Source: Bacteroidota bacterium (GTDB lineage Bacteria; Bacteroidota; Bacteroidia; Bacteroidales; GCA-2748055). Taken from it: a DNA stretch of 64,000 bases. How positions within the stretch are numbered: position 1 is the first letter of the stretch; every line of letters begins with the position of its first letter. The stretch spans positions 3,695 to 67,694 of the forward strand of contig JBDLIQ010000006.1 in assembly GCA_039714775.1 (NCBI GenBank). Reading direction: 5' to 3'. The position numbers and the translations under genes were made by a program. The notes beneath the pieces are model-generated. The model made no database searches. It was not told where the DNA came from and saw nothing but the letters and a program-made list of their open reading frames with translations. Positions 1 through 64,000 of the stretch are shown piece after piece.

Positions 1-10
1 TTTAACATTT

Positions 11-3000
11 CTAGAAAGTCAGGTTTAACTTGATTCCAACGGGCATGACCCAGGGTTCCACATTGTACCTTTCAATTCCCTGTTTGAAGTGTCCGGCTTC
101 GGCCTGGAAGGCGCGTTCCGGATCGATCCCGATCTTGGCCTTGGTCCAGAGCATGATGTTCCGGCTAAAGACCGATACAGAGGCATTCTTTATACCTATT
201 CGGCTGACCAGTGAAATGGGAAGCTGGTAGGAGAGCGATATCTCTCTTAGCTTAACAAAGTCCGAGTCAAATGTGGAAGGTGCTGTAAAACCCCACGGAT
301 AACTCACAATGTAGGGCATCACTGTGGTGCCATTCGGTTCACCCATGTTCTCTCCCAGGTGTTCCACATAGGTTACTCCCCCTTCGCCATCAGGTACTTC
401 AATCACCCCGGGAATAAAATAACCATCATTGACTGTCACGCCACTCCAGCTCTCAGGGAATCCCCCATACTCGGGGGTGGGGCCACCCACCACATGAAAT
501 CCGTTCCTGATATACTCATCCTCGTTGGCCACCAGCCAGTCTCTGAGCTCTTTACCTGTCCTGTTACCCGGGTGGATCAACTGGTCGAGCCAGTGTTGCG
601 AATTGGCATTCTCGGCCATGTACCTGTAGGTCTGTGAAACAAATTGCCCGCCTTTCCTCCAGTCAAATGTCATGTTAAGGCTAAAACCCTTGAAAGTAAC
701 CGAAGTCTGCAGGCCCAGCAAAAAGTCGGGATTATAGTTCCCAATCTTATTCCTGGTATCCTCACTCTTAATATCCTGCCACTCGTTATCGCTACCCCCG
801 ATAATTGGATAGCCATAGTAAGGCGATTCCGGATCCTCTACAGTAATCACCCTGGAATCGTAGATGTCTCCAATCTGATCCCCTTCATAGGTCCATGCCC
901 CCCCCTTTGCATCATTCCAGAAACGGATCAGCTCAACTCCTTCAGCTATCTCCGTCAGGGTGGTCCGGTCACGATAAAAGTTGGCAGTAATATCCCAGGT
1001 CCAGTTGTTGTTTCTTACCGGTGTTCCCCCCACAAGGAGTTCCAATCCTTTACTCTCAATCAGACCGGCATTTATTGTTTTCACGGGGTATCCGGTGGAA
1101 CTGGCAAAGCGTACATCGTAAATCTGATCGCGATTATCCGCTTCGAAATAGGTACCTTCAAACCTGATCCGGTCATTGAACATGCGTAGGTCAGTACCAA
1201 ATTCCCAGGATATGGCGTCTTCATTCTTCATTGCATTGTTATAGACTTTTCCCGGTACTGAAAGCCTTGTGGCATCACCCCACTGTCCTACATTTCCATA
1301 TGTTGCAACAAGATTATAAGGATGGGTTCCATTCCCTACGTCTGCCACTCCTCCCCGCAGTTTAAAAAGATTTACATTGCGGCCCAGGTCCACCATCTCA
1401 TTGATCAGCATACTCAGGGAGACAGAGGGGTAGTCATAACGCCAGTTCTCCTTTGGAAGGGTACTGGCCCAGTCACTCCTGTAAGTCAGGTCCAGATAAA
1501 CCATATCTTTAAAGGAGAGGTTAGCCAGGCCATAGAGGCTGTAAACGGCCATCTGGGACCAACCACTCCCGTAATTAAGGGATCCCGACTTAATATTACT
1601 TACGGTATATACACCCGGCACGATCAGCCCCGCCTTGGATTTGGAAGAGTTGCTCAGGGAAGACCCTTTCGCATACCGGGCATTTCCTCCTCCTGAAACC
1701 GTAAAACTCAGAGCGCTAAGCTCCCTGGTGTATGAAAGCAGAAAGTCTGCGTTGCGATCATAGTTCATCAAATCCACCACCCCGTATGCTCCGTTGTTGG
1801 GTTCCCTTGAATAACTGGGTCCGATCTTGGTCTCTCTCTTTTCACTATACCTGTCCAGGGAATAGCGCCCCATCAGGCTCAGTTCGGGAAGGATCTGCCA
1901 GAGGGCCTTCAGGTTCCCATACACCCGGTCCCGGGTAAAGCTGTTGTTCACTTCATAGGCCAGGAAATAGGGATTGTCATAGACTCCGTTATAAGGTGTT
2001 CTCTGCTGAACCCCTTCCTGTCCTGGTTCCCAGTAGTCCTCCAACTCCGAGATGGGGATGTTGAGGGGCACCTTGTAGGCCCACTCCAGTGGATTGGTCC
2101 CCCGGTTGCTGGAGGGCCTGTTATCAGACCAGGAGCGATTGATGTTGAAGTTTGAACTGATGGTCAGTTTTTTTGTGGCCTTTACCGTCCCTGCAAGGGA
2201 GAGGCTGTTCTTGAAAAGATCAGTGTTGGGAACAATCCCCTGGTGGCTCATGTTGGCATAGCCGATCCTGTAGTCCATAAGCTCTGTATGGTTTGCAACA
2301 GAGAGCCCGTTGGTAGTGGTGATCCCGGTACGAACAAAGTTGGCTACATTATCGGGATTGGAGACAACCTCAATGGGTACAGGATTCCCAAGGGCATCTT
2401 TCGGACTGTGCCACTGCAGGGCATAATATCCTTTATCACACTCGATCCCGGCACCAGCTGCCTGTGCAGGCGAGATCTTCATTACAGACCCCGGGTAGTT
2501 CTCGGGTGTGAATGAAAAATAACCGGAGGAAAAATGCTTCTGGGTCTCAAAGTATTTATAGGGCCGGTCGAATACGGTATTGGAGGTCACATTCACTGTC
2601 ATGCCACTGGCTCTATTTCCCGATTTAGTAGTGATCATTATAACCCCGTTGCCTGCCCGTGAACCGTACAGGGCCGCTGCGCTTGCTCCTTTCAGTACAG
2701 AAATACTCTCTATATCATCAGGATTGATGTCTGAAATTGCATTCCCATAATCCACAATGTTTCTTTCACCGAACTGGGTAGTGTTGTTGACAGTATTGAT
2801 CATGGGAACACCATCTACTACAAATAACGGCTGGTTATCAGTGGTCAGGGAACCTGCCCCCCTGATTACCATGTTCACCGACGATCCGGTTCCCCCGGTT
2901 GAGTTGATCACAACTCCGGATACTTTTCCTGCCAGGGAGTTCAACACATTTTCATTCACCACCCGGTTGATCTCCTCACCGGCAACTTTCCCCACTGAGA

Positions 3001-3409
3001 AACCGAGGGACTTCTCCTCCCGGGTAATACCCAGTGCAGTGACAACCACCTCCTCCAGCTGCTCGGCACTTTCTGCCAGGGCCACATCGATGATTCTCTG
3101 ATTCCCGACGGTTAACTCCCTGGTTTCATAACCTATGTAAGAGTAAACCAGGATCGCCTGGGTACCAGATACTTCAATAGAATACTCCCCATTGTTATTG
3201 GTAATCACACCTGTTCGTGTTCCTTTAATGACCACATTGACTCCGGGGAGAGCGCCTCCATCCAGAACAGATGTCACTGTTCCTGAGACTGCAAAGGATT
3301 GTTGGGCCATGACCTGACTCACAGGCAGGAGCCCGGTTAGCAGACATGCACAAAGGGCTGCCGAACGCAAGCGCTTCAGCAGCTTTGGCAAAAAAAGATG
3401 GTTGTTCAT
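11..3409 (-). CDS. SusC/RagA-family TonB-dependent outer-membrane glycan transporter
   Basis: 1132-aa ORF with a signal peptide. Carboxypeptidase-regulatory-like N-domain (VSGTVTSVLDGGALPGVNVVIKGTRTGVITNNNGEYSIEV). Plug motifs (EVVVTALGI, NMVIRGAGS). Long barrel ending in an aromatic residue (...KLNLTF). A partner SusD would lie left of the window. Confidence 0.9.
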   Translation of the reverse strand: MNNHLFLPKLLKRLRSAALCACLLTGLLPVSQVMAQQSFAVSGTVTSVLDGGALPGVNVVIKGTRTGVITNNNGEYSIEVSGTQAILVYSYIGYETRELTVGNQRIIDVALAESAEQLEEVVVTALGITREEKSLGFSVGKVAGEEINRVVNENVLNSLAGKVSGVVINSTGGTGSSVNMVIRGAGSLTTDNQPLFVVDGVPMINTVNNTTQFGERNIVDYGNAISDINPDDIESISVLKGASAAALYGSRAGNGVIMITTKSGNRASGMTVNVTSNTVFDRPYKYFETQKHFSSGYFSFTPENYPGSVMKISPAQAAGAGIECDKGYYALQWHSPKDALGNPVPIEVVSNPDNVANFVRTGITTTNGLSVANHTELMDYRIGYANMSHQGIVPNTDLFKNSLSLAGTVKATKKLTISSNFNINRSWSDNRPSSNRGTNPLEWAYKVPLNIPISELEDYWEPGQEGVQQRTPYNGVYDNPYFLAYEVNNSFTRDRVYGNLKALWQILPELSLMGRYSLDRYSEKRETKIGPSYSREPNNGAYGVVDLMNYDRNADFLLSYTRELSALSFTVSGGGNARYAKGSSLSNSSKSKAGLIVPGVYTVSNIKSGSLNYGSGWSQMAVYSLYGLANLSFKDMVYLDLTYRSDWASTLPKENWRYDYPSVSLSMLINEMVDLGRNVNLFKLRGGVADVGNGTHPYNLVATYGNVGQWGDATRLSVPGKVYNNAMKNEDAISWEFGTDLRMFNDRIRFEGTYFEADNRDQIYDVRFASSTGYPVKTINAGLIESKGLELLVGGTPVRNNNWTWDITANFYRDRTTLTEIAEGVELIRFWNDAKGGAWTYEGDQIGDIYDSRVITVEDPESPYYGYPIIGGSDNEWQDIKSEDTRNKIGNYNPDFLLGLQTSVTFKGFSLNMTFDWRKGGQFVSQTYRYMAENANSQHWLDQLIHPGNRTGKELRDWLVANEDEYIRNGFHVVGGPTPEYGGFPESWSGVTVNDGYFIPGVIEVPDGEGGVTYVEHLGENMGEPNGTTVMPYIVSYPWGFTAPSTFDSDFVKLREISLSYQLPISLVSRIGIKNASVSVFSRNIMLWTKAKIGIDPERAFQAEAGHFKQGIERYNVEPWVMPVGIKLNLTF

Positions 3410-3663
3410 AGTTTTAGTTTAGTATGTGTAGTTCAGGTACAGTACAAGCAAAAGTCAGATAAACTTATGAAGACAGAATCACATTGTCAAGTTTTTAGTA
3501 GTTTTACAAGTAATATTAACCAAATTTTTAATATGCTAACTCTACGTCAGATAATAGGGTTAATTTATTATAAGTATTGGTTAAAATTCCATAAAATCGA
3601 GACAGAGTCAATCATTCAAGTCAGTTGCAGTCAGATTACCTGTTTAATTAAAACTAACGGAAT

Positions 3664-5445
3664 ATGAGCGGGCAGAGGAGAGAGAGACTCTGGAAGATTG
3701 CCGGAATCACAACCGGGACGCTCCTGCTGTTGATCTTTTTTCTATTCTCCTATCCCTTCAGGGGGAGGCCCTTTAACGGTCAGCGCCACGGCAATCCACC
3801 ACTTACCCCGGCCTGGGCCCTGGAGTGCTGGCTCTGGGAGGATGATGACAATACAGCCACGAGGGTTGATGAATTGCTGGAAGGGTATGCTGCCCATGAC
3901 ATCCCGGTCAGGACCATCCTGCTGGACAGTCCGTGGAGTTTAAGGTACAATGATTTCCGGGTGGATGAGGAGCGCTATCCCGAACCAGAGAGGTGGTTTG
4001 GAAAACTTCAGGATAGCGGATACCGGGTGGTGCTCTGGATGACCCCCATGGTGAACAGCCAAAACGATGATACCGGTATTGAAGATTCAGAATCGTGGTA
4101 CCAGGTGGCCCGTGACAGCAACTATCTCGCGGGCAAGGGAGCCCGGATCGACTGGTGGAAGGGAACCGGAGGATTTATCGATTATACCAATCCGGAAGCT
4201 GTTAACTGGTGGCATGGTCTACAGCAGAATCTCCTGGATTATGGCATTGATGGATGGAAACTGGATGGTTCTGCCACGCTTTTCCACAGCAAAGCAGGTC
4301 CCCTGCCCCTCCCCTACATGAGAACTTACAAAGGGGTGACAACCACGCGACAGTACATGGACCTTTACTACCGGAAGGAGTACCAGCATGGATTGGAACA
4401 GAACCCTGAATTTGTCACCCTCTCCCGCTCCATCGACCGCGGCTTTCATCCCGAGGGCTTTGCGCCCATCGATGCCTCCCCTGTTAACTGGGTCGGGGAC
4501 CAGAAACACCACTGGAGTGCAGGGAGTCAGGATAAAGAGGGTGAATCCCGTCAAAAGGATATTGCACTGAGAGGCATCGAAGGTTTCGAGTCCGCCATTG
4601 AGAGCATTCTTGAAAGTGCAAAACTGGGATACAGCGTGGTGGGCTCTGATATCGCAGGATTCTCAGGCGATTCGATCCCTTCCCGCCTCTACATCCGCTG
4701 GGCACAGTTCTCCACCTTCTGCGGACTCTTCCTGAATGGGGGACACGGAGAGCGGGCACTGTGGAAACGAAGTTCCCGGGAGCTGGAGATCATCCGTGAA
4801 TATGCATGGCTGCATACCGAACTGGTCCCATACATCTACAGTGCTGTTGCTGAAGCACATCTGGGAGGAGCGGTGCTGCAGCGCCCCATACGGGGAAAAT
4901 ACCAATATATGTTTGGGGATCATTTGCTGGTAGCTCCCATCTACAGGGATGAGTTGAAAAGGGAGGTCCTGTTACCTGCCGGAAAATGGCGGTACTGGTT
5001 TGATTACCGGGAGGTTATTAATGGACCCGTTCAATTTGAGAGGGAGTTTCCAATGGATGAGTACCCGGTCTATATCCGGGAGGGTGCCATCATCCCCATG
5101 CATATTGAGAGATCCTATACGGGAATCGGAGATGAGCACTCCAAAGGTTTTCTCACATTAAGGATCTATCCGTCCGGGAAGAGCAGTTACACGCTTCACC
5201 ATCCCGGTAACGAGGAAAGAACAGAAATTTTTGTGAATGAAACGGAAACATCCATTGAGGTCACTATAAATGGATTGAAAAAACCTCATATCCTGAACCT
5301 GCACTGCCCGTCAGCCCCAAAAGAGGTCACCCTGGATCAGCGGATCCTCAACGATCCTGAAGTTTACTATTTTGATACAGAGAAAGAGATGGTGGTGATC
5401 AGAACCGATGCATATACCACAGGAAAATACACCATCAGTAAATAA
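3664..5445 (+). CDS. Glycoside hydrolase family 31-like (alpha-glucosidase/alpha-xylosidase type), membrane-anchored
   Basis: 593 aa with an N-terminal TM helix. GH31-like nucleophile context YGIDGWKLDGS and acid/base context VVGSDIAGFSG. Divergent from the SusC gene at 11-3409. Confidence 0.7.
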   Translation: MSGQRRERLWKIAGITTGTLLLLIFFLFSYPFRGRPFNGQRHGNPPLTPAWALECWLWEDDDNTATRVDELLEGYAAHDIPVRTILLDSPWSLRYNDFRVDEERYPEPERWFGKLQDSGYRVVLWMTPMVNSQNDDTGIEDSESWYQVARDSNYLAGKGARIDWWKGTGGFIDYTNPEAVNWWHGLQQNLLDYGIDGWKLDGSATLFHSKAGPLPLPYMRTYKGVTTTRQYMDLYYRKEYQHGLEQNPEFVTLSRSIDRGFHPEGFAPIDASPVNWVGDQKHHWSAGSQDKEGESRQKDIALRGIEGFESAIESILESAKLGYSVVGSDIAGFSGDSIPSRLYIRWAQFSTFCGLFLNGGHGERALWKRSSRELEIIREYAWLHTELVPYIYSAVAEAHLGGAVLQRPIRGKYQYMFGDHLLVAPIYRDELKREVLLPAGKWRYWFDYREVINGPVQFEREFPMDEYPVYIREGAIIPMHIERSYTGIGDEHSKGFLTLRIYPSGKSSYTLHHPGNEERTEIFVNETETSIEVTINGLKKPHILNLHCPSAPKEVTLDQRILNDPEVYYFDTEKEMVVIRTDAYTTGKYTISK

Positions 5446-5480
5446 TAAATTATATTAGAACACGAATTAACGAAACATCC

Positions 5481-6482
5481 ATGATGAAAACATTGATAAA
5501 AAAGGGATTCTTCAGAATCATGGTCCTGCTCATCTCTACCGGCACTATTTTCACCTCCTGCGTTGATCAGAAGAGGCAGGGTGAAGCAGAAACCTGGGCC
5601 GAAAAACTTGGATTTCCTCCGGGCAAGCGGGTCATCATACTCCATGCCGATGATGCGGGGATGTGCGGGGCTGCCAACCTGGCAACTGCAGAGCTGCTTG
5701 AAAACGACCATATACAGTCAACCGCTGTGATGGTTCCCTGCCCAAAAGCTGATGAATTCATCCAGTGGGCAGTTGAACATCCCGGTGAAGATGTGGGACT
5801 GCACCTGACCCTCACCAGCGAATGGAAGCATTACCGGTGGGGACCCGTATCTGATCCCGACTCGGTGCCCGGCCTGATCGACCCGGATGGCATGCTATGG
5901 CGCAGTGTACCTGAAGTGCTGACGAATGCCACACCCGAAGAGATTGAGAAGGAGATCAGGGCACAGATTGAGCGATCCATCGCCCTGGGGTACCAGCCCG
6001 ATCACATCGACTCCCACATGGGAACACTCTTCAGTCATCCCGATTATCTGAATCTGTTTTTGAAAGTTGCAGAAGCGTATCATATTCCGGCCAATGCACT
6101 CAATTTTGCAGATACAGCGCTTGTCAGCAAGTTACGTGAAGCGGGTTACCCCATCGATGAGCGGGTCATTGAAATCATGAATGCATACACCCTTCCAAAA
6201 CTCGACTATATCACCTGGGTACCCAAAGGGAAGAGCTATGATGATGTCATGGACAAGTTCAAAACCATGGTCAGCACACTCTCTCCCGGTCTGATCGAGA
6301 TTGTTTTTCATCCTTCGGTGGAGACAGAAGCGCTTAAGACCATCACCAATTCATGGCAGCAGCGGGTGTGGGAATATGAGATGTTTTCAGATCCCGGCCT
6401 GAAAAGTTTTTTTGAGAAGGAGGGGATCATCTTCACCAACTGGAGAGAGGTGATGGCAAAGTTTGAATTGATAAGCCAATGA
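5481..6482 (+). CDS. YdjC/ChbG-family carbohydrate deacetylase
   Basis: 333 aa with a signal peptide. YdjC-type motifs VIILHADDAGMCGAAN ... STAVMVPCP ... VGLHLTLTSEW. Confidence 0.75.
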   Translation: MMKTLIKKGFFRIMVLLISTGTIFTSCVDQKRQGEAETWAEKLGFPPGKRVIILHADDAGMCGAANLATAELLENDHIQSTAVMVPCPKADEFIQWAVEHPGEDVGLHLTLTSEWKHYRWGPVSDPDSVPGLIDPDGMLWRSVPEVLTNATPEEIEKEIRAQIERSIALGYQPDHIDSHMGTLFSHPDYLNLFLKVAEAYHIPANALNFADTALVSKLREAGYPIDERVIEIMNAYTLPKLDYITWVPKGKSYDDVMDKFKTMVSTLSPGLIEIVFHPSVETEALKTITNSWQQRVWEYEMFSDPGLKSFFEKEGIIFTNWREVMAKFELISQ

Positions 6483-7471
6483 TGATTCAACATGCAACAG
6501 GGATGATCCGAAAAGCTTCCACTGCGCTCCTTTTACTGCTGGTTATTCACTCCCCCGGATCCGGACAGGAATCCAGCGAAGCTGACCGTCCCCTGAAACC
6601 ACCAAAGGGCTACAGGAGCGAAACCATGTTGAAAGCAGCTTATGCATTGGGCTTCCTTGATCTGATCGACAGAGAACCTCCTGTTCCCAGCAACATCCGG
6701 GCCTGGAAGGATATTGTGTATAAGGAGGTGGACACCATCACCCTGAAGCTGGACATTTACAGAAAAACGGAGTTAAAAGATCCGGCACCCATCCTTATCT
6801 TTATCCATGGCGGATCATGGTCAGGGGGAGAAAGATCCGACTACCTGCCCTACCTGATCGACTATGCAGAGAAAGGATATGTCACAGTCACTGTATCTTA
6901 CAGGTTATCGGGTGTTGCACAATACCCGGCGGCTGTGGAGGATGTAAAATGTGCCGTGAAGTGGATCAGAAGCCATGCTGAAGCATATTCAATCGATCCG
7001 GAGAGGATCGCCCTGGTTGGAGGTTCGGCCGGTGGCCACCTGGCCATGATGGTGGCCTATGCTGATGAGAAGGTGTTTGGGGGTGCGTGCAATAATGGGA
7101 CCGGCGAAAAGGTGAAGGCCATTGTGAATCTATACGGACCGGCTGACCTGACCTCCGAAGATGCCCGCAACCACAGCAAAGTCAGACAATTTCTTGGTAA
7201 GGGCTACCAGGATGCTCCGGAACTTTACAGAATCTCCTCACCCCGTACACACATCTCCCGGGATGACCCACCGACGCTGATATTTCACGGCACCCTGGAC
7301 AGCACGGTTCCGGTGGGCCAGTCCGACTCCCTGCACCGGTGGTTAAACATCGCAGGGGTCCCCAATGAGTACCACAGGCTGAAGGGGTGGCCACACACCA
7401 TGGACCTGTCTCAGAAGGTCAATGCCTATTGCCAGTATTACATGGACGCCTTCTTTAAAGAGCATCTGTGA
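6479..7471 (+). CDS. Alpha/beta-hydrolase esterase (fold-3 / carbohydrate-esterase-like)
   Basis: 330 aa with a signal peptide. Oxyanion motif IFIHGGSWSGGE, nucleophile elbow GGSAGGHLA, late FHGTLDSTVP. The start overlaps the upstream stop (ATGA), suggesting one operon with 3664-6482. Confidence 0.8.
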   Translation: MMIQHATGMIRKASTALLLLLVIHSPGSGQESSEADRPLKPPKGYRSETMLKAAYALGFLDLIDREPPVPSNIRAWKDIVYKEVDTITLKLDIYRKTELKDPAPILIFIHGGSWSGGERSDYLPYLIDYAEKGYVTVTVSYRLSGVAQYPAAVEDVKCAVKWIRSHAEAYSIDPERIALVGGSAGGHLAMMVAYADEKVFGGACNNGTGEKVKAIVNLYGPADLTSEDARNHSKVRQFLGKGYQDAPELYRISSPRTHISRDDPPTLIFHGTLDSTVPVGQSDSLHRWLNIAGVPNEYHRLKGWPHTMDLSQKVNAYCQYYMDAFFKEHL

Positions 7472-7618
7472 GATACTATTTTTACCTGAAAATGGGGAAA
7501 TGGTTATGAAAAGTCATAAAAGGGTTAAAAAAAGAGTAGTTCACATATTATAAATAGCATTACATTGTATAACTTATTTTGAATATAAACCAATACCAAC
7601 CTTTAAACCATACAGATT

Positions 7619-8533
7619 ATGAAAAAAACAACAGCATTTCTTACCAGGTTCACAACTTTTGTTGTCCTGGCAATTCTCGCCTACTCCTGTGGAGATCCGG
7701 TTCCTGAACCAACCCTGCAGGTCTTCTCCAGTGTTGACGGATACCAGGTAGCCTTTACAGCAACCGCCACCAATGCAGACAGCTATGCATGGGATTTTGG
7801 TGATGGTGAGACCAGTACAGAGCAGAACCCGGTTCACACCTATGCATCATCAGGCAGCTTTACAGCCACCTGCACCGTCACCGGTGAGGGAGGTACAGCC
7901 GATGCATCGACCGAAGTGACCATTGCAGCCTCCGAAATGGAGATGCTGACCGGTGGTTCCTCCATGGCCGATGGCAAGACATGGGTCTTCAGTCCCACTG
8001 CATCGGAAGGTGATGGAATTTACTATGCCAATGCAGATATGGAGTTTCAGGAACCTCTGCCAGATGGAATTTTGGGTCTGATTGGCCTTCCAAGTGAATA
8101 TGAGGATGAATTTATCTTCAAGCATGACGGAACCTACACGCATGATGTGAAGAATGACAGCGTGGTAACTGACCTGGTTTTTGCTATGCTCAACCAGCTG
8201 GAATACAGGCCATCAGCAGAGGATGTTGTGGTGCTTTGCCCGTTTACTCCGGCAGCTGCCACCTTTACCTATGCAGAAGCAGCGGGGCTGACACTTGAAG
8301 TAACTGATCAGGATACCCCTGAGGAATCATCTGATGTTACATGGGATGGTGTCACTGTGCTGGAGATTGCAGGAGGAGAGTTTATCGGGGTGATGGACTT
8401 TACCAGGAAGTATATCGTTTTCGAGATTACCCCTGATAAAATGGTGCTTGGAATATTTATCTCCACCACTGCCGGATCCAAGGCAGACAAGCCCACCCAC
8501 TTCTTAAGAATGACCTTTGTTCCAAAGTCGTAG
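7619..8533 (+). CDS. PKD-domain lipoprotein of unknown function
   Basis: 304 aa. Lipobox LAYSCGD. PKD signature YAWDFGDGETSTEQNPVHTYASSGSFTATCTVTGEGG. The remaining ~200 aa have no motif I recognise. Confidence 0.7.
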   Translation: MKKTTAFLTRFTTFVVLAILAYSCGDPVPEPTLQVFSSVDGYQVAFTATATNADSYAWDFGDGETSTEQNPVHTYASSGSFTATCTVTGEGGTADASTEVTIAASEMEMLTGGSSMADGKTWVFSPTASEGDGIYYANADMEFQEPLPDGILGLIGLPSEYEDEFIFKHDGTYTHDVKNDSVVTDLVFAMLNQLEYRPSAEDVVVLCPFTPAAATFTYAEAAGLTLEVTDQDTPEESSDVTWDGVTVLEIAGGEFIGVMDFTRKYIVFEITPDKMVLGIFISTTAGSKADKPTHFLRMTFVPKS

Positions 8534-8575
8534 TACCTTTTTCTTAGAAGAGGTTCTTACAAGTTAAACTGAAGA

Positions 8576-8617
8576 GGTTCACTGCGGATCAGTCCGTAGT
8601 GAACCTTCTCTTTTTGA
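8576..8617 (+). terminator. Rho-independent terminator after the PKD gene
   Basis: 14-bp stem AGGTTCACTGCGGA / TCCGTAGTGAACCT with one G-U pair and a tcag tetraloop, followed by tctcttttt. Confidence 0.65.
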
Positions 8618-8722
8618 GTGATCTTTGGTGTGATCCCCTGAAATCACACCATTGATAATATCAACTTCATTTCCGCTCATGCAGTAAGAATTCTTCCTGA
8701 AATTAGTTTTTTCCGGAAATGA

Positions 8723-11700
8723 TCAGCCCTGAACAGAGCTGGAGTTTACTTCAGAGGGATTCTTGTTAAACAACTTTTTAAATGCTCTGCTGAAATAGGC
8801 CGGATCATTGAACCCCACCCTGTAGGCAATCTCAGAGACTGAGAATTCGCCCTTTAACAGCAGTTTATTTGCCTCTTTGAGCCTGATGTTCCTGATAAAC
8901 TCGGAGGAGGTCAAACCCGTCATCTTCTTTAGCTTCATATGCAGATGGGTCCTGCTAACATTCATCTCCTTGCAGAACTGGTCCACGCCAAATCTACCGT
9001 CATCCAGGTGTCTGAAAACGGTATCCGAAAGTTGTTTGATAAACACCTGGTCCCTGTTCCCGAGGCTGTCTGTTGTTTCGCTGAACGAATCAGTTCCTGA
9101 AAGGTGTTTGCGCAGGTTTTCGCGTGACCGGAGGATATTTCTGACCTGCAGATCCAGCTCCTTCAGGTTAAAAGGTTTGGAAATGTATGCATCAGCCCCC
9201 AGAAGAAGGCCATCCACACGGGATTCTGCATCAACCTTTGAGGTCAGCAAAATCATTGGGATGTGAGAGGTTTCGATGGAATTCTTTACTGCATTACAGA
9301 GCCTGAACCCATCCATATGCGGCATCATGATATCACTTATAATCAGATCAGGCTGAGCTTTCTTAATCCTTTTCAATGCTTCTTCTCCGTTTCCGGCAAT
9401 GATTACTTTAAATACACCTGAGAAATGGTGCTTGAGGAAAGAGGCCAGTTCCATGTTATCCTCAACGATCAGGAGCTCATACTTTGTCACTGAAGCATGA
9501 TCCTGAACATCAAATTCAACGAAAGGCTCCGACTTGTAGTCTGGCAGCACATCATCCGGCGTAAAGCTTGTGTTCTTTTCAATGAACCGGTCATCCTGGA
9601 TCAGTCCCGGATCCGGGTTATGCACCAGGGGTAACTGAACAACGGCCCTGGTCCCACCAGCACGGGGAGAGGTCATTACAATTTTCCCGCCCAGGTATTT
9701 CACAAGGCTGTGAACCAGAGAGAGCCCGATGCCGCTGCCCGGGAACTCCCGGGAGTCGGAGGAGACAAATGGCTCAAAAATATGCTTCCTGTTCTCCGCG
9801 GTGAGGCCCTGCCCGTTATCTGTGACTGTGATGATGATGCTCCCGGTTTTCTCCGATTCCGGACTGGCCAGGTGACTTCTCTCAGAGATTCTTACATCCA
9901 CATCAATCTTCCCCTGCTTCTCAAATGATTTACAGGCATTGCTAAGCAGGTTGGTCAGTATCTTTTCAAACTTATCAGCATCGAAAAATGTAATATAGGA
10001 GTCCCGGTTTGTAGTGAAGGTACCTTCGACAGATCTCTTCTCCATCAACGGATTGAAGGATTCAAAGGTTGATTGAATAAATGCAACAACATCACCCCTG
10101 TTGAATTTGAGCCTTACATGGTCGGTTTCAATTTTACGAAAATCCATCAACTGGCTAATAAGCACCAGAAGCCGGGTTGCATTTTTCTTCATCAGGGTCC
10201 CGTAATCCTTCATGGCCGGCAACAGGTTTTCATCACTCATCACATGCTCCAGTGTGGCAATGATCAGGGTCAGAGGAGTTTTAAATTCGTGACTGATGTA
10301 TGTGAAGAAATTGATGCGGTGCTTGCTTATCTCTTCATTTTTCTCCTTTTCCATTTTTGCAAGGCTTATGTTCATCAGTTCCCTTTGCCTTACCATATAG
10401 AAGCGTACAGACATTAGTGTTACAGAGACAATAAGGAATCCGTATAGAATATATCCCCATACAGATAACCAGAAGGGAGGCTTCATATGAAGTGATACCG
10501 TTCGCTCCTCTCCCGTCCAGACACCTCCACCCGCTGAAGCCTTTAAATGAAAAATATATTTTCCGGGAGAGAGGTTTGTATAGGTGGCACTGCGTTGATT
10601 TCCTACATAATTCCATCCCTCTTCCAGTCCCTCAAGAAAAAAAGCATATTCAGTATTTCCGGGAGCGTAATAGTTCAATGCCACAAAATCAAATGTGAAC
10701 ACTTTGTGCCTGTATCTCAGAGTGATCTCCTCCTGAAAATCAATATGGGTGGTAAGAATATCCTCCTTTCCAACTTCAAGGGATTCATTTGATAACTTAA
10801 AATCAACAAAGTGGATGACAGGTCTGGTGTCTGGCTTCTCCAGCTTCCCAGGATCAAAATAGGTCAACCCGTTCACAGCTCCGAAATAGATGATTCCGGA
10901 TGATGTAAGCAGTCCGGACCGGAAATTAAACTGGTTGCTGACCAATCCGTCATTCCCTGTATAATTCACAAACTGTTCTGAATGGGGATCCAACATAGAG
11001 AGCCCCCTGCCAGTACTTAGCCAGAGCTTACCTTCCAAATCCTCTGCGATGGCATATACCGTGTTACTGGGAAGCCCCTCCTCCACGCCATAGGATGTGA
11101 AATGATCCCTGGCCGGGTCGTATTTCAGCAGACCGCCCTCCTCGCTCCCGAACCAGGTAAATCCTTCCGAATCAAAATAGCAAAATATGAATCTGTCACT
11201 CAGTATATCCCTGTTGGTCCCCTTCCGGTAGTTTAAAACATGCATGTCGGGGTCAATCTTATAAATACCCTGTTCATAACTACAGGCCCATATGTTGCCC
11301 GAATGATCCTCCTCTACATGATAAATGAAGTTGTTGTTGAACAGTTCCGGTTTCCAGATCTTAAACTGATCATCCTCTATCTCTTTCATATAGAGGCCCT
11401 CAATAGAGCCCACCCAGATCCGCCCCTTTGAATCGATATGAATAGAGAAGAGGGATTTGGAATAGACATCCTCTTCCATATTTACCGGGGGGGAGAGCTC
11501 AATGCGCTCCACATGTCCGCTCTGTGCATCATACCTGTTCAGTCCTCCGATAAATGTACCGATCCATACATTCCCCTCATGATCCTCCTCCAGTGCATGT
11601 ACATTATTGGAAGACAAAGAGCCCGGATCCCCCGGGGTATGTTTCAGGTAAGAGAATGTTCCGGTACCGGGATCCAGAATACTGATGCCACCATCCTCAG

Positions 11701-12862
11701 TGGCAATCCATAATTTTTTATCCGAAGTTTCAATAATCTCGCTAACCGCATTTCCACCCAGGATTTTATGGCCTCCATCTGCATATATCCTTCTGAAACC
11801 CTGCGGCCTCAGGGTTGTATAGTTGACCCCTCCAAAATAGGTCCCGATCCACATCATGTCATCCCTTGACCTGAAGATTGAATAGATGGCCTTATCGTTC
11901 AATCCCTTTTCATACAGATTAAAATTCTGACCATAAAACTGAAAAGTTTCTGCGGAGGCATCATAGATGTACAGACCCGATTCCGTACCTATCCACAGCC
12001 TGCCGTTTGCATCCTCGCTGATGGTCCGCACAAAATTATCTTCGATGGGGTTCACACCCCGCTGTAGTTTAAGGGAATGAAACTCATCTGATTCATAATC
12101 GTAATAAGCCAGTCCGTCCCTCTTGGTACCAAGCCACACCTTTCCTGAGGAGTCTTTAAACAGGCACTCCACATTTGAAGAGGACATGTCGAAACCGGCC
12201 ACATTCCCCATTGCATTTGAGTATCTCCTGATGATCTCACCCTCCACATTCATCACCAGGATTTCATTTCCATACAATCCCCAGATCACCCCCGTTCTGA
12301 ACTCACAAAGGTCCCTGAACTGGCTGTATCCTCCCAATTGTCTGATCTGCTTCTCCCGGTTGACCAGAAAAAGGCCCACGTCAGAGGATATCAAAACCTC
12401 ACCGGATGACAATTCAATCATACTGGCAACATTTCCCAGGGATTTTTGCCTGCAGAGTAATTCGGTAAATGAATCTGTCAACTTTTCATAAACCGCACCC
12501 CCCTGCAGGGTTCCTATAAACAGATCCCCCGATTCTGTCACGCAAAGCCGTGGAATGTGGTTCCCGGGAATGGTCAATATCCCGTCCCGGTAATAGGATG
12601 TAATCTCGTGTCCGTCATATCTGTTCAGCCCCTGCCTTGTGGCTATCCAGATGAAACCCTCCTTATCCTGGATGATACTAAATACCGTATTGTTTGACAA
12701 TCCCTGTATGGATGTGATCTGATTAAACTGAAGATCAGCATAGATCTCTCTGCCGGAACCATAGAGGCCCGGAGCAAAGAATAGCAGGGCCAGGATCATC
12801 CATAAATTGATATATGAAGCTATATTTCGCAAGAATTGACCTGATTGAACGTGAGTACCCAA
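8723..12862 (-). CDS. Hybrid two-component system sensor kinase/response regulator with AraC-type HTH (HTCS1)
   Basis: 1379-aa ORF. Periplasmic two-propeller (Reg_prop-like) repeats. TM helix (FWLSVWGYILYGFLIVSV). H-box FFTYISHEFKTPLTLI. ATPase motifs (TVTDNGQGL, GSGIGLSLV). Receiver domain (LLIVEDN ... DLIISDIMMPHMDG ... LTSK). C-terminal AraC HTH (VGFNDPAYFSRAFKKLFNKNPSE). The track start at 12862 is TTG. The real start may be TTG 12832 or ATG 12799 (see findings). Confidence 0.9.
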   Translation of the reverse strand: MGTHVQSGQFLRNIASYINLWMILALLFFAPGLYGSGREIYADLQFNQITSIQGLSNNTVFSIIQDKEGFIWIATRQGLNRYDGHEITSYYRDGILTIPGNHIPRLCVTESGDLFIGTLQGGAVYEKLTDSFTELLCRQKSLGNVASMIELSSGEVLISSDVGLFLVNREKQIRQLGGYSQFRDLCEFRTGVIWGLYGNEILVMNVEGEIIRRYSNAMGNVAGFDMSSSNVECLFKDSSGKVWLGTKRDGLAYYDYESDEFHSLKLQRGVNPIEDNFVRTISEDANGRLWIGTESGLYIYDASAETFQFYGQNFNLYEKGLNDKAIYSIFRSRDDMMWIGTYFGGVNYTTLRPQGFRRIYADGGHKILGGNAVSEIIETSDKKLWIATEDGGISILDPGTGTFSYLKHTPGDPGSLSSNNVHALEEDHEGNVWIGTFIGGLNRYDAQSGHVERIELSPPVNMEEDVYSKSLFSIHIDSKGRIWVGSIEGLYMKEIEDDQFKIWKPELFNNNFIYHVEEDHSGNIWACSYEQGIYKIDPDMHVLNYRKGTNRDILSDRFIFCYFDSEGFTWFGSEEGGLLKYDPARDHFTSYGVEEGLPSNTVYAIAEDLEGKLWLSTGRGLSMLDPHSEQFVNYTGNDGLVSNQFNFRSGLLTSSGIIYFGAVNGLTYFDPGKLEKPDTRPVIHFVDFKLSNESLEVGKEDILTTHIDFQEEITLRYRHKVFTFDFVALNYYAPGNTEYAFFLEGLEEGWNYVGNQRSATYTNLSPGKYIFHLKASAGGGVWTGEERTVSLHMKPPFWLSVWGYILYGFLIVSVTLMSVRFYMVRQRELMNISLAKMEKEKNEEISKHRINFFTYISHEFKTPLTLIIATLEHVMSDENLLPAMKDYGTLMKKNATRLLVLISQLMDFRKIETDHVRLKFNRGDVVAFIQSTFESFNPLMEKRSVEGTFTTNRDSYITFFDADKFEKILTNLLSNACKSFEKQGKIDVDVRISERSHLASPESEKTGSIIITVTDNGQGLTAENRKHIFEPFVSSDSREFPGSGIGLSLVHSLVKYLGGKIVMTSPRAGGTRAVVQLPLVHNPDPGLIQDDRFIEKNTSFTPDDVLPDYKSEPFVEFDVQDHASVTKYELLIVEDNMELASFLKHHFSGVFKVIIAGNGEEALKRIKKAQPDLIISDIMMPHMDGFRLCNAVKNSIETSHIPMILLTSKVDAESRVDGLLLGADAYISKPFNLKELDLQVRNILRSRENLRKHLSGTDSFSETTDSLGNRDQVFIKQLSDTVFRHLDDGRFGVDQFCKEMNVSRTHLHMKLKKMTGLTSSEFIRNIRLKEANKLLLKGEFSVSEIAYRVGFNDPAYFSRAFKKLFNKNPSEVNSSSVQG

Positions 12863-12883
12863 AATCTGAACAAATGTACAAAA
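12846..12883 (+). promoter_or_regulatory. Candidate AraC/HTCS operator, copy A: TGAACgtgaGTAC-N8-TGAACaaatGTACaaaa
   Basis: Two TGAAC-N4-GTAC direct repeats with starts 21 nt apart (12846 and 12867). They end 74 nt before the SusC ATG at 12954. The same architecture occurs at 49409-49446 (-) and 51871-51908 (+). Confidence 0.55.
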
Positions 12884-12953
12884 TGGTCATTACATCCGTT
12901 CCGTAACTTGTGTACAAATTAGTTTTTTATACTAACTAAAACCTAATCTAACT

Positions 12954-15947
12954 ATGAAACGTAAGTTACTCTTCGTTATCCTGTCAATTTTTTTTGTTGG
13001 CATAATCAATGCACAGGATAACCAGATAACCGGAAAGGTTACCGAATCTTCCGGAGAGACACTGCCTGGGGCTACTGTAATGGAGAAAGGCACCTCAAAC
13101 GGAACTGTCACAGACATTGATGGGAACTATACCATTACTGTTTCAGACCAGAATGCTGTCCTGATAATCTCTTATGTTGGTTACCTCTCACAGGAGATAG
13201 CTGTAGGGCAACAAACTTCAATCAGCGTAGTCCTTGAGCTGGATATCGCCTCCATGGAGGAGGTGGTAGTCATTGGTTATGGTACAGTCAAGAAAAAGGA
13301 CCTTACCGGTGCTGTTTCAGTGGTTGACACAGACGCTTTCCAGGATGCCCAGTCACTTTCAGTGGGAGACGCTATCCAGGGACTTGCCTCAGGTGTAACC
13401 GTGCGTTCAAATGGTGAGATCGGCAGTGAACCCAATATTATTATACGGGGAATCGGCAACATCAGCAACAACAACCCCCTGTATGTGATTGATGGTTTCA
13501 TCACAACAGGCGGCATCAGGGACCTGAACGTGAATGACATTGCATCGGTTCAGATACTGAAAGATGCCTCTGCAGCAGCCATTTACGGAAACAGGGCTGC
13601 CAACGGGGTAATTATTATCACCACAAAGAAAGGTAAAGCTGGTGAACCAATGATTGACTTTTCAGCCAAATTCGGTATGGAAAAATTACCGGCACTGAAC
13701 CTGATGGATACAACCGATTTCTTCTACTATAATGACATGGCCTATGACAATGCCGGCAGGCAGAGGCAGGATCATTATGACAACAATACCGACTGGGAGA
13801 AGGAGGGTTTGCAAACAGGCTTCTCACACGATTACAACCTGGGAATTTCAGGAGGAAGTGAGAACAGCAGCTACCTTGTCTCTGCAAACTATCTGAAGAA
13901 CACCGGTACTTTCATTGGCACAGACCTCGAGAGATATAGTATTCGGGTAAATACTGAAGCCACAAAAGGCATACTTACCGTGGGCGAGAACTTTGCCTTT
14001 AGCAATACCGCAGTCACACCCTACAGCGGAGGCAATGCAATTACAGATGTGATGCGTATGACACCGGATATTGCTGTGTATGACTCAACACATTTCGGAG
14101 GATTCGGTTTCGGAGATGAAGCCAGAGCCCGTACTTTTGGAACCAACCCCATTGCCATCCAGGAGCTTGTCAGACGGCGTCAGCAGAACGCCCGTATCCG
14201 TGGTAATCTGTTTGCAGAGGCACAGATCTTTAAGTTTCTGAAATATAAGATGACCGTGGGTTATGAATCCAGTTTCGATGCATTCCATATGTTACGAAAG
14301 GAGGGTGACTTTACCCTAAACCTGCCCTACCAACCATCTTTTGTCTATGATAACAGAGCAAGGTACCAATCCTTCCTTTTTGATAACCTTGTTACGTTCG
14401 ATAAGAGTTTTGACGGACATACGATCAATGCAATCGTTGGTTCAAGTTACCAGCGGGAAGCTTACGATCAGATAAATGGCCATTATCAGGATATTTTTGT
14501 AGCAGGTGGGGAGTATCTTGATGTCCTTGATGCAGGATCCACCAGTCCCAAAGTTGGAGGATTTCGCAATGAGATTTACCGCATCTCCTATTTCGGGCGT
14601 GTAAATTATGACTACAACGGAAAGTACCTCCTCAGTGCAACATTAAGGAGAGACGCAACTTCCCAGTTTGGCCCCAATTACCGGACAGGCTATTTCCCAT
14701 CCCTCTCTGCCGGCTGGAGGATGAGTGAAGAGGAGTTCTTTAATGTTGACTGGATCGATAACCTGAAGGCAAGGGCCAGTTATGGTGAATTGGGAAACAG
14801 CGCCTTCGGCGGACAATATGATTATATAGCGAGCATGACCACATTCCCGCTTGCAGTATTTGGAACCGACACCGAAACAATATTAAGTGGTGCCACACAA
14901 CGGGAGCTGGTCAATGAGGACCTGACCTGGGAAACATCGAAACAGACAAATATCGGTGTTGATGCCGGATTTCTCTCAAACAAACTGCAGATTTCAGCAG
15001 ACTACTACATCTCCATTACAGAAGATGTGCTGGTTACCTTCCCGATTCTCATTGCAACCGGTAACGATGGAGGTAACCCCTGGGTCAACGCAGGGAGCCT
15101 GAAGAACTCCGGAATTGAACTGGACCTGACCTGGCGAGAGACACGGGGTGACTTCAGATACTCTGTTTCTGCCAATTTTACCACAATTAAAAACGAGGTT
15201 CTGGACCTGCCCTATGGCGACAACACCATTATCACCGGACTGTGTATCACAAAAATCGGGGAACCTATGGCCATGTTCTACCTGGTTGAAACCGATGGCA
15301 TCTTTCAAAGTGAGGAAGAGGTGCTGGCCCATGTGAATTCTGAAGGGACCGTTATACAACCCGAAGCAGAACCGGGTGACATCCGGTATGTGGATTATGA
15401 TGACAATGGCATCATCTCAGCAGCCGGCGACCGCCAGGTTCTGGGAAATCCCTGGCCAAAAATTCAGGCAGGTATACAATTCAGCGCGGCCTACAAGAAT
15501 TTTGATTTTGCGATGAACAGTTTTGGTGCATTCGGACAGACCGTATTTGCCGGGACCCGGTCCATGCTGGAGCGGTTTAATGACAACTCCAACTACAGGT
15601 ATGGGATGGAACATCCCTGGACGCCGGAAAACACCAACACTGATTTTCCAAGGGTACTTTACGGTGATGAGAGAAACTCCGTCGGATGGACTAACAGGTG
15701 GCTTGAAAGCGGTTCATACTTCAAAATCCAGCAGGTAACAGTTGGATACACCTTCAACTTCGAACCCATCAAGAAGCACATACAAAACCTGAGAGCAGCT
15801 CTGTCCGTACAAAACCCGATTACTTTTACAAATTACAGCGGGCTGGATCCCGAGTTTAATAACTGGAATGTTCTTGAGTTCGGAGTGGATGGCAACTCTT
15901 ATCCTTCACCCAGAATTGTTAGTTTCTCATTAACCGCCAAATTCTAA
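12954..15947 (+). CDS. SusC/RagA-family TonB-dependent transporter (PUL-A)
   Basis: 997 aa with a signal peptide. CarboxypepD_reg-like N-domain (ITGKVTESSGETLPGATVMEKGTSNGTVTDIDGNYTI). Plug (EVVVIGYG, IIIRGIG, ILKDASAAAIYGNRAANGVIIITTKKG). C-terminal ...SLTAKF. Followed 18 nt later by SusD. Confidence 0.92.
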   Translation: MKRKLLFVILSIFFVGIINAQDNQITGKVTESSGETLPGATVMEKGTSNGTVTDIDGNYTITVSDQNAVLIISYVGYLSQEIAVGQQTSISVVLELDIASMEEVVVIGYGTVKKKDLTGAVSVVDTDAFQDAQSLSVGDAIQGLASGVTVRSNGEIGSEPNIIIRGIGNISNNNPLYVIDGFITTGGIRDLNVNDIASVQILKDASAAAIYGNRAANGVIIITTKKGKAGEPMIDFSAKFGMEKLPALNLMDTTDFFYYNDMAYDNAGRQRQDHYDNNTDWEKEGLQTGFSHDYNLGISGGSENSSYLVSANYLKNTGTFIGTDLERYSIRVNTEATKGILTVGENFAFSNTAVTPYSGGNAITDVMRMTPDIAVYDSTHFGGFGFGDEARARTFGTNPIAIQELVRRRQQNARIRGNLFAEAQIFKFLKYKMTVGYESSFDAFHMLRKEGDFTLNLPYQPSFVYDNRARYQSFLFDNLVTFDKSFDGHTINAIVGSSYQREAYDQINGHYQDIFVAGGEYLDVLDAGSTSPKVGGFRNEIYRISYFGRVNYDYNGKYLLSATLRRDATSQFGPNYRTGYFPSLSAGWRMSEEEFFNVDWIDNLKARASYGELGNSAFGGQYDYIASMTTFPLAVFGTDTETILSGATQRELVNEDLTWETSKQTNIGVDAGFLSNKLQISADYYISITEDVLVTFPILIATGNDGGNPWVNAGSLKNSGIELDLTWRETRGDFRYSVSANFTTIKNEVLDLPYGDNTIITGLCITKIGEPMAMFYLVETDGIFQSEEEVLAHVNSEGTVIQPEAEPGDIRYVDYDDNGIISAAGDRQVLGNPWPKIQAGIQFSAAYKNFDFAMNSFGAFGQTVFAGTRSMLERFNDNSNYRYGMEHPWTPENTNTDFPRVLYGDERNSVGWTNRWLESGSYFKIQQVTVGYTFNFEPIKKHIQNLRAALSVQNPITFTNYSGLDPEFNNWNVLEFGVDGNSYPSPRIVSFSLTAKF

Positions 15948-15965
15948 TAAGAAAAAAACAGAGCC

Positions 15966-17573
15966 ATGTTAAAGAAATATATCATATTACTAGCAATATC
16001 TACAGGACTTCTCTCCTGTAACGAAGATATCCTGAACGTGGAGAACCCCAATGTACCTACACAGGATACATTCTGGGGAACCGTCGATGATGCCCAGAAA
16101 GGATTAACAGCGGTCTACAGCCAGTTTACCAGGGTTGGTAACTGGTCGCGATGGATCTATTTCAGGTATGACCTCACCTCGGACGAGGGTTACAGCAATA
16201 CACCCTGGGGCGAACTGGGTGACTGGACCCGGTTTGTATATGTTAACTACAATTTCATACAGGGTGGACACACCATCTTCAAAGGGCACTATAAGCAGAT
16301 ATTTCAGTGCAACCAGATTATCGCCTATGCACCCGATATTGAAGGCGAGAATGATGCAGAAAATGATCTGCGGGATGCAATTATTGCCCAGGCAAAATTT
16401 ATCAGGGCATTAGACTATTTTAATCTTGTGGTGTTGTTTGAGAACCTGCCCATTTCACTTGAACCCTCCAAGGCGGGTGACAAGCATGAGGTAGGCGGTC
16501 CCGATGTAATCTATCCAATCATCATCCAGGACCTTGAGGATGCCATTGCTGATCTTCCTGAAGTGTGGACAGAAGATGCTGATAAGGGAAGGGTTACAAA
16601 GGGAGCTGCATATGCCCTGCTGGGTAAAGTATATATGCAACTGCACCAGTGGCAGGATGCAAAAGATGCATTTGACCACCTGGTTACAGGTGATCTGGCT
16701 CTCTATTACGGGCTGATGGATGACTACGTTGATAACTTCACCCACTACAAAGAGAACAACATGGAGTCTGTTTTTGAGATTCAGTTCTCTGATGCAAATG
16801 AAACCTCGATGGACATGAACAACGGTTCAGATATTGATGATGATATTGCTGAAATGTCACTGGGCAGTTCACGCTCACAATTTTTTGCGCCAACCGGCTG
16901 GAAGGATGGTCAGCCAAGACCATGGCTGGTGGATGAGTATAAGCGGGAACAGACCGTTGACTCACTTGAAAACGGCAACTATTATGATACCAGGCTGTTG
17001 ACAAGCATCATCTATCCCGATATGTTCAAGGACTTTCCCAACGTAACACTTTTCAACGGCACTATCACCAAGTGGAAGTTCACATGGAAGAAAAAACTCT
17101 TCTTCAGAAAGTATGGAGATGACTATTTTAAAGAGCGGACCGACTACTTCTCCCCCATCAATTACAGGGTGATCAGGTATGCAGATGTGCTGTTGTGCTA
17201 TGCCGAATGTCTTGCTGAGCTTGACGATGTTGCAAACGCTGTAATCTACGTGGATAGGGTAAGGCAACGCCCCAGCACCAACCTGCCACCCATGGCATCC
17301 AGTTCCGATCCCGATATAGCTGCCAGTATCAATTCCAAAGATACATTCCTGAAGAGGCTGCAGATGGAGAGATCACTGGAACTTAGCCTGGAATCTGTAA
17401 GGTGGATCGATCTCAGAAGATGGGGATTACTTGAGACACAGGAGGGTATTGATGAGCTGATCACACGTGATGCCGATTTTGAGAACTTTGAACTGGGGAA
17501 ACACCACATCCTGCCTCTGCCACAATTAGAGGTAGATAACAATCCGAATTTGGAGCAAAACCCGAATTATTAG
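15966..17573 (+). CDS. SusD/RagB-family outer-membrane glycan-binding lipoprotein (PUL-A)
   Basis: 535 aa. Lipobox LLSCNE. TPR-like helices (AYALLGKVYMQLHQWQDAKDAFDHL). Typical size and position directly after SusC. C-terminal LPQLEVDNNPNLEQNPNY. Confidence 0.88.
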   Translation: MLKKYIILLAISTGLLSCNEDILNVENPNVPTQDTFWGTVDDAQKGLTAVYSQFTRVGNWSRWIYFRYDLTSDEGYSNTPWGELGDWTRFVYVNYNFIQGGHTIFKGHYKQIFQCNQIIAYAPDIEGENDAENDLRDAIIAQAKFIRALDYFNLVVLFENLPISLEPSKAGDKHEVGGPDVIYPIIIQDLEDAIADLPEVWTEDADKGRVTKGAAYALLGKVYMQLHQWQDAKDAFDHLVTGDLALYYGLMDDYVDNFTHYKENNMESVFEIQFSDANETSMDMNNGSDIDDDIAEMSLGSSRSQFFAPTGWKDGQPRPWLVDEYKREQTVDSLENGNYYDTRLLTSIIYPDMFKDFPNVTLFNGTITKWKFTWKKKLFFRKYGDDYFKERTDYFSPINYRVIRYADVLLCYAECLAELDDVANAVIYVDRVRQRPSTNLPPMASSSDPDIAASINSKDTFLKRLQMERSLELSLESVRWIDLRRWGLLETQEGIDELITRDADFENFELGKHHILPLPQLEVDNNPNLEQNPNY

Positions 17574-17626
17574 AATTTTAAATAAGTACGTTTTATTAAT
17601 CAAATGTTTAACTAAATCTTTTAATT

Positions 17627-18586
17627 ATGAAAAAAAATCTATTCCTGTTGGCAGCAATTGCATTACTGAGCGGACAAATCTTATCCGCACAAGATCATCA
17701 CTGGCCATTAGAAACTGATCTGAACGATGTTGTTGGCATACTAGACGGAACCAACAATGGTGTATCATTTGAAAATGATGCTGTTCGTGGTGATGTTTGT
17801 TACTTCAATGGAGAGGGATATGCCAATCTACCCTCTTTCATTAACGGAAATGGCACTGACCTGACTGTCGCAGTGTGGTGGCGTATGGATGAGAAGCAGG
17901 TGTGGTCACGTATCTACACTTTCGGTACCGGTGACCAGTCCGAGCCAAAAGATGTGATGATGGTCATTCCAACCAGTGGAGCAGTTGAAGAGGGCAGTGA
18001 TCCAGCCCACAACATGTACCGCTTTACCCTGTCAGACCCTGCCGGTTGGATTGATGCCGATTTCTACAAGGAGGAGGTTGATGTTGCGCTTGACACATGG
18101 TACTACTCTGTTGTTGTGCTGAAGCCCGATTCTGTTATTGTTTATCACGATAACACCCGGATTCTTGCTGAAAGTGGTCTGACATCCAGGTCAATCGGAG
18201 AGATGAGTGATGTTGAGAATGCCCTTGGCAAAAGCTTCTGGCCGGATGCCTTATGGAAAGGTGCACTAAGTGACCTGAGGGTTTGGAACTCTGCATTAAC
18301 ATATGAAGAGGTGATGGCGCTATACAGTTCAACTATGCCAACAGGAGTTTCTGAAAAGAGCATTGATGAAGATGCTCCGAACGTATACTCCTATCTTGAC
18401 AAGATCGCTGTGGACCTGAATGAACCGTATACCGATGAGGTTGCATCTGTATACAGCATTACAGGGGCCCTTATTGCAGAGAAACCGGTTCCTGAGATCA
18501 GCCAGGTCACATTTAACACAGGAATCTATATTGTAAATGTTCATGGTTCCAGGGTTAATCATGCAACAAAGGTTTTTGTTAAGTAA
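17627..18586 (+). CDS. LamG/concanavalin-like lectin-domain protein with T9SS C-terminal sorting domain
   Basis: 319 aa with a signal peptide. LamG-like hallmarks (DGTNNGVSFENDAVRGDVCYFNG..., GALSDLRVWNSALTYEEV). C-terminal ~80 aa resemble a T9SS type-A CTD (VASVYSITGALIAEKPV ... GIYIVNVHG ... KVFVK). Paralog of 43257-44195. Confidence 0.7.
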   Translation: MKKNLFLLAAIALLSGQILSAQDHHWPLETDLNDVVGILDGTNNGVSFENDAVRGDVCYFNGEGYANLPSFINGNGTDLTVAVWWRMDEKQVWSRIYTFGTGDQSEPKDVMMVIPTSGAVEEGSDPAHNMYRFTLSDPAGWIDADFYKEEVDVALDTWYYSVVVLKPDSVIVYHDNTRILAESGLTSRSIGEMSDVENALGKSFWPDALWKGALSDLRVWNSALTYEEVMALYSSTMPTGVSEKSIDEDAPNVYSYLDKIAVDLNEPYTDEVASVYSITGALIAEKPVPEISQVTFNTGIYIVNVHGSRVNHATKVFVK

Positions 18587-18603
18587 TTAAACAACCTGAT
18601 AAA

Positions 18604-18642
18604 AGAGGGTGTTCCGCCACGGCGGACTACCCTCTTTTTTTT
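18604..18642 (+). terminator. Rho-independent terminator closing the SusC-SusD-LamG cassette of PUL-A
   Basis: AGAGGGTgttCCGCCacGGCGGactACCCTCT followed by T8. GC-rich nested stem. Confidence 0.75.
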
Positions 18643-18697
18643 CCCTTCACAATTTTGTAACTGTCTCTGATTAGGCGCTAAAATTATCTTCTCAGGT

Positions 18698-21460
18698 GTG
18701 GATCCGGATAATATTATTTGTATGAAAAAAGGAAATTTATTGGTTTTAGTGTTGCTGATATTTAGCATATCCGCATCTGCCCAGGGTTGGAAAAATCCCA
18801 TGACATTGGATGGAGAGTGGTCCTACTATGGCATAGGAGATCCTTATGTATTGAAACACAATGGTGTTTATTATCTCTATTGCAGTACAAAGGATTGGGA
18901 GACCGGTGTTAAAACCTGGAGCTCTAAGGATCTGATGAACTGGTCTTATGAAGGACTCTGCTCAACAGATCCCATCAGCGAATCAGCCTTTGCCCCGGAG
19001 GTGTATTACTGGAACGGTATGTTCTACATGTACACCTCACCGGCAGGCAGGGGGCATTACGCACTCTCCAGTGACAGTCCCACAGGCCCCTTTACCGTTG
19101 CAAGTCCCATGCTCTATAAATGGATCGACGGGGCAGTATATATTGATGATGATGCCAACTGGTATTTTTACCATGCACATGTGAATGGAATCCAGGGATG
19201 TGAGATGCCCTCGCCCATTGAAGTGGGTACCAGTGTCAACCTGAATGCCCAGATGAACAGCTCATGGACCGAAGGGCCCTGCCTGTTTAAGCGAAACGGG
19301 GTCTACTATATGATCTATACAGGGAACCACCTCCGTACCACCGGGTACCGCATTGATTACGGAACCAATACCACCGGTCCGCTGGAACCATTCACCCCGG
19401 CATCTCTCCAGAATCCGATACTTCTGAACACCATGGGGGACCATGTGGGGCTGGGACATGGATCCATCTTTCTCGGACCCGATCTGGACAGCTATTACCT
19501 TACCTATCACAGCATGATAGACCGTGGGCCACGCCAGCTGAACTTTGACCGCATCGCCTGGAACGGAGAGAAGATGATACTTCTTGGCTCTACAGATTTC
19601 GAGCAGCAGAGAGCCGCCCTTCCCGATGCATATGACTATTTCGAAAGGGAATCTCCAGGTGAGGGATGGAGCTTCACCGGTGGCGGGCAATGGAGCATAC
19701 AGAATAGTGAGTTCCTGCTTCAGGATGCGCCTTTTTCAGGTGTCGAAACATGGTACAAAGCCCTGTTGGACAGCACCACACAGGACAATTTCACTGCCGA
19801 ATTCAACCTCAGGGAGATCAACAGAGAGAACGATGAGGCCCGGGCAGGTGCAATCTTCTCATATGTTGACGAAGGAACCTTCGGGATCGCATTGATCCAT
19901 GGTTTCACAAAGAAGCTGGAGATCAACTTCCTGAAAGACAACGTATGGGAGGCACCTCAATATTATGAACTGCCTGCTGATTTTGATCTCTCCGCGTGGC
20001 ACACCATTCGCATCGAAAAATACAATGGCCAATTCCGCTTTTTTGTGGATGGCCTGCTAAAAGGGTCCCTGGTCAACGAAGCAGGAGCGGGAAAAACAGG
20101 TTACCTGGCCAGCCGGAACCATGTTGCTTTTGGATTTATCGGTTTCAGTAACATGGTGAATGGCTCCGGCGTATTCGACATCCATAAACCGCTGCCCGGA
20201 GAGATAGATGCAGTGCTCTACAACCAGGGCGGTGAAGGGGTGGGTTATCATGATGAGACTCCCCCTGCAGAGCCTGGTAATATCATCCGCAGTGATGAAA
20301 CTGAGATCATAGAGTGTTCCCGCGGAGGGTATGCGATCCATTCGGTTAAGGCCGGTGACTGGTACAGATACAATGTAAATGTAAAGCGTGACGGCAACTA
20401 TAATTGCGAAGTGGTCTATGCATCTGCATCCTCCTCAAACAGTATCACCATATCTGTCGGTGAAACTGATGTTTCCGGTGTGGTTGAGCTCCCCTCCACA
20501 GGGGGAACTGATCAATGGCGCTCCTTTGTCATAAAGAATCTTCAGCTTCCCACGGGAACCCATACCCTGAAAGTTGAAGCTGTTTCCGGGGATTTCGATT
20601 TTTACTCATTCCGGTTTGTGGAGGCAGATAATGATGCACATGATAAAACGTTTGATTTTGAATATTCATTTGGCAAAGGCTGGGAATATCGTGATGGCGA
20701 CTGGTCCATACAAAATCAGGAGGCTGTTGTGAACGGTTATGGCAAACGCACCTATGGCAGTGCTGCATGGAGAGACTATACTGTTGAAACAGATATGGTA
20801 TTTACCAGGGGAAGGAATGCCGGATTGATGTTCCGGGTCAATAATCCAGCTCCTGGCGGAGCAGCTAATGATCCCGAAAACGATCCCGAATGGGGCACCA
20901 GTTTCTTCCAGGGCTACTCTGTCAGATTCAGTCCCAGCAATGTGTTACTCTTCAAGCACAATTATGACAGTAAACTGATCACTTTAGGTCCGGGTTCATT
21001 CCCGATGGATAGCTGGTTCCACCTGAGGGTGGTGGTGGTGTATGACAGCATAAAGGTCTATGTGGATGATATGGTAAACCCGGTGATCAACTACAGAGAC
21101 ACCATTCCCTTTATCAATGGAATGGCCGGATTTCACTCTGTTGGTACCGATGTCCGGTTTGACAACTTCAGGGTTACCTCCAAACTGCTTACCACCTCGG
21201 ATAGGAAAAACCGGGAAGAGGTAGCGCATGAATTGATGCATGTTTACCCCAATCCATCATCCGGGTCAACCATGATTGAGTTTGGAAGTGCAACCCGGAG
21301 AAAAATCCGGATTGCAGACACGAGGGGTGTCACCCTAATCTCATACAACACCAGCAAAGAGAGGGTGGTTCTGCCGGCAAATACAATCCCGCCGGGCTTC
21401 TACATTGTGATAGCCGAGGATAAAACCGGAATTCATACAAAAAAACTATATATTAAATAA
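18698..21460 (+). CDS. GH43-family hydrolase fused to LamG/DUF1080-like modules, CBM6-like module and T9SS CTD
   Basis: The likely true start is ATG 18722 (MKKGNLLVLVLLIFSISASAQG). GH43 blades: GDPYVLKHNGVYYLYCS, FAPEVYYWNGMFYMYTS, WTEGPCLFKRNGVYYMIYTGN. CBM6-like segment: IDAVLYNQGGEGVGYHD ... GDWYRYNVNV ... TGGTDQWRSF ... GTHTLKV. Two DUF1080/LamG-like modules; the second ends GFHSVGTDVRFDNFRV. CTD: VYPNPSSGSTMIEF ... GFYIVIAED ... KKLYIK. Confidence 0.8.
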   Translation: MDPDNIICMKKGNLLVLVLLIFSISASAQGWKNPMTLDGEWSYYGIGDPYVLKHNGVYYLYCSTKDWETGVKTWSSKDLMNWSYEGLCSTDPISESAFAPEVYYWNGMFYMYTSPAGRGHYALSSDSPTGPFTVASPMLYKWIDGAVYIDDDANWYFYHAHVNGIQGCEMPSPIEVGTSVNLNAQMNSSWTEGPCLFKRNGVYYMIYTGNHLRTTGYRIDYGTNTTGPLEPFTPASLQNPILLNTMGDHVGLGHGSIFLGPDLDSYYLTYHSMIDRGPRQLNFDRIAWNGEKMILLGSTDFEQQRAALPDAYDYFERESPGEGWSFTGGGQWSIQNSEFLLQDAPFSGVETWYKALLDSTTQDNFTAEFNLREINRENDEARAGAIFSYVDEGTFGIALIHGFTKKLEINFLKDNVWEAPQYYELPADFDLSAWHTIRIEKYNGQFRFFVDGLLKGSLVNEAGAGKTGYLASRNHVAFGFIGFSNMVNGSGVFDIHKPLPGEIDAVLYNQGGEGVGYHDETPPAEPGNIIRSDETEIIECSRGGYAIHSVKAGDWYRYNVNVKRDGNYNCEVVYASASSSNSITISVGETDVSGVVELPSTGGTDQWRSFVIKNLQLPTGTHTLKVEAVSGDFDFYSFRFVEADNDAHDKTFDFEYSFGKGWEYRDGDWSIQNQEAVVNGYGKRTYGSAAWRDYTVETDMVFTRGRNAGLMFRVNNPAPGGAANDPENDPEWGTSFFQGYSVRFSPSNVLLFKHNYDSKLITLGPGSFPMDSWFHLRVVVVYDSIKVYVDDMVNPVINYRDTIPFINGMAGFHSVGTDVRFDNFRVTSKLLTTSDRKNREEVAHELMHVYPNPSSGSTMIEFGSATRRKIRIADTRGVTLISYNTSKERVVLPANTIPPGFYIVIAEDKTGIHTKKLYIK

Positions 21461-21476
21461 CTAATAATCCTGAATC

Positions 21477-22574
21477 ATGAAGCGTAAATCATTGAATGCA
21501 TTGACTGTACTGACTACACTGATCTTTTTACTTGCAGGATGTGGTGCCAACCAAAAAGAGGAGATTAACAAGGGAAGAACCGAACCCTGGAGTGTTGAGC
21601 AGGCGAAAGCATGGGGGGAGCAGAACCCCTGGCTGCGGGGTGCCAATTTCAATCCAAGCACAGCCATTAACCAGCTTGAAATGTGGCAGGCGGAATCGTT
21701 TGATCCGGAGACCATCGACCGGGAGCTTGGATGGGCCGAAGAGGCCGGATTCAACAGCATGCGTGTCTATCTGCATCACCTGGCCTGGCAGATCGACAGG
21801 GAAGGCTTTAAATCCCGCATGGACCAGTATCTGGATATTGCCAACAGGCATGGTATAAAGACCATCTTTGTATTTCTGGACGACTGTTGGAATGCTGAAT
21901 ACAAGGCAGGAAAACAGCCCGATCCCAAGCCTGGGATTCACAACTCCGGATGGGTACGGGACCCGGGCGACCTGATCTTCCGGGATCCGGGACTTAAAGA
22001 CACCCTTGAGGTATATGTGAAGGATATCCTGAATGCTTTTACGGAAGATGAAAGGATCGTGATGTGGGATCTTTACAATGAGCCGGGGAACAACGGTCTG
22101 GGCAACAAGTCCATGCCCCTGTTGCAGGATATCTTCACATGGGCTCGTGAAGTGAACCCAAGCCAGCCTTTGTCTGTAGGAGTATGGCACCATGAGCTGA
22201 CCGACCTGAACAGGTACCAGCTGGAGAATTCTGATATCATCACCTACCATAATTATGCCGATGAGGTGCAACATGGCAATGCCATTGACACACTGAAGGC
22301 CTATAACCGGCCCATGGTGTGCACAGAGTATATGGCACGTAAGAACAGCAGCAGGTTTGAAAACATTATGCCGCTGCTGAAGCAGGAGGGTGTGGGTGCC
22401 ATCAACTGGGGATTGGTTTCCGGTAAATCCAACACCATCTATGCCTGGGACACTCCCATACCCGACGGTTCGGAACCGGAAGTATGGTTTCATGATATTT
22501 TCAGGGCCGATGGCAGTGTATTTGACCAGGCTGAGATCGATCTGATCAGGAAACTGACCGGAACAGAGGAATAA
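21477..22574 (+). CDS. Clan GH-A (GH5-like) glycoside hydrolase lipoprotein
   Basis: 365 aa. Lipobox LLAGCGAN. TIM-barrel clan-A hallmarks: GFNSMRVYLH, acid/base context WDLYNEPGN, candidate nucleophile context VCTEYMAR. The subfamily cannot be assigned by eye. Confidence 0.65.
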   Translation: MKRKSLNALTVLTTLIFLLAGCGANQKEEINKGRTEPWSVEQAKAWGEQNPWLRGANFNPSTAINQLEMWQAESFDPETIDRELGWAEEAGFNSMRVYLHHLAWQIDREGFKSRMDQYLDIANRHGIKTIFVFLDDCWNAEYKAGKQPDPKPGIHNSGWVRDPGDLIFRDPGLKDTLEVYVKDILNAFTEDERIVMWDLYNEPGNNGLGNKSMPLLQDIFTWAREVNPSQPLSVGVWHHELTDLNRYQLENSDIITYHNYADEVQHGNAIDTLKAYNRPMVCTEYMARKNSSRFENIMPLLKQEGVGAINWGLVSGKSNTIYAWDTPIPDGSEPEVWFHDIFRADGSVFDQAEIDLIRKLTGTEE

Positions 22575-22590
22575 AAGCTATACTTGCATC

Positions 22591-23691
22591 ATGAGAACAA
22601 TTATCATCATTCCATCCATATTTTTGGTGGCTATCTTACATTCATGCACTGACAATCAAACTGATGTTCAATACCAGCGGTGGACCCTGACCGATACCGT
22701 TTTCACATCCCGTCCTGACCATCCTATGGACAATGTGGCCGTAAAGGATCCTTCCATTGTCAATTACAACGGAAGATACCACCTCTTCTATACCGCCAAG
22801 TCGGTATCTGATTCGGGAAGCGGTCCCGTCTACAGCATAGGATGCGGTTATGCCAGTGCCCCAACACCGAAGGGGCTTAACAGTGCCGAACGCGTCAATA
22901 TGGATTCATTGGCAGGAAGGGATGTGGTGGCCCCCCAGGTTTTTTTCTATGAACCCCAAAAGCTGTGGTACCTTATTGCCCATACAACGGTTGTGGAGGG
23001 TGAGCTGCATACGCTGGAACCGATCTATCTGACCAATCCGGATATTGAAGATCCGGGTGGCTGGTCAGAGGCGCAGATTCTGGAGACGGGCAAAAGCAGT
23101 GATGAATTCTGGATCGACTTCTGGGTGATCTGTACGGATGAAACGGCATATCTGTTCTATGCCAACCAGAAAGGTTCCATACTCAGAATGGAGTGCGGCC
23201 TGGAAGATTTCCCATCCGGATTCGCGGACAGCACTCCGGAGGAGGCCCTGAATGTGAACCATATGGAGGATGAAAAACCATGGCGGATGTTTGAAGCGGT
23301 CCATATCTACCATGTAAAGGAAGATGGCACCTACCTGGCGCTGCTGGAAGGGGCATTCTCCAATCCGGAGAGGCATTATGATGTGGAGAGCAGGACCCGG
23401 TTTATTTTTGGGATGAGGGCAGATTCACTAAACGGGAGATGGAGCAGGGTTGAAAACGGCGTGACTGAATTCCTGGCCGATGCGGGCAATCTTTATAACG
23501 AGGATGGAAGCAAATCAGCCTATACACAGGTAAGCCATCCAGAGCTGATCAGGTCCGGCTATAATCAGAAACTGGAGATCGATGACTATAACCTCAGCTT
23601 GCTGTTCCAGTCATTTGACGGCACAAAAATTCCTGATTCATACCACTACAATGAACTGCCATGGGAATTGATATTGATGAAGAATTATTAA
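22591..23691 (+). CDS. GH62-like alpha-L-arabinofuranosidase-family beta-propeller (paralog 1)
   Basis: 366 aa. Lipobox ILHSCTD. Collinear with my recollection of GH62 blocks: VKDPSIV.YNGRYHLFYT, VVAPQVFFYEPQKLWYLIAHT, YLFYANQKGSILRMECGLEDFPSGF, MFEAVHIYHV, VSHPELIRSGYNQKLEIDDYNLSLLFQSFD ... YNELPWELILMKNY. Confidence 0.7.
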   Translation: MRTIIIIPSIFLVAILHSCTDNQTDVQYQRWTLTDTVFTSRPDHPMDNVAVKDPSIVNYNGRYHLFYTAKSVSDSGSGPVYSIGCGYASAPTPKGLNSAERVNMDSLAGRDVVAPQVFFYEPQKLWYLIAHTTVVEGELHTLEPIYLTNPDIEDPGGWSEAQILETGKSSDEFWIDFWVICTDETAYLFYANQKGSILRMECGLEDFPSGFADSTPEEALNVNHMEDEKPWRMFEAVHIYHVKEDGTYLALLEGAFSNPERHYDVESRTRFIFGMRADSLNGRWSRVENGVTEFLADAGNLYNEDGSKSAYTQVSHPELIRSGYNQKLEIDDYNLSLLFQSFDGTKIPDSYHYNELPWELILMKNY

Positions 23692-26600
23692 CATTTCGAT
23701 ATAATCACAAAATGAGAAAACTGCTTTTTATTTTAAGTTTCGCTACAAGGATTGTATTTGCACAAGAGAGTGGTGTGAATGAGATTTCCAACTTCGACAA
23801 GTTATCCCTGCTCAGAAGTGATATTCTGAGTTTACAACAAAGCAGTCATGATCCGGCCGGCGGCAATCACAATGACGGCTTTGTTGGTGGAAATTTCCCC
23901 GATACTGTTAATGGTGAAAATGTGATGCTTCATGTTGAGGGACCGGGAGTTGTAAACAGAATCTGGCTCACCGGATACGAATTGTCTGATAAGATAAAGA
24001 TATATTTCGATGGAGAAACTACAGCCTCCGTTGATGAAACTGTATCCAGCTTCTTCTCAGGAGAAACCGCACCCTATTTATCACCTCTGGTAGTCAACGA
24101 TGCTGTTTCAAGTGGTGGTTTCTTCAGTTACATGCCCTTCCCTTTTGAACAATCAATAATGATCACTACAACCGGTAACCGTTTTTACAATATTAATTAC
24201 CAGTTGTACGATAAGAACAATACAGATATTTCAACCTGGACGGGGGATGAAGATCTTTCTGACGTATATAATATCTTCACTAACAAAGGAGAAGATCCTC
24301 GCCAGACAAACGGTTACGAATCCGATACAACCACCTTTAATCTGCCCGGTGGCAGTACAGAAGCAGCAATAAGCATTAATCAGCCAAACCACAATGTACG
24401 CGGAGTGTTCCTGAGGGTCCCGGAGTTGAATTACACATCCCTGGGGGGGAGCACTATCATAACAGATGATGGCAAAGCGACTACCGGATACAGTCAGTTT
24501 ACTTTAACAATAGACCCTTCAGCAGACTCAGTTGAGTTGGTCCGAAGACTGGATTATTGGGTAGCAAACCAAAAAGCCAATGTATATGTTGATGATGCCC
24601 TGGCAGGTGAATGGTTTACCGAGGGGAGCAATGGCACCGATAGATGGTTGGATGCATCATTTCAAATTCCACCGGCCCTCACTTCAGGGAAGAGTCAGAT
24701 CACCGTTAAAATTGTATTTGTAAGTTCCATGATTGACTGGAATGAATTCTATTATTGGATCTATTGCGATGGGGAACTTACTGATGAGCTGGACGTTGGA
24801 GATACTGACAGCGAGTCGTCCCATAATTACATCATTGACCCTATGAACTGGAGTGGTTCCCTGAGTTCTGAGTATCCAACCGAAGAATCTGAAGACACTT
24901 CAGATGATGGAAGGGCTTTTACCGGCTTCAGCGAATTTACGATGAACATCAGTCCGGATGCTTCAGAAATTAAGCTCATCAGGAAATTAGATTACTGTAT
25001 CAGAGATCAGAAAGCAAACATATTTGTTGATGGCGAGCCTGCAGGAGAGTGGTTTAATCAGGGGAATAATTGCATAGACAGGTGGTTGGATTCTGAGTTC
25101 ATCCTTCCAAATAATCTTACTACAGGCAAAAGCCAGGTTACCATTAAGATTGAATTTGTCAGTGCAGCAATTGACTGGAATGAGTTCTATTACTGGATCT
25201 ATTCAGACACCAATTTAACAGATGAACTTGATGTTGGTAACAGTGATAGTGAGACAGCACATAGTTACACGATCAGTGGACAGACATGGGCCGGATCAGG
25301 CGATTTTACCTATCCGGGCTCGGTTACTAAAGGAGATAATTCTAAAATCCTTGAGGGCCTTAAGATACAGATGTACTACGATGGAGAGACAAGCCCCTCG
25401 GTTGATGCACCTGTGGGCCTGTTTTTTGGCATGGGAACACTTGATGCCATCAGATGTCAATCCCTTCCGGTGGGGGTTGTACAGGATACAAACCAGATGT
25501 ACTGCTACTTCCCGATACCATTTGAATCCTCTTTTGAGCTTGTTCTTATAAACAACAGCGATATCGACCTTTCAGATGTTGAAGTCATTGTTAACCATGA
25601 GCCACTTACGCTTAATTTTTCAGATCTTGGCTATTTTAAAACCCAATACAGGGAGGAGAATCCAACCAGTTCGACCAGGGATTATATTTTTCTTGAAGAA
25701 GAGGGGCTTGGAAAGTATGTTGGTATGATCATGGAGACTGATGGTGCTGAAACCGATCTCTGGCTTGAAGGAGATGAACGTTTCTACATAGATAACTGCA
25801 GGACCCCATTGTTCTACGGAACCGGTACCGAAGATTATTTTAACGGGGCATGGTATTTCAATAGAGGGCCATTTAGCCTTGCTACCCATGGATATACAGC
25901 AAGAATTGATAGAGACCGTAGTCTATACAGGTTCCATCTCAGTGATCCTGTGTATTTTATGAGTCATGCAAAGCTCGGTATTGAACATGGTCCGGTAAAT
26001 GATATCAATACAAATTACAAAAGTCTGGCCTTCTATTATCACCAACCTGATGCAAAATTCAAACTTACAGATGAACTGGTATTGGGCAATACCTGGTCAG
26101 AGCAGGAGCACAATTATTCAGTTACCGGCAGTTCTCAGGAAGAGTTTGATAAATCATATTACTTTGAAGGTGACGAGGAGGATATTACAATTACTGAATC
26201 GGGTTATTTAATTGATGGAAGTTCTCAATTCACAGTTAATATTAAACCAGATAAGCCGGTAAGAGTAAAGCGGATGTTTGATTATAACATAAAAAATCAA
26301 ACTGCTGATCTCTATGTTGATGATATGCTGGTTGGCACATGGTACAGTTGTGGAAACAACTCAACACTGCGGTGGCGGGAAGAATTTTTTCTGATTCCTG
26401 CTGAGCTCACGGCTGGGAAATCCCGGATAACCTTAAGATTTGAGTCTCAAAACAGTGGTTTAAACTGGTCTGAATTTCATTATTGGATCTATTCTATTGA
26501 GCCTCATTATGTGAATATTGATCATCATCCGGTTAATGGGATTCTGATCTACCCCAATCCTGCAAATAGAGAGATTGTAATTGAAAGTGGAGAGTCAGAA

Positions 26601-26765
26601 GTGAAGCGTATAGAGATTTTGGATATGAGCGGAAAGATCATAAAACAATTCAAAACTCACAGTTCAGAACTCAGGGTTGACATATCTTTTTTGAATGAAG
26701 GGATCTACCTGATAAAGATGCATACTGATGAAAGAGAGATAACTAAAGTTTTTATAAAAAATTAA
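23661..26765 (+). CDS. GH172/DUF2961-family protein, repeat-expanded, with T9SS CTD
   Basis: The likely true start is ATG 23712 (MRKLLFILSFATRIVFAQ). The track start overlaps the upstream gene. DUF2961 signature LEGDERFYIDNCRTPLFYGTGTEDYFNGAWYF. Two copies of the N-terminal jelly-roll motif (IYFDGETTASVD ... FFSYMPFPFEQS and MYYDGETSPSVDAPVGLFFGMG ... MYCYFPIPFESS). Three ~100-aa internal repeats ending WNEFYYWIY / WSEFHYWIY. CTD: LIYPNPANREIVIE ... GIYLIKMH ... KVFIKN. Confidence 0.75.
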   Translation: MGIDIDEELLTFRYNHKMRKLLFILSFATRIVFAQESGVNEISNFDKLSLLRSDILSLQQSSHDPAGGNHNDGFVGGNFPDTVNGENVMLHVEGPGVVNRIWLTGYELSDKIKIYFDGETTASVDETVSSFFSGETAPYLSPLVVNDAVSSGGFFSYMPFPFEQSIMITTTGNRFYNINYQLYDKNNTDISTWTGDEDLSDVYNIFTNKGEDPRQTNGYESDTTTFNLPGGSTEAAISINQPNHNVRGVFLRVPELNYTSLGGSTIITDDGKATTGYSQFTLTIDPSADSVELVRRLDYWVANQKANVYVDDALAGEWFTEGSNGTDRWLDASFQIPPALTSGKSQITVKIVFVSSMIDWNEFYYWIYCDGELTDELDVGDTDSESSHNYIIDPMNWSGSLSSEYPTEESEDTSDDGRAFTGFSEFTMNISPDASEIKLIRKLDYCIRDQKANIFVDGEPAGEWFNQGNNCIDRWLDSEFILPNNLTTGKSQVTIKIEFVSAAIDWNEFYYWIYSDTNLTDELDVGNSDSETAHSYTISGQTWAGSGDFTYPGSVTKGDNSKILEGLKIQMYYDGETSPSVDAPVGLFFGMGTLDAIRCQSLPVGVVQDTNQMYCYFPIPFESSFELVLINNSDIDLSDVEVIVNHEPLTLNFSDLGYFKTQYREENPTSSTRDYIFLEEEGLGKYVGMIMETDGAETDLWLEGDERFYIDNCRTPLFYGTGTEDYFNGAWYFNRGPFSLATHGYTARIDRDRSLYRFHLSDPVYFMSHAKLGIEHGPVNDINTNYKSLAFYYHQPDAKFKLTDELVLGNTWSEQEHNYSVTGSSQEEFDKSYYFEGDEEDITITESGYLIDGSSQFTVNIKPDKPVRVKRMFDYNIKNQTADLYVDDMLVGTWYSCGNNSTLRWREEFFLIPAELTAGKSRITLRFESQNSGLNWSEFHYWIYSIEPHYVNIDHHPVNGILIYPNPANREIVIESGESEVKRIEILDMSGKIIKQFKTHSSELRVDISFLNEGIYLIKMHTDEREITKVFIKN

Positions 26766-26796
26766 TCAAATTCAGATACTTTGAGCCGTTGCTTTC

Positions 26797-27957
26797 GTGG
26801 TTCATAAACCTATTGTCATGAAAAATCATAAGACATTTGTCCTTGTTCTTGTTGTACTGATCCTTAACTCATGTAGAAATCCAGTCGAGATAGATGATAC
26901 AATATCGAACCAGTCAGTTCCGGAGTTCAACTATAAAGAGTGGACCGTCAGTGAACCGGTACTGGAAGCGGACAAGCCGGGCAGTTTTGATGAGATCTCG
27001 GTAAAGGATCCAACCATCGTGTACTACAACGGGAAATACCATCTGTTTTACACCAGCAAGGCCACCTATGAGACCCGTGACAGGATGTCCCACCTGAGCA
27101 GGAACGGATCGGGTCTGGGATATGTGGCTGCGGAGAGACTGGAGGAGCTGAAAAATGCGCAGCGGCACGATCTGGGCAGCATTACCGGGTCGGTCATTGT
27201 GGCGCCACAGGTGTTCTATTTTGAGCCCCAGAAATTATGGTATCTCGTAGCCCATACCCTGGTGGAGGGCAGACCCGACCTGATGCCCATCTACCTGACC
27301 AACCCTGATATAGAGGATATCCATGGCTGGTCTGCTCCGCAGGAACTAAAGACACGTAAGATCAACAACGGTTTCTGGATCGATTTCTGGGTTATCTGCG
27401 ACAAGGAGAAGGCACACCTCTTCTATACCGACCATGAAGGATCACTCTTCAGGTTCGAATGCCCGGTGGATCAGTTTCCCCATGGATTCGCCAATAAAAA
27501 AGAGGAGACCGTGCTGACGATCCGAGGCGAAACCAGCACAGGCCGCTGGCGCATGCATGAGGCGAGCCACATCTACTATGTAAAGGAGCATGACTGCTAC
27601 CTGAACCTGATGGAATCGGTCTATCCGCACCCTACGATAGAATACTACTGGGACAGCCGGAACCGTTTTCTTTTCGGGATGACAGCAGAGAAGCTTGAGG
27701 GGCCGTGGACCAGGGTTGAAGCGGGTCTGAACGAGTTCATGGGCGATCCGGAGAATCTCTTTATGGAGGATGGCAGCCGGGCGGTATATGACCAGGTGAG
27801 CCACCCGGAGCTGATCCGCTCGGGATATGATCAACGCCTTGAAATCGAGAATTTTGACCTTCAACTGCTCTTCCAGGCATTTGATGCCGATACCATTGCT
27901 GTACCGTATGATTACAACTACCTGCCCTGGAAACTGATGATCATGAAAAACTATTAA
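26797..27957 (+). CDS. GH62-like alpha-L-arabinofuranosidase-family beta-propeller (paralog 2)
   Basis: The likely true start is ATG 26818 (MKNHKTFVLVLVVLILNSC lipobox). It has the same conserved blocks as 22591-23691. By eye it is about 90 percent identical in protein to 51978-53159. Confidence 0.72.
   Translation: MVHKPIVMKNHKTFVLVLVVLILNSCRNPVEIDDTISNQSVPEFNYKEWTVSEPVLEADKPGSFDEISVKDPTIVYYNGKYHLFYTSKATYETRDRMSHLSRNGSGLGYVAAERLEELKNAQRHDLGSITGSVIVAPQVFYFEPQKLWYLVAHTLVEGRPDLMPIYLTNPDIEDIHGWSAPQELKTRKINNGFWIDFWVICDKEKAHLFYTDHEGSLFRFECPVDQFPHGFANKKEETVLTIRGETSTGRWRMHEASHIYYVKEHDCYLNLMESVYPHPTIEYYWDSRNRFLFGMTAEKLEGPWTRVEAGLNEFMGDPENLFMEDGSRAVYDQVSHPELIRSGYDQRLEIENFDLQLLFQAFDADTIAVPYDYNYLPWKLMIMKNY
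26908..27957 (+). repeat. 1.05-kb dispersed direct repeat, copy 1 (recent gene duplication; partner 52110-53159)
   Basis: The nucleotide alignment with 52110-53159 is gap-free over 1050 nt. I estimate identity at 85-90 percent from sampled stretches; it was not computed. Similarity stops at the stop codon and at the signal-peptide region. Confidence 0.8.
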
Positions 27958-27969
27958 ACCGGAGAACAG

Positions 27970-28998
27970 ATGCACCACAACTTCTTAAGACCGGCACTGA
28001 CACTGATATTTGGCGTGGCCCTGATGTATCTCTATGGCCAGAAACCACCTCCTCCGGGACAGGTACCCAGCGGGGAGAGGGCGGTTAACGAGGCCTACCT
28101 GTTTGCCCATATGACGCACCAGGACTATGGAAAACTCTACTATTCCGTAAGCCTGGACGGACTGCATTGGGAGAAGATCAACAGGGGCAAGAGGATTTTC
28201 GATGAATACCGCGGACATCCCGATATCTGCAAGGGGCACGATGGGAGGTATTACCTGCCAGGGAATCCTGAAGGAGATGCACCGGTGATCCATATCTGGG
28301 TCTCCGATGACCTGATTACGTGGGAGTATTACGTGGAGTACACCCCTGCCCTCTCCAAAACACCCGGGTATAAAGATGCGCTTCCCCGCATCGGCGCTCC
28401 CAAGCTCTTCTTCGACGAGGCTTCGGGGAGATACCTGCTCACATGGCATACACCCCATGTGGATGACCCCAGCGATCCTGAACGTTACTGGGCCAGCCAG
28501 CGTACACTCTATGTGACCTCAACCAATCTGAAGCGTTTTCCGGAAACACCACACCGGCTCTTTGACTGGGAGATGGGGACCATCGATGTCTTTATCAGAA
28601 AGATAGACAACCGCTATTATGCCATTCTTAAGGATGAAAAATATCCCTCCATGGAGTGGGTGACCGGAAAAACCATACGGATCTGCAGTTCAGATTCGCT
28701 GCTGGGACCCTGGTCATATCCCATGGATCCGGTCAGCCCCAACTTCAGGGAGGCCCCCATGCTTATCCCCTCCCCTGATAACAAAGCCTGGTACCTCTAT
28801 TATGAACAGTACCCCGGCGTATCGTACGGTCTCTCCGTCTCTCATACCCTTCACGGACCCTGGTACCAGGTTTCCGGCTATACCTTCTACCATGACTGGG
28901 ATCAGTACGCCCTCCCCCCCTCTGTCAGGCATGGCTGTATGATCACCATCTCAAGGAAACAGTACGACCAACTGGTTGACAACTTTGGAAAAAAATAA
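27970..28998 (+). CDS. GH43-like (clan GH-F) five-bladed beta-propeller hydrolase
   Basis: 342 aa with a signal peptide. Blade-like blocks: LFAHMTHQDYGKLYYSVSLDGLHWEKIN, GHPDICKGHDGRYYL, APKLFFDEASGRYLLTWHT, REAPMLIPSPDNKAWYLYYEQY, late VRHGCMITISRKQYDQL. The family-level call is tentative. Confidence 0.5.
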   Translation: MHHNFLRPALTLIFGVALMYLYGQKPPPPGQVPSGERAVNEAYLFAHMTHQDYGKLYYSVSLDGLHWEKINRGKRIFDEYRGHPDICKGHDGRYYLPGNPEGDAPVIHIWVSDDLITWEYYVEYTPALSKTPGYKDALPRIGAPKLFFDEASGRYLLTWHTPHVDDPSDPERYWASQRTLYVTSTNLKRFPETPHRLFDWEMGTIDVFIRKIDNRYYAILKDEKYPSMEWVTGKTIRICSSDSLLGPWSYPMDPVSPNFREAPMLIPSPDNKAWYLYYEQYPGVSYGLSVSHTLHGPWYQVSGYTFYHDWDQYALPPSVRHGCMITISRKQYDQLVDNFGKK

Positions 28999-29027
28999 TA
29001 TATTGTAATCCTCGAAGAGAGAGGCAA

Positions 29028-29036
29028 GGGGGGGGG
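29028..29036 (+). repeat. G9 homopolymer tract 6 nt upstream of the CotH-family start codon
   Basis: Read directly: ...gaggcaaGGGGGGGGGatcagaATG. Confidence 0.9.
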
Positions 29037-29042
29037 ATCAGA

Positions 29043-32000
29043 ATGAGCAGGATAAAACTTATTATTTTCGCATGTGTAATAACAACAGGGATATCATACA
29101 GTCAGATCCTTATAAACGAGGTATGCGCATCAAATATGAGTGTAATTCAGGATGTGCAGGGTGATCACCCCGACTGGATCGAAATCCTGAATACCGGACC
29201 GGATACAGTGAACCTTGCGGATTACTGCCTGAGCGACGACCCGGCGAATCTTTCAAAATGGTGTTTTCCTGAACACCCAATATATCCGGGAGAACATTTG
29301 ATCATATTCGCATCAGGAAAGGATATCTCTTCATCTGCCGGAACCTGGAACACCCTCATTAACCATGGTGATGCGTGGAGATACATCCTGCCGGCTGCAG
29401 ACCTTTCGGGGGAGTGGAGAAACAGGGGATTCGATGATTCGGGCTGGTCCGCCGGCCCGAGCGGATTTGGTTATGGGGATGGTGATGATGCAACAGAGAT
29501 ACCTGCTGCCATTTCGATCTTTCTGCGAAAGCGCTTCACACTGGAAGATACCTCAGGAATCACAGCCTGTATATTACATCTTGATTATGATGATGGATTT
29601 GTGGCCTATATCAATGGCCGTGAAATTGCCAGGGATGGCATCATGGGAAATCCTCCTGACAACAAATCCACAGCCACAGTCGGAAGAGAAGCCATCATGT
29701 ATAGTGGTGGAGAGCCTCTTCCTTTCTATGTGAATGAGCTGACGGGACTGCTACAGCCGGGAGAGAATATACTGGCTATCCAGGTCCACAATATTTCAGC
29801 GGGCTCATCGGATCTGACAGCCATTCCTTTTCTTTCTGTCCTGGCTCCCCGGCAACCTCCTGAACCTGCACCGGAGATCCTGAACCTGAGGGGCAACCAT
29901 TTTCATACAAACTTCAAACTGGATGCAAATGGTGAATCTCTTTATCTGACCGGACCTGGTGGCATGATGGTCGATTCAATAGAGATCCCCTATATCCCTC
30001 CCAACCACTCCTATGGAAGAGACGAAACGATGCAGGAGAGATGGGGGGTGTTTGAGATTCCGACACCAGGGGAACCAAATAATACGACGATCTATGATGG
30101 TTATGTTGATGCGTTGCCCCTATTCTCCGCTCAGGGAGGGTATTTTCCGGCCCCGTTCCAGTTAGCCATCAACGCACCAACACCAGGAGACACCATCTAC
30201 TATTCGGTCGACGGGACCGATCCGGATCTCAACTCACCTCTCTACCAGGGACCCATTGAGGTTGCCAGTGACATGGTTGTCCGTGCCAGGATCATTCAAA
30301 CCGGTTCGCTCCCTGGAAGAACTTTGACACGGACATTTTTCAGCAATTCAGGCAATGGACTCCCTGTTCTCTGTGTGAGTACCGATCCATACAACCTCTG
30401 GGATAACGAAAACGGCATCTATGTGAAGGGGGACAATGCGCAAACCAGTTTCCCCTTCTTTGGTTCAAATTTCTGGGAGGACTGGGAGAGAGAGGCAAGT
30501 ATTGAGTTATATGATGAGAAGGGAGATTCAGCATTCAGTCTGAATGCCGGAATAAAGATTTATGGAGGATGGTCAAGGGGACACCCGCAAAAATCGATGG
30601 CCATCTTTGCCAGGAAACAGTACGGGACCGGTAAAATCAAATACAGGCTGTTTGAAGATAAGGAGATATCTGAATTTGAATCGATCATTATCAGGAACTC
30701 AGGAAACGACTGGTTTGGTCTGAATCAGGAATCGGGTAGCATGTTCCGGGATCCGCTGATGACACGTCTGACCCGAAATATGGATATAGAGCATCTGGCT
30801 TCCAGGCAGGCTGTGATATACATCAATGGTGAATACTGGGGGATTCAAAATATAAGGGAGAAGGTAAATGAACATTTTCTCTCTTCAAACAAAGGGGTGG
30901 ATCCGGACAATCTGGAGCTGCTGGAGTCAGATTACAGGGTGATACAGGGAGATAATCAACACTATGTGGCCCTACTCGATTTTCTGAACTCAAATGATGT
31001 GATGAATCCGCAGAATTATGCATGGATCAAATCCCAAATGGATATTCAGAATTTTATCAACTACCAGCTGGCTCAGATCTATTATGACAACAGGGACTGG
31101 CCGGGTAATAATATAAAATACTGGAGGCCGGATACCCCCAAAGGCAAGTGGAGATGGATCATGTATGATACCGATTTTGGGTTTGGAATGTGGGACAAGA
31201 ACAAAGTCTATTACAACACGCTGGCATTTGCCACTGATGCCAATGGCCCGGGATGGCCGAATCCCCCATGGTCCACATTTATGCTGAGAAAGCTACTCAG
31301 AAACCAGGAGTTTGGAACCCTCTTTATTAACTCATTTGCCGACCAGATCAATACCAGCTTCCATACAGAGAGTGTGGACCGGCAGATCGATGAGATGAGA
31401 AACGCGATCCTTAATGAGATGTCCAACCATGCAGTCCGGTGGGGAGGTTCATACAGCAACTGGTTAAGCCGGAGTAACGAACTAAAGGATTTTGCAAGGT
31501 TGCGACCTGATATCATGAGGAGGCATATCGAGAATCACTTTGGTCTCACCGAACAGTGGGAACTGGGAGTCGATGTAAGCGATCAGGATGCCGGCTATGT
31601 GCATCTCAACACAATCTTCCTGAACGATTTTCCATGGTCAGGCATCTATTTTCAGGATGTTCCCGTTCAAATCACCGCAATTCCAAAAACAGGATACCGT
31701 TTTACAGGGTGGAGCGGAGGGGTAGTCTCCGGCTCCCCGTTGATAGAGATAGATCTGAATTCGGCATTAACGGTGACCGCAAATTTTGAAATTGATCCTG
31801 GCGACAGCATCATCCCGATCGTTATCAATGAGATATGCTACATACAGGATCCTGTGTCCGACAGCGAGGACTGGCTGGAGCTCTTCAATAACAGTGACCA
31901 TTATATTGATATCTCGGAATGGATCCTGAAAGATTCAGATGATGCTCATTTTTATTCAATTAAGCCAGGAACCCTGCTATCTCCCCACGGTTACCATGTG

Positions 32001-32588
32001 GTTTGCCGCAACCTGGGTGCATTTGAAACGGTCTATCCGGAGGTGAAAAACTACGAGGGAGAATTTGGGTTCGGATTAAGTAGCAGCGGAGATATGGTCA
32101 GGCTCTATACCCATGATACGGTACTGGTCGATTCGGTAAACTATGGAATTTCCAGTCCGTGGCCAACCATACCCGCCGGAAGCGGACAGACTTTGGCGCT
32201 GAACTCACCCTATGCGGACAATTCATTGGGAGAATCGTGGGAATTATCCAGTGAAAGCACGGGAACTCCAGGGCTTGATAACGCTTTCATCCCGGGTACC
32301 GGATCGGAGAGGCTGATTCATCCAGAAGATATCCTCTACCAGAACAGCCCCAATCCATTTTCGCATGAAACAAAGATCATCTTCTTCTCAGGCACCGTCC
32401 AGCATGTCAGGATCTCTGTATATGACCTGAATGGCCGGCTGGTGGAGATCCTTTCCGATCAAACCCTTGAAACCGGATACCACGAATTCAACTGGATTCC
32501 GCGGAACCGGGCTGATGGTATCTACATCCTCAGGGCAGATACCCCGGGAGAGGTGCATGTCAGTAAAATGATCAAATCATCCAGGTAG
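29043..32588 (+). CDS. CotH-family protein with two lamin-tail (LTD) domains and T9SS CTD
   Basis: 1181 aa. LTD motifs: ILINEVCASN ... DWIEILNTGPDTVNLADYCLSDD and IVINEICY ... DWLELFNNSDHYIDISEWILKDSD. CotH core: QKSMAIFARK ... IIIRNSGNDW ... AVIYINGEYWGIQNIREKVNEHFL. Chitobiase-C-like segment: GGYFPAPFQLAINAPTPGDTIYYSVDGTDPD. CTD: LYQNSPNPFSHETKIIFF ... GIYILRAD. Confidence 0.78.
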   Translation: MSRIKLIIFACVITTGISYSQILINEVCASNMSVIQDVQGDHPDWIEILNTGPDTVNLADYCLSDDPANLSKWCFPEHPIYPGEHLIIFASGKDISSSAGTWNTLINHGDAWRYILPAADLSGEWRNRGFDDSGWSAGPSGFGYGDGDDATEIPAAISIFLRKRFTLEDTSGITACILHLDYDDGFVAYINGREIARDGIMGNPPDNKSTATVGREAIMYSGGEPLPFYVNELTGLLQPGENILAIQVHNISAGSSDLTAIPFLSVLAPRQPPEPAPEILNLRGNHFHTNFKLDANGESLYLTGPGGMMVDSIEIPYIPPNHSYGRDETMQERWGVFEIPTPGEPNNTTIYDGYVDALPLFSAQGGYFPAPFQLAINAPTPGDTIYYSVDGTDPDLNSPLYQGPIEVASDMVVRARIIQTGSLPGRTLTRTFFSNSGNGLPVLCVSTDPYNLWDNENGIYVKGDNAQTSFPFFGSNFWEDWEREASIELYDEKGDSAFSLNAGIKIYGGWSRGHPQKSMAIFARKQYGTGKIKYRLFEDKEISEFESIIIRNSGNDWFGLNQESGSMFRDPLMTRLTRNMDIEHLASRQAVIYINGEYWGIQNIREKVNEHFLSSNKGVDPDNLELLESDYRVIQGDNQHYVALLDFLNSNDVMNPQNYAWIKSQMDIQNFINYQLAQIYYDNRDWPGNNIKYWRPDTPKGKWRWIMYDTDFGFGMWDKNKVYYNTLAFATDANGPGWPNPPWSTFMLRKLLRNQEFGTLFINSFADQINTSFHTESVDRQIDEMRNAILNEMSNHAVRWGGSYSNWLSRSNELKDFARLRPDIMRRHIENHFGLTEQWELGVDVSDQDAGYVHLNTIFLNDFPWSGIYFQDVPVQITAIPKTGYRFTGWSGGVVSGSPLIEIDLNSALTVTANFEIDPGDSIIPIVINEICYIQDPVSDSEDWLELFNNSDHYIDISEWILKDSDDAHFYSIKPGTLLSPHGYHVVCRNLGAFETVYPEVKNYEGEFGFGLSSSGDMVRLYTHDTVLVDSVNYGISSPWPTIPAGSGQTLALNSPYADNSLGESWELSSESTGTPGLDNAFIPGTGSERLIHPEDILYQNSPNPFSHETKIIFFSGTVQHVRISVYDLNGRLVEILSDQTLETGYHEFNWIPRNRADGIYILRADTPGEVHVSKMIKSSR

Positions 32589-32599
32589 GGGCCCATGTT

Positions 32600-35500
32600 T
32601 TAGTACATCTCAGAAGGATTCTTCCCAAACATCTTCTTAAAGGACTTGCAGAAATGGGAAGGATCGTAGAATCCCACCTTGTATGATATCTCCGAGACAG
32701 ACAACCTGTTTTCCTGAATCAGCCTGTATGCTTCATCCAGCCTGATTTTTCTTATAAATCCGGTGGTGTTCAGCCCTGTGAGTTTTTTAAGCTTGGTATG
32801 CAGGAGTGACCTGCTTACATTAGCCTCAGAGCACAGCATTTCGACATCTAACCCATTATCATCCAGGCGCCTTCGAACCGTCTCTGTCAGGTGCTTGATA
32901 AACATCTGATCCCTATTCCCCAACTGTTCAACACCCTCTGGGAATTTTTCAAAACCAGACAGATGACTACGCAGGATTTCCCGGGATCTCAGGATATTCC
33001 TCACCTGCAGATCCAGCTCCTTCAGTTTGAAAGGTTTGGACAGGTAGACATCTGCACCCCTGAACAACCCCTCTTCCCGGGATTCTGCATCGGCTTTGGA
33101 GGTCAGCAACACCACCGGGATATGAGAGGTTTCAATGGAATCCTTAACAGCATTACAAAGGGTAAATCCATCCATTTCCGGCATCATGATATCACTGATG
33201 ATCAGGTCGGGTTGGTTCTTTTTAATCCATTTCAGGGCTTTCGCCCCGTCTCCGGCGATGCTCACTTTAAAAATCCCTGAGAAGTGATGCTTTAATAAAG
33301 ATGCAAGCTCCGTATTGTCCTCCACGATCAGAAGTTCATATTTGGTACTGGAAGTGTAATCTGCAAGATCAAATTCCACTTCGGGTTCACTTTCAAGATC
33401 AAGCAAGGTGTATTGCAGGTTGACAGTAGAATGCCTTTCAATAAACTGCTCATCCTGGATCAATTCGGGTGAAGGATTCTGAACCAACGGCAATTGCACT
33501 ACCGCCATGGTCCCTCCCTCCTGTGGAGTGGAAATAATGATCTTCCCGCCCAGGTAATTCACCAGGCTTTTCACCAGTGCAAGACCGATCCCGCTTCCCG
33601 GAAATTCACCTGATTCAGAAAGCGTAAAAGGTTCAAAAAGATATTTCAGCTTATCCGGCAGAATTCCCGGTCCGTTATCTGTTACAGTGATGATCAGATC
33701 ACCAGTTATCTCCCCGGTAGGGCTTGCCAGATGACCCTTAGCTAAGATCTTGACATCCATACCGATTTCACCTGGTTTTGTGAACGATTTACAGGAATTG
33801 CTGATCAGGTTAGAGAGAATCTTCTCCAGTTTATCGGCATCGAAGTAGACGATGTAAGAACTTATATTGGATGTGAACACACCCTTCACAGAACTCTTTT
33901 CCAGAAGGGGTTGAAAAGATTCAAATGTTGATCTCAGGAAGGTAACCACATCCCCTTTATTGTATTTTATCCTGGCATGATCCGTTTCGATCTTTCTAAA
34001 ATCCATTAGTTGGTTGATCAGTACCAGCAACCGCACAGCATTTTTGCGCATCAGGATCCCGTAATCCTTTGCCACAGGCAGCAGCTGTTCATAGTTCATC
34101 AAATGTTCCAGGGTAGCAATGATCAGGGTCAGGGGAGTCTTGAATTCATGGCTTATGTAGGTAAAAAAGTTGAGGCGATGCTTGCTGATCTCCTCATTTT
34201 TCTCCTTTTCCACCCGGGCCAGACGGACGTTCAAAATCTCCCTCTGCCTGATCGTATAGAGCCGGATGGACAACAGTGTTGCCGCAACCAGAATAATGCC
34301 GTAAAGAGCAAATCCCCAGACAGATAACCAAAATGGTGGCTTCATGTACAATGAGATCGTTCTCTCCTCATCGGGCCAGGCACCTCCGCCTCCGGATGCT
34401 TTCAGGTGGAATACATAGTATCCCTGCGAAAGATTGGTGTAGGTTGCACTGCGTTGATTTCCTACATAATTCCACCCCTCTTCCAACCCCTCCAGGTAAA
34501 ATGCATATTCAGTATTTCCGGGAGAGATGTAGTTCAGCGCTACGTATTCAAAGGTCAGTACTTTGTGCTTGTGTCTCAGTCGGATATCGTCCTGAAAGTC
34601 AATACAGGTAGAGAGAATATCCGCTTCTCCAATCCTGAGTGACCTGTTGGATAGTTTAAAATCGGTAAAATGAACAACAGGCCGGTATACCATATCCTCC
34701 AGCGCCGCTGGGTCAAAATAGGTGAGACCGTTGACCGCACCGAAATAGAGCGTACCATCTGATGCGGATAATGCCGAATTAAAATTGAACTGGTTTCCTA
34801 TTAAACCGTCGTTCTCAGTAAAGTTCACAAATTCCCCGGTGACCGGATCGAACATGGAGAGTCCCCTGCCTGTGCTAATCCAGAGCATGCCCGACGAATC
34901 TTCAGTAATTGCGTACACCGTGTTATCGGGCAGTCCCTCCTCTACGGTATAGGTTGTAAAATGATCCCTTGAGTAGTCATATCTCAGCAGTCCCCCCTCC
35001 ATGGTACCGAACCAGGCCTCCCCCCGTCTGTCGAAATAGGAGAAGATAATCCGGTTACTCCGGATATCCCGGTCGCTACTCATCCTGTAGTGCGTAATCT
35101 CCATCCCCTGGTCAATCCGGTAGAAACCCTCTCCCTTTGAACAGACCCAGATATTTCCCCGGGGATCCTCTTCCACATCGTGAACAAAAATACCGCTAAA
35201 AAAATCAGACCCCCAGGTTTTAAAATCATTATCATTCTTCTCTTTCATATAGAGTCCTTCAATGGAACCCACCCAGGTGCGCTCTTGCGAATCAATATGT
35301 ATGGAGAACAGAGATTTTGAGTATACATTTTCTTCCAGCTCAGCAGGGAGGACAAGCTCGATTCTTTCAATACTCCCGTCTTTTGCATTATACCTGTGCA
35401 ATCCTCCAATAAAAGTGCCGATCCATATGTTTCCCTCCGCATCTTCTTCTAATGCATGAACATTATTGGAAGAGAGAGAGCTTGGATCCCCTGGTATATT

Positions 35501-36778
35501 CTTCAGGTATGAAAAGGTTTTCTCCCGGCGATCCAGAATAGTAATGCCTCCATCTTCGGTGGCTATCCACAATTTCCCGTCCTTTGCTTCAATCATCTCA
35601 CTAACGGCATTTCCGCTTAAACCCTCTCTGCCGCCGTCAGCATATGTTTTAAAGAAAACTTTTGGCTTCAGGCTGGTGTAGTTAGCTCCCCCGAAATAGG
35701 TTCCGATCCACATCAGGTTGTCCCGGCTCCTGAAAATAGAATATATCGCTTTATCATTCAATCCCTTCTCAAACGGATTGAAATTCTGGCCGTAGAACTG
35801 AAAAACCTCCGAAACTGGATTATATATATAAAGGCCCGATTCCGTGCCGATCCATAGACAGCCATTCATATCCTCATGGATGTCCCTGACAAAATTATCT
35901 TCGATGGGATTTACACCCTGTGGAAGCTTCAGGGAATAGAACCTGTCGGTGGAGGGATCATAATAACCCACTCCATCCCTCTTGGTACCCAGCCAGACCT
36001 TACCTCCGGAGTCTTTGAACATGCACTCAATATTTTCTGATGACATGTCAAAGTCGCCCACGTTTCCAATTGAATTCGAATATCTCCTGCTCATTTCGCC
36101 ATCGGTATTCAATACCAGAATTCCCTCGGACTCCAGGGCCCAGATAATACCGGTCCTGAATTCACAAAGCCTCCTGATATCCTGATGATCTCCCAGTTGC
36201 CTGATCTCAAGATTTTCGTTCACCCTGTAAAGTCCAGTGGAGGTAGAGATCACTACATCACCCGATGTCAGCTGAATAATGCAATCAGCATTATCAAGGC
36301 TTTCCTGCTGAAAGAGCAGTTCAATAAATGAATCTGTTGTTTTATCGTAGACACAGGCACCCGTTTGTGTTCCCACAAATAAACTTCCCCTCTCTGAAAC
36401 CAGAAGGCATCCAATAGTATTTCCCGGGAGGCCCGATATCTCCTCACGATAATATGACTTGATGGTATACCCGTCAAATCTGTTCAGTCCTACCGATGTG
36501 GCGATCCATATAAAACCCTCCTGGTCCTGGACAATATCGAGAACGGTATTATTGGTCAGTCCCTGTATGGAAGTGATCTGCTCGAACTGAAGGTTGCTAT
36601 AAACACCCCTGTCGGACGAATACAAAAGCAGCCCGGGAAACATGAACAGGAGAACCCATAATGACTTTCTGTATGACTGATAGTGATTGAACATGATATC
36701 TGCTATTCCAGACAAATGTACGAAAAGCTGAGATCGTGTACTACTTAAGGATTTTAATAAAAGGGAGTTATGAACCAA
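32600..36778 (-). CDS. Hybrid two-component system sensor kinase/response regulator with AraC-type HTH (HTCS2, paralog of HTCS1)
   Basis: Same domain order as HTCS1, with long stretches of identical sequence (for example FFTYISHEFKTPLTLIIATLEH and LLIVEDN.ELAS.LKHHFSG.FKV). The likely true start is ATG 36694 (MFNHYQSYRKSLWVLLFMFPGLLLYSS). The track start at 36778 overlaps the upstream gene. Confidence 0.9.
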   Translation of the reverse strand: MVHNSLLLKSLSSTRSQLFVHLSGIADIMFNHYQSYRKSLWVLLFMFPGLLLYSSDRGVYSNLQFEQITSIQGLTNNTVLDIVQDQEGFIWIATSVGLNRFDGYTIKSYYREEISGLPGNTIGCLLVSERGSLFVGTQTGACVYDKTTDSFIELLFQQESLDNADCIIQLTSGDVVISTSTGLYRVNENLEIRQLGDHQDIRRLCEFRTGIIWALESEGILVLNTDGEMSRRYSNSIGNVGDFDMSSENIECMFKDSGGKVWLGTKRDGVGYYDPSTDRFYSLKLPQGVNPIEDNFVRDIHEDMNGCLWIGTESGLYIYNPVSEVFQFYGQNFNPFEKGLNDKAIYSIFRSRDNLMWIGTYFGGANYTSLKPKVFFKTYADGGREGLSGNAVSEMIEAKDGKLWIATEDGGITILDRREKTFSYLKNIPGDPSSLSSNNVHALEEDAEGNIWIGTFIGGLHRYNAKDGSIERIELVLPAELEENVYSKSLFSIHIDSQERTWVGSIEGLYMKEKNDNDFKTWGSDFFSGIFVHDVEEDPRGNIWVCSKGEGFYRIDQGMEITHYRMSSDRDIRSNRIIFSYFDRRGEAWFGTMEGGLLRYDYSRDHFTTYTVEEGLPDNTVYAITEDSSGMLWISTGRGLSMFDPVTGEFVNFTENDGLIGNQFNFNSALSASDGTLYFGAVNGLTYFDPAALEDMVYRPVVHFTDFKLSNRSLRIGEADILSTCIDFQDDIRLRHKHKVLTFEYVALNYISPGNTEYAFYLEGLEEGWNYVGNQRSATYTNLSQGYYVFHLKASGGGGAWPDEERTISLYMKPPFWLSVWGFALYGIILVAATLLSIRLYTIRQREILNVRLARVEKEKNEEISKHRLNFFTYISHEFKTPLTLIIATLEHLMNYEQLLPVAKDYGILMRKNAVRLLVLINQLMDFRKIETDHARIKYNKGDVVTFLRSTFESFQPLLEKSSVKGVFTSNISSYIVYFDADKLEKILSNLISNSCKSFTKPGEIGMDVKILAKGHLASPTGEITGDLIITVTDNGPGILPDKLKYLFEPFTLSESGEFPGSGIGLALVKSLVNYLGGKIIISTPQEGGTMAVVQLPLVQNPSPELIQDEQFIERHSTVNLQYTLLDLESEPEVEFDLADYTSSTKYELLIVEDNTELASLLKHHFSGIFKVSIAGDGAKALKWIKKNQPDLIISDIMMPEMDGFTLCNAVKDSIETSHIPVVLLTSKADAESREEGLFRGADVYLSKPFKLKELDLQVRNILRSREILRSHLSGFEKFPEGVEQLGNRDQMFIKHLTETVRRRLDDNGLDVEMLCSEANVSRSLLHTKLKKLTGLNTTGFIRKIRLDEAYRLIQENRLSVSEISYKVGFYDPSHFCKSFKKMFGKNPSEMY
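36688..36721 (+). promoter_or_regulatory. Degenerate copy of the TGAAC-N4-RTAC x2 element at the HTCS2 start codon
   Basis: TGAACatgaTATCtgctattccaGACaaatGTAC. It aligns with copy A (tgatTGAAC.tga ... aaatGTAC.aaa), but half-site 1 has lost GTAC and half-site 2 has lost TGA. It points into the 3' end of a minus-strand gene, not towards a SusC gene. Confidence 0.3.
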
Positions 36779-38993
36779 TCTTAATAGTGTAATTGATAGG
36801 GAAATCAGCGTTCAATTTTGTCTCCTCTTCGTTATTATCAATGTTCTTAGTATGAAGAATTACATTCGACAGATCAGCATCTTTATACTCCTCCATATCC
36901 ACGAAAAGATCTGCTTCTTTACCATTATCAGAGACAGACAGTTTTAAACTTAAAACACCAAAATGAGTTAATACACCATTTAGCTCTGTTTTCATTCCCG
37001 GATTGGTCCACTCTTTTGGCAACCCTTCGAACAGGTGCAATTCACCTCCTCTTTCCAGAGCAATCAGATGCCTGACCAAACGTATAAACTCTGCACTGGC
37101 CCAGTTGTGTGGCATATCGCCAACGGGGGAAAAGTCTGATGTTTTTACACTTTGCTCTTCTCTCCAGGCCAATGTAGGTGAAACGTGGTTAGCCATAGCA
37201 TATAGCTTTTTTACGGCCTCATCTCCCTTGTGATTCCACAATAGTGCATGTCCCATAAACGAAGGGAAATAGTTCCAGACACCATCATTGTGCCATCCGG
37301 TATTGTATGTTAATCCCTCTCTTTCTACAGCTTTCAGCATTTTCATATTGGCTTTAACCAGGTCATCATCTTCGGGATAGATCTTTCCCGGGAAGATCGA
37401 ATGCAGAAATGCCCATTGCGCCTTTTGTGGTAATACATTGTCCGGGTCTTCCATTCTGACAGGAAGGTAATCATTACCAAACTCATCGACTTTCATATCC
37501 CTTTCAGCTGCTTTTCGGAAAAGAGCATAAAACTCGTCATACTCCTTTTGCCACTTATCAGCAGTCGATTCCTTATTCAGCCACTTTGCACTTTCTATTG
37601 CAGCTTTCATTCCGTTCAATGACCAATAAATATTTGTGTATTCCGGAAACAGACCCCAGAGACCCCCATCGCTGTTTCCTGCCGGAATAAGTCCATAGTT
37701 AGGTGCATCTGTATCAACACTTGCTCTTGTACGCATTGTATCGATATAATCAAATGCTCTCTCCATTTTACTCCAGTTGGACTCTAGCCACTCTTTATCA
37801 CCTGTTAGTTTTGCGTGGTTCGACACAGCCCAGAGAACAATACCTGTCTCTTTCCAGTGGTCTTTAATCATTTCGAAAGAACCATCGGCATTCTGGTAAC
37901 CCATAAGGTACTCTATACCATTCCGGACATCTCTCTTTTGATCCAGAAAAGTCATAGATTCTAATAAGAAAGCACCATCAACAACCCATAAACCTCTGTA
38001 AACAGTGGGTCCAACCTGGAAAGATAACATCCCATTATCATTTTCGCGAGCCTGGAAAATATTTCTGACAGATGAGTTAACAATATTTTGAATACCCTGA
38101 TCGGGAACCGAAATCTTATTATAAGGAAGATCCAGATTTGCCCAGTAATTATTCGAACTCTGTTTAAGAGATTCAGCCTGTTCAACACTGTTTGGAACAA
38201 TTACAGGATCTTGTCCGGCGTTTACTCCGTAAGTAAATGACTGCTCTTCTCCCGGTTTTAGTTCTATTTGATCAAGTGTAAGTGTATAATAGAATGCCTC
38301 TACACTGTCTTTAAAGACTTTAAGTTTTTTCGAATGAACCTTTGAATCAACAATTTTTTGAGAAAACTTAACCTTCAGGTGCTCTCCAATATTGACAAAA
38401 TATCCATCCAGTTCAGCCTCAAAATTGTATACTGTATTGATGTGCATCACAGGAGAGAAGACGATTGTTTCTTCTCCATTGTTTACATATTTCACTATAC
38501 TAATATCATTTCTCGGAGCTCCGATAATTGAATCGTTGGAGTTATAATCTCTTTGGGCTTTAACTCCGAGATATTGATTCTCCTCATTGCTAAGTTTGTC
38601 GACAAATGCAGGAGCAACAGTGAAACTGCTCTGCTGAATCTGCAAACTGTTTGATTCAAACAGTGTTTCTACTATCGGAATTTTCGGAGATGCTATTTGT
38701 TGATCTTTCCATTGGCAGGTTTCAGGAAGCTGTAAATAAAATTCTGTCCTGAAGCCTCTGAAAGGTCCGTGTTTATCTCTCTTTGCCAATACCCTTACAA
38801 AATCGTAATACATCTGACCCTCCTTTCCAACAACAGTTTTCATGTGGTCATCGGGCAGACCAATGGCAGTCTGCCACCATTCGGGTGCGTACTCCAGATT
38901 GACTTCCAATCCATTATATTCTGTCGGGTTTTGAGTACAGGCACCACCTGCAATTATAGCAATGATGAGCAGTAATGTATTTCGATAAGTCAT
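36768..38993 (-). CDS. Lipoprotein with putative (alpha/alpha)6-barrel glycosidase-like C-terminal domain; family unknown
   Basis: 741 aa. Lipobox IIAGGACTQ. N-terminal ~300 aa look like a beta-sandwich. The C-terminal half has helical-hairpin-type segments (YRGLWVVDGAFLLESMTFLD, NADGSFEMIKDHWKETGIVLWAVSNHAKLTGDKEWLE, GLIPAGNSDGGLWGL, YWSLNGMKAAIESAKWL). No CAZy family is recognisable by eye. Confidence 0.45.
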   Translation of the reverse strand: MTYRNTLLLIIAIIAGGACTQNPTEYNGLEVNLEYAPEWWQTAIGLPDDHMKTVVGKEGQMYYDFVRVLAKRDKHGPFRGFRTEFYLQLPETCQWKDQQIASPKIPIVETLFESNSLQIQQSSFTVAPAFVDKLSNEENQYLGVKAQRDYNSNDSIIGAPRNDISIVKYVNNGEETIVFSPVMHINTVYNFEAELDGYFVNIGEHLKVKFSQKIVDSKVHSKKLKVFKDSVEAFYYTLTLDQIELKPGEEQSFTYGVNAGQDPVIVPNSVEQAESLKQSSNNYWANLDLPYNKISVPDQGIQNIVNSSVRNIFQARENDNGMLSFQVGPTVYRGLWVVDGAFLLESMTFLDQKRDVRNGIEYLMGYQNADGSFEMIKDHWKETGIVLWAVSNHAKLTGDKEWLESNWSKMERAFDYIDTMRTRASVDTDAPNYGLIPAGNSDGGLWGLFPEYTNIYWSLNGMKAAIESAKWLNKESTADKWQKEYDEFYALFRKAAERDMKVDEFGNDYLPVRMEDPDNVLPQKAQWAFLHSIFPGKIYPEDDDLVKANMKMLKAVEREGLTYNTGWHNDGVWNYFPSFMGHALLWNHKGDEAVKKLYAMANHVSPTLAWREEQSVKTSDFSPVGDMPHNWASAEFIRLVRHLIALERGGELHLFEGLPKEWTNPGMKTELNGVLTHFGVLSLKLSVSDNGKEADLFVDMEEYKDADLSNVILHTKNIDNNEEETKLNADFPINYTIKIGS

Positions 38994-39041
38994 ATGGCTA
39001 ATATATATTTAATTGACAAAATGTTACATTCATTTATGTGT

Positions 39042-42000
39042 CTATGGATCAAACTCAATCATGGTTCTATAACTCCCATCCCGGCGAAAAAAGTCGCCCG
39101 GAGTGATATTGTCTTTCACACCTGGGGTGTATACAAATTCGACAATGCCGTTCCATTTTGCAGTGTGAACTTTGCCATCGGCATCAATACAGATACCATA
39201 ATTGGCGTTGTCCTCAAAATGGCCTGTATATGCCAAAGTAGCCGCATCAAAAAGGTGGATCCCTCCATTGTGGACAACCCACATTCCATCTGCACCAATT
39301 TCGATATCGTTGACAGAACCGGTGGTACGGGAAAAACCTAAATCGGTGTAATTTTGGTTATTTTCATGATATACCATGTTGTTCACACCATCAAATTTGC
39401 CGTACCGGATAACATCATCATCACCCACGTAAACCGCACTTCCCGAGTGGTAAGCGCCTCCCTGAAACGCCTGTTGCACAAAGGTCCCACCGGAAAATGT
39501 CCAGGTGGAGAGCCCCTCGCTCTGGGCCACATGGATGTATCCTTTTGAATCGACCGCAATATCCATTGCATTCACAGAACCGTGGTGTCCCATATTCGTG
39601 TAGGTGCCGTCCGCATAGGTCCAGCTGTCAAGACCGCCCTCATTGTTTCTGGAAGTATAGATGGTGCCATCCGGCGCTATCGCCATGCCGGTTGCATCGG
39701 AGAAACTGGTGCTGCCATCCTCTGCAAATGTACCGGTGGATGCATTGTAGCTGAAAAAGGTGAGTCCGGTGGCACTGAGCAGATGCATTCCACCCGGAAC
39801 AGATGCCATCTCCACAACATCTGCAGGAGATCCCCATCCTCCCACAATGGAATAGGCAGATCCATTGTGTTCAAGTGCAGCAACTCCACCGGTATGCCCG
39901 GCAAACAGATGCGTCCTGTCATCATTTGCAAACAGGGGGGAGTCATGATCAGGGTCTCCGATGGAAACATGGAAGGAGGTTGTATCCGTCCATAAAACAA
40001 CTGCCGAACCACATAAGGAGCTGATATCCCAGTTGCCATGATACGCATAACTTACACGGAAACTATACTGATATCCTTCCGGCAGATCTGCAATATTCAG
40101 CCAGCTCATCTCACTGGTACCAACAGGTGTAAAATAGAATCCTCTGAGATCGGTATAACTGCTGAATCCGAGCTCATCAGCTCCAAGGAAACAGCTCCCG
40201 CTGCCATATCCCGGAATCTCAACAATCTCATGATCATCCTGAAGAATCTCTATTCTGTTTTCATAGTTTCCAGGACTATCCCACGACAGATGAATTCCCT
40301 CCTCAACAGCTCCATCGATCCGGAAATGTTGACTCGTTCTGCGATTGTATCCTGTTTTGAAACTTTGAGAACTTGTCCATGAATCGGAAGAGTAACTCAG
40401 TTGAAATCCATCAAGATCTTTAAACTCATCAATGGAGATCATCTCATTATTTCCGGGATAGGTTTCGCTCACAAATTCAATCGCCTCCAGGTTCCAGCTT
40501 GTACTGCTCCCCAGAACTCCTGCATTCAGCTGAGCATAACCCATACCGAAGGCACCCGGATTGGTCGGATGCTCAATAAGCAGCTCTCCGTCAACCAGAG
40601 CATTAAGGTGATATTCATAATCCCCGGGATCGGTCCAGCTTAACTGAATAGCCGATGGGATACGGTGTGGATCAATCTGCATCGTAGGCTTCTGCTTCAA
40701 CGGTACAATGGTTCCATCGGGGTTGAAAGAGAGCTTGCTGTAATGCGGTCTTCTCCCCTGATAATTACCCAGATGATCAAATGTGCCTATCCCGTAGAAC
40801 ATGAACATCTCGCCGTTACGCTTTGTAACAGCTCTCCCCGAACCTCCTATTTCTCTTAGTCCCGGTGTATGAAACGGCACATCTCCCAGATTTGGGTAGG
40901 CCTCATATAGTTTATGCTCCTCTCCAATGCCGCGCGCTATGGTTTCAAAACTATCACCAATAAAGTAACTCATGCTGTAGTTGCCAACCACATGACCATG
41001 GGTAAATATGAAGTAATACTTACCCTCTTTTTTAAATGCAGTTGCATTTTCGTTTATTCCCTGTTCTCCTGCAACCGGATTGCTGTTTTGTACAATATTG
41101 ATGGGTTCGTGCCATATCTTCTTTGCATCGGAAGGATCGTCAAATCTGAAATCATCGGCTATTCTTGCAGAAGCGATGTGGTTACCCTGTTCGAACCAGA
41201 CCCAGTAATACCATCGTTCTCCTTCAATTTCAAAAATATCGCCATTCAGATGTATTCCGTTTATCTGGCCACCTGCCGGTGCACTCCACGACTGATGAGT
41301 GCGTGGCATACCTCCCTGAACTACAAGCTGCGTTCCCAGATTAGTACCAATATCCACATTTACCACATAGGCATTAATCATACGGGGATAGCCTTCCCAT
41401 TCAAAATCGCCATTGCTGTTTTTGTACGCCATCTGGTAGAACTGGGTCTGAATTTCAACATTATTATCTGTTGCCCATTGGGCGCTTTTTCCTTCGGGAA
41501 CTCTGGCTGCTGCAAAGGTTAAGACGTACTTATCGCCCTCTCTGATTGCCAGTTGTCCTCCCACATAGTAATAATCGAAACGGGGATCCTGGACACTTGG
41601 ATCAAAAGTTGCTTTGTATTTAAAATCGAAGTCTTCTCCATTTGACGGATACATGGGCGATTCGTAAATATCCAATTTATTATAATTGTGCGTATGTCCC
41701 ACACCATAAATTGTCTCACCGTCATCAACAACCACAAAATCACCGTTAACATGGTGATCACCATGGGTAAGAGAGCTACGGGGCAGTTCCGTGCGTGTTG
41801 TAGCATCAACTTTGGTCGCCAGATAACTGATTTTACGGGCTTCACTTACAGTATACATGTAGTACCGGTCCGGTTCGTTCTTAAATTTCAGACAGACCCT
41901 GTTTTCTGTTCCGTAATACCCGGGTGGTGTGGCAATTACAAAAGCCTCTCTCAACTGAGACAACCATTCAACCGGGCAGATAATATCATATGGCAACTTC

Positions 42001-42113
42001 TGTGCATCTGAACATAAATCGGCATCAGCCCCTGTCATAACATCCACTCCCAAAAGGGTACCCGACATTACAATGGATAGCAGAAAACCAATGATTATCA
42101 TTTTTAATCCCAT
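39042..42113 (-). CDS. Large secreted multi-domain protein: GH43-like propeller segment plus C-terminal LVIVD/lactonase-like propeller; function unknown
   Basis: 1023 aa with a signal peptide and no T9SS CTD. The middle resembles clan GH-F blades (INENATAFKKEGKYYFIFTHGH, GGSGRAVTKRNGEMFMFYGIG, FEIEGERWYYWVWFE). The C-terminal ~330 aa carry repeated blade motifs (ATGMAIAPDGTIYTS..GGLDSWTYADGTY; AMDIAVDSKGYIHVAQSEGLSTWTFSGGTF; VNDIEIGADGMWVVHNGGIHLFDAATLAY). Confidence 0.5.
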   Translation of the reverse strand: MGLKMIIIGFLLSIVMSGTLLGVDVMTGADADLCSDAQKLPYDIICPVEWLSQLREAFVIATPPGYYGTENRVCLKFKNEPDRYYMYTVSEARKISYLATKVDATTRTELPRSSLTHGDHHVNGDFVVVDDGETIYGVGHTHNYNKLDIYESPMYPSNGEDFDFKYKATFDPSVQDPRFDYYYVGGQLAIREGDKYVLTFAAARVPEGKSAQWATDNNVEIQTQFYQMAYKNSNGDFEWEGYPRMINAYVVNVDIGTNLGTQLVVQGGMPRTHQSWSAPAGGQINGIHLNGDIFEIEGERWYYWVWFEQGNHIASARIADDFRFDDPSDAKKIWHEPINIVQNSNPVAGEQGINENATAFKKEGKYYFIFTHGHVVGNYSMSYFIGDSFETIARGIGEEHKLYEAYPNLGDVPFHTPGLREIGGSGRAVTKRNGEMFMFYGIGTFDHLGNYQGRRPHYSKLSFNPDGTIVPLKQKPTMQIDPHRIPSAIQLSWTDPGDYEYHLNALVDGELLIEHPTNPGAFGMGYAQLNAGVLGSSTSWNLEAIEFVSETYPGNNEMISIDEFKDLDGFQLSYSSDSWTSSQSFKTGYNRRTSQHFRIDGAVEEGIHLSWDSPGNYENRIEILQDDHEIVEIPGYGSGSCFLGADELGFSSYTDLRGFYFTPVGTSEMSWLNIADLPEGYQYSFRVSYAYHGNWDISSLCGSAVVLWTDTTSFHVSIGDPDHDSPLFANDDRTHLFAGHTGGVAALEHNGSAYSIVGGWGSPADVVEMASVPGGMHLLSATGLTFFSYNASTGTFAEDGSTSFSDATGMAIAPDGTIYTSRNNEGGLDSWTYADGTYTNMGHHGSVNAMDIAVDSKGYIHVAQSEGLSTWTFSGGTFVQQAFQGGAYHSGSAVYVGDDDVIRYGKFDGVNNMVYHENNQNYTDLGFSRTTGSVNDIEIGADGMWVVHNGGIHLFDAATLAYTGHFEDNANYGICIDADGKVHTAKWNGIVEFVYTPGVKDNITPGDFFRRDGSYRTMIEFDP

Positions 42114-42122
42114 CTCCGGATC

Positions 42123-43193
42123 TTACAATTTGATTATTTTTCCCAGCGGGGTATTATTTGATACAACAATATAAATACCCGAACTCAAAGTTGATATATC
42201 GATCTTCCTATTTGGATAGATGGTTCCGCTTAAAACCATTTCTCCACCGATACCATAGATCGTAAATGGCATAGGTGTGCTAATGTTTGCTGCGTATATA
42301 TAGTTGAGGGATGGATTTGGGTAAAAAGAAAACTCTTCAACACATAAATCACTGCTACCTAAAACAAGCGTTCCAAGTACAGAGATCTTTTTCCCGTAAT
42401 TCTCTGTGATTAACAGGTTCTCACCTAAAAATGCAATGTCGGTGGGTCCGTTTAATCCGCTTACAACATCAACTGCAACCTGTGGACCATTTAAAATATC
42501 GACTTTAGATATTTTATTCTCATTTTTTACAGCTATATACAACAAATCATCCTGAATTTTAAGCCCTATGGGGGCTCCAAGTTCGCTTACAACAGTATTT
42601 GGAACAGGCAGATCACTCGAAATATCAATTTTCGACACCCTGTTTCCTTCAGTTTCTGAAACATACAGATCGTTCCCATTTAAAGCCAGTGAACTTGGAA
42701 AACTCAGCCCTTCCACAACAATTTCGGGCGTGTAGGATGAATTGCCAATATCAATTCTGGATATTGTACCTGCCTGACTCTCGGTGTAATACAGATAGTG
42801 GTCATGGATTGCCAAACCATTCGGCAACCTTAAATCGCTTAATGCATCAACAAGCGTTGGTGAATTGTCTGACAGATCAATTCTGGATATCTTATTATCG
42901 TAAGCAATTGCAATGTACAGTTCATCTCCATAAAGAGCCATACTGCTTGGGTCATGAATTCCGTTTACTACATCAACCGGGGTTGGTGTGTAACTTGAAA
43001 GCCTGACTTTACACAGTTTATTGCTGGTTTGTTCGGTAAAATAGAGATAATTCTCCACCACAAACAGCCTGTTTGGCTGGCTTGAGGTTCTCTGTACAAC
43101 ATCCGTGGTCTGGGCCACAGCGACCATACAGCTTAAGATGAAGAAAAGTACCAGATTAGATGCCTTGCCCATAGAAAAAATATTAAGTCTCAA
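42123..43193 (-). CDS. Six-bladed beta-propeller (YWTD/NHL-like) protein with T9SS CTD
   Basis: Six repeats of the form [YLYFTEQTSNKLCKVRL / ELYIAIAYDNKISRIDL / YLYYTESQAGTISRIDI / DLYVSETEGNRVSKIDI / LLYIAVKNENKISKVDI / NLLITENYGKKISVLG]. CTD: FSFYPNPSLNYIY ... GIYIVVSNN ... KIIKL. The track start is TTG 43193. ATG 43172 (MGKASNLVLFFILSCMVAVAQ) is more likely. Confidence 0.65.
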   Translation of the reverse strand: MRLNIFSMGKASNLVLFFILSCMVAVAQTTDVVQRTSSQPNRLFVVENYLYFTEQTSNKLCKVRLSSYTPTPVDVVNGIHDPSSMALYGDELYIAIAYDNKISRIDLSDNSPTLVDALSDLRLPNGLAIHDHYLYYTESQAGTISRIDIGNSSYTPEIVVEGLSFPSSLALNGNDLYVSETEGNRVSKIDISSDLPVPNTVVSELGAPIGLKIQDDLLYIAVKNENKISKVDILNGPQVAVDVVSGLNGPTDIAFLGENLLITENYGKKISVLGTLVLGSSDLCVEEFSFYPNPSLNYIYAANISTPMPFTIYGIGGEMVLSGTIYPNRKIDISTLSSGIYIVVSNNTPLGKIIKL

Positions 43194-43199
43194 ACGCAG

Positions 43200-43230
43200 A
43201 AAAAGTCACTGCCGGAAAGCCGGCAGTGAC
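43200..43230 (-). terminator. Rho-independent terminator closing the SusC-SusD-LamG cassette of PUL-B
   Basis: Minus strand: GTCACTGCCGGctttCCGGCAGTGAC, a perfect 11-bp stem, followed by TTTTT. It lies 27 nt after the LamG2 stop. Confidence 0.75.
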
Positions 43231-43256
43231 CCATGCTTACTTAAAAAACCCACCGA

Positions 43257-44195
43257 CTATTGAACGACAACTTTTGCTGAATAGTCAAGCACTTTCACTA
43301 CATACAACCCTGCACCCAGTGAGATATCGCCAATTTTCGAAACAGGCTTCTCTGCAACCAGTTTACCTGCTATATCAAATACCGAAACCTGCTCATCACC
43401 CAATGAACCAGCAACATCAACAACAATCCTGTTATAACGGGTATAGATGTTTGGGGTTTGTCCATTGCTGATATGATCACTGATACCGAGTGTTCCATCA
43501 AAGAGTTTGCCCACTTCATCAGCTGAAAGCGCCCTTTTAAAAACCTGCAGATCACTCAATGCACCATTGAAGGGGATATCATCATCCCACATACTTCTCG
43601 GAAGCATATTCTGACTATCATCTATTGTGCTGAAATTTCTGGTAGCAGCCTCCATAAGAATCTCAACACCATCCTGATACCCTCTTATTTCATCAGCTGT
43701 AAGTACGATGACCGAGTGATGCCATACCTCATATTTAATCGTATCAACAGCCGTAATAGCATGAGCCCATGGCCATGGCGGAACCCCACCTTCGGGTGAC
43801 AAATAAAACTGAGTTTTATTCATATCTAAAACCAGGGTCATATGGTCCTTGGGCTCAACGGCCCCATGTCCGGCACCGTCATCGAATCCATTACCAATAG
43901 ACCAGAGACGCCCTAATCCTGCACCTACATCACACCTGAACCATAAAGAGATAGTTACTTCATCAAGGCCGTTAACGAAAGAGGGGAGACTGATATAACT
44001 ATCTGTTCCATCAAAATATGCTACATCTCCCTTATTAACATCAGTAATAAAAGTGACATTGCCTACTAATGTCCCGTTTAATCCAGCCACGATTTCATCT
44101 GCATTCGCCTGCAGCGGCCAGTGATAATCCTGTGCGAACAGTGCTTGCCCACATACTAAAAACATTCCGGCTAAAAGTAGAGTTGTTTTTTTCAT
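43257..44195 (-). CDS. LamG/concanavalin-like lectin-domain protein with T9SS CTD (paralog of 17627-18586)
   Basis: 312 aa. The N-terminus is collinear with the PUL-A protein (MKK...AQDYHWPLQ vs MKK...AQDHHWPLE; GDVAYFDGTDSYISLPSFVNG vs GDVCYFNGEGYANLPSFING; GALSDLQVFKRALSADEV vs GALSDLRVWNSALTYEEV). CTD: VSVFDIAGKLVAEKPV ... GLYVVKV. Confidence 0.7.
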   Translation of the reverse strand: MKKTTLLLAGMFLVCGQALFAQDYHWPLQANADEIVAGLNGTLVGNVTFITDVNKGDVAYFDGTDSYISLPSFVNGLDEVTISLWFRCDVGAGLGRLWSIGNGFDDGAGHGAVEPKDHMTLVLDMNKTQFYLSPEGGVPPWPWAHAITAVDTIKYEVWHHSVIVLTADEIRGYQDGVEILMEAATRNFSTIDDSQNMLPRSMWDDDIPFNGALSDLQVFKRALSADEVGKLFDGTLGISDHISNGQTPNIYTRYNRIVVDVAGSLGDEQVSVFDIAGKLVAEKPVSKIGDISLGAGLYVVKVLDYSAKVVVQ

Positions 44196-44293
44196 AATTA
44201 ATTGGTTTTGAATTAATAATAGGTTTTAGTAAAAAAAATTGATATAACAGTAATATGCTAATCTCTAAACACTCAACAGGACTTCATTGACCA

Positions 44294-46153
44294 CTACCAG
44301 TTAAGATTCTGAACCAGGTTGGGATTCTCGTGAAGATCGGTTGTTGCTATTGGCCACAGGTAATCCCTGGGTACAACAAAATTCCGTGTCTGAACCACCT
44401 CCTTGATCTGGTTATACTCTTCCAGTGTAGCGCCTGTTACAGTGAGCCCCTTCAGGTCCTCGTTAAACTCTTCGCCCCTTTTCCATCTTCTGACATCCCA
44501 GATCCTGTGGCCCTCGAAAGCAAGTTCAATCTCTCTTTCTGTCTGAATTATTTCGCGTAATCCCTCCTTGGTAGTGGGTATGCTGGGATCAATCGCAGAG
44601 GTCCACGCCTGGTTAACCCCCGGGATACCCGCCCTGGAGCGAACCTGATCCAGGTAATAGATCGCATCGTTACCCTCATCATCGGTTGTGCCATGTCCGT
44701 ATTCATTCAATGCCTCGGCCAGGTCAAGATAGAGCTCAGAGAGCCTGAGAAGCGGCCAGGCATAGAATTTCAATTTATAATTGGCAGCAGTCAGGCTCGA
44801 TTTTGGATGGACTCCCTTTTTTACCATATAACCGGTTAAGGAGTGGTTCATCTTCTGACCTTCATAACCAAACCCGTCGATCTCCTCATACCTGAGCTGT
44901 ATAAGATGTTCCTCTTCACTTGCCAGGAAAGTACCCCTGTCAAATCCAATGTTCGCATAGAAACGGGGTTCCCTGCCCCTGTTCATGCTCAGGGTACTGT
45001 CTCCCGGGGTAACAGTATAACGGTTTGCGTAGTCAAAAGCGGGATCCTGGTCCATGGGCAATCCATTTTCAGTAAGGTATATTTCAGCCTGGTTAAATGT
45101 AGCGGCCAGGGTGCCGAGCCCTCCATGCCTGCTACCCTGGATATCGCGGGGGCCACACCATTTCTGATGGCTCCACCAGGTATCTTCCCTTCGGCTGTAA
45201 CCCCAGATAAGCTCACTGTTCCAGGCCTCTACCATGGTATATTTGCAATTTTTCATGGCAATCTCAAAATCATTGTCGCCTGTCTGCTCCCTGTAGAGTG
45301 TATAACCCTGACCTTCTGCTTCATCGATGGCCTCTTTCAGCGCATCTGCTGCCCTCTTCCATTTTTCGGCATCATAGCTCGCCGGAAACAGGGTTGTTCC
45401 GTCCGGTCCGGCTACTCCAGCATAATCGGGATTGCCGTTAAAGAGGGGACTTGCGGCATACATCAGCAACCTCCCTTTTAATCCTTTCGCAATGGATTTG
45501 GTAATTCTTCCCAGGTAGGTATCCTGATGCTGGGCCGCCAGCATCGGGTACGCTTCATCCAGCTTCTGAACAATAAAATCAACACACTCATCATAGGGGA
45601 CACGCTGCGGATAGTACTCCTCCTCAGGGGCATCAAAGGGAATAACCCTTCTTACAAGTACAATGGGTCCATATTGCCGCAAGGCAATATAATGAAGGTA
45701 TGCGATGATAAAGGTCGCTTCTCCCTCCATTTCGGTAATCTCCTTCGCGGTAAAACCCGGTGTATCTTCTATATGCTCAAGGAATATATAGGCCTGCCTG
45801 ATCCCTTCGTAGACGGACAAACATACAGCTCCGCCTCCATGAGCTCCTCCTCCGCTCCAGTAGTTAAAGAGAACGTGACTCGGGTTACTTTCACCTTTAA
45901 CCAACCGGTAAGCTGTCTGGTTATCAAAGGGGACAGCCACCTCGTCGGACCCCCACAGATCGGGAACAGAAACTGCATCACCAGATCGTGGTGTGTAAGC
46001 ATACAGTGAGTAGAGGAATCGTTCTGCCTCCTGTTTCCGGGAGAAGGCATCCTCAACCGTAGCTGTATCATCAGGAACTATATCTAAATAGTCGCAGGCT
46101 GAAAGGCCGAATATCACTAAAAGTAGAGCGGTATATTTATATGTCCGTTTCAT
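44294..46153 (-). CDS. SusD/RagB-family lipoprotein (PUL-B)
   Basis: 619 aa. Lipobox GLSACDY. Directly downstream of SusC (11-nt gap). C-terminal WPIATTDLHENPNLVQNLNW is typical of the family. Confidence 0.88.
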   Translation of the reverse strand: MKRTYKYTALLLVIFGLSACDYLDIVPDDTATVEDAFSRKQEAERFLYSLYAYTPRSGDAVSVPDLWGSDEVAVPFDNQTAYRLVKGESNPSHVLFNYWSGGGAHGGGAVCLSVYEGIRQAYIFLEHIEDTPGFTAKEITEMEGEATFIIAYLHYIALRQYGPIVLVRRVIPFDAPEEEYYPQRVPYDECVDFIVQKLDEAYPMLAAQHQDTYLGRITKSIAKGLKGRLLMYAASPLFNGNPDYAGVAGPDGTTLFPASYDAEKWKRAADALKEAIDEAEGQGYTLYREQTGDNDFEIAMKNCKYTMVEAWNSELIWGYSRREDTWWSHQKWCGPRDIQGSRHGGLGTLAATFNQAEIYLTENGLPMDQDPAFDYANRYTVTPGDSTLSMNRGREPRFYANIGFDRGTFLASEEEHLIQLRYEEIDGFGYEGQKMNHSLTGYMVKKGVHPKSSLTAANYKLKFYAWPLLRLSELYLDLAEALNEYGHGTTDDEGNDAIYYLDQVRSRAGIPGVNQAWTSAIDPSIPTTKEGLREIIQTEREIELAFEGHRIWDVRRWKRGEEFNEDLKGLTVTGATLEEYNQIKEVVQTRNFVVPRDYLWPIATTDLHENPNLVQNLNW

Positions 46154-46164
46154 ATCTTCAATTA

Positions 46165-49100
46165 TTAAAAGTTAAACTGAGCTCCGATTAAGATATTTCT
46201 TTGTGGCGGATAGCTTGCGCCGTCAGGACTGAGCATTTCAGGGTCCCAGAGCTTGAAATCACTAAATGTCAACATATTTTGACCTTGAAGATAGACCCGG
46301 ATCATCTTGCTTATCCTATAGCCAAACTCAGCATCCTTCCACCTCATAAAAGAGCCTTTCCTTAACCACCAGGAGTTAAATTGACGGTTGTTGTCATTTC
46401 TGTCCTCCGTCACCCTGGGATAGGTAGCATAAGGGTCCTCGTTTACTCCGGGCGACCAGTAATCATCTGCAATAAAGGTCATTACATTGCTCTCTGTCTC
46501 AATGGAAAAGGGATGCATTCCACCGCCAACACCCATTGACAACCTGCCTATCCCCTGGAAAAAGGTGGAAAAATCAAATTTTTTGTACTGAATGGAAAAT
46601 CCGAATCCATAGGTAATTTCCGGAAGATAGGGAGCCCCCAGCGGAATCAGATCATTCATATCAACGATACCATCACCAGTTACATCCCTGAATTTCAGAT
46701 CGCCCACACCGTATCCGCCAAAGCTTTGAAATGCGCTGTTATCCACATCCTCCTGGTCACTAAAAATGTATTCGGCATCATATCCCCACATGGTATTTAC
46801 CGGCTTTCCTACTTTGGACAGGTGTGGATAGTTCTCTTCAAATCCGGGTGGTTCATCAGCAGCAAGCACCTCGTTCCTGGCAAAGGTAAATGTTCCCATC
46901 GCTGTAATGATCAGATCGCTGGTAACGGCCTTGTTGTAGTTAAGCGCTATATCAATACCTCTGTTTACAAGTTCGCCGGAATTCGCCAATGGTAAAGCCG
47001 CTCCAGCACCCAGTGTGGTTGGCACAATGCTTCTTTGTAAAAGTATCCCGGTGCGATAATCACGGAACAGGTCAGCGGTTAAAATCAATCCATTTCTCAT
47101 CTCAAGATCGATACCCACATTGGCTTTATGCGATATCTCCCAGGTTACATCTACATTTTCGTATGTATTAATTACCACACCATTTGCCCAGTTGTTGAAG
47201 TCACTTCCAAATGAGTGATTCAGGCCGGAATAATTAAGATCAACACTGGATCTGTAGGGGAACCTTCTAATAATACCACCTGCCTGATCGTTTCCTGCCA
47301 ATCCATAGGAGGCACGAATTTTCATCACTGAAAAGAGGCTGCCCAGTGTCTCCTGAAAGAACTTCTCATTCGAAATGGCGTAGCCCACCGAAATAGAGGG
47401 GAAGAATCCAAACCTGTGATCTGGTGCAAAGTTTTCACTGCCGGTGTATCCCATGTTTGTCTCCAGCATATACCTGTTATCATACATGTAACTGATCCTG
47501 GCCGCAAGTCCCTGGTTTCTGTACGGAAGCGCTGAATAAAAACTTCCCGCATTATTGTCCCTGAAGTCGTTCTGATTGTACACAAGCATGGATTGAATAT
47601 CATGCTTTCCAAATGACTTGTTATAGTTTATGGAGGATTGGATATATACAGCAGAATTCCTGCCGGCGCTCCAGCTACCAAAATTCAAAGCTGTATTTCC
47701 ACCCTGTCCCATCATGACCACATCATAATCATACACACCATCTGTTTCGGTGATAGAGGATTCGTCTACCATATAGTAGAAGGGTTCATATAGCCTTGTA
47801 AATCCTGAATTGGCATAATTCTTCACAGATACCATCACCTCCGCTGAGAGCCCCTCTACCCACTTAATATCCTGGGTAAGCTTTGCCAGCCCCAACAGGG
47901 TTGTTGATCGCTCTCCAACATACCCCCGCACCAATGAGGCGTAAGGATTTGGCAGGGCGAGACCGTCACCTCCCGGTTTTGAACCGAATTTTATGTGATC
48001 GACACCCTCCTCATCAGGAAAAGTGACAGGGAAATTGACAGGATTTGACCTCAGTACCAGTTGGTACAGATGGGTGGACCACATCCATGGCCTGTTATTT
48101 GAGTCAAAGTTTGTATTAATTCTTACATCAAGTTTAGTACTGTTGCTTAGATCATACGTGAGGTTATTTTGCAGGTTAAATCTCTTAAAATTGATGTTGT
48201 TATCGTTATCGGGTCCCTCCCTCATTAATCCGGTATCGTCGGTGTAGGAGACCGATGTAAAATACTGCACCTTCTCACTCCCTCCCCTGATGTTCACGTT
48301 GGCATACTGATGGGTTGCATAATCCTTGAAAACAGTACTCATCCAGTCAACATTGGGAAAAAGGTAGGGGTCCAGCCCCTGCATCGTACCATCTATTTTC
48401 TGCTGTGTGTACTCCAGCGGCCTCTCCGGATTGGAGTTGAACCTGGCTTCGTTTGACATCTCCATAAAGGTGACGGCATCGGAGTACTCCGGCAGCATGG
48501 TGGGTGACTTGAGAGAGCTCTCCACACGAACACTCACCATTGGTTTATCTGAAGCTATACCATCTTTGGTAACTATAAGTATAACTCCGTTGGCACCACG
48601 CGCCCCGTAAAGGGCAGTGGCGGAGGCATCTTTCAGTATGGTGAAGTTCTCAATAATGGATGGATCCAACGCGTTCAGGTCAGCATTACTGATCTGTACC
48701 CCGTCAAGAAATATAAGCGGATTGTTTGAACTTCCGGCCCCGAATGTTGATACGCCACGAATCCAAAAATCGGATCCGTCCTGTCCCGGCTCACCGCTGC
48801 GTTGCACCGCGATCACACCGGGCATGCGGCCCGCGAAACTACTGGAGAGGGAGGAGGAGGGTGTTTTAAGGATATCCGGATTCACAGCAGTAATGGCCCC
48901 GGTAACACTGATCTTCTTCTGTTTTCCGAAACCGACCACAACCAGCTCTTCGATACCGGCTGCATCGACGGCCATCTCCACATTGATCACTGTTCTGGAT
49001 CCAACAACCACCTCCTGGGTGGCATAACCAATAAAAGAGAAGACAAGGGTGGCACTCTCATCCGGCACTTCAATTGAATAGTATCCATTCATATCAGTAA

Positions 49101-49332
49101 TTGTTCCGGTGGTTGTACCCTTTACGAAGATGTTTGCACCAGGAATTTCGATCCCTTCCGCATCCCGGACGGTACCCGTAATCTCTATACCGGCTTTCCG
49201 GAGTTCATTTGAGGAACTCTCCTCTGAAGGATTTGCTGAAGCATATGAATACCCAGCCAACAAAAGGAATAGAATAAAGTGTGACTTTACTATTCTCTTT
49301 CTCAAAAACTGCGGACAATAAAATCGATTCAT
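46165..49332 (-). CDS. SusC/RagA-family TonB-dependent transporter (PUL-B)
   Basis: 1055 aa. CarboxypepD_reg-like domain (ITGTVRDAEGIEIPGANIFVKGTTTGTITDMNGYYSIEV). Plug (ELVVVGFGKQKK, FWIRGVSTFG, ILKDASATALYGARGANGVILIVTKDG). C-terminal ...IGAQFNF. Confidence 0.92.
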   Translation of the reverse strand: MNRFYCPQFLRKRIVKSHFILFLLLAGYSYASANPSEESSSNELRKAGIEITGTVRDAEGIEIPGANIFVKGTTTGTITDMNGYYSIEVPDESATLVFSFIGYATQEVVVGSRTVINVEMAVDAAGIEELVVVGFGKQKKISVTGAITAVNPDILKTPSSSLSSSFAGRMPGVIAVQRSGEPGQDGSDFWIRGVSTFGAGSSNNPLIFLDGVQISNADLNALDPSIIENFTILKDASATALYGARGANGVILIVTKDGIASDKPMVSVRVESSLKSPTMLPEYSDAVTFMEMSNEARFNSNPERPLEYTQQKIDGTMQGLDPYLFPNVDWMSTVFKDYATHQYANVNIRGGSEKVQYFTSVSYTDDTGLMREGPDNDNNINFKRFNLQNNLTYDLSNSTKLDVRINTNFDSNNRPWMWSTHLYQLVLRSNPVNFPVTFPDEEGVDHIKFGSKPGGDGLALPNPYASLVRGYVGERSTTLLGLAKLTQDIKWVEGLSAEVMVSVKNYANSGFTRLYEPFYYMVDESSITETDGVYDYDVVMMGQGGNTALNFGSWSAGRNSAVYIQSSINYNKSFGKHDIQSMLVYNQNDFRDNNAGSFYSALPYRNQGLAARISYMYDNRYMLETNMGYTGSENFAPDHRFGFFPSISVGYAISNEKFFQETLGSLFSVMKIRASYGLAGNDQAGGIIRRFPYRSSVDLNYSGLNHSFGSDFNNWANGVVINTYENVDVTWEISHKANVGIDLEMRNGLILTADLFRDYRTGILLQRSIVPTTLGAGAALPLANSGELVNRGIDIALNYNKAVTSDLIITAMGTFTFARNEVLAADEPPGFEENYPHLSKVGKPVNTMWGYDAEYIFSDQEDVDNSAFQSFGGYGVGDLKFRDVTGDGIVDMNDLIPLGAPYLPEITYGFGFSIQYKKFDFSTFFQGIGRLSMGVGGGMHPFSIETESNVMTFIADDYWSPGVNEDPYATYPRVTEDRNDNNRQFNSWWLRKGSFMRWKDAEFGYRISKMIRVYLQGQNMLTFSDFKLWDPEMLSPDGASYPPQRNILIGAQFNF

Positions 49333-49408
49333 AATTGTATCAGTTGAAATTAAGTTGGTTGTATCTCTTTTTACTTATGTGCAAGATACAGAACAGATCA
49401 TCTGGCTT

Positions 49409-49446
49409 TTTTGTACAGTTGTCCAGATTCTTAGTATCCATGTTCA
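49409..49446 (-). promoter_or_regulatory. Candidate AraC/HTCS operator, copy C: TGAACatggATAC-N8-TGGACaactGTACaaaa
   Basis: Read on the minus strand. Repeat starts are 21 nt apart. The element ends 80 nt before the SusC ATG (49332) and lies 36 nt after the CotH2 stop. Confidence 0.55.
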
Positions 49447-49481
49447 GAACTACCTTCCTGAACAATCTCATTTCTCAGCTC

Positions 49482-51764
49482 TTAATCAATCTTCACTAAT
49501 TTCCCTTTATTGATTATCTGCTTATCTGCTACTATTACATAAAAATAGACTGCGCACGCCGCTTGTCTGTTTGAATCTCCGCTACCATCCCAGGTATACA
49601 CGGCAGTTCCTGTTCCCGGCGAATAGACTGTTTCAGATTTGATAATCTTACCAAGAACATCATAAATGAAGATAGATACCGACCCCGGCTTATCTGCTTT
49701 AAAACTGATCCTGCATGAGGAGCTAAATGGATTTGGAAACGGGGGTTCATTTAGATCTTCATCGCCATGATCTGCCTCAATGCGGTTATTTGAGGAAAGC
49801 TTTCCAGGCATATTTTCATCCATCCACACCAGTCTTGCGCTGATGAACTCTTTCATCTGTTCAATCTCTTCTGCCCATGTTGTTGGACCGCCGCTTCTAG
49901 GCGCGTTGTAGCCCATACTGCCCGATTCCGGAAAGCCTGGATTTGGCCAGAGGTATGTGCCAAGAATCGGATATGTAACAAAATTACGCTGCTGGGCCTC
50001 AGTTAATAATTCTGTCCATTTATCAATCAAAGAAAAAATATGCGTCTCCGAAAAAACTGTAGTCCGAAAACCGGTCCATCTGGTTTTGCATAGATCCTGA
50101 AATTGTGGTTCTTTATTAAGTGTCATCCACCAGTTCTTATTCCACCTGTCCATGTTTTGTATGATAGGCCAGTACCAGCCCGCAGCCGTCCAACCGTAAA
50201 AGTAGTCCGCATTGCCCAAAGAGAAGTTGTAATCCCAAACCGGGGCGGCAACAATTTTACCACCTCTCTCTTTATGGAAATAGGTGCTCAACCGGTAGCC
50301 ATCAATATTCTTTGTTAGCTCAACAATTAAAAAATTATCAACAAATGACGGCAGGTCAATATACGCGCTGTAATCACCTCCGGAATAGAGAACATTTTCA
50401 AACTCATTCAGATGATTGTTCAGCCAGCTGGTTTGTTCTGGAAGGATACTGTCACTCTTTGGCTCCGTAATGACCAGCTGCATTCCTCGCGACAAAGAAA
50501 TTACATTGTCACCCACATCTGTCCAATCTTCTTTAAAAATATATCCGCCGCTGACCTCGGGCTCATTGATATCTTCCGGTACCATTTTAGTAACATCAAC
50601 CCTGTTGTTGTCGCGTTTAATTGTTTCAGTGAATAGATAAACACCCATATATTCACCATTTATAACAAGCTCACAAAAGCGTACCCGCGGTGCATATCTT
50701 CCTAACTGACCGGCAAGTGTATAGGACAATGCATTCCTCATCAGTGTTTTGTCGGAATAGGGTCCATTTAATACCCAGTCGTTTTCTTTCGGCATCCCCA
50801 GCAGGGAGACGTTGTTATTTGTCCCGCTATCGGTCTGTGTCTCTATTCTATATGATTTCTTATCAAATCCCTGTGATGATCTTCCCCGCCTCTCAATAGC
50901 GATCTGCCCGTCATAGTTATTGAATGGATCACCGGGTGCGTTGTAATTTCCCTCTCCGTTATAGATAAGTCCCATGTGGGCAACAATTCTTGGTTCATCA
51001 GGAATGACCTGACCCCTGGTGTCGATCAACACCAATGGCAGCAGTGTACTGTCTAATCCAGAGGACTCATAGAACCAATCCGGTGTGGGTGAGAAGAAAT
51101 TTTGCGAACTGTTGATCCCTGCATGAAGGTATACATTGGAGGATAGGTCAGATGAGCCGATGTCAATGTTATGAACCTCCAGTGCAAGCAGATTGGTCCC
51201 GGATATAAGATTTGCCAGATGAAGATCGTCCAGGATGAACCTTTCGGGGATCCCTCCATCAAAAAGCACTGCGTTATGGTGATCTGCCGCATTCTGATCC
51301 CAGCTGGTCCCGGATCCTTCACTTCCCATATTGAACCTGGCAACCTCCACACCGTTCAGATAGGCCACAAAGCCATCATCAAAATCGATATCCAGTATCA
51401 ACTCCTCTATGAACTGAAGTGAATCGACTGTAAAATCATAACGACAGTATACTGACAGTGCCGGATCAATAACCACATTGTCATCACCGTCACCATATCC
51501 GACACCCCCGGCACCTTCCGTCCATGATGAATCATCAAACGCTGTGTCCGCCCAACCGGAAGGCACTGGTGATTGCGGGACAAGGTAGGTGCAAAGATTC
51601 CCGGGCTGCAGAATGGTCTCCCAATGATCGACGGATTGACCGCTTACGGAAAACGCAGTAAAAGCAAACAGCAGAAGAAAAAAACCTCTATGAATCCAGC
51701 TATAAGGAGATTGATGGCATGCGATAATCTGCATGGCAATATTATCACTTTTATGTTCAATCAT
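49482..51764 (-). CDS. CotH-family protein with T9SS CTD
   Basis: 760 aa; an alternative start is ATG 51734. The N-terminal module is shared with 29043-32588 (SSWTEGAGGVGYGDGDDNVVI ... IDFDDGFVAYLNGVEVARF). CotH core: DKKSYRIE ... VRFCELVINGEYMGVYLFTETIKRD. CTD: PFPNPFSSSCRISF ... SIFIYDVLGKIIK ... VYFYVIVAD. Confidence 0.75.
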   Translation of the reverse strand: MIEHKSDNIAMQIIACHQSPYSWIHRGFFLLLFAFTAFSVSGQSVDHWETILQPGNLCTYLVPQSPVPSGWADTAFDDSSWTEGAGGVGYGDGDDNVVIDPALSVYCRYDFTVDSLQFIEELILDIDFDDGFVAYLNGVEVARFNMGSEGSGTSWDQNAADHHNAVLFDGGIPERFILDDLHLANLISGTNLLALEVHNIDIGSSDLSSNVYLHAGINSSQNFFSPTPDWFYESSGLDSTLLPLVLIDTRGQVIPDEPRIVAHMGLIYNGEGNYNAPGDPFNNYDGQIAIERRGRSSQGFDKKSYRIETQTDSGTNNNVSLLGMPKENDWVLNGPYSDKTLMRNALSYTLAGQLGRYAPRVRFCELVINGEYMGVYLFTETIKRDNNRVDVTKMVPEDINEPEVSGGYIFKEDWTDVGDNVISLSRGMQLVITEPKSDSILPEQTSWLNNHLNEFENVLYSGGDYSAYIDLPSFVDNFLIVELTKNIDGYRLSTYFHKERGGKIVAAPVWDYNFSLGNADYFYGWTAAGWYWPIIQNMDRWNKNWWMTLNKEPQFQDLCKTRWTGFRTTVFSETHIFSLIDKWTELLTEAQQRNFVTYPILGTYLWPNPGFPESGSMGYNAPRSGGPTTWAEEIEQMKEFISARLVWMDENMPGKLSSNNRIEADHGDEDLNEPPFPNPFSSSCRISFKADKPGSVSIFIYDVLGKIIKSETVYSPGTGTAVYTWDGSGDSNRQAACAVYFYVIVADKQIINKGKLVKID

Positions 51765-51851
51765 TTCAGGTGAAACAAAGTTCTACTAGTTCAATATGCC
51801 TGATACCGGTAAACAATTCTACAAAAGAAATTGCAGCCAATATAAAGAATC

Positions 51852-51865
51852 GTCTCAATTGAGAC
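51852..51865. repeat. 14-bp perfect palindrome GTCTCAATTGAGAC directly upstream of operator copy B
   Basis: Read directly. It is self-complementary over 14 nt and ends 5 nt before the first TGAAC of copy B. Confidence 0.5.
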
Positions 51866-51870
51866 TCAAT

Positions 51871-51908
51871 TGAACATGGGTACATAAGATCTGAACAAGC
51901 ATACAAAT
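51871..51908 (+). promoter_or_regulatory. Candidate AraC/HTCS operator, copy B: TGAACatggGTAC-N8-TGAACaagcATACaaat
   Basis: Repeat starts are at 51871 and 51892, 21 nt apart. The element ends 73 nt before ATG 51978 of the GH62-like/GH127-like operon. Confidence 0.55.
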
Positions 51909-51977
51909 TGATGAATGAATCAGTTCCCTAAATTGCAATGGAAACTTCACCAATAATCAACTAAACAAACCGGAATT

Positions 51978-53159
51978 ATGAATCTTAAACTTCTCCTTGC
52001 ACTCCAGAATACAAGAGGGCTATTCCGGGTCAATTATAGAATAATATCCTGTTTTGTTGCATTGGTCTCTTCATGCACCAACCCGGCCGGGAATCAAGAG
52101 ACAACACCGGATCAATCTTTCCCGGAAGTCAATTATAGAAATTGGACTGTCACTGAGCCGGTACTGGAGGCGGGCAAACCGGGCAATTTTGATGAGATCT
52201 CGGTAAAGGATCCCACCATCGTGTACTTCAACGGAAAATATCATTTGTTTTACACCAGCAAGGCCACCTATGAGACCCGTGACAGGATGCCGCACCTGAG
52301 CAGGAACGGATCGGGTCTTGGGTATGTGTCTGCCAGTACATTGAAAGAGCTGAAGAATGCCCAGAGGCACGATATGGGCAGCATTACCGGGTCGGTTATT
52401 GTGGCGCCACAGGTGTTCTATTTCGAACCGCAGCAGTTATGGTATATTGTGGCCCATACCCTTGTGGGGGGAGGGCACGATCTGATGCCCATCTACCTGA
52501 CCAACCCGGACATAGAGGATATCCATGGCTGGTCTGCTCCGCAGGAACTTAAAACCCGTAAGATAAACAATGGCTTCTGGATCGATTTCTGGGTCATTTG
52601 TAATGAAGAGAAGGCACACCTCTTCTATACCGATCATGAAGGTTCCCTCTTCAGGTTTGAATGTCCGCTGGAGGAGTTTCCCCAAGGTTTTGCAAATAAA
52701 AAGGAGGAGACCGTGCTGACGATCCGTGGTGAGACCAGCACAGGCAGATGGCGCATGCATGAGGCGAGCCATATCTATTACGTGAAAGAGCATGATTGCT
52801 ACCTGAATCTGATGGAATCGGTCTACCCCCACCCCACAGTAAAGTACTACTGGGACAGCCGGAACCGTTTTCTGTTCGGAATGGTGGCAGAGAAACTTGA
52901 AGGGCCATGGACCAGGATTGAACCGGGTCTGAACGAATTCCTGGGAGATCCGGCCAATCTCTTCATGGAGGATGGCAGCAAGGCGGTGTATGACCAGGTG
53001 AGCCACCCGGAGCTGATCCGCTCGGGATATGATCAACACCTTGAGATCGAGAATTTTAACCTGCAACTGCTTTTTCAGGCATTTGATGCCGATACCATCG
53101 GAACAAAATATGACTACAACTACCTGCCCTGGAAACTGATGATTATGGAGAACTATTAA
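51978..53159 (+). CDS. GH62-like alpha-L-arabinofuranosidase-family beta-propeller (paralog 3)
   Basis: 393 aa. Lipobox LVSSCTN. Near-identical to paralog 2 from residue ~45 to the C-terminus. Confidence 0.72.
   Translation: MNLKLLLALQNTRGLFRVNYRIISCFVALVSSCTNPAGNQETTPDQSFPEVNYRNWTVTEPVLEAGKPGNFDEISVKDPTIVYFNGKYHLFYTSKATYETRDRMPHLSRNGSGLGYVSASTLKELKNAQRHDMGSITGSVIVAPQVFYFEPQQLWYIVAHTLVGGGHDLMPIYLTNPDIEDIHGWSAPQELKTRKINNGFWIDFWVICNEEKAHLFYTDHEGSLFRFECPLEEFPQGFANKKEETVLTIRGETSTGRWRMHEASHIYYVKEHDCYLNLMESVYPHPTVKYYWDSRNRFLFGMVAEKLEGPWTRIEPGLNEFLGDPANLFMEDGSKAVYDQVSHPELIRSGYDQHLEIENFNLQLLFQAFDADTIGTKYDYNYLPWKLMIMENY
52110..53159 (+). repeat. 1.05-kb dispersed direct repeat, copy 2 (partner 26908-27957)
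   Basis: See copy 1. Same orientation, about 25.2 kb apart. Confidence 0.8.
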
Positions 53160-53171
53160 GCCACCATCGAC

Positions 53172-55334
53172 ATGACACTGAAAAACAACTTCTCTAAAAC
53201 ACTCAAATGGATCTTTATCATTCTGGTTGTTAGCTCCTGTGTACAGAAGACAGAGCCCACAAGAACAGCTGTACAGGATGCAATGGTTGAACTGCCGGTT
53301 GGTTCGACCACGCCATTGGGTTGGATCAAGGACCACATCATCGAAGATTATGAGAACGGGTGGATCACAAATGTGGAGAAGATGTCGGCCGAAGGCGACT
53401 GGTGGCAGCGCCCGGGAAGAATCGAATTATTGGGAGATTACGGGAAATCTCCCTTTTATCAACCCTATGTTGAACACCTCGGGGCACATGCCGGGGGAGA
53501 GTACCAGGCCCACTGGATTGACAACCTTTGCCGCCTGGGATGGGATTGTGGCATGGAGGAGTGCAGGACAAAAGCCAGCGAGGCGGTCAGCGCAATCCTG
53601 GAGCATATTCCCGAAAACGGATACATTGGAGTGGCCAGTTCTGAAATGCAGTTCACCAATGTCTCTCTGGCATTTTCAGAGTATGAGCTATGGAGTTTCG
53701 GAGAGCATCTGTATGCATTAATGACCTATTATCAAAGAACCGGAGAGAGGGATGTACTGGATGCCTGTATAAAGGCCGCTGATCTGTTTGTTGATACTTT
53801 TGATCCCGGTCGTGAAGGACATACGGAGCTCTACGGTCTCTGGTGGGCTACTGTGATCTATAGCCTTTCGGAACTGCATGGTTATACCGGTAACGACCGA
53901 TACCTGGCAATGGCTGAGTATATGATGCCCACATTCATGAAGGCCCTAAAATGGGATACGCCCACTGTGGAGCAGCATGGTGTATCCGGCCATAGCGCGG
54001 GGCTTGGTGTGGCGCTCAAGGCTGAACTGGCCCTCTATCACCGCAATGGTGATCCTGCATTGCTCGAGAACATCAATCTAATAGAAGAACAGGTGCATAC
54101 CACACACCTGTTGCCCAACGGTTCGCCAAGTGGCCACGGGGAGTCACTCAGAGGCAAAGGCCCCTATGTGCATATGGAGCTTTGTGATCCATTCTGGTGG
54201 GTCTGGCACTGGACCGAAATGCTTAAGTTAACAGGTGATCCCCGGTATGCTGATATGGCAGAGAAAGCCGCATTCAATGCCCTGCCGGCAGCCAGAAGCA
54301 AGGATGGCAAAACCATACAGTATTTTAGTTGCCAGAACCAGATTACAACATCAAAACATGTGGATCAGGAGAAGACCGCCCATCGCATCCGCCACGCGTG
54401 GGACTGCTGCCACTCCAACTCCTCCCGGATCCTGCCCATCATGGCGGCGAATTCAGTTCTTAAGGGTGAGGATGGGGCTGTGAATATGGTCTATTATGGT
54501 CCGTTTAAGTCCAGCTTTGAACTGAAGGGAGCCAGTGTCAGGCTGACCAATCGGACCAATTACCCATTTGAAGAGATAACTTCTGTGTTAATCAATACAG
54601 ACAGGCCGGTGAAGTTCCCGCTACGGCTCAGGGTGCCGGGATGGTGCAGGGAGGCGATGGCTAAGGTTGGAGATAAAACTTATATGTGTGAAGAGAGCTC
54701 AAAAGGGTGGATTGAAATTGAACGCAGATGGAGCGACGGAGATGTGGTGGAACTGAGCCTTCCAATGGAAATAAAAGTGGAGAAGCACAGATTTAACTCA
54801 GATATACGCCTGGTACCGGACCAGCAGCTTGATGGTGAGTGGGCGGAGGCAGTGACAGTGGAGCGGGGACCGCTGCTCTATAGCCTGAGCGTGCCTGAAG
54901 AGATCCGCAAACCTGTGACGATTATGGGCAAGGAGAGGGGTGGTTTCGAATGTATGGCAGCCGTTGACGGTCCCTGGAATTATGCACTCCTACTTGACAA
55001 GGAGGACCCGGCCTACTCGTTCACCATCGTTTCCAATCTTCAGCAGGACACAGGCTTTGTATGGGAGAACCCGCCTGTGACTCTGCAGGTGAAAGCAGCC
55101 CGGGTACCTGAATGGAGATGCACCGATCAGCAGTTGTCAGGCATTGTCCCTGCCGAAGAGTTCGACAGATGGTCTGAAGAGAAGAGACACCGGATGCATG
55201 ACAGGCGCTGGCTGGCACCGGACCTTCCAACACCCGGTTTCGAAATAGCCGAAGAGACAGAAACGCTGACTTTGATACCTCACGGTTTCACCCTGCTCAG
55301 AATGACCTATTTACCGTGGGTAGACATGGAGTAA
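53172..55334 (+). CDS. GH127/DUF1680-like beta-L-arabinofuranosidase-family lipoprotein
   Basis: 720 aa. Lipobox VVSSCVQ. Helical barrel-like N-terminal half. Cys-rich catalytic-type motifs are reminiscent of HypBA1 (HMELCDP, then HAWDCCHSNSSRILP, compared with E-x-C and CC-x-x-N as I recall them). The gap to the upstream GH62-like gene is 12 nt. Confidence 0.68.
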   Translation: MTLKNNFSKTLKWIFIILVVSSCVQKTEPTRTAVQDAMVELPVGSTTPLGWIKDHIIEDYENGWITNVEKMSAEGDWWQRPGRIELLGDYGKSPFYQPYVEHLGAHAGGEYQAHWIDNLCRLGWDCGMEECRTKASEAVSAILEHIPENGYIGVASSEMQFTNVSLAFSEYELWSFGEHLYALMTYYQRTGERDVLDACIKAADLFVDTFDPGREGHTELYGLWWATVIYSLSELHGYTGNDRYLAMAEYMMPTFMKALKWDTPTVEQHGVSGHSAGLGVALKAELALYHRNGDPALLENINLIEEQVHTTHLLPNGSPSGHGESLRGKGPYVHMELCDPFWWVWHWTEMLKLTGDPRYADMAEKAAFNALPAARSKDGKTIQYFSCQNQITTSKHVDQEKTAHRIRHAWDCCHSNSSRILPIMAANSVLKGEDGAVNMVYYGPFKSSFELKGASVRLTNRTNYPFEEITSVLINTDRPVKFPLRLRVPGWCREAMAKVGDKTYMCEESSKGWIEIERRWSDGDVVELSLPMEIKVEKHRFNSDIRLVPDQQLDGEWAEAVTVERGPLLYSLSVPEEIRKPVTIMGKERGGFECMAAVDGPWNYALLLDKEDPAYSFTIVSNLQQDTGFVWENPPVTLQVKAARVPEWRCTDQQLSGIVPAEEFDRWSEEKRHRMHDRRWLAPDLPTPGFEIAEETETLTLIPHGFTLLRMTYLPWVDME

Positions 55335-55430
55335 ACATATTTTACAGTAAATCATCACAGCTCTGAAACGGTGACCCGATATTTGACTTCTGGTTGAGAC
55401 AATCAGGACCCTGGTGTAAGAACCAGGTCA

Positions 55431-56822
55431 TTAGAGTACTGACAGTGTCTCTGTCATCCTGCGGATCATCTCGTCGGTATAGGGTCCCATGTTGGGGCCA
55501 AACCATGACATAAACCTCGACTCATAGGCATTCATGTGGTAGTATTTTCCCGGAATGATGTAACCCAGATAGGCGCCATTGAAACTGGTGACCATGGCCC
55601 GGTAACCCTCCCGGTACATGGCACTCTTATAGCGTATGGCCAGTTCGCCGCTGAAATCACAGGGAGCTGTAATCCAGATCAGATTGCCGATCCTGACCGC
55701 CTGGAGGTGGACCTCTCCCATGGGGGGGAAGAGCTTTTTACTAATAACCGGGTTGAGCCTCAGGCCATCCGTTACACGGAAATGCATCTCCGGCAGATGC
55801 ATGGGAAGTGTCATAGAAGCCAACCCGATGCTATCCATGATTAGGGCAGCGTTAACATTTTGAAGCAGACTGTCTGCCAGCGCCTCACCAATATATCCTG
55901 ACTTCTCAAAACCCTCTCCCTCGCCTTTCGCACTGTGGCTTCCCACACTTCCCGCAAAAAAAAGCGCCATGTCAAACCCTTCGCTTTCCAGCTTTCGCTG
56001 CCAGTACCCGGGGTAATCGCCGCTCAGCAGCATGTTATCACCACCCAGGGTGGTAGCATGTGCATCGAAGGAGCCCAGAACACCACTTTTTCCACCATTT
56101 TGCCTGGCCACCACAAAGATGAATTCGGAGTTTTCCTCCCCCTTCTCCCCCACCAGCCGGTTGGAGATAAGGCCGGGAGCCATGAAACTTCCGGATCCCA
56201 GCTCTCCGGGCTGAAGATCGGTCACTGCATCTTCAATGGCCTGACTGAAGCGGTTGATCAGCCAGCTGCTCACATTGGGATTTGTCTCCCCCGAGAAGCC
56301 TTTTCCAATCAATTTATCAGACCAACCGCCCACACCGGAGTGGGTATGTGTGGCAGAGAAGAGAAGCTGGGATCTGCTCAATCCGATTCGTTCAGCCACC
56401 ATCCTGCTCACCCCTTCAGTGACATTGGGAGGTACAATCACCATATCGGAAGCCACCAGTACCAGCAGTTGCTCCTCCACACGAATGGCCATGGCCTTTA
56501 CAAATAGCGAGTCGTGAACACCCTCTGCAGGTGCACCCTTCCGGTTGCCATATCCTGCCATGGGGATCTCCCTGAACACCCCTGCCACCGGATCATCCTC
56601 CAATGCCCCCATCCCCGGGGTGATGCCTGCCCTGCCAAACCCCACCTCCACCTTGCCATATGCGAGGTCAAGCCTTTGTGACAAACTATCCAGACTGCTC
56701 CTGGTTTCGCTGTAATAACCGGACTCGAACCAGGGCGTATAGTCCACCCTCTCCAGGGCCCATACCAGGCTAATCAGAATCACAAAACACAACACGCCTA
56801 AGATCTTTAACAGTTTTCGCAT
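55431..56822 (-). CDS. Neutral/alkaline ceramidase N-terminal-domain family protein
   Basis: 463 aa with an N-terminal TM/signal segment. GRAGITP ... MAGYG early motif and metal-site-like SATHTHSGVGGW. Confidence 0.68.
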   Translation of the reverse strand: MRKLLKILGVLCFVILISLVWALERVDYTPWFESGYYSETRSSLDSLSQRLDLAYGKVEVGFGRAGITPGMGALEDDPVAGVFREIPMAGYGNRKGAPAEGVHDSLFVKAMAIRVEEQLLVLVASDMVIVPPNVTEGVSRMVAERIGLSRSQLLFSATHTHSGVGGWSDKLIGKGFSGETNPNVSSWLINRFSQAIEDAVTDLQPGELGSGSFMAPGLISNRLVGEKGEENSEFIFVVARQNGGKSGVLGSFDAHATTLGGDNMLLSGDYPGYWQRKLESEGFDMALFFAGSVGSHSAKGEGEGFEKSGYIGEALADSLLQNVNAALIMDSIGLASMTLPMHLPEMHFRVTDGLRLNPVISKKLFPPMGEVHLQAVRIGNLIWITAPCDFSGELAIRYKSAMYREGYRAMVTSFNGAYLGYIIPGKYYHMNAYESRFMSWFGPNMGPYTDEMIRRMTETLSVL

Positions 56823-56864
56823 GATACTTTACCCTCTTTTCGTTGAAGATTCAATATAAGGTAA

Positions 56865-57005
56865 AAAAGGTTACCGTCATTTCTGAATGAAGAGGAGTTA
56901 TTTCAGGTCCGGGACAGCACCTTTACAGAAGAGGGAAAAATCGGTCTGTGGACCAAAGCCGATGCGGTGACCTGGTTTGATGATTTTGTGATCAAAGCCA
57001 ATTAG
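56865..57005 (+). pseudogene. Start-less 3' remnant of a LamG/DUF1080-like gene
   Basis: 46 codons are open from the stop at 56862-56864 to TAG 57003-57005, with no start codon. Translation: ...FQVRDSTFTEEGKIGLWTKADAVTWFDDFVIKAN*. It resembles the last strands of the DUF1080-like module in this window (GMAGFHSVGTDVRFDNFRV). Confidence 0.3.
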
Positions 57006-57997
57006 GCAGAGTCATCATTTGGATAGGTCATCTCCCAGGGAGCCCTGATCTCATCCATGATCCGCATGATCTGCAGTGACTCATCAAGGGGCATGCGGGG
57101 TGACTCTTTCAACCCCGCTTTCAGACACCTCATCACCTCTTCTGCCTCAAAAGTAAGTCCGCCTCCCGTGGAGGGATCTTCAATCGGTTCGGGCGCTCTG
57201 CCCTCCCTGAACAGTGTTGCTTTTGTGGGAATGGAGAAGAACTCATCCACCTGTATATGCCCTTTGGTTCCAAAAACCCTGGCATCACTGATCCCGTTTG
57301 TCCGCAGGGCAAAGGAGAGCTCGGCAAGCTCACCCCGGTCATATTTCATCAGGGCGACACCCTGCTCATCGGAACCAAGCGGGCCGATATGCGCATATCC
57401 AACCACACTTTCAGGAGGCTTGTTTATGACCATCGATGCAAAAGAGATTCCATATACACCCAGATCCAGCAGGCTTCCCCCACCCAGCTCCGGATTCAGA
57501 TGCCGCTGTTCAGGGGTGTAATCTGAACGCTTGCAGAAGGAGGCTTTCACCATTCTTACATCACCTATCGCTCCCTCACTGATCCATCCCAGGATCCTCT
57601 TGATGATCGGAAGATGCCGGGTCACCATCGCCTCCATCAGGAAAACATCCTCTTCACGGGCCACCCGGATCATCTGCTCCGCCTCCAGGGCATTGATGGT
57701 GAGTGCTTTCTCGCAGAGCACAGCTTTCCCGGCCCGCATAAACATGACACTGTTCTCCAGGTGCAGTGTATGGGGCGTCCCGATGTAGACCACATCCACC
57801 TCCGGATCCGCTGCCAGCTCTGCATAGGAGCCATAGGCCTTTGAGATTCCGTACCGTCCGGCAAACTCCCGGGCAGTCTTCACATCTCTTGATGCTACCG
57901 CCAGGAGCTCCGCCTCATCAAGTTGCTGCAGTGCTTCGGCAAACTTTCCCGAGATGTTTCCTGTACTTACTATACCCCATTTAATCTTTTCTGTCAT
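57002..57997 (-). CDS. Gfo/Idh/MocA-family NAD(P)-dependent sugar oxidoreductase
   Basis: 331 aa. Rossmann start KWGIVSTGNISGKFAEAL. Family EKP-type motif VLCEKALT. No signal peptide. Confidence 0.85.
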   Translation of the reverse strand: MTEKIKWGIVSTGNISGKFAEALQQLDEAELLAVASRDVKTAREFAGRYGISKAYGSYAELAADPEVDVVYIGTPHTLHLENSVMFMRAGKAVLCEKALTINALEAEQMIRVAREEDVFLMEAMVTRHLPIIKRILGWISEGAIGDVRMVKASFCKRSDYTPEQRHLNPELGGGSLLDLGVYGISFASMVINKPPESVVGYAHIGPLGSDEQGVALMKYDRGELAELSFALRTNGISDARVFGTKGHIQVDEFFSIPTKATLFREGRAPEPIEDPSTGGGLTFEAEEVMRCLKAGLKESPRMPLDESLQIMRIMDEIRAPWEMTYPNDDSA

Positions 57998-58150
57998 GCT
58001 TCCCTGTTTTTCTACAACAAATTAATTAATGTTTCCTTTCCTGAATAAAGTTAATTTTTATTGCATCAATGGTGAAATAGTGGTGGAATATTAATGTTTT
58101 AACCTGTTTCTTCGTCATATTATATTAAATTTTAACAAATTAGAACTTTC

Positions 58151-60463
58151 ATGCGATTGGACCTCTGGATTCTCCTGATGATCCTCCTGGCCGGCACCTC
58201 TCCCCTGGCGGGACAGGCAGAAACAGGAATTGCCTGGGAATTTAACAATGACGGGGATGCAGAGGGGTGGATGGCAGAGAGCGGGTTGGAACAGGTGAGC
58301 GTCAAAAACGGGAGTCTGTCGGGAGTGACCACCTTAACCCAATATCCTTTCCCGAAATTCAGCAGCGGGGAGTTTAGCATTCCCGCAGACCAATACGGTT
58401 ATATAGATATCAGGCTGAAAGCTCCGGGAGCTGACTTTGCCAGGCTGAGCTGGGATGATGACCAGGGGGGATTCTTTATTGCCACCTTTGATCTGGCCGG
58501 GGACCATAATTTTCACAATTACAGGCTTTCACTGGTAGGGCATGACCGTTGGAAAGATAACATCATCAGGTTACCCTATCTCAGTATCCATGAAGCTCCT
58601 GTTGGAACGAAGGTTGAGATCGATTACATAAGAATCCTGCACCTGGGACCGGTACCTGAGATCACAAGATTCAGGACAGAACGCATCACCATCCAACCCG
58701 GAGATACAGTTCCACTGTATGCCCTGGTGAGCAACAGCGGAGATGAACCGGTTTCAATGAGAAGCGAGCTGATGTTGCATGAAGGTATTGAGCTGCTGGA
58801 GGGGGCATTCCATCATGATCATGGAACGCTGCTTCCATTGATATCAGACACACTGAGGTGGCAGATCACCTGCAGCGATACCGGAACTTTCAATGCCCGG
58901 CTCAGGCTCTTTTCAGACACCGATTCCATTGACTCCGTCCTTCCTGTTCATGTGACCGACAGGAGATGGGAACAGAAGGAGTTTCTTCTGAGTGCCTGGT
59001 CGCCTCCTTATGCATGGTATGCTCCACCCTACCGCCTCAGCGTCTTCGACCGGTACCAGAAGGCAAATTTTGATGTGGCGCTCTGGGCCAGGCCCGAAGA
59101 TGATCTGACCGGGTTGCTTGAACAATACGGTCAGAAATACTTCATCCTGGTGACCAAGCTTCTCGGAGGTGATGAGTATCTAAGGGAGCCCTCCACCCAT
59201 GTTGCACCGCCCATCACTCCGGAAATGCTGGCCAGGCTCGATCCCATTATTGAGAAATACAGGAACAATCCCAATGTACTTGGTTACCACATTTGTGATG
59301 AACCCTATGATGCATGTTTCGAGAATATCGGCAAGGTGGTGAAATATATCAGGGAGCGTGACCCGGAACGGCTAAACTTTGTCAACATATGGCCCGGGGA
59401 GGATCATGACAGGTACAGGAACTACATCGAGGATCTGCTGGACCAGACCAAACTGGAGATACTCAGCTATGACCGCTACATCTTTCACAACGGATTTGAT
59501 GAGCAGGATAAATTCTTCTCCAACATCCGGGTGATCAGGGAGTATGCCGGGCGGTACAACATCCCTTTTTACAACATCTTCCAGGCCATCGGAACAGATG
59601 GCACCATAGAGGAGCATCTGAACTGGCGCACACCCACTCCGGCCGAGCATCGCTGGCAGGTGTATGCATCACTGGCATACGGTGCCAAAGGGCTTATCTG
59701 GTTTCACTGGCACGGAAACTGGGGGGTTACCGGGAATCCGGACGGAGCGCAGGTAGCAGCTTCGATCGGGGAGCTCAACCCTGAAATAAAGAGGATCGGC
59801 AAGGAGATGATGCGGTTGCGTTCCACCCTCGTCTTTCATACAGATCCGGGCGATCCGATAATGCCGGAAAACCAGGTAATCAAAGGGATTGAACCGGTTA
59901 CCGGACTGGTGGTGGGTCTTTTCCTCGACACGGCCAACCAGGACTATTTCATGCTGATGAACAAGGATTATGAGCATTCGGTCACAGCAACCATCACACT
60001 GACTCATTCATTTGATGAGATCAGCATGTACAATGCAGTGACAGACATATGGGAAGCTGTTGAATTTTCCAACGGGAGAAACAGTGCATCCTTTCAGGTC
60101 ACCCTGATGCCCGGTGGCGGAAAACTGATCGATGCCAGTAAGAGACAGCCGGTTGGTGTGGAGGGCCCGGAACATGAACCGCAACCGGAGCTGTTACTGG
60201 AAAGTGCACCCAATCCCTTCGGGCACACCACACAACTGCACTACACCATCGCCAGGCAGGGCTCCGTCTCTCTCAGGATTTACGATCATGCAGGGAGGCT
60301 GGTCAGGATCCTGGTCGACAAATACCAGGAGAGATCCACCGCCTGTTCATCTGCCTGGGATGGGAAAAACAGCTCGGGCCGGGAGGTACCTCCCGGAATC
60401 TATGTGGCCCGGCTCAGTTCAGAAGGGCACAACAAGGCCTTTAAACTTGTGAAGACAGAGTAG
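58151..60463 (+). CDS. Secreted TIM-barrel (clan GH-A / GH42-like) putative glycoside hydrolase with N-terminal beta-sandwich and T9SS CTD
   Basis: 770 aa with a signal peptide. Central segment: FLLSAWSPPY ... VLGYHICDEPYD (candidate acid/base) ... LEILSYDRYIF ... AKGLIWFHWHG. CTD: APNPFGHTTQLHYTI ... SLRIYDHAGRLVRIL ... GIYVARL. The family is not assignable by eye. Confidence 0.45.
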   Translation: MRLDLWILLMILLAGTSPLAGQAETGIAWEFNNDGDAEGWMAESGLEQVSVKNGSLSGVTTLTQYPFPKFSSGEFSIPADQYGYIDIRLKAPGADFARLSWDDDQGGFFIATFDLAGDHNFHNYRLSLVGHDRWKDNIIRLPYLSIHEAPVGTKVEIDYIRILHLGPVPEITRFRTERITIQPGDTVPLYALVSNSGDEPVSMRSELMLHEGIELLEGAFHHDHGTLLPLISDTLRWQITCSDTGTFNARLRLFSDTDSIDSVLPVHVTDRRWEQKEFLLSAWSPPYAWYAPPYRLSVFDRYQKANFDVALWARPEDDLTGLLEQYGQKYFILVTKLLGGDEYLREPSTHVAPPITPEMLARLDPIIEKYRNNPNVLGYHICDEPYDACFENIGKVVKYIRERDPERLNFVNIWPGEDHDRYRNYIEDLLDQTKLEILSYDRYIFHNGFDEQDKFFSNIRVIREYAGRYNIPFYNIFQAIGTDGTIEEHLNWRTPTPAEHRWQVYASLAYGAKGLIWFHWHGNWGVTGNPDGAQVAASIGELNPEIKRIGKEMMRLRSTLVFHTDPGDPIMPENQVIKGIEPVTGLVVGLFLDTANQDYFMLMNKDYEHSVTATITLTHSFDEISMYNAVTDIWEAVEFSNGRNSASFQVTLMPGGGKLIDASKRQPVGVEGPEHEPQPELLLESAPNPFGHTTQLHYTIARQGSVSLRIYDHAGRLVRILVDKYQERSTACSSAWDGKNSSGREVPPGIYVARLSSEGHNKAFKLVKTE

Positions 60464-60485
60464 AAACTTAATACACATCCATCTC

Positions 60486-63002
60486 ATGCATAACAACAAA
60501 CTATTTCTCACGCTTGTCACTCTCTCTCTTTTCAGTCAGCTCTCTGGCCAGCCGGCAGAGATCCCTCTTTACATGGATCCCCTTGCAGATACAGAGATCC
60601 GGGTGGAGGAGCTGCTCAGCAGAATGACCCTACAGGAGAAAGTGGACATTGTTGGAGGGAACGATTTCAAATCCATGTCCAACCCCCGCCTGGGCATTCC
60701 GGAGATGGTGATGACCGACGGACCGCTGGGTCCCAACACCAAGGGGCACTCGACCAACTACGGTGCCATGATCAACCTGGCAGCCACCTTTAATCCGGAG
60801 CTGATGCACAGCATCGCCCAGCAGATCGGTGAGGAGACCCGGATGATGGGTAGGAACATGTTGCTGGGTCCCAACATCAACATTGCACGGGTACCCCATG
60901 GAGGCAGGACCTTCGAAGGTTTCGGCGAAGACCCCTACCTGGTCTCCCGCATGGTGGTCCCCTACGTGAAAGGGGTCCAGAGCAGGGATGTGATCACCTG
61001 CACCAAGCACTTTGTGGCCAACAACCAGGAGTGGAACCGTTTCGATGTGAGTGCCGAGATGGATGAAAGAACCCTGCGCGAAATCTACCTGCCAGCCTTT
61101 AAAGCAGCCATCCATGAGGGCGACACATGGACCATTATGGCGGCATACAACCGGTTCCGGGGGACCTATGCATGCGAGAACAGCTACCTGCTGAATGATA
61201 TCCTGAAAGAGGAATGGGGCTTTACCGGTATTGCTGTATCGGACTGGGGGGGCGCACGCTCCACGGTTCCCATGGCCAATTCGGGGCTGGACCTGGAGAT
61301 GCCCAACGGGAAGTATTATGGAGAGAAATTGTTAAAAGCCATTGGTGCAGGTGAGGTTTCAGAGGCCACCCTGGACGACAAGGTGCGCAGGATTCTTCGG
61401 GTGATGTTCAAAGCGGGGCTCTTTAATGAATCGGTGGACCGGTACGGTGGACACTCCGACCAGCCCCACAGGCGCCTGATGGCCCTGCATGCGGCACAGC
61501 AGAGCATTATTCTGCTGAAGAATGAGGACAATTTCTTACCGCTGGAAAGGGAGCAGATCGAATCCATTGCAGTGATAGGCCCAAATGGCGGAGAGGCCCG
61601 TATGGAGGGAGGCGGCAGCGGGGGACTGACCGGAAACTATGGAATCTCACCCTATGAAGGGATCCTGCAAAAGGTGGGAGATGAGATCCCGGTGGAGTTT
61701 GCCAGGGGAATCCCCGCAAGACCGCTTGAACTACCCATAGCCGGACCCGAATTCTATCTCCTGGAGGATGGCACACCCGGTATCAGGGCCCAGTTTTTCA
61801 ACAACAAGGAGCAGGAGGGCGAACCTGTGCATACCCGCGTGGACCGGGATATCAACTTCAACTGGGAATCGGCATCGCCGGCACCGGGGGTACGTCCCGA
61901 CAAGTGGTCGGCCAGGTGGAGCGGAAAATTCAGGTCACCCGGAGATGGGTGGTACGAGATCGGGCTCAAGGCCGACAACGGCATCCGGATGTACCTGGAC
62001 GGGGTGAAAATTCTTGATGCCTGGATCGACGGAAGCCCCGGTAAGTTTAAAATTGCACGGTACCTGTTTGAAGCAGGCCGGGAGTACGACCTGCAGATCG
62101 ATTTCTATGAGAACATCGGGACCTGCAGGTTGAAACTGGGATTTGCCCCGTATGAACCAGGCAGCATGATGGAAGAGGCGATTGAGCTGGCCGCCGCCTC
62201 CGACATGGTGGTACTGGCCGTGGGACTGGACAAGGAGCTTGAAGGGGAGGCGGTAGACAGGGCCAGGCTTAACCTGGACAACGACCAACTACAGTTGATA
62301 GAAAAGGTACTGGATGTAAACAGCAACGTGGTGGTGGTGCTGAACAACGCCACACCCATCCTGATGAACGAATGGCTTGACCGGGTTCCCGCCCTGGTTG
62401 AAGCACTCTATCCCGGACAGGAGGGCGGCACTGCGCTGGCCGATATTCTTTTTGGAGATATTGCCCCATCCGGGAAGCTTCCACTGACCTTCCCCGCAAG
62501 GTGGGAGGACTCACCGGTTTACAAAACCTACCCGGGAGAGCATAGCATAGCAATGCATGAGGAGGGAATCTTCGTGGGATACCGCCATTTCGACCGGGAA
62601 GGTATTGAACCGCTCTTTCCTTTTGGATTTGGACTCTCCTATACAACATTTGAATACTCCACCCCGGAACTGGGTGCAAAGAAGATCGCTTGTGGTGATA
62701 CCCTCACCGTGCAGGTGGAGATCAAAAACGCGGGGGAGATGGCCGGAGATGAAATCGTGCAGCTCTATATCCGGGATGTGAAAGCGAGCGTGGAGAGGGA
62801 GGTGAAGGCGTTGAAAGGATTTAAAAGAGTAAGCCTCAAAGCGGGTGAAAGCAGAACGGTTCAATTTGAGATCCACAGGGACCACCTCTCATTTTATGAC
62901 ACAGAGAGCGGAAGCTGGGTGGTTGAACCCGGAGCATTTGAGGTGCTACTGGGCAGCTCGTCAAGGGATATCAGGTCGACCGGACAGTTCAGGGTGAAAT
63001 AG
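60486..63002 (+). CDS. GH3 beta-glucosidase/beta-xylosidase-type hydrolase with inserted PA14 domain
   Basis: 838 aa with a signal peptide. GH3 motifs: MTDGPLGPN, KHFVANNQEWNR, nucleophile context GIAVSDWGG. PA14 insert: GIRAQFFNNKEQEGEPVHTRVDRDINFNW ... ARWSGKFRSPGDGWYEIGLKADNGIRMYLDG. C-terminal Fn3-like domain. Confidence 0.9.
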   Translation: MHNNKLFLTLVTLSLFSQLSGQPAEIPLYMDPLADTEIRVEELLSRMTLQEKVDIVGGNDFKSMSNPRLGIPEMVMTDGPLGPNTKGHSTNYGAMINLAATFNPELMHSIAQQIGEETRMMGRNMLLGPNINIARVPHGGRTFEGFGEDPYLVSRMVVPYVKGVQSRDVITCTKHFVANNQEWNRFDVSAEMDERTLREIYLPAFKAAIHEGDTWTIMAAYNRFRGTYACENSYLLNDILKEEWGFTGIAVSDWGGARSTVPMANSGLDLEMPNGKYYGEKLLKAIGAGEVSEATLDDKVRRILRVMFKAGLFNESVDRYGGHSDQPHRRLMALHAAQQSIILLKNEDNFLPLEREQIESIAVIGPNGGEARMEGGGSGGLTGNYGISPYEGILQKVGDEIPVEFARGIPARPLELPIAGPEFYLLEDGTPGIRAQFFNNKEQEGEPVHTRVDRDINFNWESASPAPGVRPDKWSARWSGKFRSPGDGWYEIGLKADNGIRMYLDGVKILDAWIDGSPGKFKIARYLFEAGREYDLQIDFYENIGTCRLKLGFAPYEPGSMMEEAIELAAASDMVVLAVGLDKELEGEAVDRARLNLDNDQLQLIEKVLDVNSNVVVVLNNATPILMNEWLDRVPALVEALYPGQEGGTALADILFGDIAPSGKLPLTFPARWEDSPVYKTYPGEHSIAMHEEGIFVGYRHFDREGIEPLFPFGFGLSYTTFEYSTPELGAKKIACGDTLTVQVEIKNAGEMAGDEIVQLYIRDVKASVEREVKALKGFKRVSLKAGESRTVQFEIHRDHLSFYDTESGSWVVEPGAFEVLLGSSSRDIRSTGQFRVK

Positions 63003-63010
63003 GTCATTCA

Positions 63011-63931
63011 ATGACAAGGATAGATTATTCAATGACTGAAACAGATCAGGTACAGGCAAAGCCATTGAGCTACACAGGCAGAAGGGCCGGATTCTTCCTG
63101 ACCCTCTTCCTGTTTACCTGCAGCAGCCTGCAGCTCTCTGCCCAGCTGACCGGACTGCTGGAGAAATTTCACGATGCAGCATCGGAGCAGGTGATGGTGG
63201 CAGCACACCGGGCGGCACACCGCGGAGGGTATCCTGAGAACTCACTGACCTCCATCAGGCAGGCCATTAAGCTGGGTGTTGATATCGTGGAGCTGGATGT
63301 GAGGCTCACCAAAGACAGTGTGGTGGTTCTGATGCATGACGAGACCATCGACCGGACCACCAATGGTACCGGGAGGATCGCAGATTATACCCTAAGCGAA
63401 CTCAGGGAGTTCAGGCTGAAGGGAAAACAGGGCCGGCTTACCGATGAGGTGATCCCCACATTCAGAGAGGCCCTTGAGGTTGCCCGCGGCCATATCCTGG
63501 TTGACATTGATCTGAAAACAGAGCGGGTTGGAGCTGTTGTCAGGGCAGTCAGGGAGACAGGAACCGGGAAGCAGGTTTTCTATTTTGACAACAACTATGA
63601 GCTGCTGGAGGAGGTGCGCCTGCTGGAGCCGAATGCCATGATCATGCCCCGTGCATACTCCGCGCAGATGGCCGATTCAGCCATTCGGCTGTTCGATCCC
63701 ACGGTGGTGCATATCGACCGGTCGTTTTACACAGGGGAGGTGACCTCCATGATCCGCAGCAGCAGTGCAAGGGTGTGGATCAATCTCCTGGGACTTCCCG
63801 ATCTTTGGATCCGCCTTGGACTGCCGGGAGGGGCCGTCAAAAAGAGGCTGAAACATGGAGCCACCATTTTGCAGACCGATGAGCCGGAAAAACTGTTAAC
63901 TTACCTCAGAAGAAAAAACCTGCATGACTGA
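63011..63931 (+). CDS. Glycerophosphodiester phosphodiesterase (GDPD) family protein
   Basis: 306 aa with a signal-like segment. Motifs: AHRAAHRGGYPENSL and VELDVRLTKDSVVVLMHDETIDRTTNGTG. Confidence 0.85.
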   Translation: MTRIDYSMTETDQVQAKPLSYTGRRAGFFLTLFLFTCSSLQLSAQLTGLLEKFHDAASEQVMVAAHRAAHRGGYPENSLTSIRQAIKLGVDIVELDVRLTKDSVVVLMHDETIDRTTNGTGRIADYTLSELREFRLKGKQGRLTDEVIPTFREALEVARGHILVDIDLKTERVGAVVRAVRETGTGKQVFYFDNNYELLEEVRLLEPNAMIMPRAYSAQMADSAIRLFDPTVVHIDRSFYTGEVTSMIRSSSARVWINLLGLPDLWIRLGLPGGAVKKRLKHGATILQTDEPEKLLTYLRRKNLHD

Positions 63932-64000
63932 CCTTATAAAGATATCTGCAATGATGGCCGGACTGGCCCTTTCCGGCTGCAATCCTGAAGCGGGTCCCGG
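63924..64000 (+). CDS. Partial 5' end of a lipoprotein gene (runs off the window)
   Basis: ATG 63924 overlaps the GDPD stop by 8 nt. Translation: MTDLIKISAMMAGLALSGCNPEAGP..., with lipobox LSGC. Only 25 codons are visible. The ORF track does not list it. Confidence 0.35.
   Translation, partial: MTDLIKISAMMAGLALSGCNPEAGP

Follow-up and report, generated by a model that had tools for sequence, protein, structure and literature searches.

A 21-bp-phased direct repeat upstream of three operons as candidate operator of two HTCS regulators in an uncultured Bacteroidales bacterium

Three operons in a 64 kb stretch of Bacteroidales DNA (called here the window, and scanned on both strands) are preceded by the same tandem direct repeat, which very likely represents the DNA operator of the locally encoded regulators HTCS1 and/or HTCS2. 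The three copies are listed below, together with their scores against a matrix derived from other loci.

12846 to 12879, forward strand: site A, TGAACgtgaGTAC-N8-TGAACaaatGTAC, 27.9 bits
51871 to 51904, forward strand: site B, upstream of the GH62-like/GH127 operon, TGAACatggGTAC-N8-TGAACaagcATAC, 27.3 bits
49413 to 49446, reverse strand: site C, TGAACatggATAC-N8-TGGACaactGTAC, 26.9 bits

Each site points towards the operon downstream of it, and the three target operons are as follows.

12954 to 32588, forward strand: PUL1 operon, with genes for SusC1, SusD, LamG, GH43-CBM6, GH5, GH62/GH43-like proteins, a DUF2961 (GH172-type) protein and CotH-LTD
36768 to 49332, reverse strand: PUL2 operon, with genes for SusC2, SusD, LamG, a β-propeller-like protein, a GH43-like protein and a protein of unknown function
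51978 to 55334, forward strand: third operon, with genes for a GH62/GH43-like protein and a GH127 protein (β-L-arabinofuranosidase family)

Site A is found within a gap of 154 nt between the ATG of HTCS1 (12799, reverse strand) and that of SusC1 (12954), while site C follows the stop codon of CotH and precedes the start codon of SusC2. The original prediction described three strings of 38 nt, starting at 12846 (A), at 51871 (B) and, on the reverse strand, at 49446 (C), and on re-reading both the coordinates and the letters agreed with it. The distances to the start codons (74 nt for A, 73 nt for B and 80 nt for C) were also reproduced, counting from the end of the 34-nt core. Several products of the PUL1 operon carry T9SS sorting domains.

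The two half-sites start exactly 21 nt apart in A, B and C, as had been claimed, and the same spacing is exact in every related site found in other loci. The half-site of 13 bp, TGAAC-N4-[G/A/T]TAC, is itself two-part. The consensus for the group is T-n-TGAACA-N3-[G/T]TAC, occurring twice, 21 bp apart. Two further features that had been proposed, a spacer ending in ATC and an A-rich tail, are present in all three copies in the window; among the relatives the ATC is kept only in part (as T-n-TGAAC) and the tail is not conserved. The first genes downstream of A and C are susC genes; B lies in front of a glycoside hydrolase operon. The identity between SusC1 and SusC2 is as low as 27%, which, together with the glycoside hydrolase behind B, implies that the three promoters are not copies arising from a recent duplication. 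The suggestion that A and C were copied in a PUL duplication was ruled out on the same grounds.

The two regulators have the following positions and domains, as assigned using Pfam.

8723 to 12799, reverse strand: HTCS1, with Reg_prop propellers, Y_Y_Y, HisKA, HATPase, REC and AraC-type HTH
32600 to 36694, reverse strand: HTCS2, at the 3′ end of PUL2, with the full HTCS domain set

The start codon of HTCS1 was taken from the gene-caller product P0001 and an alignment of orthologs. HTCS1 is divergent from SusC1 and adjoins site A. The two proteins are paralogues, 67% identical. As expected from the original prediction, both end in an AraC HTH, and combine periplasmic sensor, HisKA, HATPase, REC and AraC-type HTH in one polypeptide. 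The REC-HTH part of HTCS1 matches the crystal structure PDB 12AW (BT4124R) with E = 1.4e-52, including the SHIP latch motif. The DNA-binding domain can be aligned with MarA across both helix-turn-helix units, and relatives with at least 47% identity show strong conservation of the helices SRTLLHMKLKK and GFNDPAYFSKSFKK. The recognition helices are SRTHLHMK and NDPAYFSR in HTCS1, and SRSLLHTK and YDPSHFCK in HTCS2. In the alignment with MarA, HTCS1 and HTCS2 differ at positions where the MarA residues contact bases; nonetheless, sites A, B and C are nearly identical.

The pattern TGRAC-N4-RTAC-N8-TGRAC-N4-RTAC, allowing up to two mismatches, has exactly three matches on the two strands of the 64 kb, which are A, B and C. 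Dinucleotide shuffles gave an expectation of 0.04 matches, and three matches were obtained in 0 of 100 shuffles. Because this pattern was composed from the data itself, an independent test was made with a scoring matrix that was trained solely on nine sites from other contigs, with A, B and C not in the training set. The matrix was restricted to the 18 columns having at least 1 bit, picked from the training data only. It placed A, B and C at ranks 1, 2 and 3 in the window. The next-best match in the window scored 14.2 bits, and in 200 shuffles the third-ranked score reached 14.2 at most. A full-width matrix, which included the uninformative columns, under-scored site B at 12.0, an artefact that was gone after the restriction of columns. 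Single half-sites with one mismatch were not enriched in the window (52 found, compared with 42 expected). The signal is therefore the phased dimer, and scans for half-sites were dropped. The original prediction had raised the possibility of a similar density of the motif in coding DNA; in the scan of the window, all three matches are intergenic.

About ten related loci were retrieved. In two of them (L168 and L169) the PUL starts beyond the flank, and in another (L081) the contig ends inside the site. The training set, of nine sites from eight or nine related metagenomic loci, covers every locus that has an HTCS with 52-65% identity together with the relevant intergenic DNA. A phased dimer was found upstream of SusC or of a divergent gene, beside an HTCS with 52-65% identity, in L082, L083, L084, L085, L086, L087, L167 and L170. 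These nine sites are kept in front of orthologous targets and beside orthologous regulators, in intergenic DNA that has diverged in other respects, and the matrix scan provides cross-validation. Exact TGAAC-N16-TGAAC occurs 8 times in the window and the related loci together; the distant loci, some 1.5 Mb in all, contain 7. The outside-trained matrix gave no match of at least 20 bits in 1.53 Mb, made up of 159 distant HTCS/histidine-kinase loci. A profile search of genome contigs, using an alignment of HTCS1 and HTCS2, gave about 31% identity for the best among the matches listed; it picked generic kinase and receiver peptides, and its loci serve as background only. A search of metagenome contigs with an alignment of the N-terminal sensor was dominated by the generic peptide LWIGTESG, and the close relatives among the matches listed were those in L087 (64%) and L088 (45%). 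In L088 there is no site, and no comparable divergent gene. The claim that the element is an operator of HTCSs with an AraC output is supported by the domains of the two HTCSs, by its recurrence beside HTCSs with 52-65% identity, and by its absence from 1.5 Mb around distant HTCSs.

The consensus for the −7 element of Bacteroidota promoters is TAnnTTTG (PMC7366714). A putative −7 box was located downstream of each site. In each case it starts at position 38, 37 nt on from where the proximal half-site begins.

12904 to 12910, forward strand: predicted −7 box of the PUL1 operon, TAACTTG
51929 to 51935, forward strand: predicted −7 box of the GH62-like/GH127 operon, TAAATTG
49382 to 49388, reverse strand: predicted −7 box of the PUL2 operon, TATCTTG

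These boxes have the form TAnnTTG, and so fall short of the full TAnnTTTG. The boxes downstream of B and C are each the sole TAnnTT[TG] on the relevant strand (forward for B, reverse for C) of their intergenic regions. When all 12 sites are considered, TA..TT starts at position 37 or 38, counted from the proximal half-site, in 10 of them, compared with a frequency of approximately 0.01 per position elsewhere. The distance from the end of the proximal half-site to the predicted box is 23-24 bp. No recognisable TTTG was seen in the −33 region of A and C. Given the fixed distance to the predicted −7 box, the element would span about −69 to −36, which would be an activator position of the araI1-I2 type.

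The DNA targets of HTCS proteins had been described as poorly defined in the original prediction, which is partly outdated (PMC3878776; PMC13292587). Tandem repeats of 21 bp were predicted for 16 HTCSs of Bacteroides thetaiotaomicron (Ravcheev et al. 2013; PMC3878776, RegPrecise), and tandem half-sites were confirmed by a DNase footprint of BT4124 in 2026 (PMC13292587). At sites of this kind BT4124, the only HTCS with a footprint, represses or fine-tunes. The 21-bp tandem architecture of HTCS sites has thus been described before, and is not new.

The HTCS_Rgu-1 operator of BT4111/BT4124 similarly has tandem direct half-sites about 21 bp apart, upstream of PUL operons. Its half-site, written as AACAAAnnTTAC or as (A)AACAAAnATTAC(AC), resembles TGAACAnnn[G/T]TAC found here. 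In the published alignments (PMC3878776), the −7 boxes of BT4114 and BT4116 lie 23 nt beyond the end of the half-site, and the corresponding distance here is 23-24 nt. The REC-HTH part of its regulator is homologous to that of HTCS1 (from the match to 12AW), and in both systems there is one motif for two paralogous HTCSs. The systems differ in the 5′ subsite (TGAAC here, but AAAAC/AAAC in HTCS_Rgu-1) and in HTH1 of the regulator (SRTHLHMK here, SRTIFYRK in the HTCS_Rgu-1 regulators). They also differ in cargo, which here consists of GH43, GH62-like, GH127 and GH172-type genes and in HTCS_Rgu-1 of pectin genes, so that the glycan target is different. HTCS_Rgu-1 is from B. thetaiotaomicron, and the host here is an environmental bacterium (Bacteroidales/Marinilabiliales-like) that has not been cultured and whose enzymes are secreted by T9SS. 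A second comparison is with the HTCS_Hep operator of BT4663 (PMC3878776, Additional file 2), which has the same 21-bp phasing, and half-sites T[A/G]AACAAA and TGCACAAATGTG that resemble TGAACAAATGTAC here. That operator is predicted only; its cargo is heparin-related and its 3′ subsite is unlike the one found here.

Two well-characterized systems outside the HTCS family are also relevant. In the araI1-araI2 site of E. coli AraC, and in related class II activator sites of the AraC/XylS family, direct-repeat half-sites have a 21-bp period, and the proximal one abuts the upstream promoter element. The site here shares with it the 21-bp direct repeats and an AraC-type domain with two helix-turn-helix units. 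However, AraC is a soluble arabinose-binding dimer, whereas the regulator here is a membrane-spanning fusion of kinase, receiver and HTH, controlled by phosphorylation. In addition, the promoter here is of the σABfr type (with −7 and −33 elements), unlike that at araI1-araI2, and we found no evidence of a distal looping site like araO2. In the marbox of MarA/Rob/SoxS (PDB 1BL0), one domain with two recognition helices occupies a two-part site of approximately 13-20 bp in adjacent major grooves. The TGAAC-N4-TAC substructure matches this two-part reading, although MarA is a monomer on a single site, while here there are two sites phased for a dimer.

The candidate operator might work as follows. 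Each half-site would fit one AraC-type domain, whose two HTH units would contact adjacent major grooves. Since direct repeats 21 bp apart are separated by two helical turns, a dimeric HTCS anchored in the membrane could place both its domains on the same side of the helix, where they would cover about −69 to −36 in a promoter that has a poor −33 element. An oligosaccharide sensed in the periplasm would lead to phosphorylation of the receiver domain. The bound regulator would then most likely recruit RNA polymerase, like AraC at araI1-I2, and PUL1, PUL2 and the GH62-like/GH127 operon would be switched on together. Activation cannot be taken for granted, given the repression or fine-tuning by BT4124. 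A more elaborate version of this mechanism is possible but rather unlikely. In it, HTCS1 and HTCS2 would share one operator at three promoters with unrelated first genes, and two PULs and a satellite hydrolase operon would be joined into a single cross-regulated circuit. One paralogue would activate and the other compete, following the proposal for BT4111/BT4124. The proximal half-site of A would in addition serve the divergent HTCS1 gene as its −7 box, so that an occupied operator would also shut off HTCS1.

It is distinctly unlikely that the site, while bound by an HTCS, serves mainly for repression or fine-tuning, for example with one paralogue activating and the other competing for the same half-sites, which is what has been reported for BT4111 and BT4124. 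BT4124 binds tandem half-sites of the same geometry and lowers expression, its paralogue BT4111 being the activator, and here too there are two paralogues with one motif between them. Against this, the fixed place directly upstream of the predicted −7 box, combined with a weak −33 region, is the classic geometry of an activator, and PUL-linked HTCSs have mostly been described as inducers.

Many AraC/XylS proteins use direct repeats spaced by 21 bp, and the site might belong to another DNA-binding protein, such as a cytoplasmic AraC-family or global carbohydrate regulator, with the HTCS nearby only by coincidence. This is very improbable, as the site recurs with a relative of the HTCS across different cargo: it is present in L084, where the cargo is GH2/DUF3823, and beside the HTCS gene in L170, where there is no PUL. 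The element thus follows the regulator and not the cargo. It is absent near distant HTCS genes, and no other regulator gene is common to the loci. The site also seems to change with the recognition helix of a paralogue. L171, from the same genome as L083, encodes a paralogue with 47% identity and the changed helix SRTNLHRK, and has its own 21-nt repeat, GGAACACTAATAC-N8-GGAACACTGTTAC, a shifted variant GGAACAC-N3-TAC with the same architecture.

We give almost no weight to the idea that the repeats are −7 boxes (TAnnTTTG) on the opposite strand, driving a divergent gene. Read as its reverse complement (GTACATTTGTTCA), the proximal half of A does include a perfect TACATTTG, which lies 72 nt before the ATG of HTCS1, and several half-sites of orthologs read TAnnTTTG in reverse. 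However, that half-site is the only one of six in the window with a proper reverse box, and neither site C nor the L084 site has a divergent gene to drive, which rules it out as a general explanation. Moreover, the best-conserved bases, TGAAC, fall outside the reverse box, and two boxes 21 nt apart would be unexpected for a promoter. An ECF-sigma promoter, with GAAC as its −35 element, also seems improbable: there is no sigma/anti-sigma pair in the window, and it is whole units of 13 nt that are repeated, not a −35/−10 pair. Finally, a location 73-80 nt upstream of the start codons would suit a 5′ UTR, but a transcribed leader acting as RNA, or a relic of chance or duplication, is barely conceivable. 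An RNA element was rejected because no Rfam family matches in the window and because folding of the three leaders is no more stable than that of shuffled sequences (z = −0.2, +1.4 and −0.4). Being direct repeats, the half-sites offer no mutual pairing, and the genes on either side did not arise by recent duplication. The chance expectation is as low as given above, and the fixed position of the predicted −7 box, downstream of the element, argues against the leader that the original prediction had itself considered.

The candidate operator leaves the general understanding of HTCS systems unchanged. Much of the glycan use in Bacteroidota is governed by HTCS regulators, and a site has been mapped experimentally for only one of them. 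Predicted HTCS motifs come nearly all from gut Bacteroides, and the one described here is a candidate, cross-validated operator from an uncultured environmental lineage. Sites A, B and C provide three ready probes for binding assays, and HTCS1 and HTCS2 form a natural pair of paralogues for studies of specificity and cross-talk. The fixed distance to the −7 box equals that in the published alignments from B. thetaiotaomicron, and might be used as a guide when metagenomes are searched for promoters under HTCS control.

The original prediction took a 38-nt repeat to be a candidate operator of the AraC-output HTCS regulators, the window's two paralogous hybrid two-component proteins. The coordinates and letters of its three copies were confirmed, in each copy the second half-site begins 21 nt after the first, and the gap between the 34-nt core and the start codon is, as proposed, nearly constant, at 74 (A), 73 (B) and 80 nt (C).

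Candidate operators and neighbouring genes in the window
12846-12883 (+), site A: TGAACgtgaGTAC ccaaaatc TGAACaaatGTAC aaaa
51871-51908 (+), site B: TGAACatggGTAC ataagatc TGAACaagcATAC aaat
49446-49409 (-), site C: TGAACatggATAC taagaatc TGGACaactGTAC aaaa
8723-12799 (-), HTCS1, divergent from PUL1
From 12954, PUL1: SusC1 (at 12954), SusD, LamG, GH43-CBM6, GH5, GH62/GH43-like genes, a DUF2961 (GH172-type) protein, CotH-LTD
49332 (ATG of SusC2) to 36768 (-), PUL2
32600-36694 (-), HTCS2, last gene of PUL2
51978-55334, GH62-like/GH127 pair downstream of site B

When a degenerate 34-nt pattern is allowed up to two mismatches, A, B and C are its sole matches in the window, where shuffles give an expectation of 0.04 matches. 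Lone half-sites, allowed one mismatch, show no enrichment in the window (52 against 42 expected), and the signal is therefore the phased dimer. The repeat is judged to be genuine and far from random. Given that SusC1 shares only 27% identity with SusC2 and that a hydrolase gene follows site B, the three promoters are not copies made by a recent duplication.

The genes between 12954 and 55334 suggest an arabinofuranose-rich glycan as target, because they include GH43, GH5, several GH62/GH43-like genes, a double DUF2961 (GH172-type) protein and GH127. Several products carry T9SS sorting domains, and two large CotH-kinase-family proteins (29043-32588 and 49482-51764) are unusual cargo for a PUL. 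At the edge of the window lies a third SusC-like gene (11-3409, minus strand); it has no TGAAC dimer upstream (3410-3663), and presumably belongs to another regulon.

HTCS1 and HTCS2 (67% identical) both have the full HTCS architecture, with C-terminal REC and AraC-type HTH domains. Against the crystal structure of BT4124R (12AW), the REC-HTH region gives a match at E = 1.4e-52 that takes in the SHIP latch motif, and the HTCS1 domain aligns with MarA across both helix-turn-helix units. Each half-site consists of TGAAC and TAC separated by 4 nt, 13 bp in all, which fits a single AraC-type domain that, like MarA, sets its two recognition helices into neighbouring major grooves. HTCS1, HTCS2 or both may act at A, B and C; B and C have a common distal half, TGAACATGG[G/A]TAC, which is no more than a hint at HTCS2.

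A protein search placed the window on a 68-kb metagenomic contig and found HTCS relatives at 45-65% identity, those named being from Bacteroidales MAGs and Saccharicrinis, and all nearer to HTCS1 than to HTCS2. The DNA around twelve of them was inspected, and the 21-nt-phased TGAAC dimer was present in every locus whose relevant intergenic DNA was covered.

Dimers in metagenomic loci around HTCS relatives
L086: TGAACAAAAATAC-N8-TGAACAAAAGTAC
L167: TGAACAATAATAC-N8-TGAACAAATTTCC
L083: TGAACAATATTAC-N8-TGAACAATTCTAC
L082: TGAACAATTTTAC-N8-TGAACAATACTCC; a second, distal dimer lies 72 nt upstream (9858, -)
L085 (Saccharicrinis): two dimers, 74 nt apart (9869, -)
L087: TGAATAGAATTAC-N8-TGAACAAATGTCC
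L084: TGAACAAACTTGC-N8-TGAACAATTGTGC, upstream of a SusC whose PUL carries other cargo
L170: TGAACATTTGTCC-N8-TGAACAGCAGTCC, 7855 (-), adjoining an HTCS without a PUL

The separations in L082 and L085 are about seven helical turns, and the paired dimers recall the two adjacent footprinted sites at bt4114. L085 also contains a Cas9-like gene (Cas9_a, HNH_4, RuvC_III; 20503-24080), about 6 kb downstream of the HTCS. The L170 dimer lies 146 nt upstream of its own HTCS gene (53% identical) and is oriented away from it, possibly as an orphan, autoregulatory operator. The recognition helices SRTLLHMKLKK and GFNDPAYFSKSFKK are strongly conserved among the relatives. L171, a 47%-identical paralogue on the same contig as L083, has the helix SRTNLHRK. 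Upstream of its divergent GH172 gene stands GGAACACTAATAC-N8-GGAACACTGTTAC, a shifted variant dimer with the architecture unchanged, and the next GH172 gene is preceded by another pair, of TTGAAACAAT, likewise 21 nt apart.

A position weight matrix was built from nine outside sites only (18 columns with at least 1 bit). A, B and C scored 27.9, 27.3 and 26.9, the top three of 128,000 window positions; the fourth scored 14.2, a value never exceeded by the third-best score in 200 Markov shuffles. Across 159 distant HTCS or kinase loci (1.53 Mb), a background drawn from two large collection scans that generic peptide patterns had saturated, nothing reached 20, which answers the question of motif density in coding or unrelated DNA. 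The cross-validated matrix and the recurrence beside HTCS relatives thus support the predicted role as HTCS operator.

Positions were numbered with the proximal half-site (the half nearer the downstream gene) beginning at 1. By this count, the start of a TAnnTT box falls at position 38 in A, B, C, L086, L087, L084 and L085, and at 37 in L167, L083 and L082. Ten of the 12 sites have the box here, whereas its frequency in the rest of these segments is about 0.01 per position. L171 has a near miss there (TATTATTA), and the orphan L170 site has neither a -7 box at +37/38 nor a downstream gene. Apart from the position-38 box, the intergenic regions of B and C contain no forward-oriented TAnnTT[TG]. 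TAnnTTTG at -7 and TTTG near -33 are the elements read by the primary sigma factor of Bacteroidota (PMC7366714). With the fixed -7-like box, this consensus would place the operator at about -69 to -36 relative to the predicted promoter, beside a poor -33 element. Such a position is that of class II AraC/XylS activators, for example AraC at araI1-I2. Between operator and -7 box, all three window promoters carry ATC-N-GTTC[C/T] (12894-12901, 51919-51926 and, on the minus strand, 49398-49391), which is not kept in related loci, although L082 has GTTC at a shifted position; a second site in the promoter spacer, specific to this lineage, could explain it, as could shared ancestry.

The repeats are unlikely to be opposite-strand -7 boxes driving a divergent gene. 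The proximal half of A, reversed, contains a perfect -7 box, TACATTTG (12878-12871), which lies 72 nt ahead of the start codon of HTCS1; the other five window half-sites give none in reverse, and at site C and the L084 site there is no divergent gene for such a box to serve. Since this box lies within the proximal half-site of A (12867-12879), an occupied operator may occlude the HTCS1 promoter, and could give negative autoregulation of HTCS1. A degenerate dimer, TGAACATGATATC-N8-CAGACAAATGTAC (36688-36721, +), overlaps the HTCS2 start codon, scores about 10 (null level) and has the 10-mer ACAAATGTAC in common with site A. Reversed, it also reads TACATTTG (minus strand, 36720-36713), 19 nt upstream of the HTCS2 ATG, and may represent either the promoter of HTCS2 or what is left of a divergent HTCS/SusC arrangement in an ancestor. 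Occupation by a non-HTCS protein is unlikely, because the site tracks HTCS across different cargo. An RNA element in a transcribed leader is very unlikely: the window gives no match to any Rfam family, and the predicted folds of the three putative leaders do not surpass those of shuffled sequences.

Binding motifs were predicted for 16 B. thetaiotaomicron HTCSs by Ravcheev et al. (2013; PMC3878776); all are direct repeats with tandem sites averaging 21 bp apart, taken by those authors as dimers on one DNA face. In their alignments, BT4111/BT4124 regulon sites closely match the window site: BT4114 has CAAAAAATACTATCGTAAAAACAAATATTACAC, then TAATTTTG, and BT4116 has ...AAACAAATATTGCAC, then TACATTTG. 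Their half-site is similar to ours, and the 23 nt between 13-nt half-site and -7 box equals the window spacing; sites of the heparin HTCS (T[GA]AACAAA; TGCACAAATGTG) resemble the window half-site too. A footprint published in 2026 places BT4124, reported to act as a repressor or fine-tuner, on tandem half-sites ~21 bp apart, and the paralogue BT4111 is reported to be the activator at these sites (PMC13292587). The HTCS operator architecture is therefore already known. What is new is the predicted operator of an uncharacterised environmental HTCS group, which the comparisons support as canonical in architecture and promoter phasing.

Follow-up and report, generated by a model that had tools for sequence, protein, structure and literature searches.

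We analyzed a 64,000-nucleotide (nt) stretch of DNA (here called the window) from a marine Bacteroidales genome, in which two PULs, PUL-A and PUL-B, are found. The genes of PUL-B follow one another on one strand in the order SusC2, SusD2, LamG312, hairpin, propeller, 1023 aa and 741 aa, and then HTCS2; the string displays the hallmarks of a PUL, namely, a SusC gene next to a SusD gene, with associated enzyme genes and a regulator on the same strand. All runs containing the sequence are DNA runs of a marine metagenome. The features of PUL-B are as follows:

46165-49332, minus strand: SusC2 (Pfam), one half of the uptake pair heading the same-strand string
44294-46153, minus strand: SusD2 (Pfam), the other half of the uptake pair heading the string
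43257-44195, minus strand: LamG312 gene, coding for a Laminin_G_3 protein after SusD2, with its stop at 43257
43200-43232, minus strand: terminator-like hairpin and T-run, between the LamG312 stop at 43257 and the propeller start at 43172
42123-43193, minus strand: propeller gene, an open reading frame (ORF) from TTG with a probable ATG at 43172 (349-356 aa)
39042-42113, minus strand: 1023-aa gene, an ORF for a putative catalytic domain plus C-terminal modules
36768-38993, minus strand: 741-aa gene, an ORF for a lipoprotein and putative glycoside hydrolase
32600-36694, minus strand: HTCS2 (Pfam), the next gene downstream of the 741-aa gene, for a hybrid two-component sensor/regulator

A previous sequence-only reading had described three minus-strand genes behind a hairpin, and the sequence confirms all of these elements, including the gaps of 48 nt (741-aa/1023-aa genes) and 9 nt (1023-aa/propeller genes). 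Each product carries an export signal, i.e., a lipobox (741 aa), a signal peptide (1023 aa) or a T9SS CTD (propeller). That reading could not assign the proteins to CAZy families by eye, and in our searches all three remained below the thresholds of curated families.

On the minus strand, the hairpin (43232-43200) reads GGGTCACTGCCGG-CTTT-CCGGCAGTGACTT and continues into a T-run, forming a 13-bp stem with a CUUU loop, and 27 nt separate it from the propeller ATG at 43172. The 76-nt stretch that contains it folds at -29 kcal/mol (z = -3.7), with 0 of 200 shuffled sequences being equally stable. The hairpin sequence (43200-43232) occurs only once genome-wide, and was not among the output of a consensus scan. 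PUL-A has a counterpart (18601-18642) that follows LamG319, carries a T8 run (-25 kcal/mol, z = -5), and is followed in turn by the enzyme genes. The two loci are also related in their proteins, with LamG312 and LamG319 being 35% identical, and HTCS2 and HTCS1, the sensor of PUL-A, 67% identical. As PUL-A has the same SusC-SusD-LamG-hairpin-enzymes layout, the hairpin at 43200-43232 looks locus-internal rather than like the end of a locus, and we propose that it is a partial, intra-locus terminator. Its stability is sufficient for a full terminator, which counts against partial read-through.

We searched for the promoter motif TAnnTTTG and found none between the hairpin and ATG 43172, or ahead of the propeller, 1023-aa and 741-aa genes. 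The sole exact match in the intergenic regions of PUL-B, TACATTTG (36720-36713), lies 26 nt upstream of HTCS2 (ATG at 36694-36692), in the 73-nt gap to the 741-aa gene, and HTCS2 is probably transcribed from its own promoter. The exact motif is likewise absent upstream of SusC2, and this motif test is therefore of little power. An alternative is that the hairpin is the true terminator of a complete PUL-B cassette, and that the three genes form an independently acquired and independently transcribed islet between this cassette and HTCS2, functionally unrelated to PUL-B. The strong hairpin and its T-run would suit such an islet, but a hairpin of the same kind precedes the enzyme operon of PUL-A, and the first gene is preceded by a mere 27 nt devoid of a promoter motif.

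Base composition was judged against 1809 long ORFs from this 4.06-Mb genome, which average 0.506 in GC and 0.591 in GC3. Within this set, the 741-aa gene (GC 0.403, GC3 0.368) and the propeller gene (GC 0.398, GC3 0.374) both fall at the 2nd percentile, the 1023-aa gene (GC 0.463, GC3 0.443) at the 5th-10th percentile, and LamG312 (GC3 0.361) at the 1.7 percentile. GC3 values of 0.36-0.37 are about 2.9 SD under the genome mean of 0.59. Values for HTCS2, SusD2 and SusC2 were 0.50-0.52, and GH172 of PUL-A was also low (0.395). Consistently, codon-usage distance percentiles were 97.8 (LamG312), 97.2 (741-aa gene), 96.7 (propeller gene), 83.6 (1023-aa gene) and 10.8 (HTCS2), and codon usage of SusD2 and SusC2 was ordinary for the genome. 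The heterogeneous composition noted in the earlier reading is thus borne out by GC, GC3 and codon usage, but since LamG312, which precedes the hairpin, deviates to the same degree, the compositional boundary is not at the hairpin. The atypical codons of the 741-aa and propeller genes, which would otherwise speak for an independent islet, are shared by a gene that belongs to the cassette. The assembly is unlikely to be chimeric; in the run that best represents the sequence, a single Logan contig covers 38686-44347, and depth is even (19-29x) across 32000-51900.

The three-gene block was absent from all 24 same-genus genomes; across 40 relatives, the single exception was one 49% homologue of the 741-aa protein. 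Presence or absence in related genomes had been put forward by the sequence-only reading as informative about the block, and what we found was neither a homogeneous composition, nor well-characterized families, nor a conserved position. Absence from congeners is compatible with an islet, but SusD2 likewise has an orthologue in 0 of the 24 congeners, and HTCS2 and one PUL-A enzyme have none in the congeners either, so that the entire two-PUL region is accessory and not the block alone. We also looked for marks of insertion (mobile-element scars, tRNA genes and flanking repeats) and found none, which argues against an islet but also weighs against a horizontal assembly of the block.

The odd base composition suggests that the genes were acquired from other bacteria. 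Low GC could instead stem from a locally acting bias, mutational or linked to expression, on accessory genes that are weakly expressed and, rather than being foreign, old residents of this lineage. The whole window is indeed below the whole genome in GC (47.5% versus 49.5%), no mobile-element scars were seen, and the 1023-aa gene is just mildly atypical. We nevertheless consider such a bias very unlikely, given the distance of GC3 from the genome mean in a locus whose adjacent genes stand at 0.50-0.52, the fact that the low-GC genes have their nearest relatives on low-GC contigs or in low-GC taxa (37-38% GC for the contigs of the closest 741-aa relatives), and the lack of these genes in any congener. 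Acquisition probably involved different donors, with the 741-aa, propeller and LamG312 genes coming from low-GC Bacteroidota and the GH43-like domain of the 1023-aa protein from outside the phylum.

Judged by its sequence, the propeller protein is secreted, forms a six-bladed beta-propeller of the YWTD/NHL type and ends in a T9SS type A sorting domain, which agrees with its earlier description as a six-bladed propeller with a CTD. More specifically, it has six repeats, each ending in LY(I/V/F)(A/T/S), and its sequence matches known propellers in the PDB at 3e-14 to 1e-9 (LRP4 YWTD, 3e-14; PknD sensor, 1e-11; LRP6 YWTD, 2e-9). Residues 291-347 score 30.5 bits against TIGR04183 (Por_Secre_tail; cut-off 23), and the protein falls slightly short of the cut-off of Pfam PF18962 (25.9 versus 27). 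The N-terminus after ATG 43172 is hydrophobic, and the protein hence combines the signal peptide and Por_Secre_tail of T9SS type A cargo. Proteins related to it come from marine Flavobacteriia, are ~350 aa long and carry the label "T9SS type A sorting domain" (best, 51% identity), and none of the homologue gene contexts that we examined is PUL-linked; that these homologues stand alone in unrelated contexts is a further point on the side of an independent islet. LamG312, encoded across the hairpin from the propeller gene, probably binds glycans at the cell surface, as judged by its match to Pfam Laminin_G_3 (E 1.9e-18), and has a weak T9SS tail.

Residues 1-480 of the 1023-aa protein (40674-42113) start with a signal peptide and an extension of ~100 residues, followed by a five-bladed beta-propeller of divergent GH43-like type, which is its putative catalytic domain. 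The AF2 model of this N-terminal domain (pLDDT 92.6) shows the five-bladed fold of GH43 and clan GH-F, and the best 50 Foldseek matches in the PDB are all GH43 (E to 3e-12, TM [target] 0.6-0.68, identity 12-14%). Sequence searches were less clear, in that Pfam GH43 (PF04616) scored 26.9 bits, under its gathering score of 32.2, and matched residues 276-469 alone, and the NCBIfam search of this domain returned no match. In a 31-sequence alignment of homologues, D125 (general base), within a GDP-like GD[PF] motif, and E355 (general acid), within an NE(A/G)P-like NE motif before a YYF strand, are invariant. The third canonical GH43 carboxylate (the pKa-modulating "RID" Asp) is absent from its usual position, which aligns with N290, and D292 lies two residues on. 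Because the closest homologues have HLNGD where their cousins read HLDGN, a carboxylate is kept nearby; conversely, Asn at the pKa-modulating site means that the domain could have weak or no activity.

Homologues of the GH43-like domain are rare. Among 1.84 billion proteins, 41 representatives were found at E<=1e-3 and 8 at E<1e-30, and the domain was detected in 0 of 400 Bacteroidota genomes. One of the eight closest relatives is labeled Verrucomicrobiota. The homologue P0125 (50% identity over 97% of the 1023-aa query) retains the entire architecture, and its genome probably belongs to the Planctomycetota-Verrucomicrobiota (PVC) group, as it contains N_methyl prepilin-like genes. The remaining 543 residues (481-1023; 39042-40673, minus strand) consist of two similar modules of the LSW(T/D)xPG(D/N)YE type (481-720) and a repeat-rich C-terminus (721-1023), which, from the repeats read in its sequence, is probably a second beta-propeller. 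This half gave no match to Pfam, and its sole PDB match was a weak one to the WD40 protein ATG16L1 (E 5e-6). No T9SS domain was found in the 1023-aa protein. Taken together, the protein resembles GH43 in its five-bladed propeller, Asp base and Glu acid, but differs in its low identity, sub-threshold Pfam score, N-terminal extension, N290/D292 shift and tiny clade, and in its fusion to two unclassified modules and a second propeller-like region.

The 741-aa protein, whose lipoprotein signal ends in IAGGAC, had been read as an alpha/alpha-barrel-like lipoprotein, and its AF2 model (pLDDT 89.3, pTM 0.91) bears this out, with an N-terminal beta-sandwich, an (alpha/alpha)6 barrel and a C-terminal beta-sandwich as expected of the six-hairpin glycosidase superfamily. 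Foldseek gave 127 PDB matches at E<=1e-3, led by GH94, GH116 (among them ExoMA2, exo-beta-D-arabinanase), GH15, GH78 and GH65. GH63, GH52 and GH95 were matched as well, and the matches to these eight families had E of 4e-17 to 5e-12, TM ~0.5 and identity of 9-13%. ExoMA2 (PDB 8ic6) is an exo-beta-D-arabinofuranosidase. In contrast to these structural matches, PDB sequence searches with the single sequence and with a 50-sequence profile gave no match, and no curated GH family (e.g., GH78, GH15, GH94 or GH116) was matched above threshold. Weak sequence echoes were obtained from Pfam Bac_rhamnosid6H (15.9 bits versus a threshold of 24.5) and from TIGR01577, a GH15-type "oligosaccharide amylase" model (22.5 bits versus 820). 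The family comprises 1156 homologue clusters and, among GTDB representatives, is found at no fewer than 571 loci; it has no Pfam, NCBIfam or PDB sequence match above threshold, and its sole Pfam matches are sub-threshold ones to Bac_rhamnosid6H in 12 of 50 members. Approximately 100 columns are invariant, many of them Asp, Glu, His and Arg within the barrel, and the invariant acidic residues of the barrel include D339, E382, D442, E451, E557, E612, D626 and E635. The protein is thus similar to six-hairpin enzymes (GH94, GH65, GH15, GH116, GH78, GH63, GH52 and GH95) in its domain order, but differs in belonging to no curated family, in its low TM and identity, and in being extracytoplasmic, unlike the cytoplasmic phosphorylases. 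We regard it as a putative glycoside hydrolase of a large uncurated six-hairpin family.

We also weighed whether the block mainly encodes non-catalytic surface proteins that bind glycans or have a structural role, with the GH43-like domain being degenerate and lectin-like, and the 741-aa protein being a binding protein or a non-hydrolase (phosphorylase, epimerase or lyase). N290 and the sub-threshold GH43 score fit a degenerate domain, and two more propeller-like modules bear no enzymatic signature; yet all 31 diverse homologues retain both the Asp base and the Glu acid, and a carboxylate is kept at +2, a pattern suggestive of a selected active site. As for the 741-aa protein, GH94 phosphorylases are its best structural matches, and it has no assigned catalytic residues. 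Phosphorylases are unlikely to occur as lipoproteins outside the cytoplasm, however, and lyases and epimerases are absent from the best 50 fold matches, all of which are GH or GP enzymes; the many invariant polar and charged barrel residues likewise argue for catalysis. A mainly non-catalytic block is accordingly improbable in our view, and both larger proteins are credible candidates for the new glycan-active activities that the block had been suggested to harbor, based on their modeled folds and conserved residues.

To place the block in its surroundings, we compared neighborhoods of homologues with PUL-A, two genes of which recur:

21477-22574, plus strand: GH5-like gene of PUL-A, from a family that accompanies the 741-aa and 1023-aa enzymes elsewhere
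27970-28998, plus strand: GH43-related (PF22847-type) gene of PUL-A, whose family likewise accompanies the two block enzymes elsewhere

Locus L011 holds a 68% orthologue of the 741-aa protein inside one PUL, together with genes for SusC/D, GH172, GH5-like, GH43_rel, GH127, an esterase, an MFS transporter and a ROK kinase. The GH5-like protein of the window is 63-68% identical to the product of the L011 gene two positions past this orthologue, and 43-49% identical to those of genes adjoining or near 1023-aa homologues (loci L012, L021 and L022). Similarly, the GH43-related protein has a counterpart of 65% identity in the L011 PUL and, in L021 and L022, one of 63% identity encoded by the gene that follows the 1023-aa homologue. 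More broadly, 1023-aa homologues adjoin GH172, GH43+LamG, GH43_rel and GH5-like genes, and in 59 loci of the 741-aa family the same-strand neighbors are mostly carbohydrate enzymes and transporters. At 40-56% identity, contexts of this family are highly varied, with no dominant partner, and specificity can therefore not be transferred confidently from L011. Since relatives of the 741-aa and 1023-aa proteins neighbor PUL-A families (GH172, GH43-related, GH5-like and GH127), the block is functionally tied to its surroundings. This co-occurrence makes an unrelated islet unlikely. The description of the genes as a wedge behind a cassette terminator is likewise contradicted by these neighbors, the same layout in PUL-A, the composition of LamG312 and the accessory nature of the two-PUL region.

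We thus lean toward the explanation that the three genes are an accessory, horizontally assembled enzyme tail of PUL-B. Transcripts from the SusC2 promoter would be partly halted at 43200-43232 and a fraction would read into the three genes, which would leave the uptake and binding proteins in excess over the three products. The propeller protein would reach the cell surface through its T9SS domain as a binding or accessory protein. GH43 enzymes are inverting alpha-L-arabinofuranosidases, beta-xylosidases, arabinanases and beta-1,3-galactosidases. The GH43-like propeller of the 1023-aa protein, with its fold and conserved D125/E355, may remove a terminal sugar with inversion, probably a furanoside or pentoside, as its C-terminal modules grip the glycan. 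The 741-aa lipoprotein, with its beta-sandwich and (alpha/alpha)6 fold, would then hydrolyze the residual oligosaccharide, probably with inversion as in most six-hairpin families, and HTCS2 would sense a product. The glycan may be that of PUL-A (GH43, GH5-like, GH62 and GH172) or a related furanoside-rich one.

The closest known loci are furanoside-directed HTCS PULs, such as the D. gadei D-arabinan PUL with its GH172 enzymes (bioRxiv 10.1101/2022.07.22.500997); a GH172/GH116/GH183 set is known from Microbacterium (PMC10509167). Our locus resembles HTCS-regulated Bacteroidota PULs in having SusC/SusD, a post-SusD binding protein, enzymes and an HTCS, and furanoside PULs in the GH172, GH43, GH5-like and GH127 partners found in the window and in homologous loci. 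It differs in that several enzymes are outside curated families and that T9SS cargo and CotH-family proteins are present. A search of the genome for GH183/DUF4185 found none, and control genomes were equally without a match.

More tentatively, the 741-aa protein may represent a large unrecognized GH family (>1000 clusters; Planctomycetota, Verrucomicrobiota and Bacteroidota) and the 1023-aa protein a rare GH43-like clade with a relocated third carboxylate, the two forming, together with GH5-like, GH43-related and GH172 enzymes (plus T9SS CotH proteins in Bacteroidales), an enzyme set that recurs across phyla. If so, this cross-phylum set would degrade a furanoside-rich marine or microbial glycan via an undescribed pathway.

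The three minus-strand genes that follow LamG312 in PUL-B lie, with their gaps and hairpin, where the sequence-only reading had placed them, the ORFs being separated by spacers of 48 and 9 nt. SusD2, SusC2 and a T9SS CotH protein are encoded on the same strand upstream of the block together with LamG312, and the hybrid two-component regulator HTCS2 sits downstream of it. The features of the block, and the matching hairpin of PUL-A, are as follows.

36768-38993, minus strand: ORF of the 741-aa lipoprotein
39042-42113, minus strand: ORF of the 1023-aa protein
42123-43193, minus strand: ORF of the propeller protein, open from a TTG; the ATG at 43172 is the likely start, giving 349 aa
43232-43200, minus strand: hairpin (13-bp stem, CUUU loop) and T-run, between the LamG312 stop codon and the ATG at 43172
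43257-44195, minus strand: LamG312, upstream of the block
18601-18642, plus strand: PUL-A hairpin and T8, directly after LamG319

Because a consensus terminator scan missed the block hairpin, we folded it directly; in its 76-nt context it reached -29 kcal/mol (z = -3.7), none of 200 shuffles was as stable, and it occurred only once genome-wide. The region was present in two DNA runs only, both from marine metagenome. In the best-holding run, a single contig covered 38686-44347 and depth was even (19-29x) over 32000-51900, so a chimeric assembly is unlikely. The flat depth of this main run gave no sign of strain-level absence, the second run (1-5x) being too shallow for judging it. Inside the 741-aa gene (36746-38686), the contigs of the best-holding run became short and rich in variant positions, while both flanks assembled cleanly; this points to microdiversity among strains or to another close homologue in the sample.

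The block had been interpreted as a wedge between the PUL-B cassette terminator and HTCS2, a reading that comparison with PUL-A does not bear out. PUL-A follows the same plan (i.e., SusC1-SusD1-LamG319, a hairpin, then an enzyme operon), and its hairpin (-25 kcal/mol, z = -5) mirrors the one after LamG312; identities between the two PULs are 67% for the HTCS pair, 27% for the SusC pair and 35% for the LamG pair. Only one exact match to the Bacteroidota-type TAnnTTTG motif occurs in PUL-B intergenic regions, 26 nt ahead of the HTCS2 start codon (ATG); the three block genes are preceded by none, a weak test since SusC2 also lacks one. A flavobacterial locus for alginate utilisation is documented to combine Rho-independent terminators within the locus with multiple promoters and read-through (PMC7641319), and the role proposed here for the PUL-B hairpin is similar. 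Taken together, the PUL-A plan, the motif at HTCS2 and this precedent lead us to propose that the hairpin would stop only part of the transcription within a single unit and that HTCS2 would be expressed on its own. The block is best read as the enzyme tail of an accessory PUL, put together by horizontal transfer; what stood of the earlier interpretation is the heterogeneous composition and the block as a plausible home for new glycan-active proteins. It encodes one T9SS propeller and two probable glycosidases, neither of which belongs to a curated family. HTCS1 (8723-12862) and HTCS2 (32600-36694) are paralogues without a closer relative in 25 related genomes, and identity falls to 27-31% between their SusC/SusD partners, suggesting that the regulator duplicated within this lineage and that its copies were combined with different transporters.

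Composition was computed against the genome (4.06 Mb, 217 contigs, 49.5% GC), whose 1809 long ORFs have a mean GC of 0.506 and a mean GC3 of 0.591 (SD 0.077).

Composition of PUL-B genes relative to the long ORFs of the genome (gene; GC3; GC3 percentile; codon-usage distance percentile)
741-aa gene; 0.368; 2.2; 97.2
Propeller gene; 0.374; 2.4; 96.7
LamG312; 0.361; 1.7; 97.8
1023-aa gene; 0.443; 5.4; 83.6
HTCS2; 0.522; 15.0; 10.8
SusD2; 0.518; 13.9; 63.0
SusC2; 0.498; 9.9; 43.1

Computed GC3 and codon usage thus agree in direction with the hand counts from which a mosaic had been proposed, but the atypical tract begins upstream of the hairpin, because LamG312 belongs to it. In PUL-A, the gene of a 1034-aa GH172/DUF2961 T9SS protein (23661-26765) is likewise atypical, with a GC3 of 0.395 (3rd percentile) and a codon-usage distance in the 89th percentile, next to GH62b and GH43_rel (a GH43-related gene) of typical composition.

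The 741-aa protein carries a lipoprotein signal (…IAGGAC), and its AF2 model (pLDDT 89.3, pTM 0.91) comprises an N-terminal beta-sandwich (~40-260), an (alpha/alpha)6 barrel (~270-645) and a C-terminal beta-sandwich. Foldseek matched this model to GH94 phosphorylases, GH116, GH15, GH78, GH65, GH63, GH52 and GH95 (E 4e-17 to 5e-12, TM ~0.5, identity 9-13%), the GH116 matches including ExoMA2, an exo-beta-D-arabinanase. Sequence models scored below threshold (Bac_rhamnosid6H, 15.9 bits versus 24.5; a GH15-type TIGRFAM model, 22.5 bits versus 820), neither the single sequence nor a 50-sequence profile found a PDB sequence relative, and weak Pfam matches occurred in only 12 of 50 family members. 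The family forms 1156 clusters at E<=1e-3 and occupies at least 571 loci in GTDB representatives, mostly of Planctomycetota and Verrucomicrobiota with some Bacteroidota; its alignment has ~100 invariant positions, and barrel carboxylates, histidines and arginines account for many of these. Three cultured organisms carry the protein, Maribellus luteus (WP_119436297), Arenibacter sp. F26102 (WP_246999782) and Flavihumibacter petaseus (WP_046369258), and RefSeq names it "hypothetical protein" each time; a literature search for family members by accession found nothing relevant. GH94 and GH65 phosphorylases characterised so far are cytoplasmic; in contrast, the 741-aa lipoprotein is exported and lipid-anchored, which makes a hydrolase more likely than a phosphorylase. 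Four same-genus genomes (G017, G018, G019 and G021; loci L003-L006) are without the 741-aa family and encode 880-930-aa proteins that share 21-24% identity with its barrel region. A scan of one of them (910 aa) gave no Pfam match; these proteins may represent a second uncurated six-hairpin family.

Residues 1-480 of the 1023-aa protein are predicted to form a five-bladed propeller (pLDDT 92.6), whose top 50 fold matches in the PDB were all GH43 (E down to 3e-12, target-normalised TM 0.6-0.68, identity 12-14%); against Pfam GH43 the protein scored 26.9 bits, below the 32.2 threshold. This domain is very rare: among 1.84 billion representatives searched exhaustively with HMMER, only 41 proteins reached E<=1e-3 and 8 had E<1e-30, and none of 400 evenly drawn Bacteroidota genomes held it. 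An alignment of 31 sequences shows D125 and E355 to be invariant; the former occupies the GD[PF] general-base motif of GH43 and the latter the NE general-acid motif. Distant homologues read RID at the canonical third Asp; here that position is N290, followed two residues later by D292 (HLNGD in this clade versus HLDGN in the next). We read this arrangement as a probable relocated carboxylate; alternatively, the domain may be inactivated. Residues 481-1023 gave no Pfam match and probably comprise two similar modules and a repeat-rich, propeller-like C-terminus, a second propeller being suggested by repeats read in the sequence and a weak WD40 match. A T9SS domain is absent.

The propeller protein has six repeats and matches the YWTD/NHL six-bladed propellers LRP4 (3e-14), PknD (1e-11) and LRP6 (2e-9). 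Its T9SS type A sorting domain scores 30.5 bits against TIGR04183 (cut-off 23), and no catalytic signature was seen in the protein. Related T9SS proteins of ~350 aa come from marine Flavobacteriia, among them Aequorivita, Lacinutrix, Winogradskyella and Kordia (best identity 51%). As these lie outside PULs in both contexts examined, we infer no more specific a role than surface binding or an accessory one.

The closest 741-aa orthologue (P0004, 68% identity) lies inside one PUL on a Bacteroidota contig of 37% GC, in the order SusC, SusD, orthologue, GH172, 373-aa protein, aldose epimerase, GH43_rel, GH127, esterase, GPI/cupin protein, MFS transporter and ROK kinase. Its 373-aa protein is 63-68% identical to the GH5-like gene of PUL-A (21477-22574) and its GH43_rel 65% identical to that of PUL-A (27970-28998); neither PUL-A partner protein has a PDB sequence relative. 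Likewise, 1023-aa homologues adjoin or lie near a GH5-like gene (43-49% identical to the window's) in loci L012, L021 and L022, near GH43_rel (63%) in L021 and L022, and near GH172 and a GH43+LamG protein in L020. Since these partner families are common to both block enzymes and to PUL-A, the block appears functionally tied to its surroundings. The trio of GH43-like 1023-aa type, GH43_rel and GH5-like genes is conserved in L021 (4243-11191), L022 (1042-7990) and L012 (10001-14874). The GC content of these contigs is 44-51%, and N_methyl prepilin-like genes make an origin in the Planctomycetota-Verrucomicrobiota (PVC) group probable for at least one.

At 40-56% identity, the 741-aa family occurs in varied carbohydrate contexts, its 59 same-strand neighbours including GH2 (4), GH31 (2), GH127 (2), GHL10 (2), GH92, GH130, sugar transporters and a sulfatase. 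Over 80 GTDB loci the PUL-A families do not recur, with only GH127-like (4 loci), SusC (4) and CotH (1) found again; tight linkage is therefore limited to the closest orthologue, and the specificity of the 741-aa protein cannot be read off safely from neighbourhoods. GH62, GH127 and GH43 are arabinofuranosidase families. GH172, which completes the partner set, includes exo-alpha-D-arabinofuranosidases (bioRxiv 10.1101/2022.07.22.500997). The set as a whole points to a furanoside-rich glycan as the putative substrate. With mycobacterial-type D-arabinan in mind as a substrate, GH183/DUF4185 was looked for and had no match in the genome, a weak test as control genomes were equally silent.

In a genome of the same order but another family (L018, G029:C5, 6361-14388), a 747-aa homologue of the 741-aa protein (47%) lies between two T9SS CotH proteins, one of 1176 aa (LTD-CotH-LTD-CTD, 37% identical to window CotH1181) and one of 734 aa (41% identical to window CotH760), with no SusC/D near the trio; the window counterparts are 29043-32588, 36768-38993 and 49482-51764. 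As this trio occurs in two families, the CotH proteins may be part of the glycan system; a literature search on CotH in PULs found nothing relevant. URO-D-family (uroporphyrinogen decarboxylase-like) genes were observed near 741-aa or 1023-aa homologues in L012 (983-2347), L014 (18309-19394) and L016 (16372-17556), and twice among the 59 neighbours; their usual neighbours are an MFS sugar transporter and a regulator of LacI or AraC type.

The 741-aa gene was found in none of 24 same-genus genomes and in 1 of 16 same-order genomes (49% identity), and the 1023-aa gene in none of 40 relatives. As SusD2, the PUL-A GH43_rel and HTCS2 (best outside match 31-39%) also had no orthologue in the relatives examined, the whole two-PUL region is accessory in this species. 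For the low-GC genes, the nearest relatives come from low-GC contigs or taxa, and relatives of the 1023-aa protein lie on contigs of 44-56% GC (one labelled Verrucomicrobiota), a pattern that fits assembly from different donors. Within the window, no insertion scars were found in the form of tRNA genes, meaningful flanking repeats, a transposase or an integrase.

Unannotated PUL genes remain the main route to new glycoside hydrolase families, and the block, which holds nothing mechanistically unprecedented, offers two good and concrete biochemical targets. The first is the 741-aa family, a widespread six-hairpin family without a Pfam or NCBIfam model or a solved relative, whose members in cultured strains are open to direct assay; the second is the GH43-like clade, whose altered catalytic triad bears on general-acid tuning in clan GH-F enzymes. 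The recurring GH172/GH127/GH43-related/GH5-like partnership narrows the substrate search to furanoside-containing glycans, and the locus illustrates how a marine Bacteroidales species built a PUL out of parts that differ in origin.
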